Shown: in pieces, positions 1 to 32,000 of the stretch | How positions within the stretch are numbered: position 1 is the stretch's first letter | Layout: the number at the start of each line of letters is the position of its first letter | Source: Massilicoli timonensis | GTDB lineage: Bacteria; Bacillota_I; Bacilli_A; Erysipelotrichales; Erysipelotrichaceae | Assembly: GCF_900199515.1 (NCBI RefSeq) | Contig: NZ_LT963434.1 | Span: 1,383,272 to 1,415,271, forward strand | Direction of reading: 5' to 3' | Length of the DNA: 32,000 nt | Made by a program: the position numbers and the translations under genes | Notes under the pieces: generated by a model | What the model saw: only the letters and a program-made list of their open reading frames with translations | Told to the model about the DNA's origin: nothing | Database searches by the model: none

Positions 1-816
1 ACCATGCGCTCCTTTTTCCTTACGGAAGCAAGGAGAATAACTTGTCAAAGTATAAGGCAGTTTGTTTTCATCCAAAATGGTATCAATAAACTTTCCGATC
101 ATCGAATGTTCACTCGTTCCGATCAAGTATAGATCTTCTCCTTCAATCTTATACATCATGCTTTCCATTTCCGCAAAACTCATAACACCGGTAACGACAT
201 TGCTTCTGATCATAAAAGGAGGAACACAATAAGTAAATCCTTTATCGATCATAAAATCTCGTGCATAAGCGATGACTGCGGAATGTAAACGGGCGATATC
301 TCCCATTAAATAGTAAAAACCATTTCCCGCAACTTTTCTTGCACTATCCAAATCTAAGCCGTCAAATGCTTCCATGATCTCACTGTGATAAGGAATGTCA
401 AAATCCGGCACTACCGGTTCCCCATATCGTTTTAATTCAACATTTTCACTGTCATCTTTTCCGATCGGAACAGATGGATCGATCAAATTCGGAATCACCA
501 TCATAATTTTTTTGATTTCTTCCGCTAACTGATCTTCCTTTTCTTCCAGCTGGGCAAGCTCTTCGGCCATCGACTGTACTTGTGCCTTTTTAGCCATAGC
601 TTCTTCTTTTGCGCCTTGCTTCATCAAAGTACCGATTTCCTTAGACAGTTTATTGCGCATCATACGCAGATCATCTGCTTTTTGTTTTGTTTCTCGATTT
701 TCACGATCTAACACGATTACCTGATCAACCAGTGCAATCTTTTCATCCTGAAATTTCTTCCTGATATTCTCTTTTACCAATTCCGGATTTTCCCGAATTA
801 CTTTCATATCCAACAT
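1..816 (-). CDS. serS: seryl-tRNA synthetase, N-terminal 272 codons (gene continues past the left edge)
   Basis: Not listed in the ORF track. My minus-strand translation starts at ATG 816, with AAGGAGG 8 nt upstream. It reads MLDMKVIRENPELVKENIRKKF... (coiled-coil tRNA-binding arm), then ...GEDLYLIGTSEHSMIG...SYSPCFRKEKGAHG. The frame stays open to position 1. Confidence 0.9.
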   Translation of the reverse strand, partial: MLDMKVIRENPELVKENIRKKFQDEKIALVDQVIVLDRENRETKQKADDLRMMRNKLSKEIGTLMKQGAKEEAMAKKAQVQSMAEELAQLEEKEDQLAEEIKKIMMVIPNLIDPSVPIGKDDSENVELKRYGEPVVPDFDIPYHSEIMEAFDGLDLDSARKVAGNGFYYLMGDIARLHSAVIAYARDFMIDKGFTYCVPPFMIRSNVVTGVMSFAEMESMMYKIEGEDLYLIGTSEHSMIGKFIDTILDENKLPYTLTSYSPCFRKEKGAHG

Positions 817-840
817 TGTCAATTCCTCCTTATTTTGCCA

Positions 841-1078
841 AATAAAAAAGGCATGTCCATAAAGGGACGATACCTCGTGTTGCCACCCTTCTTAAATATA
901 GAATTTACGCAACATTCTATATTTCACTCGACAGCGATAACGGTACCACCGAAGCAGAATACTGAAATTCCTCTGCTCACTCATGGGTTGATTTCAAGAA
1001 TGATCATAAATGACTTGCACCAGCCGTCATCTCTCTGCTTATAATTACATTCTTTACTTATCCCATTCAACGATTTAT
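841..1078 (-). promoter_or_regulatory. T-box riboswitch leader of serS (Ser specifier)
   Basis: Minus-strand elements are in canonical order. Stem I base is ATGGG/CCCAT with GA motifs, followed by the AGTA S-turn. The AG bulge AGAGA is at 1032-1036 and the distal loop GGTGCAA at 1015-1021. The T-box sequence AAGGGTGGCAACACGAG is at 874-890. The terminator GGTATCGTCC/GGACATGCC plus U6 spans 844-874. Anchoring on the lower helix, the specifier reads UCA (Ser, 989-991) followed by the conserved purine A. Confidence 0.75.
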
Positions 1079-1084
1079 GTGTAT

Positions 1085-1113
1085 TTTATATCATTGTTTC
1101 CATGAAAAGTCAA
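1085..1113 (-). promoter_or_regulatory. sigma-A-type promoter for the serS leader
   Basis: On the minus strand: TTGACT (1108-1113), a 17-nt spacer, then TATAAA (1085-1090). Confidence 0.5.
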
Positions 1114-1146
1114 TGAAAAGCGCCATAATCCAAAGACTATGGCGCT
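1112..1146 (-). terminator. intrinsic terminator after gyrA
   Basis: A 9-bp stem AGCGCCATA/TATGGCGCT (1119-1127 / 1138-1146) sits 5 nt after the gyrA stop. On the minus strand it is followed by TTTCATT, a short U tract. Confidence 0.6.
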
Positions 1147-1151
1147 GTTAT

Positions 1152-3629
1152 CTATGCCTGTGCTGTTTCCGTATGATTTTCAGTTTCAACCTCATCATCA
1201 GAAACTTCTTCTTCCGCATCAATGATCGCAACTTTTGCCACTGACTGGCCATCGCTCACATTGATCAGTTTCACACCTTGGGTATTTCTGCCGTAAACAC
1301 CGACATTTTTCAAAGAAATACGAATGATGATGCCTTCATCTGTAACGATCATCGCATCTTCTTCTCCATGCACAGCACGTACGCTTACCAGATCACCGGT
1401 TTTTTCCGTAAGATTGATCGTTTTGACACCTTTTGTTCCTCGGCTAGTCAAACGATAATCTTCAATTGCGGAGCGTTTTCCATAACCATTCTGACTGACA
1501 ACCAAGATATATTCTCCTTCTTTGGTCGTAGCAGCGCCGACAACCTCACTGCCGTCTGTATTAAATCCTTTTACTCCGCTTGCCGTACGTCCCATCGGAC
1601 GAATATCATTTTCATTGAAACGCACCGCCTTGCCATTAGAACCGGCAATGATGATCTCATCAGATCCGTTTGTTTCTTTTACCGCAACCAATTCATCACC
1701 GTCACGCAATGTAATTGCGATCTTGCCGTTTTGACGAATAGAAGCAAATTCATCCAGCGCAACACGTTTTACTGTACCGTATTTCGTTACAAACAATAAA
1801 TAAGCGCTGTCACATTCCCTTTCAATAGAAATCAAAGCACGTACCTTTTCGTCTTTTTCCATGGAAAGCAGATTAACGATCGGCAATCCTTTTGCGGTAC
1901 GCGATGCATTCGGCACCTGATATCCCTTGATACGATAAACCTTTCCTTTATTCGTAAAGAACATCAAATAATCATGCGATGACATCGTTAAGATAAATTC
2001 AATGACATCATCTTCATTTAATGCCATTCCTTTGATACCGCGTCCTCCGCGATTCTGCGTATGATAGGTATCTACCGGTAAACGTTTGATATAACCATTT
2101 GTCGTCATCGTAATGACGCTTTCCTCTACCGGAATGAGATCTTCATCCTGCATATCATAATTTGCATCACTGATTTCAGTGCGGCGTTCATCACCATAAC
2201 GATTTTTCACTTCTGTTAATTCATCATGAATGATCTGCAAGACACGCGCATGATTGGCTAAAATATCTTTCAGATCGGCAATCGTTTCCAATAACTGCTG
2301 GTATTCGCTTTCGATCTTATCCCGTTCTAAACCGGTCAATCGGCGCAAACGCATTTCTAAGATTGCTTTTCCCTGTATTTCGGTTAAGCCAAACTGCTCC
2401 ATTAAACCATGCAGCGCCTCTTCATCATCTTTAGAAGAACGGATCAACTTAATAATTGCATCAATATGATCCAGTGCAATTCGCAATCCTTCCAAAATAT
2501 GGGCACGATCTTCCGCTTTCTTCAAATCATATTTGGTTCTTCTCACGGTTACATCGATCTGATGATCAATATAATGACGCAATACATCTTTTAGTCCCAG
2601 CTGCTTAGGCTCACCGTTTACCAAAGCTAACGTATTGACACCGAAAGAAGTCTGTAACGCCGTTAAACGAAATAGCTGATTCAAAATGACATCCGGCTGT
2701 ACATCTTTACGCATTTCGATCACGATGCGGATTCCTTCACGGCTGGATTCATCACGCAGATCGGTAATTCCATCCACGATTTTCTCTCTTACTAAGGAAG
2801 CGATCTTTTCTACAAGATTCGCTTTATTTACCATATACGGAATTTCCGTAACGATGATGCGCGGTTTACCGTTTGGCAGTTCGTCTATTTCAGTCCTCGA
2901 GCGAATCATGATCGAACCGCGTCCGGTTTCATAGGCCTGTCTGATGCCTGCTCTGCCTAAAATAATACCGCCGGTAGGAAAATCCGGACCTTTGATAATT
3001 GACATCAGTTCCAATACACTGATATCAGGCTGATCCATGACCGCCAACGTCGCATCGATCGTTTCTGTTAAATTATGCGGCGGAATATTAGTTGCCATAC
3101 CAACCGCGATACCCACCGATCCATTCACCAATAAATTTGGAAAACGGGCCGGCAGTACGACCGGTTCTTTTTCCTCGCCGTCATAGTTATCCATAAAATC
3201 AACGGTATCCTTATTGATGTCTTTCATCATTTCCATAGCGATCTTAGACATCTTTGCTTCCGTATAACGCATCGCCGCGGCACCATCGCCATCGATCGAG
3301 CCGAAATTTCCATGTCCCTGTACCAATTCATAACGATATGAGAAATCCTGCGACATACGCACCATCGCATCATAAACCGCACTGTCGCCATGTGGATGAT
3401 ACTTACCGATTACATCGCCGACAATACGTGCCGATTTCTTAAACGGTTTATTGGCAACGATGCCCAATTCATTCATAGAGTGCAGAATACGGCGATGTAC
3501 CGGCTTCAAACCATCCCGTACATCCGGCAAAGCACGCTGCACAATAACAGACATAGAATAATCTAAGAATGATTTGCGCATTTCTTTTGATATATCGACC
3601 TGCTTTAGACGATCCTGATTGATATCCAT
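1152..3629 (-). CDS. gyrA: DNA gyrase subunit A
   Basis: 825-aa ORF. It carries the [18 protein letters not shown], the catalytic-Tyr region [12 protein letters not shown]-terminal beta-pinwheel repeats and an acidic tail. Confidence 0.98.
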
Positions 3630-3644
3630 GTTCTACACCTCCTA

Positions 3645-5579
3645 TTAAAAGTCTAAATTCTTAACATAAATTGCATTTTCCTGAATAAATTTACGTCTAG
3701 GCTCTACTTCATCTCCCATTAACATTTCAAATACACTGTCTGCTTCCATCGCATCTTCGATATTGACCTTTTTCAAAGTACGCGCAGCGGGATCCATGGT
3801 CGTTTCCCATAACTGTTCCGGGTTCATCTCACCCAAACCTTTATAACGCTGTATATTGAAATTATCACCAAACTCTTTCTTAGTTTCCTCTAATGTTTCC
3901 TCATCATAAAGATAGACGACTTTTTTACCTTTTTCCACCTTAAATAAAGGAGGCTGAGCAATATATACATAACCGCCTTCAATGATCGGCTTTAAGAACC
4001 GATAGAAGAACGTCAGTAAAAGCGTACAGATGTGCGCACCGTCCACATCGGCATCGGTCATGATGATGATCTTATGATAACGCAATTTAGAAAGATCCAT
4101 TTCATCACCGATTCCGCATCCAAATGCGGTGATCATCGAACGAATCGTATCACTTTCAAATACCCGATGCAGTCTGGCTTTTTCAACATTCAAAATCTTT
4201 CCGCGCAACGGCAGGATCGCCTGATATTTAGAATTTCTGCCCTGCTTTGCACTGCCACCCGCAGAATCACCCTCGACGATATAAATTTCACACTCACTGG
4301 CATCCTTAGAAGAGCAGTCTGCTAATTTACCAGGCAAACTGGTAATTTCCAAAGCGCTTTTTCTTCTCGTGAGTTCTCGCGCCTTCTTGGCAGCCATACG
4401 CGCTTTGCTTGCAAGGATCGCTTTATCAATGATCGTTTTAGCCGTATCCGGATGCTCTAAGAAAAAGCGTTCCAGCTGTTCACCTAAAATGCCCGATACA
4501 ATTCTTCTCACTTCACTATTGCCCAATTTTGTCTTTGTCTGTCCTTCATATTGCGGATCCGGATGCTTTACCGAAATAATCGCCGTCAATCCTTCTCTTA
4601 CATCATCACCGGTCAATGTTTCATCTTTTTTCAACATATTGTTGTCTTTTGCATAATTACCGATAATGCGTGAAAGCGCCAAGCGGAAACCATCTTCATG
4701 CGTACCGCCTTCCATCGTATTGATGTTATTACAGAAAGAATAAATATTAGGCTGATAGCCTTCATTGTATTGCATGGCAATTTCCACTTCAATACCTTCC
4801 TGCACACCTTCTACATAAACGATTTCATCATGGATGACCTGTTTATTCTTATTCAGAAATTGCACATATTCCTTCAAACCGCCTTTGTACTGATAACGTA
4901 CTTCCTGTACTTCCTCTTCCCGCTCATCTCTTAAAATCAGCAAGATGCCTTTATTTAAGAAAGCGAGCTGACGAATACGGCTGTTTAATGTTTCAAAATC
5001 ATAATGTGTCGTTTCTTGAAAGATCGTTTCATCAGCACGAAATCTAACGATCGATCCATGCTGATCGGAATTTCCTACGACATGCAATGGTTCTACCGTA
5101 GCACCGCCATTTTCAAAACGGGCATGATACTCTTTTCCATCTTGGTGTACGCTGACTTCCAACCATTTGGACAACGCATTTACAACACTTGCACCAACGC
5201 CATGCAAACCACCCGACACCTTATAAGCGCCGCCGCCGAATTTACCACCGGCATGCAATACGGTAAAAATCGTTTCTACCGTAGAAATTCCGGTTTTCTT
5301 ATGTGTTCCTACCGGCATTCCACGACCATTGTCCTCTACTCTTACAACGTCATCTTTTTCTAACGTAACCGTAATATCCGTAGCAAAACCAGCCAATGCC
5401 TCATCAATCGAGTTATCGACGATTTCCCATACCAGATGATGCAGGCCTCTGGAAGAGGTACTACCGATATACATGCCCGGACGCTTTCTAACCGCCTCTA
5501 AGCCTTCTAATACCTGTATATCATCTGCCGTATAAGAGTGTTCTACCTTTTCCGGTTCCATATTTGTACCATGTATCAT
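3645..5579 (-). CDS. gyrB: DNA gyrase subunit B
   Basis: 644-aa ORF. GHKL ATPase motifs are [15 protein letters not shown] and [14 protein letters not shown]; the Toprim motif is [24 protein letters not shown] lies 7 nt upstream, and the ATG overlaps the recF stop (ATGA). Confidence 0.98.
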
Positions 5580-6682
5580 GAAATACCTCCTTTTAATTTA
5601 TGAATCGTGCCGTTATGAACTTTCCAAACTTGGAAAGATCGTCCTTCTAAATCTATCACTTCAAGATCGGTGGCAGAAATAAAGATCTGTACTTCCTTCG
5701 GCAGTGCCTTCAGCAGTCTTTTTCTTCTTTCCTGATCCAATTCCGAAAATACATCATCTAACAGTAGAATCGGATATTCCTTAGTTAATTCATAGATCAT
5801 ATGCACCAATCCGATTTTCATTGCCAACAAGACACAGCGTTTTTGTCCCTGCGATGCATATTCTTCGATCGGATGATCGTTGAGATAAAATGTCACATCG
5901 TCTTTATGACAGCCAATCGTCGTCTGTTTCAACATATAATCACGTTCTCTGCATTTTTTTCTCTTTTCCAGAATTGCTTGTTTTCGGCTTTCCTTATCAC
6001 ACTCTGAAACAAATGTATGATAAGCACAGGACAACATCGTATCATCATCGGATAATTCCCGATAGAAAGGCTGCGCAAATTCAATCAATTTAGCTAGAAA
6101 TGCCTTTCTTTGTTCCATGATCGTTACTTCTTTTTCCGCAAGCTGTTCATCTAACACTTCCAGAAAAATATCGTCTGTCTGATTCTGTTTCAGAAATTGA
6201 TTGCGTTCCTTCAAGAGCTTGTTTGCCTGTAATAAGGTTTGCGTATAAACCTTGCTCATCTTGCTAAGCTCCATATCAATGAAGCGGCGCCGTACTTTTG
6301 GCGCTGCCTGAAACAACATCAGATCATCCGGACAAAATAGGATCACATTGCATTCACCGATAAACTGACTGACTTTCGCAACCGTTTCCTGATAGATCAT
6401 CAAATGTTTTTTTCCAGATTCGCCGATTGCTTTTAATTTGATCTTCTGCCGACTGCGGGCTACTTCCCCTTCGATGATAAACAATTCTTCGCCATATCGG
6501 ATCAAATCTCGATCATCATTGCTTCGATGACTGCGTGTCGTAGAAAGATATAAGATTGCCTCTAATAAATTTGTCTTTCCCTGTGCGTTTTTTCCCAGTA
6601 TCATCTGGACGCCGGAATCAAAAGAAAGATCCACATTCTGATAATTTCTAAAATTACGAATGTGGAGTTTTGTAATCATCAT
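5576..6682 (-). CDS. recF: DNA replication/repair protein RecF
   Basis: 368-aa ORF with Walker [14 protein letters not shown] and Walker B region [12 protein letters not shown]. It occupies the conserved position between yaaA and gyrB. Its start overlaps the yaaA stop. Confidence 0.95.
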
Positions 6683-6882
6683 TGAATCAAAAATACATGA
6701 CCTTCAATTACGACTTGATCTCCACTATACAATTTTCTGCCACGGCGATTTTCCACTACGCCATTTACCGTAATTTCTAATTCTTGCAGCGCTGCTTTCG
6801 CTTCCCCGCCGCTTTGAATAAAGTCCGTTAATTTCAAAAATTGACCAAGCGTAATATAGTCATTTCTGATCTTGATTTCCAT
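6679..6882 (-). CDS. yaaA: S4-domain RNA-binding protein (YaaA family)
   Basis: The ORF-track frame runs 6679-6909. I prefer ATG 6882 (MEIKIRNDYITLGQFLK...) because GAGG lies 8 nt upstream. Small S4-like protein in the conserved slot upstream of recF. Confidence 0.8.
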   Translation of the reverse strand: MEIKIRNDYITLGQFLKLTDFIQSGGEAKAALQELEITVNGVVENRRGRKLYSGDQVVIEGHVFLIQ

Positions 6883-7129
6883 AAGCAAAACCTCTTTCAT
6901 AGACTTCATTATTATACCATAAAATGAATGACTTTTGTTGCTTTTTCAAGATGTTTCAATCCTTTTTTCACTTTTTTATCCATCATGTATTCTAAAATTA
7001 TCGAATTGATTTTGTATTATTAAAATCAGTATTTAACAAGCGATTTCACATAGAAAAAGGTATTTTATTATTTTATCATCGTAACACGCATAAATAAAAA
7101 TAGAAGAACAATTTACAAAGCTTTCTTAT

Positions 7130-7678
7130 TCATTTTGCGAAATTCACAAAGTCCTCCCGATACATTTCATAATCAATAGAGGATCGTAATTTTCCTAATT
7201 GATCTTTCCATGAATTTTCATGAACTTGCAGCTTTCTAAAACCGAGTTTTTCATAAACATGCTGTGCGCGCTTATTATCGGCATTCGTGTCAAGAGTGAT
7301 TCGTTTATATCCCATATCAGAAAACAATGATGTGATCAACATACTGAGCAATTTCTTTCCTAATCCCTTATTGCATAGCGAAAGATCACAAATCTTGATG
7401 CCTATTTCAACCGTATCCTTATCCTTGATACGATAATTCATTTCACCTGCAGGAAGGTAATCAACTTCAATGATTAAATGTCTGCAAGTATGCTCGCTAT
7501 CATATTTTAGGATAGCGGCAATTTCCTTCGCTGTTTGACCGGTGCCATTAGGAAATCCTACATATGCCATTACAGTACCGTCATTCCACCATATCGCTAA
7601 TTGTTCGGCATCATCGATCGTTGCGTTTCTGATCGTTAAATTTTGATATTTTAACAACATAACATTCTTATTCTCCAT
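7130..7678 (-). CDS. GNAT-family N-acetyltransferase
   Basis: 182-aa ORF. The acetyl-CoA-binding core reads CNKGLGKKLLSMLITSLF...NKRAQHVYEKLGF. The start codon is uncertain: no clear RBS precedes M1, and M7 is an alternative. Confidence 0.75.
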   Translation of the reverse strand: MENKNVMLLKYQNLTIRNATIDDAEQLAIWWNDGTVMAYVGFPNGTGQTAKEIAAILKYDSEHTCRHLIIEVDYLPAGEMNYRIKDKDTVEIGIKICDLSLCNKGLGKKLLSMLITSLFSDMGYKRITLDTNADNKRAQHVYEKLGFRKLQVHENSWKDQLGKLRSSIDYEMYREDFVNFAK

Positions 7679-7684
7679 TGAACG

Positions 7685-7713
7685 AAAACAGTCATAAATT
7701 TTATATGACTGTT
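7685..7713 (-). terminator. hairpin between the NagA-like and GNAT genes (weak terminator)
   Basis: A 9-bp stem ACAGTCATA/TATGACTGT (7688-7696 / 7704-7712) is followed on the minus strand by TTTCGTT. Confidence 0.4.
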
Positions 7714-7729
7714 CAAAATTGATCTACTT

Positions 7730-8956
7730 CTACCCTTCATAAACTTCTTTTTGATATTGTAAATACTCAGGATTTTCAAATACTTCTGCCTGTCCTTTAT
7801 CATAAACCAGATGCCCTTTCACAAAAGTTTTCAATGCTTCATAATTTTCATCGATTACAACATAATCCGCATCTTTTCCCTCTTTTAAGCTGCCTTTGCG
7901 ATCTGCACAATGACAAATTACCGCCGGATTATAAGAAGCCATACAAATTGCCTCTTCCATCGGAATATGCAATACTTCTACCCAGTTTTTCAAACCATTT
8001 AATACATGCAACGCACTGCCGTCGATCGTACCGTCAGCAGTATGAAGCAAACCATCTGTTCCTACTTCATATCCTTTTTCTTTCGGCAGATCATATTTTC
8101 CGCACGGCATGCCGGACATATAGCCGGCGTCGGCAATGATACACAACTTTTGATATCCTTTCAAACGATAAAGCAGTTCTAAAAATTCCTTGCTGCAATG
8201 TGCCAAATCGGAATTGATCTCATTATACAAACGCATATCCAATAAAGCAGCGCCGGTTACACCAACTTCTCTTTGATGGATCGCCCGCATACAGTTTCCC
8301 GTCTTTTGCGTAATAACTGCCCCGCGATCCACCGCTTCTTTACAAATCTCATATGTAGCATTGGAATGTCCGATACAAACATTGATACCGTTCTCTACCA
8401 AATAATCGATCATTTCCATATTGCCCTCGACCTCCGGCGCCAAAGTAACAGTGATAATATGATTACGAGCAGCTTCGATAAAACGATTCATTAAAGCAAG
8501 ATCCGGTTCGCACACATCTTCCGCAGATACAGATCCTAATATTTCTTTTGAAATAAATGGTCCTTCCATATGAATTCCTAAAATTTCTGCGCCGTCGCTG
8601 CCATTTTCCAATACCTCTGCGATTGCCGCACAATTTTCTAAAACATCTTTTCGTAAATGATTGGTAGGCAAATAGCCGGTTACACCGCATGTCGTCAAGC
8701 TTCTGCTTAAATTTCTGATTTCTTCTACGTCAACTGACATAGCAGACCATCCTTTATAACCATGACAGTGTAATTCAATCAAGCCGGGAATGACTCTGCA
8801 ATCACCAAAATCCTGCACTTCTCCATCGAAAGCATCAGGCAGCTCTTTACGTAAATAAATTTTAGAAATGATACCGTCTTCTACTACCATACCACCATCT
8901 AAACAACCTCTCTCAGTATAAAGCTGTTTAGAGATCACCAGTGTTTTCAAAACCAT
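7730..8956 (-). CDS. amidohydrolase, N-acetylglucosamine-6-phosphate deacetylase (NagA)-like
   Basis: 408-aa ORF. The metal-binding motif is PGLIELHCHGYKG. The segment IGHSNATYEICKEAVDRGAVITQKTGNCMRAIHQREVGVTGAALL matches the NagA signature region from memory. Substrate is not established. Confidence 0.65.
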   Translation of the reverse strand: MVLKTLVISKQLYTERGCLDGGMVVEDGIISKIYLRKELPDAFDGEVQDFGDCRVIPGLIELHCHGYKGWSAMSVDVEEIRNLSRSLTTCGVTGYLPTNHLRKDVLENCAAIAEVLENGSDGAEILGIHMEGPFISKEILGSVSAEDVCEPDLALMNRFIEAARNHIITVTLAPEVEGNMEMIDYLVENGINVCIGHSNATYEICKEAVDRGAVITQKTGNCMRAIHQREVGVTGAALLDMRLYNEINSDLAHCSKEFLELLYRLKGYQKLCIIADAGYMSGMPCGKYDLPKEKGYEVGTDGLLHTADGTIDGSALHVLNGLKNWVEVLHIPMEEAICMASYNPAVICHCADRKGSLKEGKDADYVVIDENYEALKTFVKGHLVYDKGQAEVFENPEYLQYQKEVYEG

Positions 8957-9071
8957 CCGCTCCTTTCACTGTTTTCTTAATTTAATCATAACATTATAAC
9001 AAATAATTGAACAGTCCTATATCAATTTTCGTTTTACCATGATAGAATAGAAATTAAGATGAGGTGATGAT

Positions 9072-9479
9072 ATGAATATCAATAAAATGACTGAACAGGA
9101 TTTACAGACATTTTTCAAAGAAAATATTGAAATAAAGGAACCGATCTTATCTAAAAACTGGGCATTTATTGAAGCTATGGGAAAACATTCGCTTCAAAGC
9201 ACCGGCTTTGTCGTATTAAGTGCAGAAAACCTTTATTTTGCCTTATGCACACAATATCAGATCAAAGATAAAATCAAAACCTATACGATTCCTTTATCAC
9301 AATTAAAACTGGTCAAAGTGAAGAAAGCATTTTTATCAAAAGGCACCGTCTATTCGCTCATGGCAGACGGCACTTATTTCAATGTGAAAATCAGTACGAC
9401 AAAGTATAAAAATGTAGATTTAACAAATGATCATGAAATCTTAAAGAAAGAATTAGGAAAAGCGAAGTATCAGTTATGA
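9072..9479 (+). CDS. hypothetical small protein (possibly bacterial PH-like fold)
   Basis: 135-aa ORF with GAGGTGA RBS 4 nt upstream and a terminator directly downstream. The fold assignment is a guess from the sequence pattern only. Confidence 0.55.
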   Translation: MNINKMTEQDLQTFFKENIEIKEPILSKNWAFIEAMGKHSLQSTGFVVLSAENLYFALCTQYQIKDKIKTYTIPLSQLKLVKVKKAFLSKGTVYSLMADGTYFNVKISTTKYKNVDLTNDHEILKKELGKAKYQL

Positions 9480-9486
9480 CCGATAT

Positions 9487-9516
9487 AAAACCGATCATCA
9501 AAAGATCGGTTTTTCT
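9487..9516 (+). terminator. intrinsic terminator after the 9072-9479 ORF
   Basis: Stem AAAACCGATC/GATCGGTTTT (9487-9496 / 9504-9513) followed by TTTCTTT. Confidence 0.7.
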
Positions 9517-9535
9517 TTATAGATGATTTAGCCAT

Positions 9536-9560
9536 AAAAAAAGCGTGCATTCATCACGCT
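9536..9560 (-). terminator. intrinsic terminator after dnaN
   Basis: Stem AGCGTG/CACGCT (9542-9547 / 9555-9560) begins 2 nt after the dnaN stop and is followed on the minus strand by T6. Confidence 0.65.
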
Positions 9561-9562
9561 CT

Positions 9563-10681
9563 TTATGCATAAGTACGTACCGGCAATACCAGCTGAAGCA
9601 CATCATCATCGCCGGCTGCCTTGATGATAAAAGGCTTCATCTCACCGCAGAATTTGAAAATGACACTTTCGCCTTCCAAAGCGCGGATCGCATCAAATAC
9701 ATATCGTCCATTGCAGCTGATTTCCAGATGTTCACCCTTGAAGATGGCTCCGGCCAACACTTCGGTTGAAGAACCGACTTCCAGCGCTTTTGTCGATAAT
9801 ATACATTCTTTTTCATCCAAAGATAATTTAATTACCGATACACCGTCGTTTTTAATGAAAGAAGCACGGTCGATCGCACCAAGCAGATCGTGTGCATTCA
9901 TGCTCAGTTCGTATTCATAAGAAGTCGGGATCAGTCGTTCTGTTTCCGGATATGCGCCATCGATCAAGCGTGTCTGAATGATCGTAGAATTGATCATAAA
10001 CTGCGCTTTCTTGTCATTTACCGCAATTTCCACCAGATCCTCATCCTCTACGATTTTACTGACTTCCGCAAGACTTTTGGCAGGTATCGTAATATTGAAA
10101 GAAAGAGCAGAATCAATCTTTAATTCCTTTTTCGCAAGCCGGTAACTATCCGTTCCCACACAGTTCAACTTTCCGGCTGCCGCATGGAAATTTACACCGG
10201 TCAATACCGGTCTTGTTTCTTTATCGCTTGTGGCAAAGGCAGTCTGTGCAATGATCTGTTTTAATAAATGTCCTTCAAAAGAAAATACTTCTTTTGGCTT
10301 ACTGAAATCAATAGCCGGATAATCAGTCGCCTTCATGCCGTTGATCTTAAACTCAGCGCCGTTACCACTGATCTTTGTCAAAGCATTGTCGATGATCTCG
10401 AATTCGATTTCATCTGACTCGGTCTTGCGAACGATCTCTAATATATAACGTGCTTCGATCACGATTGCACCGTTATCTTTAATTGATAATTTGCAATCGT
10501 CTTGATTACGAATTACGGTTTGAATCGAAATATCAGAATCACTGCCGGTCAAGATCAATTCATCTGTATTTGCTTCAATCTTAATACCGCTGAAAGCAGG
10601 TAAAGGAGAATAATTAGAAATTGCTCTTGCAACGACAGATAAACCGTTATAGAAGTCTTTTTTAGAAACTGTAAAATACAT
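9563..10681 (-). CDS. dnaN: DNA polymerase III beta sliding clamp
   Basis: 372-aa ORF starting MYFTVSKKDFYNGLSVVARAIS... Three-domain clamp length, immediately downstream of dnaA. Confidence 0.97.
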   Translation of the reverse strand: MYFTVSKKDFYNGLSVVARAISNYSPLPAFSGIKIEANTDELILTGSDSDISIQTVIRNQDDCKLSIKDNGAIVIEARYILEIVRKTESDEIEFEIIDNALTKISGNGAEFKINGMKATDYPAIDFSKPKEVFSFEGHLLKQIIAQTAFATSDKETRPVLTGVNFHAAAGKLNCVGTDSYRLAKKELKIDSALSFNITIPAKSLAEVSKIVEDEDLVEIAVNDKKAQFMINSTIIQTRLIDGAYPETERLIPTSYEYELSMNAHDLLGAIDRASFIKNDGVSVIKLSLDEKECILSTKALEVGSSTEVLAGAIFKGEHLEISCNGRYVFDAIRALEGESVIFKFCGEMKPFIIKAAGDDDVLQLVLPVRTYA

Positions 10682-10827
10682 AAAATTGCTCCTTTCTTTA
10701 TTCTTTTACTATATAAGATATAATAATAAGCATGTGGATAATGGTGGAAAGCTCATAAATATGTGATAATACAAAGGTATTTTATCATTTTTTTAAGGGG
10801 AAAGAAAGTGGAATGCGGTGCAAAACC
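10682..10827. other. oriC part 2 (dnaA-dnaN spacer): tandem DnaA boxes plus TAA trios plus AT-rich tract
   Basis: A perfect DnaA box TGTGGATAA (10733-10741) abuts TGGTGGAAA (10742-10750). A degenerate TGTGATAA lies at 10762-10769. TAATAATAA (10721-10729) is separated from the perfect box by GCA. AT-rich DNA extends to the dnaN RBS. Confidence 0.75.
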
Positions 10828-12183
10828 TTAAACCCCGAGTTTTCGTTCGATCTTATGAAGCGCCTGCTGGAAAGTATCTTTTTCCTTTAACATCTTCTTC
10901 ATTTTTTCATATGAGGACATGATGGTCGTATGATCACGTCCGCCAAATTCCATACCGATCTTTGCAAAAGGCATATTCAGATGCTTACGACAAAGATAAA
11001 TGGCAATATGGCGTGGATTTGCAATGGTTGCGGTCCTGCTTTTGCTTTCTATCTGTGATTTGGTAAGACCGTAAAATTCACAAACGACCTGCTTGATCTG
11101 TGCAGCTGTCAATTCACTTTCTACTTTGATTTGTGGATCATCTTTGAAAATTTCCGTTACAAATTCCAGGTCGATCACTTCCGGATTATATAAGATCGCT
11201 TTGAAAAATAATTCATTCAAAGAACCTTCCAATTTTCTCACATCGCTGGAAAAGCGAGTTGCAAGAAAATCAAGCACTTCTTCATTGATCATAATGTTAT
11301 CATTTTGACGACCTTCCATTTTTTTGCGCAGGATCGCCTTAGCTGTTTCAAATTCCGGAGATCCGATCGGTACGGAAAGTCCGCTGGAAAAGCGTGAAAT
11401 CAAACGATTTTCAATGCCTTTTAATTCAGTTGGATGAATATCGCTGGTAATGACGATCTGCTTATTTTCATTCATCAGTTTATTGTAGATATTGAAAAAT
11501 ATTTCCTGAGAAGTGCTTTGTTTCAGACGCTGAATATCATCAATCAGTAAAAAATCATAGGTCAAGATCTTATCTTTCAGTTCTTCTACAGTCTTGGTCG
11601 TCATAGCGTTGATCAGCAGCGTAACCAGATCTTCACTGTAAATATAAAGTACACGAAGCTCAGGATTGTTTTCATGAATGAAATTGCCGATCGCATGCAG
11701 AAGATGGGTCTTACCAAGTCCGGAATTACCGAAAATAAACAGAGGGTTATACTGTCCCGGATAGTAACATACTGCTCTTGCGGCCGCTTCCGCATCACGA
11801 TTGCTCTTACCGGTTACAAAATTGTCAAACGTATATTCTTCTTTTAATTTGGTATTAAAAAACTTGGAATCAAAGTCAGACAGATTATTTTTAGAAATCT
11901 TGATCGACTGATTGATCTCTGCCTGTAAAAAAATATGACATCCGACTTTTTTACCGATGATTTGTTCAAAAACAGTTGCGATTTCTTCGATAAAATTTGT
12001 TATGATCGTTTTATGTACCTTAGTGGTAACAACAATAGAAGCAAAATCATCGTCAATATCAAAAAGATAAGAGTTGCCAAACCAGTATTTGAATTCTTCA
12101 TCACGGAAATTCAAGATTTTTTTCAGATGATCTAAAACCTGTGTATAAATGTCATTTAATTGCCCTTCTGTATAATGCACCAT
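10828..12183 (-). CDS. dnaA: chromosomal replication initiator DnaA
   Basis: 451-aa ORF. AAA+ Walker A is GNSGLGKTHLLHA and Walker B is LLIDDIQ. The C-terminal DNA-binding helix region reads GGRDHTTIMSSYEKM. AGGAGG lies 7 nt upstream. Confidence 0.98.
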   Translation of the reverse strand: MVHYTEGQLNDIYTQVLDHLKKILNFRDEEFKYWFGNSYLFDIDDDFASIVVTTKVHKTIITNFIEEIATVFEQIIGKKVGCHIFLQAEINQSIKISKNNLSDFDSKFFNTKLKEEYTFDNFVTGKSNRDAEAAARAVCYYPGQYNPLFIFGNSGLGKTHLLHAIGNFIHENNPELRVLYIYSEDLVTLLINAMTTKTVEELKDKILTYDFLLIDDIQRLKQSTSQEIFFNIYNKLMNENKQIVITSDIHPTELKGIENRLISRFSSGLSVPIGSPEFETAKAILRKKMEGRQNDNIMINEEVLDFLATRFSSDVRKLEGSLNELFFKAILYNPEVIDLEFVTEIFKDDPQIKVESELTAAQIKQVVCEFYGLTKSQIESKSRTATIANPRHIAIYLCRKHLNMPFAKIGMEFGGRDHTTIMSSYEKMKKMLKEKDTFQQALHKIERKLGV

Positions 12184-12319
12184 AGATCATCCTCCTTGCT
12201 TATCTATTTTACTATAAATGCGCGAAATAATCTATGTAAATTTAATTTGGATAAAAATCCCTTCAGCAGAGAAAATAAAATGGGGAAAATAAATAGAGAT
12301 GATTTCGTAACTAAAATAG

Positions 12320-12718
12320 TTTTCCACAATAAAAATAGGAAAAAGAGGGCATAAATCAGTATTCTGGATAGATTTCCACCGATATCCACCGGCTAAGGAT
12401 GTGGATAAGTAACAGTGGAAAAGCGAAATGGTGGAAAAATGTGGAAAAGAAATGGATCATACAAGGATCTGCACATCCTGATTGCTGAAAAATACTATGA
12501 TAAAATCAGGCGAATCAACACTTTTCAACAGATATGACAATATGTGGAAAAGTATAGAAATTGTCAGTGGATTTTATCAATCTATACAGTGGAAAACAGA
12601 GTGGAATCGCGTATATGTGAAATAATTTGTTCATCATTTGTGAATAAACTATGTAAATTTATCAATTTTTATAGATAATATTATAAAAAATGTTGATAAT
12701 TCAGTAAAATGTGGAAAA
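12320..12718. other. oriC part 1: DnaA-box cluster upstream of dnaA
   Basis: One perfect box, TGTGGATAA, lies at 12400-12408. Four one-mismatch boxes are TTTTCCACA (12320-12328) and TGTGGAAAA at 12440-12448, 12543-12551 and 12710-12718. Several two-mismatch boxes are at 12372-12380, 12382-12390, 12414-12422, 12429-12437, 12588-12596 and 12600-12608. Confidence 0.9.
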
Positions 12719-13189
12719 ATCATCATTTTTATATAGCTTATTTATTATTATTTTTCACAAAGTGAAGTTATTTTAGATGTTATATTCATATTGCTATTCA
12801 CATTTGTAAAATTTTCAATTACTTTTGTTAATAAAAATTGTTCTTATTTCATTTATATTTCCTTCACAAATTTATGTTTGCTATGAAAATGATCATAATG
12901 GAAAAGCAGATCACTTATGAAATAATAAATATGTTTTAATGATCATACAGCTTCAAAGGCGTTTTTTATGTAATTTAATTGAAATCAATATCAAATATTC
13001 AGATAAGGTACTACTATTATATGAATCAATAAAATAAGATCATGTGAGATTTTTTCAAACAACTGGCGATTCTATCATTTTATGATTACAAAATAATGAT
13101 GAAAAACACATTCGAAAAATAAATTGATTACCTATTAAAATAAGATGGAAAAAAGATCTGGGAGCTTGTTCCTAAAAATGAAATAATAC
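12719..13189. other. AT-rich non-coding tract of the origin region
   Basis: About 470 nt with no ORF above noise. It is very AT-rich by eye and holds relaxed DnaA-box-like TTTTTCACA (12761-12769) and further TTCACA repeats. It lies between the box cluster and the rpmH promoter. Confidence 0.6.
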
Positions 13190-13218
13190 TTGACGAATAC
13201 CGCAAATTTATATATAAT
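13190..13218 (+). promoter_or_regulatory. sigma-A promoter of rpmH
   Basis: TTGACG (13190-13195), a 17-nt spacer, then consensus TATAAT (13213-13218). Confidence 0.7.
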
Positions 13219-13274
13219 CAAAAAGCAATGCTCAATTATGTATAAAAAATGAATAGAAGTGGAGGTGGCTCATT

Positions 13275-13409
13275 ATGAAAAGAACATATCAACCGAGCAA
13301 AAGAAAACACCAGAAAACTCACGGATTCAGGGCCAGAATGGCTACTGTTGGAGGACGCAAAGTCTTAGCGCGTCGTCGTAGTAAAGGTAGAAAAGTGTTA
13401 TCAGCATAA
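13275..13409 (+). CDS. rpmH: 50S ribosomal protein L34
   Basis: Below the ORF-track cutoff. My translation is [44 protein letters not shown], with a GGAGGTG RBS upstream. Confidence 0.97.
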
Positions 13410-13434
13410 AAATCACCTTCGGGTGATTTTTTTG
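13410..13434 (+). terminator. hairpin plus T-run between rpmH and rnpA (partial terminator)
   Basis: AAATCACC-TTCG-GGTGATTT (13410-13429) followed by TTTT, immediately after the rpmH stop. Confidence 0.6.
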
Positions 13435-13461
13435 TAAAAGATGAAGAAAGGGGTATCAGAC

Positions 13462-13794
13462 ATGAAAAAGCAGTTTCGTATCAAAAAGAGTGAAGAATTT
13501 GCTGAAATCATGGGTGCAAAGAAATTTTATACATGTCCTTCCTTTGTCATTTATGTAAAACCACGAAAAGAAGATCATGCAAGAGTAGGTATTTCAGTCG
13601 GTAAAAAGATCGGAAATGCGGTTGTACGCAATAAAGTGAAGCGCCAAGTACGGATGATATTGCATGAAATATTTGATTTTAACGGCAATTTTGACATGAT
13701 TTTATTGGTTCGGATAAAATATTTAGATGAAAATTACAATACCAATAAAAACTGCTTGGAAAAATTGCTTAAAAAAGTTAAAATAGATAAGTAA
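13462..13794 (+). CDS. rnpA: ribonuclease P protein component
   Basis: The ORF-track frame starts at 13441. I prefer ATG 13462 (MKKQFRIKKSEEF...) because a GAAAGGGG RBS precedes it. It has the basic RNR-type motif NAVVRNKVKRQVR and the conserved position after rpmH. Confidence 0.9.
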   Translation: MKKQFRIKKSEEFAEIMGAKKFYTCPSFVIYVKPRKEDHARVGISVGKKIGNAVVRNKVKRQVRMILHEIFDFNGNFDMILLVRIKYLDENYNTNKNCLEKLLKKVKIDK

Positions 13795-13817
13795 GTGATA
13801 GCGAGGAGAATGTATCA

Positions 13818-14696
13818 ATGAAAAACATTATGAAGGATAAGCGAAAATTATTGCTGTTATGTGTTTTGGTTTTAGTGGTATTGACCGCTTGTTCCAGTCC
13901 GCGCGGTGAGGATGGAAAAATTTTAGCAGAAAAAATCATCAGTTTGGATACACCGTTTACTTTAGATGGAAGCTGGTTTGACGGATTGATCGTATGGCCG
14001 ATTGCACAGTTGATCAATTTAGTGGCTTCTCATAGTGATGCCGGTATCGGTGTCATTGTCGCAACGCTGCTCATTCAGCTTTTGACTTCAGCATTTACGA
14101 TCAAATCACAAGTATCTTCTCAGAAGATGCAGATGATGCAGCCGGAGCTCAGTAAGATTCAAGCAAAATATGCCGGCAAGACCGATGAACAGTCAAGAAT
14201 GAGAATGGCACAGGAAATGCAGGCTCTATATTCCAAATATAAAGTCAATCCATTCAGTTCGATCTTGGTGATGTTTTTACAGTTTCCGATTATTTTAGGA
14301 ATGTATCAGGCAGTACAGCGTGCTGATACCGTCATCAACGGAAACTTTTTAGGTATCAATCTTTCTATCAATGCCATTGACGGTATTAAAGCATTTGATA
14401 TTGCATTCATCGTAATTTTTGCACTGATGGTTGTTTCTCAGTTTGTTTCAATGAAAATTCCGATGTGGCTGCAAGCGCGCAGAAAGAAGAGAATGCACAT
14501 CAAAGAAAAGAAATATGCACAGCCGGAAAACAATGGCGGCATGATGAAAAATATGAATACGATGATGTATGTCAGCATGGGAATGGTTGCGGTGTTCGCA
14601 CTGATGTGGCCATTGGGAATGTCATTCTACTGGATGGTTTCTTCCATTGCTCGTATCATTCAAAATTTCATTATTGATAAATTCTTTATTAAGTAA
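13818..14696 (+). CDS. yidC: membrane protein insertase YidC/SpoIIIJ family (lipoprotein)
   Basis: 292-aa ORF with a signal peptide and lipobox VLTAC, multiple TM segments and a basic C-terminal tail. Conserved position after rnpA. Confidence 0.9.
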   Translation: MKNIMKDKRKLLLLCVLVLVVLTACSSPRGEDGKILAEKIISLDTPFTLDGSWFDGLIVWPIAQLINLVASHSDAGIGVIVATLLIQLLTSAFTIKSQVSSQKMQMMQPELSKIQAKYAGKTDEQSRMRMAQEMQALYSKYKVNPFSSILVMFLQFPIILGMYQAVQRADTVINGNFLGINLSINAIDGIKAFDIAFIVIFALMVVSQFVSMKIPMWLQARRKKRMHIKEKKYAQPENNGGMMKNMNTMMYVSMGMVAVFALMWPLGMSFYWMVSSIARIIQNFIIDKFFIK

Positions 14697-14709
14697 CGGA
14701 GGTGTTTTC

Positions 14710-15315
14710 ATGAAAGAATATACAGGTAAGACTTTAGAAGAAGTCCTGCATCAGATTGCTGATGAAAAAGGTGTCAGTGCCGATGCGATCACTTATGAAT
14801 TAGTAGATGAGAAAAAAGGGTTTTTAGGAATCGGAAGTGAAGTGACAGTACGTGCATACTGTGAACCGGATATTCAAGAATTCATGAAAACATACTTAAC
14901 TGCTTATTTTAATAACATCGAAATGGATGTGGCGATCACGATCGAAAATGATGAAGGTTTTTATCGCATCAATCTGGATGCCGATAACAATGCGATCTTG
15001 ATCGGCAGAAACGGACAGACTTTACAGGCAATCAATACAGTGTTGAAAACTGCCGTTTCCAGTGAATTTAAGAAACGTATCGGAGTACTGATCGACATTA
15101 ACGGCTATAAAGAAGATAAATATGAAAAAGTATGTTCTTTAGCAAAACGGGTTGCCAGAACAGTACAGCGTACTAAAACTGATGCAGTATTAGATCCGAT
15201 GCCTGCCGATGAAAGAAAAGCCATTCACAACGCTTTATCAGATATGGAACATATCATGACCCAAAGTGAAGGAGAAGGCAATCAGCGTCGATTAAAAATT
15301 ATTTACGCAGAATAA
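14710..15315 (+). CDS. jag: Jag/KhpB-type RNA-binding protein (Jag-N, KH, R3H)
   Basis: The ORF-track frame starts at 14647, inside yidC. I prefer ATG 14710 (MKEYTGKTLEEV...), preceded by GGAGGTG. The KH-like segment reads ILIGRNGQTLQAIN and the R3H-like segment PMPADERKAIHNAL. Confidence 0.9.
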   Translation: MKEYTGKTLEEVLHQIADEKGVSADAITYELVDEKKGFLGIGSEVTVRAYCEPDIQEFMKTYLTAYFNNIEMDVAITIENDEGFYRINLDADNNAILIGRNGQTLQAINTVLKTAVSSEFKKRIGVLIDINGYKEDKYEKVCSLAKRVARTVQRTKTDAVLDPMPADERKAIHNALSDMEHIMTQSEGEGNQRRLKIIYAE

Positions 15316-15327
15316 AAGATAACAAAG

Positions 15328-15392
15328 AAGCTGTAACGAAACAGACAATTTCATAAAGAAATGAGATTGCGGGTGAAGTTACAGCTTTTTTT
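15328..15392 (+). terminator. long-stem intrinsic terminator after jag (copy A of a repeated module)
   Basis: Outer stem AAGCTGTAAC/GTTACAGCTT (15328-15337 / 15378-15387) followed by T-run 15388-15392. Homologous to 16069-16139. Confidence 0.75.
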
Positions 15393-15651
15393 CTATCTTA
15401 ATTTTATTCAGGTTATGTCATGCAATATAAAATGCAATAAGAAGGTAGGATAACTAAATGATGTATGATGTTTTAGATTGTCCATAGTTTTTTTTATCTT
15501 TTATGATAGATGATCCTATACAAATAATAATACATGATTTATATATTTTTTTTAAGTCTTTTTTATAATTTGTATTCATTTATAATTAAATTATAGAAAG
15601 GACAACATAATTGTTGTAATAGAAATAGTTGCACCAAGAGAGGAAAATAAA

Positions 15652-16056
15652 ATGAAAAAAATAATATTGATCTTGACTGTGTTTCTTCTGCTAATAGGCT
15701 GTCAAAAAAAGATGACTTCCAAACAAGTCGTAGAAAATTACTTCAACTATATCAATGAAAAAAATGAAGAAGGATTTAACAATTTATTCGCGGTTCCATT
15801 AAAACCAGAAGATACAGAAACATTGTTCAAAGGAATAAAAGAAATAAAAATAAGAGAAATAAACGTAGTAGAAAAAGACGAACATCTAATGGAAAAAGAG
15901 GAGAAAGAAGATGAAATCACATATTATGTAGACTTTGATCTGATTTATAATGAGAATAATGAAGGCATTACCTATAATGACGGCGGTGATACAAGAAACT
16001 TTTATTTGAAGAAAGTAAAAGGCGAGTGGAAAATCATATCTATTGGATTATTATAA
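15652..16056 (+). CDS. hypothetical lipoprotein
   Basis: 134-aa ORF. The signal peptide carries lipobox LLIGC (MKKIILILTVFLLLIGCQKK). An AGAGAGG RBS lies upstream. The gene is visibly more AT-rich than its neighbours. Confidence 0.7.
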   Translation: MKKIILILTVFLLLIGCQKKMTSKQVVENYFNYINEKNEEGFNNLFAVPLKPEDTETLFKGIKEIKIREINVVEKDEHLMEKEEKEDEITYYVDFDLIYNENNEGITYNDGGDTRNFYLKKVKGEWKIISIGLL

Positions 16057-16068
16057 ATGATAAAACAA

Positions 16069-16139
16069 GAAAGAGACTGTAAGAAACAAACAAGTTCATA
16101 AAGATGAAATTGTTATGAAGTTTTATAGCCTCTTTTTTA
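16069..16139 (+). terminator. terminator module copy B (after the lipoprotein gene)
   Basis: AAGAGACTGTAA...TTATAGCCTCTT is an imperfect long stem followed by TTTTTT. It is roughly three-quarters identical to 15313-15395 by my hand alignment. Confidence 0.6.
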
Positions 16140-16298
16140 TAAAAGCAGATCATTCATACAGAAACAGCATATAAAATGTGATACAATCAAGATAATTGAT
16201 AGAATTTATGTTTCCGCAACCTGAAATTGACAAAAAGAAACAGAAAATTGGTAGTGAGAAAAAGCGGCTTTTATTATAAATAAAGCGAGGTGATGAAA

Positions 16299-17267
16299 AT
16301 GAAATTTAGTGAGAAATTAAAACAATTAAGAAAAGACAAAGGAATGTCACAGGAAGATCTGGCATTTGAACTGAATGTATCAAGACAGGCAGTGTCAAAA
16401 TGGGAGAGCGATAATGCTTATCCGGAAACCGATAAACTGATTCAGATCGGTAAACTGTTTTCTGTTTCGATCGATTATTTGTTGAATGAAGAAACAGATC
16501 ATAATAAGAATGAAGAAATGTTCCCGCAACAATCATTTTATGAAGTCAGTATGGCAGAAATGAAAGATTATTTAACCTTCAAAAAGAAATTTGCGAAGAT
16601 GATCGGTATTGGCGTCATGCTATGTATCCTATCTTTATTGCCGCCTTTGATCAGTACAGAAATGAAGCAAATGCAAAGGATCGCAAATGATGAAATACTG
16701 CTAAAAGATGCGCTTGGTGCAGCCGGTATGTTTTTAATTGTAGCGGTAGGCGTCATTATATTTATCATATATGGAATTAAAAATGCCCAGTTTAATAAAA
16801 AATATGAACAAGAATTAACGATCAAAAAAGAAGATTATCGTTATTTGGAAACAGAGCATCAACAGTTCCATGATCACTTTATCATTGCTATGGCAAGTGG
16901 TGTATTTCTTTGTATCTTTGCATTGATTTCGGCTATTTTAATTGATGCAATCATAGAAAAAGATGTTTATACAGGCGGTTCTTTATTTATATTTGTTGCC
17001 ATTGCCGTATATATCTTCATTTATTTCGGATTACGAGAATCCTCTTACCAGTTCTTTTTAGAACATGAAAAATATCAAAAAGAGAAAGAAAAAGAAAAGA
17101 AAACAGAAGAAATGACCGATCGCTATTTTGAAATCGTTATGCCGATCGTTGGTGTTTTATACTGTGGCTTTGGTTTATGGACCGGTATCTGGCATCCATC
17201 TTGGATCGTTTTCCCACTTACGGCTGTAATCATACTGGCTTATGCAGCTATAAAAAATAAGCAATAG
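16299..17267 (+). CDS. XRE-family HTH regulator fused to a polytopic membrane domain
   Basis: The N-terminus MKFSEKLKQLRKDKGMSQEDLAFELNVSRQAVSKWESDNAYP is a Cro/C1-type HTH. About 6 hydrophobic segments follow. I prefer ATG 16299, 6 nt after GAGGTG; the ORF track begins at GTG 16290. Confidence 0.8.
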   Translation: MKFSEKLKQLRKDKGMSQEDLAFELNVSRQAVSKWESDNAYPETDKLIQIGKLFSVSIDYLLNEETDHNKNEEMFPQQSFYEVSMAEMKDYLTFKKKFAKMIGIGVMLCILSLLPPLISTEMKQMQRIANDEILLKDALGAAGMFLIVAVGVIIFIIYGIKNAQFNKKYEQELTIKKEDYRYLETEHQQFHDHFIIAMASGVFLCIFALISAILIDAIIEKDVYTGGSLFIFVAIAVYIFIYFGLRESSYQFFLEHEKYQKEKEKEKKTEEMTDRYFEIVMPIVGVLYCGFGLWTGIWHPSWIVFPLTAVIILAYAAIKNKQ

Positions 17268-17366
17268 AGAACAGACAAACCTTTCCTTCATAGCCATGCA
17301 ATAATCTGATTTGGCAATAAAAAAGATCAAAATGCTGAAAATGTTTCAAAAATTATTGAAAAACTA

Positions 17367-17395
17367 TTGAAAGTAAGAGATAAAAGTATTAGAAT
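17367..17395 (+). promoter_or_regulatory. sigma-A-type promoter of the aro leader/operon
   Basis: TTGAAA (17367-17372), a 17-nt spacer, then TAGAAT (17390-17395). Confidence 0.55.
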
Positions 17396-17416
17396 AAACG
17401 CATAGGAGTGATGACC

Positions 17417-17461
17417 ATGCAGAAATTCTCACAATTCTTTTACTTTTATTTTGAATCGTAG
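17417..17461 (+). CDS. putative aromatic-codon-rich leader peptide MQKFSQFFYFYFES
   Basis: AGGAG (17404-17408) lies 8 nt before ATG 17417. Of 14 codons, 7 are Phe/Tyr, six of them consecutive (17435-17452). The stop is TAG at 17459-17461. An in-frame ATG at 17411 is too close to the RBS. Confidence 0.6.
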   Translation: MQKFSQFFYFYFES

Positions 17462-17510
17462 TCGAGAAACCATAAATAGCATGGTTATTTTTGATTTTTC
17501 GATACAGACA

Positions 17511-17548
17511 AAGCACAAACGAGAAACAGAAGTTGTGCTTTTTTTATT
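17511..17548 (+). terminator. intrinsic terminator (attenuator) between the leader ORF and aroB
   Basis: Perfect 8-bp stem AAGCACAA/TTGTGCTT (17511-17518 / 17533-17540) followed by TTTTTATT. It ends 7 nt before the aroB RBS. Confidence 0.7.
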
Positions 17549-17565
17549 AGAAAAGGAGGATGCGT

Positions 17566-18561
17566 ATGAAAATACCGGTCATGATCCCAAATCATGAGTA
17601 TGATATTATATTAGAGCGAGGAGCGCTTGCCCACTTAGCAGATTATGTAAAAATACAGGGAAAGGTACTGCTGATCACTGATACAGGAGTACCGCAGGCG
17701 CATATCGAGCTTGTATCAGCACAGCTTGCGGATTGCGATTGCTATATCGTAGAACAGGGAGAAGGCAGCAAATCTTTTACGGTATTGCAAAAAATTTTGT
17801 CTTATATGCTTGCACATGATTTTCAGCGCAGCGATTGTGTGATTGCACTGGGAGGTGGTGTAGTCGGCGATTTAGCAGGTTTTGCCGCAAGTATTTACAT
17901 GCGCGGGATCCGCTTTATCAATTTTCCGACGACGACTTTGGCACAGATCGACAGCAGCATCGGCGGAAAGACCGCAATCAATTTAGATGGTGTGAAAAAT
18001 GTGATCGGTGCGTTTTATCAGCCCTCCTTGGTCATCATTGATCCGGAAGTATTAAAAACACTGGATCATCGACAGATCGTCAGCGGCTTGGCAGAGGCAT
18101 TAAAAGCAGGGTTGATTGCCGATGCAAAATTATTCGCTTTGTTTTCACGAGCAGATCCGATGGAAGAAATCGAAACGATCATTTATCGCTCTTTATTAGT
18201 TAAAAAGCATATCGTTGAACAAGATGAAAAAGAAACCGGGCTGCGAAAATTATTAAATTTCGGACATACGATCGGACATGGCATGGAAGCCTGTTATCTG
18301 GATTCCCTTTATCATGGTGAAGCGGTGGCGCTGGGTATGCTTTATTTTATTGAAAATGAAAGTTTGAAAGAACAAGTCATCAAGATTTATGAGAAACTGG
18401 GATTACCGTGTACATGTGATTATGAAAAAGAAGCGGTATTTACACATATCGCACATGATAAAAAAGCATCGGAGCATACGATTGACGTCGTAGTGGTAAG
18501 CGATGCAGGGAAAAGTCATATAGAAAAGATGTCTTTTGATGAGATCAAAGCCTGTTTATAG
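17566..18561 (+). CDS. aroB: 3-dehydroquinate synthase
   Basis: Motifs GGGVVGDLAGFAASIYMRGIRFINFPTTTLAQIDSSIGGKTAINL and LNFGHTIGHGME. I prefer ATG 17566, 6 nt after GGAGG; the ORF track begins at 17560, abutting the RBS. Confidence 0.93.
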   Translation: MKIPVMIPNHEYDIILERGALAHLADYVKIQGKVLLITDTGVPQAHIELVSAQLADCDCYIVEQGEGSKSFTVLQKILSYMLAHDFQRSDCVIALGGGVVGDLAGFAASIYMRGIRFINFPTTTLAQIDSSIGGKTAINLDGVKNVIGAFYQPSLVIIDPEVLKTLDHRQIVSGLAEALKAGLIADAKLFALFSRADPMEEIETIIYRSLLVKKHIVEQDEKETGLRKLLNFGHTIGHGMEACYLDSLYHGEAVALGMLYFIENESLKEQVIKIYEKLGLPCTCDYEKEAVFTHIAHDKKASEHTIDVVVVSDAGKSHIEKMSFDEIKACL

Positions 18562-18572
18562 GAGAATACAAT

Positions 18573-19709
18573 ATGAAAAATACGTTTGGAAGCAATATTC
18601 AGTACACCCTGTTTGGAGAAAGCCATGGTGAAGCAATCGGTATCGTGATTGACGGATTGCCGGCGGGGATCGCATTAGATCTTGATTTAATGGAAAGACA
18701 GATGGAAAAGCGCAAAGCGAAAGGGAAAATTTCGACACAGCGAAAAGAAGCAGATCAAGTAAAGATCATCAGCGGTTATTTCAACGGTCATACAAGCGGA
18801 ACACCTTTGACGATCCTGATTGAAAATACAAATGTCAAATCACAGGATTATGCGCGAACCCAGATGCTGCTGCGGCCATCGCATGCAGATTACAGCGCAC
18901 ATGTAAAATATCGCGGTTTTGAAGATTATCGCGGCGGCGGACATTTCAGCGGACGATTGACCGCACCGATCGTTGCGGCCGGCAGCATTGCCATGCAAAT
19001 CTTACAACAGTTGGGCGTACAGATCGCAACACATATTGAAAAGCTGCATGATTTAGAAGATGTGCGCTTTGGACAAACGATCGAAGAAGTGGAAACGCAG
19101 ATTGCTTATTTGCAAGATCGCTCATTTCCGACATTAGATGAAACATGTGGAAAAGCAATGATAGAAAAGATCGAAGCCTGTGCAAAACAAAAAGACAGCG
19201 TTGGCGGAATATTGGAAAGTGCAGCGATCCATGTGCCGGCGGGACTAGGCGAACCGTTTTTTGATTCGATCGAGAGCATTCTTGCACATCTGCTGTTTTC
19301 GATACCGGCGGTAAAAGGCGTATCCTTCGGCAGTGGATTTGACTTTGCGAATTTGTATGGGAGTGAAGCGAATGATGCCTTTGCATTAAAAGAAGGAAAG
19401 ATCGTGACCAAAAGCAATCATAATGGCGGAATCAACGGCGGGATCACCAATGGTATGCCAATTCATCTGCATACGGTGATCAAAGCAACCCCATCTATTT
19501 ACCAAGAGCAGGACAGCGTTGATCTGCAAAGCGGAAAAGAAGCAAAACTGACGATCAAAGGCAGACATGATCCGGCTATTTTACACCGGGCGGCGGTCGT
19601 CGTAGACAGTATGATCGCCATTGGCCTATTAGAAGCACTTTGTCAGCAAGAAGCAGGTATGGCGTTGATCAAACAAATGAGCAGTAACGAAAGAGGAATG
19701 ATAGTATGA
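18573..19709 (+). CDS. aroC: chorismate synthase
   Basis: 378-aa ORF. N-terminus reads FGSNIQYTLFGESHGEAIGIVIDGLPAG, with RPSHADY and GRHDP motifs. GGAG lies 8 nt upstream. Confidence 0.95.
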   Translation: MKNTFGSNIQYTLFGESHGEAIGIVIDGLPAGIALDLDLMERQMEKRKAKGKISTQRKEADQVKIISGYFNGHTSGTPLTILIENTNVKSQDYARTQMLLRPSHADYSAHVKYRGFEDYRGGGHFSGRLTAPIVAAGSIAMQILQQLGVQIATHIEKLHDLEDVRFGQTIEEVETQIAYLQDRSFPTLDETCGKAMIEKIEACAKQKDSVGGILESAAIHVPAGLGEPFFDSIESILAHLLFSIPAVKGVSFGSGFDFANLYGSEANDAFALKEGKIVTKSNHNGGINGGITNGMPIHLHTVIKATPSIYQEQDSVDLQSGKEAKLTIKGRHDPAILHRAAVVVDSMIAIGLLEALCQQEAGMALIKQMSSNERGMIV

Positions 19710-20722
19710 TTATTACAATGAAGAAAACGGCAACACAAAAAGATCTCGATTCCATCATTTCTATGATCGAATCAAAAGGATTACATGTCAATATGATTTC
19801 CGGTACAAGTTACAATGTATTCGGTGTAGTCGGTGATACGACGATTTTGGATATGAAGACCATTGAAGCAAATAACAAGGTTGAAAGCGTCATGCGTGTA
19901 TCTGAGCCGTATAAGAAAGTAAACCGGTTATTTCATCCGGAAGATACGATCGTAGATGTAAATGGTATCAAGATCGGCGGAAAAGAGAAGATCGTCGTAA
20001 TCGGCGGACCTTGTTCAGTCGAGGGACAGGAACAAATATCCCGCATTGCCAAAGAAGTAAAAGAAGCGGGAGCGGATATGCTAAGAGGAGGCGCTTATAA
20101 GCCGCGTACTTCCCCATATGCGTTTCAGGGATTAGGTTTTGCAGGCATCATGAATTTGGAACAGGCAAAGAAAGAAACCGGTATGCCGATCGTCAGTGAA
20201 ATCATGAGCGTAGATAAAATTGATGAATTTGTGGAGCATGTGGATATTTTGCAGGTTGGCGCCCGCAATATGCAGAATTTCGATCTGTTAAAAGCACTTG
20301 GTAAAACCAATAAGCCGATCTTGCTGAAGCGCGGACTTTCCAACACGATCGAAGAATGGCTGATGTCGGCAGAATATATCATGGCAGGTGGTAATCCGAA
20401 TGTGATCTTATGTGAACGCGGTATTCGCACCTTTGAAAAATATACGCGCAACACATTAGATCTCAGCGTCATTCCGATCATTAAAAAGAAAACACATCTG
20501 CCGATCATCATCGATCCATCCCATGCGACAGGCGATTGGGAACTGGTGGAAGCAATGAGCTTAGCAGCGATCGCGGCGGGTGCAGATGGTTTGATCATTG
20601 AAGTGCATGACCATCCGGAGTGTGCGTGGAGCGATGGGGCACAGTCATTAAAACCAAAACGCTTCAAAGAACTGATCGAAAAAGGGCGTGTGATCGCCAA
20701 TGTTGTAGGACGCAGCATGTAG
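19706..20722 (+). CDS. aroF: 3-deoxy-7-phosphoheptulonate (DAHP) synthase, type I-beta with N-terminal regulatory domain (copy 1)
   Basis: 338-aa ORF. Core motifs are GGPCSVEG, KPRTSPYAFQGLG and IIDPSHATG. An extra N-terminal domain of about 75 aa is present. The ATG overlaps the aroC stop (ATGA). Confidence 0.92.
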   Translation: MIITMKKTATQKDLDSIISMIESKGLHVNMISGTSYNVFGVVGDTTILDMKTIEANNKVESVMRVSEPYKKVNRLFHPEDTIVDVNGIKIGGKEKIVVIGGPCSVEGQEQISRIAKEVKEAGADMLRGGAYKPRTSPYAFQGLGFAGIMNLEQAKKETGMPIVSEIMSVDKIDEFVEHVDILQVGARNMQNFDLLKALGKTNKPILLKRGLSNTIEEWLMSAEYIMAGGNPNVILCERGIRTFEKYTRNTLDLSVIPIIKKKTHLPIIIDPSHATGDWELVEAMSLAAIAAGADGLIIEVHDHPECAWSDGAQSLKPKRFKELIEKGRVIANVVGRSM

Positions 20723-20732
20723 GAGGAATTTT

Positions 20733-21752
20733 ATGATCATAACCGTAAAGGCGAATATTCCCGAAAAAGAACTGGAACGAATCAAAAGACAGTTTGAAGA
20801 ACAGGGCTTTCAAATCAATGACAGCTGTGGCGCCAATTATCATATATTGGGACTGATCGGAGATACGACCACATTAGATGAAAAATCGATCTTAGCAGAT
20901 CCTTATATTTCACAAGTTACGCGTATCGCCGTTCCTTATAAACAGGCCAGCAGGCAATTTCATCCGGAAGATACGATCGTAGATGTAAATGGTATCAAGA
21001 TCGGCGGAAAAGAGAAGATCGTCATAATCGGCGGACCTTGTTCAGTCGAGGGACAGGAACAAATATCCCGCATTGCCAAGGAAGTAAAAGAAGCGGGAGC
21101 GGATATGTTAAGAGGAGGCGCTTATAAGCCGCGTACTTCCCCATATGCGTTTCAGGGATTAGGTTTTGCAGGCATCATGAATTTAGAACAGGCAAAAAAA
21201 GAAACCGGTATGCCGATCGTATCAGAACTGATGGACAGCGAACAGTTGGAGGAATTTGTCGAACATGTGGATATCATTCAGATTGGCGCCCGCAATATGC
21301 AAAACTTTTCTTTATTGAAAGCGGTCGGAAAGACGAAAAAACCGGTACTGTTAAAAAGAGGGCTGGCAAATACGATCGAAGAGTGGATCATGTCGGCAGA
21401 ATATATTTTGGCGCAGGGCAACCCCAATGTCATCTTGTGCGAACGCGGCATTCGCACCTTTGAAAAATATACGCGCAACACATTAGATCTCAGCGTCATT
21501 CCGATCATCAAAGAAAAAACACATCTGCCGATCATCATTGATCCATCGCATGCGACCGGCGATTGGAAACTGGTAGAAGCGATGAGCTTGGCGGCAGTTG
21601 TGGCAGGCGCAGATGGTTTGATGATTGAAGTGCATGACCATCCGGAATGTGCATGGAGCGACGGTGCGCAAAGCGTAAAGCCAAAACGCTTCAAAGAGAT
21701 CATTGAAAAATGTCGAAAAGCAGCAAAGATCGTCGAAAGGGAATTAGGATGA
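20733..21752 (+). CDS. aroF: DAHP synthase, type I-beta with divergent N-terminal regulatory domain (copy 2)
   Basis: 339-aa ORF. By my count the catalytic core is about 90% identical to copy 1 and the N-terminal 75 aa about 39% identical. AGGAGG lies 6 nt upstream. Confidence 0.92.
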   Translation: MIITVKANIPEKELERIKRQFEEQGFQINDSCGANYHILGLIGDTTTLDEKSILADPYISQVTRIAVPYKQASRQFHPEDTIVDVNGIKIGGKEKIVIIGGPCSVEGQEQISRIAKEVKEAGADMLRGGAYKPRTSPYAFQGLGFAGIMNLEQAKKETGMPIVSELMDSEQLEEFVEHVDIIQIGARNMQNFSLLKAVGKTKKPVLLKRGLANTIEEWIMSAEYILAQGNPNVILCERGIRTFEKYTRNTLDLSVIPIIKEKTHLPIIIDPSHATGDWKLVEAMSLAAVVAGADGLMIEVHDHPECAWSDGAQSVKPKRFKEIIEKCRKAAKIVERELG

Positions 21753-23023
21753 AAGCAATCGTATATCCTTGCACTCCTTTCGGCACCTGTGTCATTCCGC
21801 CAAGTAAATCACTCAGCCATCGTGCGATCATCGCCGCCGCTTTGGCGTCCGGCACCAGTATCATTGAAAATATATCTTATTCAAAGGATATTTTGGCTAC
21901 CATTGAAGCGATACGAACGATCGGGGCGAAGATCACAGAATCAGGAACGACTTTGACGATTCAAGGGATTGGGACGTTGCAAGATCTGCCGCAGAAGATG
22001 ATCGACTGCAATGAATCCGGCTCGACGCTGCGCTTTTTGATTCCCTTATTTGCACTGTCTGAACAAAGCATGATCTTTACCGGAAAAGGGCGATTGTTGG
22101 AACGTCCGCAAAGTGTTTATCAAGAGTTGTTTGCGAAACAAGGGCTGACATTTTTACAAAATAAAGAACAGATCGTCGTGCGGGGACCTTTACAGGCAGG
22201 CGATTATGTACTGGAAGGAAATATCAGCTCACAGTTTATCAGCGGATTATTGTTTGCATTGCCGCTGCTTCCCGCTGCTTCCTCAATTACCGTAAAAGAA
22301 CCGTTTGAATCCGCTTCTTATGTGGAATTGACGATCGATGTTCTAAAACGATTCGGCATTGAGATCATGCGAGAAAGTCACAATCGCTTTATGATCAAAG
22401 GAAATCAACAGTATCAAGCGGCGCATGATCGGGTGGAAAGTGATTATTCACAGGCTGCGTTTTTTGCGGTGTTAGGAGCGTTACATAAGGGAATCACTTT
22501 ATCAAATCTCTCAGTCACCTCGAAGCAAGGAGATCAGGCAATCTTAGCGATATTGGAAAAAAGCGGAATCATCATTGATCAAACGAAGGAAAATGTCGTG
22601 ATTCACGGTGGTGAAGTACAGGGAAGTGAAATTGATTTAGCCGACTGTCCGGATCTTGGACCGATCTTAATGGTACTGGGCGCATTTGCCAAAGGTATGA
22701 CGCATATTTATCATGCCAAACGGCTGCGCTATAAAGAAAGTGATCGAATCGCGGCAATGGAAACAGAACTAAAAAAATTAGGTGTGGAAATTTCCAGCAG
22801 TGAAGATGAGATCTGGATAAAGGGAAGTCCTGCTTATCAAGGCGGCGTTGCACTCGAGGCGCATAATGATCATCGCATCGTCATGAGTTTAGCAGTTGCG
22901 ACGACGCTTTGTAAGAAGCCTTGTGTCATTATCGGGGCGCAGGCAATTTCTAAATCTTATCCGCATTTCTTTGCTGATCTGGAACGCATCCGAGGAAAGG
23001 TCGTGCTGCAGGATGAAAATTAA
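21749..23023 (+). CDS. aroA: 3-phosphoshikimate 1-carboxyvinyltransferase (EPSP synthase)
   Basis: I prefer ATG 21749 (MKAIVYPCTPFGTCVIPPSKSLSHRAII...), which overlaps the aroF' stop (ATGA). The ORF-track start at 21710 lies inside aroF'. Motifs are NESGSTLRFLIPL and DHRIVMSLAVA. Confidence 0.92.
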   Translation: MKAIVYPCTPFGTCVIPPSKSLSHRAIIAAALASGTSIIENISYSKDILATIEAIRTIGAKITESGTTLTIQGIGTLQDLPQKMIDCNESGSTLRFLIPLFALSEQSMIFTGKGRLLERPQSVYQELFAKQGLTFLQNKEQIVVRGPLQAGDYVLEGNISSQFISGLLFALPLLPAASSITVKEPFESASYVELTIDVLKRFGIEIMRESHNRFMIKGNQQYQAAHDRVESDYSQAAFFAVLGALHKGITLSNLSVTSKQGDQAILAILEKSGIIIDQTKENVVIHGGEVQGSEIDLADCPDLGPILMVLGAFAKGMTHIYHAKRLRYKESDRIAAMETELKKLGVEISSSEDEIWIKGSPAYQGGVALEAHNDHRIVMSLAVATTLCKKPCVIIGAQAISKSYPHFFADLERIRGKVVLQDEN

Positions 23024-23897
23024 ACAGGATACCCGGTTTTTGATCATCGGCTTAGGTTTGATCGGCGGCAGTTATGCAATGGGATTAAGCAAAGCGGGCT
23101 ATTCGGTCTTTGCGATCGATCAAGAGCAGGAAGCGATCGACTACGCTTTAGAAAAACAGATGATCGTAAAAGGAGCATGCACAGATGATGAAGGTACGGT
23201 AATCGCTTTGATCAAACAGGCGGACTGCATCTTATTTGGACTTTATCCAAGTGCGATCCTTCCCTGGATCAGCCGATATCAGCAATATATCAAAAGCGGT
23301 GCGCTGCTGAGCGATGTCAGCGGAGTAAAAGCGGCGATCGTCCCTTCTATTCAAGCGGCGCTGCGAAATGATCTGGAATTTATCGGTGCACATCCGATGG
23401 CGGGTAAAGAAGTATCGTCAAATCGATTCAGTGATCCTTCTATTTTCAAGATCGCCAATTTCATTATTACACCAACAGAAAAAAACAGTAGCGCTGCCAT
23501 TGCTTTTATGAAAGAATTTGCGCATCTTTTAGGATTTCATCATACAGCGATATTATCCTTGCAGGAGCATGACCGCATGATCGGCTTTCTTTCTCAATTG
23601 ACGCATATCATAGCGGTTGCTTTGATGAATACAAGTGATAATACACATCTGGCCGAATATACCGGTGATAGTTTTCGTGATCTAACTAGAATTGCGAAGA
23701 TCAATGAACAGCTGTGGAGCGAGTTATTTTTCTTAAATAAGCCGGTGCTTTTGGCAGAGATCGATGCTTTTTCGAAAGCTTTGGCATCACTTAGAAAGGC
23801 ACTGGCCGAAGATGATGAAGAAAAGTTAAAGGAATTGATGCGCTTATCAACGAAGCGCCGTAAAGTATTTGATCAAAAACAGGAGGAACATAATTGA
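23013..23897 (+). CDS. tyrA: prephenate dehydrogenase
   Basis: I prefer ATG 23013 (MKIKQDTRFLIIGLGLIGGSYAMG..., Rossmann GxGxxG); the ORF-track start at 22896 lies inside aroA. The GAHPMAGKE motif is present. It overlaps the aroA end by 11 nt. Confidence 0.88.
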   Translation: MKIKQDTRFLIIGLGLIGGSYAMGLSKAGYSVFAIDQEQEAIDYALEKQMIVKGACTDDEGTVIALIKQADCILFGLYPSAILPWISRYQQYIKSGALLSDVSGVKAAIVPSIQAALRNDLEFIGAHPMAGKEVSSNRFSDPSIFKIANFIITPTEKNSSAAIAFMKEFAHLLGFHHTAILSLQEHDRMIGFLSQLTHIIAVALMNTSDNTHLAEYTGDSFRDLTRIAKINEQLWSELFFLNKPVLLAEIDAFSKALASLRKALAEDDEEKLKELMRLSTKRRKVFDQKQEEHN

Positions 23898-23908
23898 TTC
23901 GTGATCAT

Positions 23909-23931
23909 AAGCAGGCACACGCCTGTTTTTT
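23909..23931 (+). terminator. intrinsic terminator after tyrA
   Basis: CAGGC-ACAC-GCCTG (23912-23925) followed by TTTTTTG. Confidence 0.6.
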
Positions 23932-23966
23932 GATTCTGTGATACAATGATAGAAGAGGTGATGGCG

Positions 23967-24860
23967 ATGATCTTATTTGTCAGCGGCCGCTGTGACATTC
24001 CGGCCTTTTATTCCGAGTGGTTTTTCAATCGGCTAAAGATCGGTTTTGTCGATGTTAGAAATCCATATGATCAGCATCAAATATCGCGTATCCTTTTAGA
24101 TGAGAAGCATATTGACTGCATTGTATTCTGTACCAAAAATCCCCTGCCGTTATTACAGAAACTCGATGCGATTCCATTCCCGTTTTTGGTGCATGTTACA
24201 TTGACACCGTATCATCAGGATATAGAGCCGTTTGTCCCTGATAAAAAACAGATTTTATCCGCAATTCGCACCCTTTCTGAAAAACTGGGAAAAAAACGGG
24301 TAATCGTTCGTTATGATCCGATTTTATTGACGGAACGCTATACGCTTGCTTATCATAAAAAAGCGTTTGCTTCTTTGTGTGAAAAACTAAGCGGCTATGT
24401 GGATACGATCATTATCTCTTTTGTAGATGATTATCGCAATATGCGCAGCCATGCGATCCAAATCAAAATGTACGCACCGAAAGAGGCAGCCTGCCGGGAA
24501 CTGGCAAAGGCATTTTATGACAGTGCCGCAAAGCATCAGATCAGGGTGCAGACGTGTGCGGAAAATATGGATTTGCGGGAATATGGGATCGAAAATCGAC
24601 CTTGTTTTGCGGAAGCAGATCTGAATGATCGCTTACATACGGCAATTTATTTTCAAAAAGGGAAAAGCGTACGGAAAAACTGCAGCTGCCTGCCTACCGT
24701 AGATATTGGCGATTACAATGCCTGTTCCTATCGCTGCCGCTATTGTTATGCCAATTATGATGAATCGAAGATAGCAGAAAATACACATAGGCATGATCCG
24801 AATAGTTCCGTCTTGATCGGACATGTGGAAAAAGAAGATAAAATTACGATCAGAAAATGA
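23967..24860 (+). CDS. DUF1848-like Cys-rich protein (uncharacterised)
   Basis: I prefer ATG 23967, 6 nt after GAGGTG. The N-terminus reads ILFVSGRCDIPAFYSEWFFNRL. The C-terminal cysteine cluster is CSCLPTVDIGDYNACSYRCRYCYAN. The family assignment is from memory of DUF1848 and is not HMM-verified. Confidence 0.6.
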   Translation: MILFVSGRCDIPAFYSEWFFNRLKIGFVDVRNPYDQHQISRILLDEKHIDCIVFCTKNPLPLLQKLDAIPFPFLVHVTLTPYHQDIEPFVPDKKQILSAIRTLSEKLGKKRVIVRYDPILLTERYTLAYHKKAFASLCEKLSGYVDTIIISFVDDYRNMRSHAIQIKMYAPKEAACRELAKAFYDSAAKHQIRVQTCAENMDLREYGIENRPCFAEADLNDRLHTAIYFQKGKSVRKNCSCLPTVDIGDYNACSYRCRYCYANYDESKIAENTHRHDPNSSVLIGHVEKEDKITIRK

Positions 24861-24933
24861 TCATCATATGTGCGTTTTATATGACATAAAGAGAATGCAT
24901 AAAAACGTATAAGATCAACGAGCATACGTTCAT

Positions 24934-24990
24934 AAAAAAAGACTTTGTCGCAAGCGATCAAAAGATCAGGCTGCGAAAAGTCTTTTTCTT
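24934..24990. terminator. bidirectional terminator between the convergent DUF1848 gene and small-peptide gene
   Basis: Long stem AAAGACTTTGTCGCA / TGCGAAAAGTCTTT (24938-24952 / 24972-24985), flanked by an A-run on the left and a T-run on the right. Confidence 0.7.
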
Positions 24991-25032
24991 TATCTGCATG
25001 ATGAAATACTACTTCACAAAGGCAGTACCTTT

Positions 25033-25170
25033 CTAGGAAGGGTGTTGTTCCTCAAACTTTTTATTCTTGGAAGCAACATTCCGATAACCTTTTTCCATTT
25101 TCGGAATGCCGATGCAAAGTGCCGCGATGACAACCGCGATGCAGATACATGCAATGATGATGCCCAGCAT
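25033..25170 (-). CDS. unannotated 45-aa single-pass membrane peptide
   Basis: Below the ORF-track cutoff. AAAGGAGG lies 6 nt before ATG 25170. My translation is MLGIIIACICIAVVIAALCIGIPKMEKGYRNVASKNKKFEEQHPS*: one hydrophobic helix followed by a basic tail. Confidence 0.55.
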   Translation of the reverse strand: MLGIIIACICIAVVIAALCIGIPKMEKGYRNVASKNKKFEEQHPS

Positions 25171-25242
25171 AATAAGCCTCCTTTCTTCATTATGATTTGT
25201 TCAGTTATTACAGAAAGATCTGTAAAGGGTATCTCTATTATC

Positions 25243-25270
25243 ATCATAACGCATTTTAACGATACTGCAA
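25243..25270 (-). promoter_or_regulatory. candidate promoter of the small-peptide gene
   Basis: On the minus strand: TTGCAG (25265-25270), a 16-nt spacer, then TATGAT (25243-25248). Confidence 0.35.
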
Positions 25271-25348
25271 GCGCTTTTATGAAAAATCTTAAAGTTTTTT
25301 TATTTTGTCTGTTATAAAAACCTACTAATGAACACAAATCTATACGAT

Positions 25349-25383
25349 AACAAAAAAGGAACCTCATGCAAAGAAGTTCCTTT
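25349..25383 (-). terminator. intrinsic terminator after nrdG
   Basis: Stem AAAGGAAC/GTTCCTTT (25355-25362 / 25376-25383) is followed on the minus strand by TTTGTTAT. It begins 6 nt after the nrdG stop. Confidence 0.7.
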
Positions 25384-25389
25384 TATGGT

Positions 25390-25917
25390 CTATTCATCAA
25401 GATGCTGATTGACCTCATCATAAGCGCTCAAGATCACCTGCTGCTTTGCCAGCGACTGCTGCACATCAATGATCCGCTGATTTTTGGATCCTTTGAAGCG
25501 CAGTCGATAATCTTTTTGTGCTTCAATGAAACGTCCGTCTACCAATACGTCTATATGTTCCAGCAGTGCTTTTTTCTCTTTGTCACACAGCAGTTCCTCA
25601 AATGTATAACCACTGTATGCCCAGACGTTGAGCTTCATTTCCTCTTTCGCAAAGACAGCGATCGGAATCAGCGCCGCGCTTTGATCAAAGGGTTCACCGC
25701 CGGATAAGGTCAGCCCGCTTTGTAAACGGATCTGTTTCATCTCCTCGATGATACGTGTTACATCCACTGATACACCGCCGTTTGGATCGTGTGTCTGAGG
25801 ATTATGACAGTTTGGGCAGTGATGGGGACAGCCTTGTGTCCAAAGCACCATGCGTAAGCCCGGTCCATCAACGATACTGTCTCTTTGCAGATCAGAAGCA
25901 AGCCTTACACTAAGCAT
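25390..25917 (-). CDS. nrdG: anaerobic ribonucleoside-triphosphate reductase activating protein (radical SAM)
   Basis: 175-aa ORF with VDGPGLRMVLWTQGCPHHCPNCHN (CxxxCxxC) and LSGGEP. Its start overlaps the nrdD end by 8 nt. Confidence 0.93.
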   Translation of the reverse strand: MLSVRLASDLQRDSIVDGPGLRMVLWTQGCPHHCPNCHNPQTHDPNGGVSVDVTRIIEEMKQIRLQSGLTLSGGEPFDQSAALIPIAVFAKEEMKLNVWAYSGYTFEELLCDKEKKALLEHIDVLVDGRFIEAQKDYRLRFKGSKNQRIIDVQQSLAKQQVILSAYDEVNQHLDE

Positions 25918-28258
25918 GCTTTACGCGATCTCTTTCTTCAGCCGCCTTGGAATCATTGAAACGGTCAAGTGTACCTACTAAATAGCCGGTAATACGTCTG
26001 ATCTTTTCAAATTTCATTTCGCTCTTGTATTCATCACGGCCGCATTTCGGGCATACATGTCCTTCGATCACTCCGCTGTATCCGCAGACCGGATCACGAT
26101 CCACCGGATGATTGATGCTGCCATAGCCGACGCCGGCTTCTTTCATACATCTTACGATTGCTTCAAATGCTTCCAAGTTGTTGCATGGATCGCCGTCCAC
26201 CTCTACATAGGAAATATGACCGGCATTGGTAAAGGCATGATATGGTGCTTCTCGTTCGATCTTTTCAAAGGCGCCGATGTGATAGTAAACCGGTACATGG
26301 AAGCTGTTGGTATAATATTCACGATCGGTAACGCCCGGAACCACACCGTAAAGTTTTTTATCAATGCGCGTAAAGCGTCCGGATAATCCTTCTGCCGGAG
26401 TGGCGATCAAAGAGAAATTGAGATGATACTGATTCATCGCCTCATCCATGCGATCACGCATATGACCGATGATCTTTAAGCCTAAAGCCTGCGCTTCATC
26501 ACTTTCTCCGTGATGTTTTCCAATCAGCGCTTTCAAGCATTCCGCTAAGCCGATAAAGCCAACGGTAAGAGTACCTTGCTTGATCACTTCTTCTAACGTA
26601 TCATTCCAGTTTAACTTATCAGCGCCGAGCCATACACCCTGTCCCATTAAGAACGGGAAGTTTTTCACTTTCTTTTGTCCCTGGATCGCCATACGCTCTA
26701 ATAACTGCTGAATGACAGAATCGATTTTCTCATCTAATTCCTGGAAGAAACCGGCTTCATCGAATTTACCGTTTAATGCCACACCGTGCTTTAAGCCTAA
26801 ACGCGGAAGGTTAATGGAAGTAAAGGACAAATTGCCTCGTCCGGTTACGATTTCCGGTCCGCAGCAGTTGCTGATCACACGCGTACGGCATCCCATATAA
26901 GTCGCTTCCGTATCCGGATCTCCTTCCTTATAATATTGCAAATTGAACGGTGCATCCAAGAAAGAAAAGTTCGGGAACAAACGCTTTGCGGAAACGCGGC
27001 AGCTTAACTTGAACAAGTCATAGTTTGGATCGCCTTCATTGTAATTGACGCCTTCTTTTACTTTGAAGATCAAGATCGGGAAGATCGGTGTTTCCCCATT
27101 GCCCAGACCTGCTTCCTGTGCTAATAACAGATTTTTCGATACCATACGACCTTCACTGCTGGTATCGGTGCCGAAGTTGATGCTGCTGAAAGGAACCTGT
27201 GCGCCGGCACGAGAGTGCATCGTATTCAAATTATGGATAAAGCCTTCCATTGACTGGAATGTCTTTTTATCAGTGTCTTTCAAAGCATTGCGATAAGCAA
27301 ATTCCTCGATCAGATCCATTTGTTTATTGCCGATATGATAGGTATCGTGCAAGAAAGTACGCTGCTTTTCTAAATATTCCTGTTTCATATCGATTTCCGG
27401 CTGCATGCCCCATGCTTTGATTTGGTTTTCTAAGCTATCCTTCAGATCGATTTCATCATCGACCAGCACTTCCAAAGCACGGCTTAAATTGCGGATATAT
27501 TCGCGTTTGAAGGTTTTGCGTACGCCCGGTGCCAAATAGTAGTCAAAGGATGGAATGCTCTGTCCGCCATGCTGATCATTTTGATCGCTTTGGATCGCAA
27601 TCGCCGCTAATGCCCCATAGCTTAAAATATCCTGCGGTTCACGCAGATGACCGTGTCCTGTTGAGAAACCGCCGTTAAATAATTTATTCAGATCGATCTG
27701 ACAGCAGGTCAAAGTACCCATATTCATAAAGTCCATATCATGAATATGAATGTCGCCGTTTTCGTGCATTTTCGCATGCAGCGGATTCATGACTTCATTC
27801 ATACAGAATTCTTTAGAAATGGCGCTGCCGTATTGCAGCATCGTACCCATTGCGGTATTACCGTCAATATTGGCGTTTTCACGCTTGACATCGCCGTCCT
27901 CACCATCGGCATCCGCATATGTGATCTGTCCGATCGCTTTCATGATGCGGGATTTGGAGTTACGGATTCGAGAACGCTGATCACGATACAAAATGTATGC
28001 CTCTGCGGTTTTCGCATGTCCTTCTTCGATCAGCACTTTAATGACCGCATCCTGAATATCCTCTACATTAGGGGTCGCGTCAAAGTGTGATTCAAGATAA
28101 TGAATGACCTTAGTCGTCAAAAGTTCGGCAGTTGTGTAGTCCGCTTCCTTTCCTTCCTGCGATGCTACGCTGTTGGCTGCTAAATAAATGGCCCGTGTAA
28201 TTTTTTCCGGGGTGAAATGGATTTCGCGTCCATCTCTTTTTTGGATCATCGTAATCAT
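25910..28258 (-). CDS. nrdD: anaerobic (class III) ribonucleoside-triphosphate reductase
   Basis: 782-aa ORF. It has an N-terminal ATP-cone (IQKRDGREIHFTPEKI), the thiyl loop YMGCRTRV, a C-terminal Zn ribbon CGYSG...CPKCG and the glycyl-radical motif RRITGYLV. Confidence 0.96.
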   Translation of the reverse strand: MITMIQKRDGREIHFTPEKITRAIYLAANSVASQEGKEADYTTAELLTTKVIHYLESHFDATPNVEDIQDAVIKVLIEEGHAKTAEAYILYRDQRSRIRNSKSRIMKAIGQITYADADGEDGDVKRENANIDGNTAMGTMLQYGSAISKEFCMNEVMNPLHAKMHENGDIHIHDMDFMNMGTLTCCQIDLNKLFNGGFSTGHGHLREPQDILSYGALAAIAIQSDQNDQHGGQSIPSFDYYLAPGVRKTFKREYIRNLSRALEVLVDDEIDLKDSLENQIKAWGMQPEIDMKQEYLEKQRTFLHDTYHIGNKQMDLIEEFAYRNALKDTDKKTFQSMEGFIHNLNTMHSRAGAQVPFSSINFGTDTSSEGRMVSKNLLLAQEAGLGNGETPIFPILIFKVKEGVNYNEGDPNYDLFKLSCRVSAKRLFPNFSFLDAPFNLQYYKEGDPDTEATYMGCRTRVISNCCGPEIVTGRGNLSFTSINLPRLGLKHGVALNGKFDEAGFFQELDEKIDSVIQQLLERMAIQGQKKVKNFPFLMGQGVWLGADKLNWNDTLEEVIKQGTLTVGFIGLAECLKALIGKHHGESDEAQALGLKIIGHMRDRMDEAMNQYHLNFSLIATPAEGLSGRFTRIDKKLYGVVPGVTDREYYTNSFHVPVYYHIGAFEKIEREAPYHAFTNAGHISYVEVDGDPCNNLEAFEAIVRCMKEAGVGYGSINHPVDRDPVCGYSGVIEGHVCPKCGRDEYKSEMKFEKIRRITGYLVGTLDRFNDSKAAEERDRVKHA

Positions 28259-28496
28259 AATTCTCTTCCTTTCTTAGTTGATCATTTTGCCTGTTTTCAG
28301 AATCGGTTTTCTTCTTGCACAAACAGGTATATTTTAACGAAATTCATATTTGATTTCCAGTAGGAAACTTCATTTTCAAAAATTTTACAATTTTCTCCTA
28401 CAATGTGTTGGATGAAATGAAGGCAGAAACCTTCGCTTTGTGAAAAGATCGCTTCTTTGATTGTTCAGATATGTTTTCAGTAAAGAAACTATCATT

Positions 28497-30383
28497 TCAT
28501 TGTGTGGATAAAGATAATTGAAAATACGGAAGCCGATAGTGTTTCAATACCTTTTTTACCAATAGCTCCAGTATTTCGGTATCCGTCTGCGGATCCTCTA
28601 AATGGATCGTGAATAAAGGGCCGGCAGTAAAGAGCGGCTGTAATGTGTTTGCCAGATCCATCTGCTCAAAGAGGTCGGAAGGCGGATGAGGAGGCAGAAA
28701 GACGCCGGCGCTGTAGACATCGCTTGCATGCATGTCCTTTTCCATTTGCGGATAACGGCTGCGATCGCTTTTCGCAAAGCGCTGAAGACAGGTCGATTGC
28801 ATTGTTTCCGCCAGATTAAAAGCGCATCCATACTGCTTTTGATAACCGATCAGCTTTACGCGCATATGGGTCAATACAGCTTTCGCAAACGCCTGTGTTT
28901 TCTCGTGCAATAAATCTTGCTTCAGCCAGTTCGCATAAATACCGGCTTCATTCATCCCGACGATGCCGATCGTGGCAAAATGGTTCGCAAAGCTGTGCAG
29001 GTAGCGTTTGGTATAAGGATATAAGCCTGCTTCCATGAGTTTGTCTAATACACTGCGCTTCATTTGCAAAGCGCGTGCCGCCAGATCCATCTGCTTATCT
29101 AACTTCACATAGAAATCCGTTTCATCTTCCGCCAAATAAGCGATGCGCGGCAGATTGATCGTAACCGTTCCGATCGAGCCGCTGTGCACAGCGCTGAGTT
29201 GTTCGCCGGCTGCGTGAGAAAGCTGATTTGCACTAGCTTGATGAACGTTCATGCCTTGCCAAAGCGCCTTTATATCTGCATTTTGTTCATTGATCAAACG
29301 CGGTGTGCCGCATTCTTTGATCAGCTGAAACAGCAGCTGTTTGTTTGGGTGATCGCTTGTTAGGATGGCTTCTGCCGGATAAAAAGGAATCGGATAGCGG
29401 AACGGGTTTTGCTTGCCGTCTTTTTTTAACAATACACTGAAAAATGCCTGATTGATCAGATCCATTTCCTTTTGACATTCTCCATAAGTAAACGCGGCAC
29501 AAACCCCACCGACAATCGCTCTTCGATCGGCAAGATGTTTTGGCACATGCCAGTCAAACGCAATATGGATATCGGGAAGTCGTGCGCCCCATCGGCTTGG
29601 TGCATTGATGCCGTAGATCAATGCTTCCATCGCATTTTTCACTTCTTCAAAGGAAAGCTGTTCCCATTTTACAAAGGGCGCTAAATAGGTGTCAAAGGAA
29701 AGCATGGACTGTGTGCCTGCCCATTCGTTCTGCATGATGCCTAAAAAGGTATGCAGCTGATTGCAAAGAGTAAACAAATGACGAGCCGGTTTGGCACTCG
29801 CTTCACTGTAAAGCCCATCTAAACCTTCCTCGATCAACTGCTTCGGCGACCAGCCTGCGCTTACTGCACTCAGCATGGATAAATCGTGAATATGCAGATC
29901 TGCGTTTCGATGCGCCTCGGCGATTTCTTCATCATACACCTCATAAAGCCAGTAATTTCTGCTGATCGCAGCGCTGTTGCTGAAAATCAGACCTCCCATT
30001 GAAAAAGGAGCGGTGGCGTCGTTGTGTGTCAGCGCGCTTTTATCCTTTACATAGCTGTCGATCATCTCTTTGTGGTCGAGCAGCGTCGATTTCATATCGC
30101 GTACTTTTTCTCTTTGCTTACGGTAAAGAATATAAGCCTTGGCAACTTCGTGATAGCCGGACTGGATCAATATGGACTCTACACTGTCCTGGATATCCTC
30201 GACCTGAACGGCGTTGCTTTTGATCTTGCTGTCGAAATCAGCAGTTACCCGCAGCGCCAAAAGATCAATGACCGAAGGATGGATGCTGGTGCCGGTTGCC
30301 TGAAAAGCCTTTTGGATGGCAGCGGTAATTTTGGCAATATCAAACGCCGCTTTCTTGCCGTCACGCTTCATTACTTCATACAC
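28497..30383 (-). CDS. NrdD-like protein with ATP-cone but no Zn-ribbon/glycyl-radical domain (probably catalytically inactive paralog)
   Basis: 628-aa ORF collinear with NrdD: VMKRDGKKAAFDIAKI, ADLHIHDL, SFDTYLAP, TVTINLPR. It ends at ...LPYFQLSLSTQ, before the Zn-ribbon/RxxGY region. The start is GTG 30383 or ATG 30371; the latter overlaps the upstream stop as TAATG. Confidence 0.8.
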   Translation of the reverse strand: MYEVMKRDGKKAAFDIAKITAAIQKAFQATGTSIHPSVIDLLALRVTADFDSKIKSNAVQVEDIQDSVESILIQSGYHEVAKAYILYRKQREKVRDMKSTLLDHKEMIDSYVKDKSALTHNDATAPFSMGGLIFSNSAAISRNYWLYEVYDEEIAEAHRNADLHIHDLSMLSAVSAGWSPKQLIEEGLDGLYSEASAKPARHLFTLCNQLHTFLGIMQNEWAGTQSMLSFDTYLAPFVKWEQLSFEEVKNAMEALIYGINAPSRWGARLPDIHIAFDWHVPKHLADRRAIVGGVCAAFTYGECQKEMDLINQAFFSVLLKKDGKQNPFRYPIPFYPAEAILTSDHPNKQLLFQLIKECGTPRLINEQNADIKALWQGMNVHQASANQLSHAAGEQLSAVHSGSIGTVTINLPRIAYLAEDETDFYVKLDKQMDLAARALQMKRSVLDKLMEAGLYPYTKRYLHSFANHFATIGIVGMNEAGIYANWLKQDLLHEKTQAFAKAVLTHMRVKLIGYQKQYGCAFNLAETMQSTCLQRFAKSDRSRYPQMEKDMHASDVYSAGVFLPPHPPSDLFEQMDLANTLQPLFTAGPLFTIHLEDPQTDTEILELLVKKVLKHYRLPYFQLSLSTQ

Positions 30384-31528
30384 ATGCCGTCACGCTCCTT
30401 TCCTTCTTTGATCTGCACACAAGCGACACTTTCCGCAAGAATTGCCTGAAAGGTGCGCATCGTATCCATATTGACCGGATGCAGACCGGATTGGATGATC
30501 TGCCCATTGTCCTCAAATACCTGCAATACACATTTCTTGGCACCGCGCAGTAGTTCTTTCATTTCCAGCAGATCGCTTTTTTCATGCAGTTCTTTGACGA
30601 TCGTCGTACGAAACTCATAGGGGACGAGTCCCTGCTTCAAAAAATCAATGCTTTCTTGGATCAAATGAAAATCAAGATCATCAATGCCGGCGCTTTCCCC
30701 ATAGCGTGTCCACCCGTTCTTAACATCCATCGCCACATAATCGACATAACCGTTTCTAACCAGCTCTTTCAAATAAGCGGGATATGCGCCGTTTGTATCT
30801 AATTTGATCCGGTAGCCGAGATCATGCAGCTTGCTTAAAAACGGCCGCAGCTCGTGCATCAGCGGTTCCCCGCCGCTTAAAGTGACGCAGTCGATCAGAC
30901 CTGCTCGTTTGCTTAAATAAGAGAAGATCGTATCGCCGCTGATTTCATTTTGACCTTCGCTTACATAGACGAGGTTGCTGTTTTTACAGAACGGACAGCG
31001 AAAATTACAGCCGCCGGTATAAAGAACACAGGCAAGATTGCCGGGATAGTCGCGAAATGACACCTTCTGCATCTCAAAGAGCTTAAGCGATCCTCTCTTT
31101 ACATCATCAAAGCTGCGTGCATTTTCACAAAGCTTCGATTGAATGCGGGAAAAAGCAGTGATATCCGCCTCCTCCATGTCTTGCGTCAAATGCTCCCACC
31201 AGTCTTTTCTTACCATATAAAGCTGGGCGATCATTCCTTTGGTTTGATCGGTCGTATATAAACGCTTTACACGCTTATCCGCTTCGTCACTTGCCATTGC
31301 GACATAATTGCTCTGCATGAGCTTCTGTATGCTTTTGGTGATCGTTCCCTTGTCATAGCCGCACATATCTGCTAAGCGATTCATCGCGATGCCTTCATGT
31401 TCATAAATCTGAATCAGGATCGGCAAATGAGAGAAATTGATGTCATAGGCTTCCAGACATTTGTCATAATACTTTTGGGTGCAGCGATATAAGATCGAGG
31501 TATCCATTAAAATATCACTGTCTTTCAT
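30371..31528 (-). CDS. MarR-family winged-HTH fused to an NrdG-type radical-SAM activase
   Basis: I prefer ATG 31528 (MKDSDILMDTS...), 8 nt after AGGAGGA; the ORF track starts at 31582. The N-terminal MarR pattern is LPILIQIYEHEGIAMNRLADMCGYDKGTITKSIQKLMQSNYV...DKRVKRLYTT. The C-terminal half carries YPGNLACVLYTGGCNFRCPFCKN and LSGGEPL. Confidence 0.8.
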   Translation of the reverse strand: MKDSDILMDTSILYRCTQKYYDKCLEAYDINFSHLPILIQIYEHEGIAMNRLADMCGYDKGTITKSIQKLMQSNYVAMASDEADKRVKRLYTTDQTKGMIAQLYMVRKDWWEHLTQDMEEADITAFSRIQSKLCENARSFDDVKRGSLKLFEMQKVSFRDYPGNLACVLYTGGCNFRCPFCKNSNLVYVSEGQNEISGDTIFSYLSKRAGLIDCVTLSGGEPLMHELRPFLSKLHDLGYRIKLDTNGAYPAYLKELVRNGYVDYVAMDVKNGWTRYGESAGIDDLDFHLIQESIDFLKQGLVPYEFRTTIVKELHEKSDLLEMKELLRGAKKCVLQVFEDNGQIIQSGLHPVNMDTMRTFQAILAESVACVQIKEGKERDGMCMK

Positions 31529-31553
31529 CTGTCGAATCCTCCTGTCTTTTACT

Positions 31554-31586
31554 ATGATAGCACTAGATAGTTGAACATTCAACTAT
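31554..31586 (-). promoter_or_regulatory. promoter with overlapping 9+9 inverted repeat (candidate MarR operator)
   Basis: On the minus strand: TTGAAT (31577-31582), a 17-nt spacer, then TATCAT (31554-31559). The inverted repeat ATAGTTGAA-CA-TTCAACTAT (31567-31586) covers the -35 and the spacer. Confidence 0.55.
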
Positions 31587-31675
31587 TTATCTGCATGTAA
31601 ATGATTTTCATTTGTTTGTCATCACTTTTCTGCTCGTGAAGGCATCGTTTTTTAATGGTTTTGAAACGATTTTGC

Positions 31676-31704
31676 ATAGAAAAAGCCGTTTTGTGTACGG
31701 CTTT
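31676..31704 (-). terminator. intrinsic terminator after rsmI
   Basis: Stem AAAGCCGT/ACGGCTTT (31682-31689 / 31697-31704) is followed on the minus strand by TTCTATG. Confidence 0.6.
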
Positions 31705-31723
31705 CCTTTCACATGCTATTTGA

Positions 31724-32000
31724 TCAAGACCACTCATTCAAATAATGCTTATAGACTTCGTTTTTTGCGATCCCAAATTCTTTGGCAACACGCTTGATCG
31801 CATCTTTTGCCGATAATCCTTCTTCCAGATAGCGAGAGATCTGATCGTTTAATATCGCGCTGTCGATTGCTTTTTCTTTCTTTTCTAAACAGCCTTCCAT
31901 GACGATGACCATTTCCCCTTTGCATTCTTTCGCTGCCTCCAGCACCTCTGAGATCCTTCCCCGTAAAAATTCTTCATGCCGCTTCGTTAATTCCCGTGCT
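31724..32000 (-). CDS. rsmI: 16S rRNA (cytidine1402-2'-O)-methyltransferase RsmI, C-terminal part (gene continues past the right edge)
   Basis: The frame is open to the window edge. It reads ...ARELTKRHEEFLRGRISEVLEAAKECKGEMVIVMEG...LSAKDAIKRVAKEFGIAKNEVYKHY, matching the RsmI/YabC C-terminus from memory. Confidence 0.75.
   Translation of the reverse strand, partial: ARELTKRHEEFLRGRISEVLEAAKECKGEMVIVMEGCLEKKEKAIDSAILNDQISRYLEEGLSAKDAIKRVAKEFGIAKNEVYKHYLNEWS

Follow-up and report, generated by a model that had tools for sequence, protein, structure and literature searches.

A probable Phe/Tyr-sensing leader-peptide attenuator upstream of the aroB operon in Massilicoli timonensis and related Erysipelotrichaceae

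An operon for aromatic amino-acid synthesis in Massilicoli timonensis is preceded by a very short reading frame rich in Phe and Tyr codons and by an intrinsic terminator, which raises the question of whether a translating ribosome senses the supply of these amino acids there and, if so, how its position is passed on to RNA polymerase. Amino-acid operons of Bacillota are usually described under T-boxes, TRAP, riboswitches or repressors, and leader-peptide attenuation has been thought awkward in this phylum, as the polymerase outruns the ribosome in B. subtilis. The locus has been analysed within a stretch of 32,000 nucleotides (the window), in which the following features have been located:

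17367-17395, plus strand: sigma-A-type promoter, with -35 box TTGAAA (17367-17372), 17 nt and -10 box TAGAAT (17390-17395)
17404-17408, plus strand: Shine-Dalgarno sequence (SD) of the leader, AGGAG, inside the conserved GGAGTGAT
17410-17420, plus strand: segment A, GAUGACCAUGC, spanning the start codon and complementary to 17479-17489 in hairpin 1
17417-17461, plus strand: leader ORF of 14 codons, MQKFSQFFYFYFES, and stop codon UAG
17435-17452, plus strand: putative sensor run of six consecutive Phe/Tyr codons, FFYFYF
17461-17503, plus strand: hairpin 1, 43 nt, its base beginning in the stop codon; basal helix of GUCGAGAAA (17461-17469) with UUUUUCGAU (17495-17503), G+C pairs at the very base; apical small hairpin at 17468-17486, AACCAT (17468-17473) with ATGGTT (17481-17486), then ATTTTTGATTTTT
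17487-17499, plus strand: U-rich tract, ATTTTTGATTTTT behind the apical hairpin, conserved as GGTTATTTTTG
17504-17509, plus strand: spacer, short and A/C-rich, from hairpin 1 to the terminator
17510-17548, plus strand: intrinsic terminator, stem AAAGCACAA with UUGUGCUUU, 14-nt loop and U-run
17520-17527, plus strand: second copy of CGAGAAAC, in the terminator loop; a feature of the window, not conserved in the family
17566-23897, plus strand: operon of aroB, aroC, two DAHP synthase genes, aroA and tyrA

A sequence-only reading had described a promoter, AGGAG, ORF, small hairpin and terminator at this place, and all of its coordinates have been found to agree with the sequence of the window. 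Its count of seven Phe/Tyr codons among 14, six of them consecutive, has been confirmed, and Pfam assigns every gene that it had named in the operon, i.e., aroB, aroC, two DAHP synthases of the FXD type (77% mutual identity), aroA and tyrA. The promoter has a 10/12 match and is tied for best among the promoter-like sites of 16000-26000; the pattern TTGnnA-17-TAnnAT, at equal distance to the SD, recurs in 14/14 family members. The transcript would accordingly start at ~17402, leaving the leader SD at the very 5' end of the mRNA. Translation of the window leader would start at ATG 17417, 8 nt past the SD, while the in-frame ATG 17411 is an unlikely start, being just 2 nt from it; the distance from GGAG to the start codon amounts to 12-14 nt in all members. 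For aroB, the SD is GGAGG at 17555-17559, which ATG 17566 suits better than ATG 17560. No second SD-preceded short ORF with at least three consecutive and at least four total aromatic codons has been found on either strand of the window.

Regarding the RNA downstream of the ORF, the small hairpin of the sequence-only reading has turned out to be the apex of the larger hairpin 1, the G+C pairs of whose basal helix fall within the first 3-5 nt past the stop codon. The region 17460-17556 folds at z = -4.35 against dinucleotide shuffles. In the terminator, AAGCACAA (17511-17518) pairs with TTGTGCTT (17533-17540), and TTTTTATT follows to 17548; its energy of -8.2 kcal/mol lies at one end of the family range of -8.2 to -12.3 kcal/mol, and two other terminators of the window have been calculated at -10.3 and -14.3 kcal/mol. 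Its absence from the consensus terminator scan is due to the loop of 14 nt, as the scan permits 3-8. The U-rich tract, together with the two preceding T's, provides a TTNTTT-type motif, TTATTT at 17485-17490, and in most relatives the tract is folded as an unpaired internal loop on the 3' side. The conserved order of the small hairpin and then TTATTTTT fits the TTNTTT motif described for NusG (PMC9226507), and the tract is regarded as a candidate RNA polymerase pause site.

Whether the leader ORF and its aromatic run are kept in relatives had been set by the sequence-only reading as a test of its own proposal. Indeed, ORF, hairpin and terminator have been found before aroB in 14 further contigs of Erysipelotrichaceae type, among them [Clostridium] innocuum, Longicatena and Amedibacillus, whose AroB proteins share 52-69% identity with that of the window. 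Together with the window these make 15 leaders, with 11 distinct peptides from ~7 lineages, in the common order of promoter, SD, ORF, hairpin at the stop codon, spacer, terminator and aroB SD. All of the distinct peptides (11/11) are encoded by an SD-preceded ORF of 10-15 codons with 3-6 consecutive Phe/Tyr codons, and Trp occurs in none of the 11; flanking residues, start codon (ATG or TTG) and stop codon vary. The basal helix of hairpin 1 has been observed to covary, with 7/9 pairs altered on both sides, and the terminator with its U-run is kept in all members, 2/9 pairs showing a compensatory change. The consensus fold contains both hairpin 1 and the terminator. In the model-fitted alignment, 88% of cells pair (80% in shuffles), double-sided changes affect 11 pairs (6.0 +/- 1.3 in shuffles), and 0/500 shuffles reach any of five measures; in slid controls, just 38-63% of cells pair. 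A covariance model scores 13 members at 57-85 bits and finds nothing convincing outside the members in 802 kb, the next match reaching 35.5 bits. Two loci with a pheA-aroB operon (L090 and L091) and most Clostridia loci are without the leader and have been set aside as non-members, and a family-specific DNA pattern gave six matches in JGI metagenomes, all of them unrelated double terminators. Among the Clostridia loci, two further aromatic leader-peptide families, unrelated to the aroB leader, have been observed; these indicate that this mode of control is wider in gut Firmicutes than the catalogues show.

Given the conserved ORF, the covarying hairpin and the conserved terminator, a Phe/Tyr sensor read by the ribosome, as had been proposed at first, appears as the best reading of these sequences. 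The leader is thus probably a Phe/Tyr-sensing transcription attenuator of the aroB-aroC-aroF-aroF'-aroA-tyrA operon. Of the elements by which an attenuator is recognised, an SD with an ORF, a run of cognate codons (the operon makes chorismate and contains tyrA) and a terminator before the first structural gene are all present, while an antiterminator sharing a strand with the terminator has not been found at these leaders.

The spacing of the elements has been well kept. The Phe/Tyr run begins 15-24 nt past the AUG, and in 14/15 leaders its last aromatic codon lies 8-11 nt from the base of hairpin 1. For E. coli ribosomes, the footprint ends at +11 to +16 from the P site; with the offset of 8-11 nt, a ribosome that waits for the last codon has the hairpin base at its mRNA entrance. 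One or two non-aromatic codons separate run and stop in 13/15 leaders, the distance from stop codon to hairpin 1 is -3 to +2 nt (15 leaders), and the spacer between hairpin and terminator measures 4-9 nt in 15/15, with 6 nt in the window. Two other ways of translating the leader have been rejected: a hungry-codon frameshift that would read through the terminator, as the window has an open +1 frame and its relatives do not, and a second ORF from a conserved AUG inside the hairpin (MVIF...), which is without an SD, has variable ends and stops before the spacer in L095, L094 and L092.

Among the leader segments tested family-wide, significant complementarity is confined to three pairs: one half of the hairpin with the other, one terminator arm with the other, and the 3' half of the hairpin with the SD/AUG region. 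For the last, z is -2.3 to -2.6 and the derangement p 0.0005-0.012; in the window, segment A forms a helix of 11 bp at -16.3 kcal/mol, against -7.2 +/- 2.3 in shuffled sequences (p = 0.006). Pairing of the SD/AUG region with hairpin loop and 3' half is found in 9/14 leaders with differing sequences and reaches 11-22 bp in several members, and it is weak or absent in 5/14 (L001, L003, L100, L089 and L092). No leader segment is significantly complementary to a terminator arm other than its partner arm, and significance has been reached neither by the Phe/Tyr codons or the U-tract with the terminator A-tract, nor by loop-loop kissing, the SD with the terminator 3' arm, or any leader segment with the SD/start of aroB. 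Constrained folds have been inspected for five leaders (window, L003, L005, L095 and L098). With the AUG region masked by a ribosome, hairpin 1 is predicted in 4/5; in L098, the hairpin 3' strand pairs with the terminator 5' arm instead. If the ribosome is removed, or placed at the stop codon or on the last aromatic codon, 4/5 take the SD/AUG pairing, L003 being the exception. Whatever the ribosome state, the predicted folds include the terminator, and its 5' arm has found no other partner in these folds even with the 3' arm blocked, apart from the AUG-masked fold of L098. A conserved antiterminator overlapping the terminator has consequently not been detected among the 15 leaders, although the ~7 lineages that they represent leave room for a weak A/U-rich pairing. 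Further candidates have been rejected: the SD/AUG-hairpin helix with the U-tract as a first regulated terminator has a suitable geometry in ~8/12 and lacks its helix in 5/14, and a pseudoknot joining the terminator A-tract to the U-rich internal loop has only 4-7 A-U pairs on offer, while the 4-9 nt spacer would be too short to cross a helix of 9-11 bp.

One may propose the following course of events from these features. RNA polymerase would pause at the U-rich TTATTT behind the apical hairpin, leaving time for the first ribosome to translate the leader. With scarce Phe-tRNA or Tyr-tRNA, this ribosome would be held in the run, the AUG region would be occluded and the full hairpin could form; as the ORF is about as long as one ribosome footprint, a ribosome held at the first aromatic codons would also cover the AUG. 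Under good supply, the ribosome would reach the stop codon and have to melt the G+C-clamped base of the hairpin, the freed 3' half of which may be captured by the vacated SD/AUG region, so that further translation of the leader would be shut off too. The intact hairpin with the parked ribosome would then go along with read-through, and the melted or captured one with termination at 17548. The direction in this proposal, i.e., an intact hairpin meaning read-through, is a tentative assignment that falls somewhat short of an even chance.

No conserved pairing competes with the terminator, and nothing that has been computed explains its suppression by an intact upstream hairpin; to our knowledge, there is no precedent for a non-overlapping hairpin that suppresses the terminator in an amino-acid attenuator. 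A steric link may be imagined, in which, with the ribosome docked and a spacer of 4-9 nt, the folded hairpin leaves the terminator hairpin too little space in the polymerase exit channel; we consider this unlikely. In a broader form, the hairpin at the stop codon would be an antiterminator without a strand shared with the terminator, the RNA being collapsed between ribosome and polymerase, or would modify the polymerase directly, with SD/AUG capture locking the off state. This form is more doubtful still; if true, attenuation would work through geometry and not through competition between helices, in a phylum whose polymerases are held to run ahead of the ribosomes.

The sequence-only reading amounts to classical attenuation with three hairpins, which has precedents in trp, pheA and his. 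There, a stall at the last Phe/Tyr codons opens hairpin 1, the protector (1:2), and the freed U-rich 3' strand pairs with the 5' arm or loop of the terminator as an antiterminator (in the window, UUUGAUUUUUCG with CGAGAAACAGAAG), whereas a ribosome that finishes and leaves fast lets both hairpin 1 and the terminator form. Several features of the leaders suit this explanation. The default without translation would be termination, the basal G+C pairs sit where the leading edge of the ribosome would strike first, and U directly follows the stop codon, a context favouring fast release, in 12/15 leaders. In L001 and L092, one more Tyr codon stands 3-4 nt from the hairpin base, which a stall at this codon would melt, so that the classical model fits these two better; the proposed pairing exists in the window at -6.3 kcal/mol, and its equivalent in L098 reaches -11.6 kcal/mol. 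Across the family, however, the hairpin 3' strand has been found to pair with spacer, terminator 5' arm and loop no better than shuffles do (z = +0.3 to +0.5), cognate pairs perform worse than non-cognate ones (derangement fraction 0.83-0.96), the terminator loop alone gives z about 0 (p = 0.28), and the terminator 5' arm remains partnerless as described above. Moreover, a stall at any aromatic codon of the main run leaves the hairpin essentially intact, and a ribosome at the stop codon melts more of it than a stalled one, which is the wrong sign for the classical scheme unless release is very fast. A 2:3 antiterminator of hairpin 3' half and terminator 5' arm has likewise been rejected (-2 to -8 kcal/mol as hairpins, z about 0). 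The only alternative pairing that had been suggested at first involved the duplicated CGAGAAAC, whose copies at 17463-17470 and 17520-17527 do exist and are both complementary to TTTTTCG (17495-17501), but only the window and its nearest relative have the pairing. It has been discarded as an antiterminator or pseudoknot conserved in the family (z about 0, derangement p = 0.28 against shuffled or non-cognate sequences), and in L094 and L095, whose sequences were read by eye, loop geometry would bar the pseudoknot. Taken with its precedents, classical attenuation is still judged improbable here.

A further explanation leaves the terminator constitutive and leaky and has the leader act on the fate of the mRNA or on its own translation. 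A ribosome stalled ~20-40 nt from the 5' end would shield the read-through mRNA from 5'-dependent decay as with ermC in Bacillota, while transcripts without ribosomes would be silent and exposed owing to the SD/AUG-hairpin helix. Stalled 5'-proximal ribosomes do stabilise mRNA in B. subtilis (induced stabilisation), and the position of the leader SD at the extreme 5' end of the transcript, the lack of an RNA competitor of the terminator and the capture helix of 11-22 bp in several members all agree with such a role. It would leave unexplained, however, why the covarying hairpin keeps its place with respect to the stop codon, why the spacer is short and fixed and why all members have a terminator of ordinary strength, and it is thus highly unlikely. 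That the RNA is read by a protein, a tRNA or a small molecule, with the aromatic ORF incidental or encoding a micropeptide, could draw on an apex of hairpin 1 conserved beyond pairing needs (CCAU...AUGGUUAUUUUUG), where UGGU and its partner ACCA resemble the contact of T-box bulge and tRNA acceptor end, yet it is barely credible, since the region matches neither a T-box nor any other Rfam family, pairing to the start-codon region and a pause signal account for the apical conservation, and SD, start, frame, stop and F/Y run are kept while other codons drift, the signature of selection on translating the F/Y codons.

The preferred reading of a ribosome-read Phe/Tyr sensor gives a well-conserved leader peptide with a NusG-type pause motif to Erysipelotrichaceae that are common in human and animal guts, [Clostridium] innocuum included, and predicts the response of aromatic amino-acid synthesis to supply in these bacteria. 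The leader departs from the textbook scheme in where its sensor codons stand with respect to the hairpin and in lacking an antiterminator that overlaps the terminator, and offers a compact test case. For annotation, the analysis has yielded the covariance model and 15 sequences.

Compared with known systems, the aroB leader is very probably a known kind of switch whose family has not yet been catalogued, as judged from Rfam 15 and, for uORFC-13-1, from its description. In Rfam 15, no family reaches its gathering score at the leader of the window or at the 14 related loci. The T-box model (RF00230) gives no match at 17200-17700 even with E up to 10, and the same search has recovered a genuine T-box elsewhere in the window (860-1079, 138.6 bits). 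Phe_leader (RF01859) scores 15.4 bits (E = 7.7) against a gathering score of 55, and the window leader is hence no member of that family. The pheL-pheA system that this family represents also combines a Phe-rich leader peptide with a following terminator that controls an aromatic biosynthesis gene, but its Phe codons are part of the 5' arm of the 1:2 hairpin, whereas those of the window leader are all upstream of the hairpin. Similarly, the aroR-aroF leader of C. glutamicum encodes a Phe-Tyr-Phe peptide upstream of a DAHP synthase operon, and stalling at its Phe/Tyr codons enhances read-through; it belongs to Actinomycetota, is unrelated in sequence, has been tested experimentally and responds to the availability of Phe and not of Tyr (Neshat et al. 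2014, as summarised in PMC11802643). The vmlR leader of B. subtilis contains a validated NusG pause motif identical to the TTATTT of the window, but senses antibiotic-stalled initiating ribosomes on a uORF of 3 codons and has a predicted antiterminator that overlaps the terminator (PMC9226507).

The first reading had named T-boxes, TRAP or riboswitches as the usual control in Bacillota, which is true, but leader-peptide attenuators had been proposed before for the his operon of the same order (PMC9413887) and, in the related genus Acholeplasma, for aroF (PMC8632094). The candidate uORFC-13-1, described by the Breaker laboratory in 2021 and untested experimentally, precedes aroF in Acholeplasma and environmental sequences and comprises promoter boxes, an RBS, a start codon, a Phe-encoding U-run, one further base-paired substructure and an intrinsic terminator directly downstream (PMC8632094). 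Compared by description only, all elements of this published architecture are present in the window leader as well; both precede genes of the shikimate pathway, and the host lineage is close to Erysipelotrichales. However, uORFC-13-1 stands before aroF itself, whereas in the window the leader is followed by aroB and the two aroF copies come later in the operon, and uORFC-13-1 needs "at least one" Phe codon in place of the 3-6 consecutive Phe/Tyr codons of the aroB leaders. For six species of Erysipelotrichales, candidate attenuators with His leader peptides have been put forward (Ashniev et al. 2022; PMC9413887), which, by description, share the order and the layout of RBS, start, 3-5 cognate codons, stop, an "attenuator hairpin" directly behind the stop and a terminator. 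They differ in their His codons, in the his operon that they precede and in the candidate antiterminators reported for them, as opposed to the aroB leaders with no conserved one. Taken together, the aroB leader and these proposed His attenuators of the same order suggest that the clade routinely uses attenuators read by the ribosome.

As judged from sequence, the leader ORF, hairpin and terminator preceding the aroB operon of the window are well supported as a Phe/Tyr-sensing leader-peptide attenuator, because exactly the features that such a device needs have been found conserved. The elements which the sequence-only reading had placed there have been recovered, and Pfam has borne out its operon content (aroB, aroC, two FXD-type DAHP synthases, aroA and tyrA):

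17367-17395, promoter TTGAAA-17-TAGAAT
17404-17408, leader SD AGGAG
17417-17461, leader ORF MQKFSQFFYFYFES
17463-17470 and 17520-17527, duplicated octamer CGAGAAAC
17468-17473 and 17481-17486, small hairpin AACCAT/ATGGTT
17511-17518 and 17533-17540, terminator AAGCACAA/TTGTGCTT, then a T-run to 17548

No consensus match between 16 and 26 kb outscores the promoter, which is joint-best at 10/12, and the ORF is the single SD-preceded one with an aromatic run on both strands of the window; the terminator has been missed by a consensus scan solely because of its 14-nt loop. Folding has shown the small hairpin to be the apex of a 43-nt hairpin (hairpin 1, 17461-17503) starting in the stop codon, and the folding of hairpin and terminator together far exceeds that of shuffles (z = -4.35). 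A search of Rfam 15 has returned no family at gathering score at the leader site, where the enterobacterial Phe_leader model reaches 15.4 bits under permissive thresholds against a gathering score of 55. Its sole match over the window is an ordinary T-box (860-1079, - strand; 138.6 bits against RF00230) preceding the seryl-tRNA synthetase gene serS (MLDMKVIRENPELVKENIRKKF...), which runs past the window start; with a leader peptide before the aro operon, one genome thus appears to use both controls.

Within the operon, the two tandem DAHP synthase genes with ferredoxin-like domain (19706-20722 and 20733-21752, + strand) are 77% identical overall. Their catalytic cores are near-identical and the divergence lies in the N-terminal regulatory domain, which may reflect different feedback effectors; two copies are also present in the related loci L097, L100 and L101, and one in L001 and L095. 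The DUF1848 gene downstream of tyrA (23946-24860, + strand), past a terminator-like hairpin at 23909-23928, probably lies outside the operon.

By its AroB, the window belongs to an Erysipelotrichaceae-like lineage, the closest public AroB identity being 98%, on a contig whose shortness made it unusable, followed by 69%, 66% and 58% or less. DNA upstream of aroB has been retrieved for AroB relatives, and in 14 further contigs a short ORF with an SD and a Phe/Tyr run lies 105-160 nt upstream of aroB, giving a set of 15 leaders from about seven lineages.

Leader peptides of related loci (L numbers are handles of the loci fetched for comparison)
L002: MHLFSQFYYFYFES
L001: MHKISQFYYYEY
L003, L097: MRKICRHSYYFYFR
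L100, L101: MRKTSCNSYYFYFR (TTG start codon)
L005, L006, L020: MRKNAYFYYYE
L098: MRKMSSFYYYE
L095 (contig with [Clostridium] innocuum AroB): MIQKAYFYYFE
L096 (Longicatena): MHNKGFYYFK
L094: MEHKGFYYYR
L099 (Amedibacillus): MQNKGYYYFS
L089: MKMVRGFYFYD
L092, L093: MRNPAKFYFDDEYAS

The comparison of aroB upstream regions proposed in the sequence-only reading has thus revealed a conserved F/Y run and a covarying hairpin. Conservation of the peptides is limited to the aromatic run, and Trp is absent from every leader of the set. A sigma-A-type promoter stands at a fixed distance in 14/14 leaders, which would put the leader SD right at the 5' end of the mRNA. In L100 and L101, close relatives of L003, TTG replaces ATG with SD spacing unchanged and the peptide otherwise conserved; their leader starts some 155 nt before aroB, which itself starts at 1501. 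In L003 the neighbour of the aro leader promoter, pointing the opposite way, is a purine riboswitch (3609-3710, - strand; 86 bits) that drives a divergent purE-purK operon, so that two different RNA sensors share one intergenic region.

Two elements only, the post-stop hairpin and the terminator, have been found by RNAalifold across 12 leaders. With a covariance model made from the two, 13 members score 57-85 bits, and nothing convincing has appeared in the rest of the window and 96 other loci (next match 35.5 bits). In the model-fitted alignment, which is biased toward the model's structure, the basal helix of the hairpin shows double-sided changes in 7/9 pairs (e.g., UCGAGAAA/UUUUUCGA, CCCGAUA/UAUCGGG, UCCUGUUAG/CUAAUAGGA and UCGUUAUAAAG/CUUUAUAACGA), five of five covariation measures exceed all 500 shuffles, and slid-partner controls are all lower than the real pairing; a MAFFT-based consensus gives the same compensatory changes. 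The terminator stem is mostly invariant (AAAGCAYC/GRUGCUUUU), with energies ordinary for this genome (-8 to -12 kcal/mol) and unusually large loops of 10-16 nt. Inner hairpin 1 (AAAGCCAU...AUGGUUAUUUUU, 17468-17499) resembles the terminator (AAAGCAUC...GAUGCUUUUUU, 17510-17548) in most members, and the hairpin may have originated as a tandem terminator copy that later decayed into a pause-type element. An AUG within the conserved CAUGGUUAUUUUUG of the hairpin (17481-17483, with an equivalent in most relatives) opens a frame MVIF... in many members; a second ORF from it has no SD, stops at widely differing places and fails on conservation, as does a frameshift, and the CCAU/AUGG pairing together with the U-tract probably accounts for the presence of the AUG.

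For alternative pairings, each leader has been divided into eight segments (SD/AUG region; ORF remainder; hairpin 5' half; hairpin 3' half; spacer with terminator 5' arm; terminator loop; terminator 3' arm with U-run; aroB SD/start), and duplex energies of cognate pairs have been set against shuffles as well as every derangement of seven lineage representatives. No more than three pairings stand out, namely the hairpin halves, the terminator arms and, unexpectedly, the SD/AUG region with the hairpin loop and 3' half. This capture helix comprises 11 bp in the window (17410-17420 with 17479-17489, -16.3 kcal/mol) and is built from different sequences in L005 (CAUGCGUA/UACGCAUG plus GGAGGCA/UGCUUCU), L099 (UAUGCAAA/UUUGCAUA) and L094 (AUCAUCAUG/CAUGAUGGU); it is significant in 9/14 leaders and weak in L001, L003, L100, L089 and L092. 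The octamer-based pairing of CGAGAAAC suggested earlier lacks conservation across the family (z about 0, p = 0.28). Nor does the hairpin 3' strand pair with the terminator 5' arm, as in the classical scheme, any better than expected by chance, cognate pairs being worse than non-cognate ones. In ribosome-masked folds of five leaders, masking of the AUG region leaves the hairpin as the predicted structure in four; in the fifth, L098, the hairpin 3' strand is paired to the terminator 5' arm. Where the ribosome sits on the last aromatic codon or on the stop codon, and also where there is none, the capture helix forms in all but L003. The terminator 5' arm is mostly unpaired in all these states, and blocking either terminator arm has yielded no consistent alternative partner.

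Across the leaders, the AUG precedes the first aromatic codon of the run by 15-24 nt, the first paired hairpin base comes 8-11 nt after the last aromatic codon of the run (counted from that codon's first base) in 14/15 leaders, one or two non-aromatic codons separate run and stop in 13/15, and the hairpin start ranges from 3 nt before to 2 nt past the stop codon's end (8 nt before in L092); its G+C pairs are the first 3-5 of the basal helix, and 4-9 nt separate it from the terminator. Counting from the P site, a ribosome is assumed to hold mRNA single-stranded as far as about +11 and to cover it as far as about +15. With these dimensions a ribosome waiting at any run codon would leave the hairpin essentially intact, one at the stop codon would have to melt the G+C clamp, and one at the first aromatic codons would also cover the AUG; in the E. 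coli trp leader such a placement is that of 'region 2', not of 'region 1'. Since geometry and capture helix point that way, we tentatively favour a model in which a hairpin left intact behind the stalled ribosome would give read-through; its link to the terminator is possibly steric, as hairpin, ribosome and terminator stem would be crowded within a few nucleotides. The classical model, in which the stalled ribosome opens the hairpin, is in line with the clamp at the very base of the hairpin, the U following the stop codon in 12/15 leaders and the additional Tyr codons in L001 and L092, but it appears unlikely, given that no antiterminator is conserved and that the last aromatic codon alone would act. 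What likelihood these two models leave falls to stability-type or other mechanisms. The conserved apical hairpin followed by TTATTTTT is a plausible candidate for a synchronising pause; it matches the pause motif whose NusG dependence has been validated in the vmlR leader of B. subtilis (PMC9226507). Should polymerase run ahead of ribosomes here, as it does in B. subtilis (PMC7858274), a pause of this kind would be required.

Two further, unrelated families of aromatic-rich leader ORFs have been encountered. One (MNTMFYYAMRFYYYA... / MKMMYYYSMRFYYTASL; Clostridia and Oscillospiraceae MAGs) precedes an aminotransferase-pheA-aroB operon, with hairpins and a terminator after the ORF, and matches no Rfam family; its terminator 5' arm is directly repeated (GCAGAAUGCC / GCAGAGUGCC), which suggests a classical alternative pairing. 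The other (MFVNKSFYYFYFVKGCPAFVKSEK / MFNNFYFFFFTKGCPSSVMFKK; Eubacteriales and Acutalibacteraceae MAGs) stands before a type-I-alpha-like DAHP synthase gene and has a promoter, a strong SD, a long terminator and, after the run, a conserved KGCP motif.

L013, 1354-1407, + strand, second aromatic leader ORF
L019, 1452-1505, + strand, second aromatic leader ORF
L022, 1305-1376, + strand, second aromatic leader ORF
L023 and L027, 1422-1493, + strand, second aromatic leader ORF
L014, 1672-1746, + strand, third aromatic leader ORF
L008, 2450-2518, + strand, third aromatic leader ORF

Among aromatic genes, E. coli pheA is an established case of leader-peptide attenuation, as is C. glutamicum aroR-aroF (PMC11802643). 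In six Erysipelotrichales species, His leader-peptide attenuators have been proposed whose 'attenuator hairpin' directly follows the stop codon (PMC9413887). The Acholeplasma uORFC-13-1, a candidate Phe uORF upstream of aroF accompanied by one more stem and an adjoining terminator (PMC8632094), may be homologous to the window element. In view of these aromatic, Phe and His precedents, the window element is an uncatalogued leader-peptide attenuator of a kind that is itself already known.

Follow-up and report, generated by a model that had tools for sequence, protein, structure and literature searches.

Few allosteric enzymes have been studied as intensively as the ribonucleotide reductases (RNRs), and catalytically dead RNR subunits have been repurposed, as in the betaherpesvirus R1 homologues (M45/UL45) and yeast Rnr4. 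An RNR alpha subunit of Epstein-Barr virus is reported to regulate another enzyme (PMC9669993). The 32,000-nt stretch of DNA from the gut bacterium Massilicoli timonensis analysed here (the window) encodes a 628-aa NrdD homologue, referred to below as the dead NrdD, which resembles the dead viral and yeast subunits in having lost its catalytic residues and in having apparently been selected for a non-catalytic role. M45/UL45 and Rnr4, however, are class I proteins of viruses and eukaryotes, whereas the dead NrdD is a bacterial class III protein that has kept its allosteric domain and seems to have originated repeatedly. No description of a dead NrdD that retains its ATP-cone was found in the literature searched.

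The closest described enzymes are the class III (anaerobic) NrdDs of the double-cysteine MCCR lineage (NrdDh-like in RNRdb; T. maritima, 4COI/4U3E; N. bacilliformis), whose fold the dead NrdD shares. The domain order of the thioredoxin-fused MCCR NrdD (NF006126) and that of the dead NrdD are equal through the last barrel strand, and in both cases a gene for an NrdG2-type activase adjoins. Unlike MCCR NrdD, the dead protein lacks both cysteine sites, the Zn ribbon, the glycyl-radical site and the thioredoxin domain, and its phosphate loop is degenerate. In split NrdDs (L160-L182) the large protein likewise stops before the glycyl-radical motif, but these enzymes keep all catalytic cysteines and have their missing part in the next ORF, neither of which applies to the dead NrdD.

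NrdR, the transcriptional repressor that acts at NrdR boxes of nrd promoters, is a small protein in which an ATP-cone is joined to a DNA-binding domain of the Zn-ribbon type. If the link between the dead NrdD and its neighbor holds, the present locus would be similar in that ATP/dATP would be read by an ATP-cone and translated into control of nrd transcription at a promoter operator. It differs in that a 628-aa dead enzyme carries the ATP-cone and a separate radical-SAM fusion the DNA-binding domain, which is of the MarR type; for the 628-aa protein Pfam returned no DNA-binding domain, and homology to NrdR is confined to the ATP-cone. The fusion resembles MarR-family autoregulators in possessing a winged-helix domain and a palindrome over its own promoter, but unlike them it continues into a complete radical-SAM activase of the NrdG2 type.

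A Catalytically Dead NrdD Homologue

The dead NrdD is encoded on the minus strand at 28497..30383 (628 aa, GTG start), and its start overlaps the stop of the fusion gene by 13 nt, as a preliminary description of this DNA had reported; all ORFs listed there are present on the minus strand at the positions given here. HMM searches that it had proposed returned ATP-cone, NRDD, MarR, TIGR02495 and TIGR02491 assignments at this cluster. In the 628-aa protein, Pfam placed an ATP-cone at aa 3-92 (PF03477, 81.8 bits) and an NRDD domain at aa 126-624 (PF13597, profile positions 6-505 of 562, 332 bits). The NCBIfam model NF006126 gave 624.9 bits (cut-off 548) and was covered at positions 2-625 of 684 only, which indicates that the C-terminal glycyl-radical part is missing. 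The AlphaFold2 model has the NrdD fold (TM 0.55-0.66 against class III RNR structures), and the protein thus combines the NrdD alpha/beta-barrel with the NRDD sequence family. It had been described as a paralogue collinear with the adjacent 782-aa NrdD, but it is not a close one: the two are 24% identical and belong to different subclasses. Functional NF006126-type members are 52-53% identical to the dead NrdD, whose origin, as judged from sequence, is the MCCR-type, thioredoxin-fused subclass. The identical 628-aa protein was found on 14 metagenome contigs.

Residue calls were made on an alignment of the window protein to 80 close functional homologues. The beta-A cysteine (T. maritima Cys125) has been stated to be conserved in all known RNRs (PMC4493059), and the finger-loop cysteine motif of class III RNRs is MGCR or MCCR (PMC9669993). 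On the beta-A strand, the homologues' GYCAGWS is aligned with AVSAGWS (Tyr to Val and Cys to Ser, codons Val174-Ser175, 29859..29864, minus strand), and the region is free of cysteine, as had been noted. In the degenerate finger-loop region (aa 367-401, 29181..29285, minus strand), a 5-aa deletion is present and SMCCRLRL is replaced by LWQGMNVH; the reported loss of the thiyl-loop cysteine is real, but the alignment gives Cys-Cys to Trp-Gln and not Cys to Met. There is no cysteine at all in aa 346-405, and the loop, with a pLDDT of 31-34 in the AlphaFold2 model, is predicted to be disordered. The substrate triphosphate site of NrdD is formed by the HxHD motif together with the phosphate-binding loop and a helix N-terminus. 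The phosphate loop has changed from EATPAEST to AETMQSTC, and the W/N residues of the active-site flap are gone. Kept are the HxHD triphosphate motif (as HIHD), the QNEWAG/FDTYLAP specificity-site segment, the helices of the dimer/specificity-site interface, and loop 2.

The protein ends with LPYFQLSLSTQ, where the homologues go on with a Zn ribbon, SRITGYY and a thioredoxin-like domain with CPNC. In agreement with the earlier reading, no glycyl-radical or thioredoxin remnant was found in 28259-28496, either in any frame or by tblastn with five homologue C-termini, whose only match was to the real NrdD, in its glycyl-radical domain (25925-26089). Because three radical/redox elements and the substrate-phosphate loop are all lost, the alignments support the proposal that this ORF cannot be a ribonucleotide reductase.

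A complete nrdD-nrdG pair, recognized before, follows on the minus strand. The functional NrdD (25910..28258, 782 aa) has the MGCR finger loop, the Zn ribbon and RRITGYLV, scores 1126 bits with NF005497 (cut-off 764) and is 74-78% identical to Erysipelotrichaceae orthologues, and its NrdG activase (25390..25917, 175 aa) scores 158.6 bits with TIGR02491 (cut-off 126.1). The 238-nt spacer between the dead and the real nrdD (28259..28496, minus strand) contains a weak promoter-like site (28331-28359), and scans of it for terminators and Rfam families were negative. The sole strong terminator on the minus strand within the cluster is an intrinsic one after nrdG (25354..25384, 12-bp stem and T run).

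The MarR::NrdG2 Fusion and Its Probable Operator

Upstream of the dead NrdD lies the gene of the 385-aa MarR::NrdG2 fusion (30371..31528, minus strand), which has the same length on metagenome contigs. As the preliminary description had it, a winged-helix MarR part (about aa 1-150, 31079-31528, minus strand; PF12802, MarR_2, 38.1 bits, cut-off 27; PF01047, 29.4 bits, cut-off 24.6) is joined to an NrdG-type radical-SAM activase part (about aa 152-385, 30374-31075, minus strand; TIGR02495, NrdG2, 175.6 bits, cut-off 131.15). The CX3CX2C cluster motif and the GGE SAM motif are intact (CNFRCPFC, GGEPL), and 82 of 98 family-invariant columns are kept. Translation starts at the ATG at 31528, which has an AGGAGG ribosome-binding site; a TTG at 31582 was rejected as the start because it falls within the promoter.

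The fusion is not peculiar to the degenerate copy, which revises the earlier picture: functional NrdD-Trx enzymes carry the same partner in Holdemania, Sharpea, Amedibacterium, C. innocuum and others. In the usual Erysipelotrichales arrangement NrdD-Trx stands in a two-gene operon behind MarR::NrdG2, and the fusion is the ancestral and normal partner of functional NrdD-Trx across this order. No description of the architecture was found in the literature searched, though it is widespread in Erysipelotrichales. The window fusion is 46-48% identical to the Holdemania and Sharpea fusions, between which identity is 52%, and its divergence rate is normal for its family; for NrdD the same comparison gives 53% vs 78-81%. 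The radical-SAM parts of the partners in dead pairs are relaxed, with 63, 51 and 49 of 77 conserved columns kept, and functional partners keep at least 70. The gene coupled to the window fusion has no glycyl-radical domain, and the next NrdD owns the TIGR02491 activase.

A predicted sigma-70-type operon promoter is located at 31554..31582 on the minus strand (-35 TTGAAT at 31577-31582, 17-nt spacer, and extended -10 TGcTATCAT at 31554-31559; 9/12 matches with a TG motif in the promoter scan), and the fusion gene of C. innocuum is preceded by a near-identical promoter architecture. Overlapping its -35 is a candidate operator, the perfect 9+9 palindrome ATAGTTGAA-TG-TTCAACTAT (31567..31586), which had been pointed out before and which occurs once in the window, with 0 matches expected from shuffles; a window scan found the motif absent before the real nrdD. 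The operator core GTTGAA-N4-TCAAC was found upstream of fusion genes in six lineages, and the strict pattern was present at 10/10 loci with a MarR domain and at 0/82 without one. The MarR domain thus probably binds this palindrome.

Recurrence of Dead NrdDs

At least 22 other representatives of 50%-identity clusters lack both the beta-A and the finger-loop cysteine. All nine key residues of the ATP-cone are kept in 20 of 22 dead representatives, and one is changed in each of the other two. The 11 dead lineages have lost a common set of columns and kept another, the latter in the ATP-cone and the dimer interface, and this selective pattern is repeated in at least 10 full-length lineages. On these sequences, the window case is one instance of a recurrent pattern and not the oddity of a single species.

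The dead NrdDs seem to have arisen independently, because each of them, and likewise each partner, is nearer to the functional family than to the other dead ones, and because the fraction of shared derived states is low (0.05-0.27 for pairs with the window protein vs 0.38 for a known sister pair). One deep common origin may also be considered; the neighbor-joining tree of the dead proteins is uninformative because of long branches.

The co-occurrence of dead NrdD and MarR-activase fusion, which the preliminary description had suggested surveying, held in part: a MarR::NrdG2 neighbor was found in three of four dead lineages examined, but lineage L103 has no MarR or activase neighbor and adjoins pyrC and pyrF, and functional enzymes are paired too. 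In the lineages of P0363 and P0513, the fusion is directly upstream of the dead gene, which does not adjoin another nrdD. The lack of a partner in L103 implies that the MarR fusion is not obligatory for the role of the dead protein.

The ATP-Cone, Proposed Mechanism and Alternative Explanations

Columns at least 95% conserved among the 80 functional homologues (434 columns) were defined as conserved; the dead NrdD keeps 253 of them and each functional homologue at least 420. An ATP-cone occurs at the N-terminus of many, though not all, NrdDs. That of the dead NrdD (aa 3-92, 30108..30377, minus strand; PF03477) is fully conserved, with 41/41 family-invariant columns kept (Fisher p = 7e-11), compared with 28% in aa 346-405. 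Its pLDDT is 81-93 in the AlphaFold2 model, and K6, R7, Y87, R91 and R95 correspond to Lys7, Arg8, Tyr83, Arg87 and Arg91 of P. copri NrdD, which contact the nucleotide (dATP) (PMC11226230). The dead NrdD would thus be expected to bind ATP/dATP. The earlier proposal of a nucleotide-sensing pseudoenzyme stands as regards a maintained protein with an intact ATP-cone (41/41 columns, dN/dS 0.20); its nucleotide sensing is putative.

We favor, with modest confidence, the reading that the dead NrdD is a maintained, non-catalytic derivative of MCCR/Trx-NrdD, which binds (d)ATP and acts in regulation via MarR::NrdG2 and/or the real NrdD. The chemistry would be done by the second, complete nrdD-nrdG pair of M. 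timonensis. The dead NrdD, translationally coupled to the fusion, would be expressed from the promoter whose -35 lies inside the palindrome, and since this site is likely bound by the MarR domain of the fusion, autoregulation is expected. The operon promoter may also drive the real reductase, because no terminator lies in between. A dead NrdD dimer that still binds ATP/dATP, and perhaps dNTP effectors, would modulate the MarR::NrdG2 repressor and/or the real NrdD, either by way of the former contact between reductase and activase or by oligomerization of ATP-cones, and the retained [4Fe-4S]/SAM core of the activase could confer oxygen or redox sensitivity. An activase normally engages NrdD at the glycyl-radical domain, so with that domain missing the assumed interaction with the NrdG2 part may be gone; both the contact between the two proteins and the regulatory output are putative.

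The nucleotide- and oxygen-responsive switch with a DNA-binding [4Fe-4S]/SAM protein suggested earlier is consistent with these data, the operator in six lineages and the fused partner in three of four dead lineages being in its favor. A broader version, in which dead ATP-cone NrdDs are recurrent bacterial (d)ATP sensors and form with MarR::radical-SAM, in Erysipelotrichales, a two-protein, NrdR-independent switch of dNTP supply responsive to nucleotides and oxygen/redox, is tentative and rather doubtful. If it were true, the functional MarR::NrdG2-NrdD pair would already have had a regulatory moonlighting role.

It is also conceivable, but unlikely, that dATP-dependent hetero-oligomers with the real NrdD or another ATP-cone protein tune the reductase and not transcription, MarR::NrdG2 being a co-expressed autoregulator only. 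The ATP-cones of P. copri NrdD drive a dATP-dependent shift from dimer to tetramer (PMC11226230), the ATP-cone and dimer-interface columns are those kept by all dead lineages, the dead gene immediately precedes the real nrdD and no terminator separates them, and the unpartnered L103 lineage fits as well. However, the dead and the real NrdD differ in subclass (24% identity), pairing between their ATP-cones is purely hypothetical, and the MarR fusion is kept in three of four dead lineages, two of which do not adjoin another nrdD.

The dead NrdD could instead be a relic, that is, a redundant second reductase decaying after the loss of its C-terminus, with the frame open by chance or solely because translational coupling or polarity must be kept for the genes downstream. 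The complete nrdD-nrdG next door makes redundancy plausible, non-synonymous evolution of the dead copy is about 8 times that of its neighbors, and its sequence form is seen in one species only, since none of 5.8 billion proteins falls between 98% and 53% identity to it. Nevertheless, a comparison of the window with strain variant L001 gives it a dN/dS of 0.20 (16 synonymous and 12 non-synonymous differences), significantly below neutral in this single pair of strains with 28 differences (binomial p = 4e-5); the fusion and the real NrdD have 0.025 and 0.024 in the same pair. The protein has diverged by about 50% from a family that is otherwise about 86% identical, and its frame is still open, whereas in a neutral-drift simulation that counted no indels the frame was still open in 0.05% of runs at 80% identity to the ancestor. 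Together with the strongly non-uniform conservation (ATP-cone 41/41) and its recurrence in other lineages, these results oppose the decaying duplicate that the preliminary description had kept in view and make the relic quite improbable; the dead NrdD is most likely a pseudoenzyme that selection has maintained.

That it is still a reductase or radical enzyme, with a glycyl-radical domain in trans (as in split NrdD-Trx, where an ORF of its own, about 190 aa long, encodes this domain and thioredoxin) or with new chemistry of the fused activase on a barrel ligand, is hardly credible in spite of the kept HxHD motif and the strongly constrained cluster and SAM motifs, since the split enzymes have GYCAGWS and SMCCRL and the dead NrdD neither, the window holds no small glycyl-radical ORF besides the C-terminus of the real NrdD, the phosphate loop and flap have been lost, and disorder is predicted for the finger loop.

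For the maintained regulatory derivative, the repeated loss in many bacteria suggests an undescribed regulatory role. A class III homologue that has given up all chemistry but kept its ATP-cone, and that recurs among gut Firmicutes, would represent a novel kind of nucleotide sensor, and dead NrdDs would serve as a natural experiment separating the regulatory from the catalytic parts of NrdD. Anaerobic dNTP synthesis in Erysipelotrichales is likely regulated by the MarR::activase fusion, a widespread and apparently undescribed protein with a conserved operator. Like the window protein, five of the eight other dead homologues tested pass the equivalog cut-off that NCBIfam sets for "ribonucleoside triphosphate reductase", and genome-based metabolic reconstructions will therefore count a non-working reductase.

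Organization of the Locus

The nrd cluster is encoded on the - strand, and the domain composition proposed for its four ORFs in the preliminary description was backed by Pfam and NCBIfam HMM searches. A promoter scan placed a sigma-70-type operon promoter at 31554-31582, ahead of the MarR::NrdG2 fusion (385 aa, 30371-31528), in which MarR/MarR_2 (Pfam) and TIGR02495 NrdG2 (NCBIfam, 175.6 bits) were detected. The NrdD-like ORF (628 aa, 28497-30383), hereafter dead nrdD, starts with GTG and overlaps the fusion stop by 13 nt; an overlap had already been read from the sequence. Its product contains ATP-cone and NRDD domains (Pfam) and scores 624.9 bits against NF006126 (cut-off 548), covering only profile positions 2-625 of 684. 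A 238-nt spacer follows, and 3' of it, on the same strand, the expected complete pair was found, namely a 782-aa NrdD (25910-28258; NF005497, 1126 bits) and its 175-aa NrdG (25390-25917; TIGR02491). The sole strong terminator lies at 25354-25384 (- strand). An Rfam scan of 24.8-32 kb of the window gave nothing over noise, and alignment of the upstream regions of the window and of loci L097 and L098 revealed no conserved element 5' of nrdD.

The window covers the chromosomal replication origin (1-15315), with gyrA, gyrB, recF, dnaN and dnaA on the - strand, an AT-rich segment at 12-13 kb (GC 0.275) where the GC skew changes sign, and then yidC and jag on the + strand. Transcription of the nrd cluster, which is situated about 13-19 kb from the origin, is head-on to replication. 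In some strains of this species an element with Tn916-type Xis and integrase (L002 3359-4838) is present a few kb upstream of tmk-holB-rsmI, outside the window.

Catalytic Losses and Family Placement

Comparative analysis showed the 628-aa protein to be an NrdD derivative that is non-catalytic, evolves under purifying selection and has kept its allosteric domain fully conserved. Its closest relatives are enzymes of about 795 aa from Holdemania, Sharpea, Longicatena, Oscillospiraceae and other Clostridia (52-53% identity; best match in the genome collection scan, 52%), which consist of an ATP-cone, an NRDD barrel, a Zn ribbon, the SRITGYY motif and a C-terminal CPNC thioredoxin-like domain (NrdD-Trx), and which belong to the double-cysteine (MCCR) finger-loop lineage (PMC9669993, PMC4493059). 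The adjacent NrdD, at 24% identity and of a different subclass, is thus not a close paralog, and a recent duplication of it was ruled out.

Comparison with 80 functional homologues bore out the absence of the catalytic cysteines: GYCAGWS is replaced by AVSAGWS and SMCCRLRL by LWQGMNVH, and EATPAEST has become AETMQSTC. The protein terminates directly past the last barrel strand (LPYFQLSLSTQ), and the 238-nt spacer gave no tblastn match to the missing domains when five homologue C-termini were used as queries, in keeping with the reported lack of a remnant. A frameshift or hidden C-terminus was ruled out, as no downstream frame has glycyl-radical or Trx similarity. The 628-aa protein therefore cannot be a reductase. 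Its AlphaFold2 model (pLDDT 70.6) matches class III RNR structures, with a confident ATP-cone and barrel core and a disordered finger loop.

Both reductase types are native to Erysipelotrichaceae. The closest homologues of the adjacent NrdD (74-78%) also come from this family, and therefore the redundancy is old. L097, from a relative whose NrdD is 77% identical, is syntenic (tmk-holB-PSP1-rsmI ... nrdD-nrdG), and its slot between rsmI and nrdD (5462-7586) holds a two-component system (response regulator and histidine kinase) in place of the fusion and dead nrdD.

Selection on the Dead nrdD

Over the 628-aa span the functional family has a mean identity of 86% and 434 columns conserved at ≥95%, of which the window protein keeps 253 and each functional member at least 420. 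The losses are unevenly distributed: the ATP-cone keeps 41/41 conserved columns (Fisher p = 7e-11 against the rest), the alpha-A/alpha-B/loop-2 region 74% and the post-finger region 78%, and the finger-loop region and the C-terminal barrel keep 28 and 36%, respectively. The dATP contacts of the Prevotella copri NrdD ATP-cone, Lys7, Arg8, Tyr83, Arg87 and Arg91 (PMC11226230), have their counterparts in K6, R7, Y87, R91 and R95.

Between the window and L001, one divergent strain variant and hence a single pair, dead nrdD shows 16 synonymous and 12 non-synonymous differences, and its dN/dS of 0.20 is significantly below neutral (p = 4e-5). In the same pair this is about 8 times the values of the fusion (0.025) and of the adjacent NrdD (0.024). 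In DNA sequence, contigs L002-L006 do not differ from the window, and differences within the P0374 cluster are too few to add power on within-species variation. In a neutral-drift simulation from the Holdemania gene, with indels ignored, an open frame survived to 90% identity in 3% of runs and to 80% in 0.05%; the actual protein, at about 50% identity, lies beyond both. The identical protein is present on 14 metagenome contigs.

The MarR::NrdG2 Fusion and Its Operator

The fusion is family-wide and not a novelty of this locus. In Holdemania, Sharpea, Amedibacterium and C. innocuum, functional NrdD-Trx is normally preceded by a fusion of 376-382 aa; such fusions are annotated as activases in many Erysipelotrichaceae, and the MarR::activase fusion is ancestral. 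Clostridia have an unfused 220-aa activase instead, and there a gene for a thioredoxin-reductase-like flavoprotein lies directly 3' of the NrdD-Trx gene (L009 8466-9374), which fits thioredoxin-type reduction of this subclass. The fusions of Holdemania and Sharpea share 52% identity, and the window fusion is 46-48% identical to them; for the NrdD partner the corresponding values are 78-81 and 53%. By these identities, the fusion has diverged at the usual pace of its family. It retains CNFRCPFC, GGEPL and 82/98 invariant columns.

The palindrome noted in the preliminary description, ATAGTTGAA-TG-TTCAACTAT (31567-31586), overlaps the -35 element, and its core, GTTGAA-N4-TCAAC, recurs just 5' of the fusion gene in Holdemania, Sharpea, Amedibacterium, C. 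innocuum and L095. The strict pattern was found in 10/10 fetched loci that encode a MarR domain and in 0/82 without one. This conservation and the tracking of the MarR domain provide good comparative evidence that the domain is an autoregulator. C. innocuum (L094, about 3935-3975) carries two copies of the core, one overlapping the -35 of a promoter almost identical to that of the window and the other between the -10 and the ribosome-binding site; the window retains only the upstream one.

Recurrence and Genomic Context of Dead NrdDs

When 1.84 billion cluster representatives were searched exhaustively with HMMER and the hits were scored for motifs, 22 more clusters without both the beta-A and the finger-loop cysteines were recovered. 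All nine checked ATP-cone key residues are intact in 20 of them, and most stop right past the last barrel strand; P0370 and P0371 still have a dead Trx-domain remnant, which indicates descent from a Trx-fused enzyme. Eleven full-length dead lineages have lost the same columns (Y174, C175, M380-L384, N527/E529/P532/E534, W117/N122 and H597/G601/E602) and retained the same ones (ATP-cone, H166-D167, Q209, E220, G223, D231-P236 and N414).

A neighbor-joining tree was uninformative on the monophyly of these proteins, being a comb of long branches, and their origin was assessed by identity and shared derived states instead. Every dead protein is nearer the functional family than other dead proteins (e.g., window-P0363 0.45 vs. 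window-functional 0.52), their partners are likewise nearer functional kin (0.36 vs. 0.46), and shared derived states are at background (0.05-0.27 for window pairs vs. 0.38 for one clear sister pair). Although a single deep origin may apply, these comparisons favor repeated independent origins. P0378 and P0383, from the representative library, are intermediate forms that keep the glycyl-radical Gly (SRVAGYY and IRVSGYY) and lack the MCCR finger loop, P0383 also lacking the beta-A and Zn-ribbon cysteines; they may represent degeneration stages or a different chemistry.

The 628-aa ORF, co-encoded with a probably autoregulatory MarR::NrdG2, was shown to be one case of a recurrent pattern. The suggested co-occurrence of truncated NrdD with MarR-activase fusions held in part: among the four dead lineages examined for context, the fusion lies directly upstream in the window species, P0363 (L099) and P0513 (L100-L102), but L103 (P0370 lineage) lacks it, and the fusion also accompanies functional NrdD-Trx. 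In these three pairs the radical-SAM part retains its cluster and SAM motifs and keeps 63, 51 and 49 of 77 conserved positions, where the partners of functional enzymes keep 70 or more; the MarR part keeps 38, 39 and 31 of 45 and is the better kept in two of three. This is as expected for an activase deprived of its substrate in a protein that retains a DNA-binding role.

Of 80 loci in a metagenome scan with P0370, 79 encode functional enzymes and L103 is the sole dead one. Its NrdD (7992-11033, 1013 aa) carries a long, acidic insert of low complexity, and its thioredoxin domain is reduced to a degenerate remnant (DPNC). No MarR/activase gene is adjacent, and the flanks comprise a small alarmone-synthetase-like gene, AdoHcy hydrolase, a TPR protein, pyrC and pyrF.

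Proposed Function and Alternative Explanations

Dead NrdD is very probably a maintained pseudoenzyme. It would still bind ATP/dATP and use this signal in regulation, with output either through the MarR::NrdG2 repressor or through direct ATP-cone-mediated contact with the adjacent NrdD. As no terminator precedes nrdD-nrdG, the operator-controlled promoter could contribute to their expression. The specific transcriptional-switch mechanism is tentative, and a protein-level regulator of the adjacent NrdD is a serious alternative to it; the combined statement, a maintained pseudoenzyme acting through such a switch, is moderately favored. That many lineages have kept the same parts in parallel suggests a regulatory role, already present in functional NrdD-Trx, that outlived catalysis.

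A glycyl-radical domain supplied in trans is disfavored: split NrdD-Trx enzymes do exist in metagenomes (L160-L182), but they retain all catalytic cysteines and their missing part is the next ORF. In these (e.g., L166 7854-10022 and 10019-10585), an ORF of about 715 aa ends within the Zn ribbon with a coiled coil, and the next one, of about 190 aa, combines the TEVYARIVGYYR glycyl-radical motif and a CPNC thioredoxin domain with a coiled coil of its own; the activase gene comes next. Pure decay is likewise disfavored by selection (dN/dS 0.20), the open frame, the intact ATP-cone (41/41) and recurrence elsewhere, and the ORF is not simply decaying.

Dead class I RNR subunits have been repurposed in herpesviruses and yeast, and the window protein resembles them as a dead RNR kept under selection, but of class III. 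NrdR, in which an ATP-cone can drive transcriptional control, offers a precedent for the proposed sensing. That dead NrdD and the fusion form a new two-protein sensing system is a doubtful proposition, and the roles assigned to both are predictions from sequence. Neither dead class III RNRs nor "NrdD-like" proteins nor MarR-activase fusions were described in the searched literature; on this point, large RNR phylogenies give no more than a 92.6% conservation of the beta-A Cys in class III (PMC9669993). The NCBIfam equivalog cut-off is exceeded by the 628-aa protein and by five of the eight further dead homologues scored, which as a practical consequence will be annotated as reductases.
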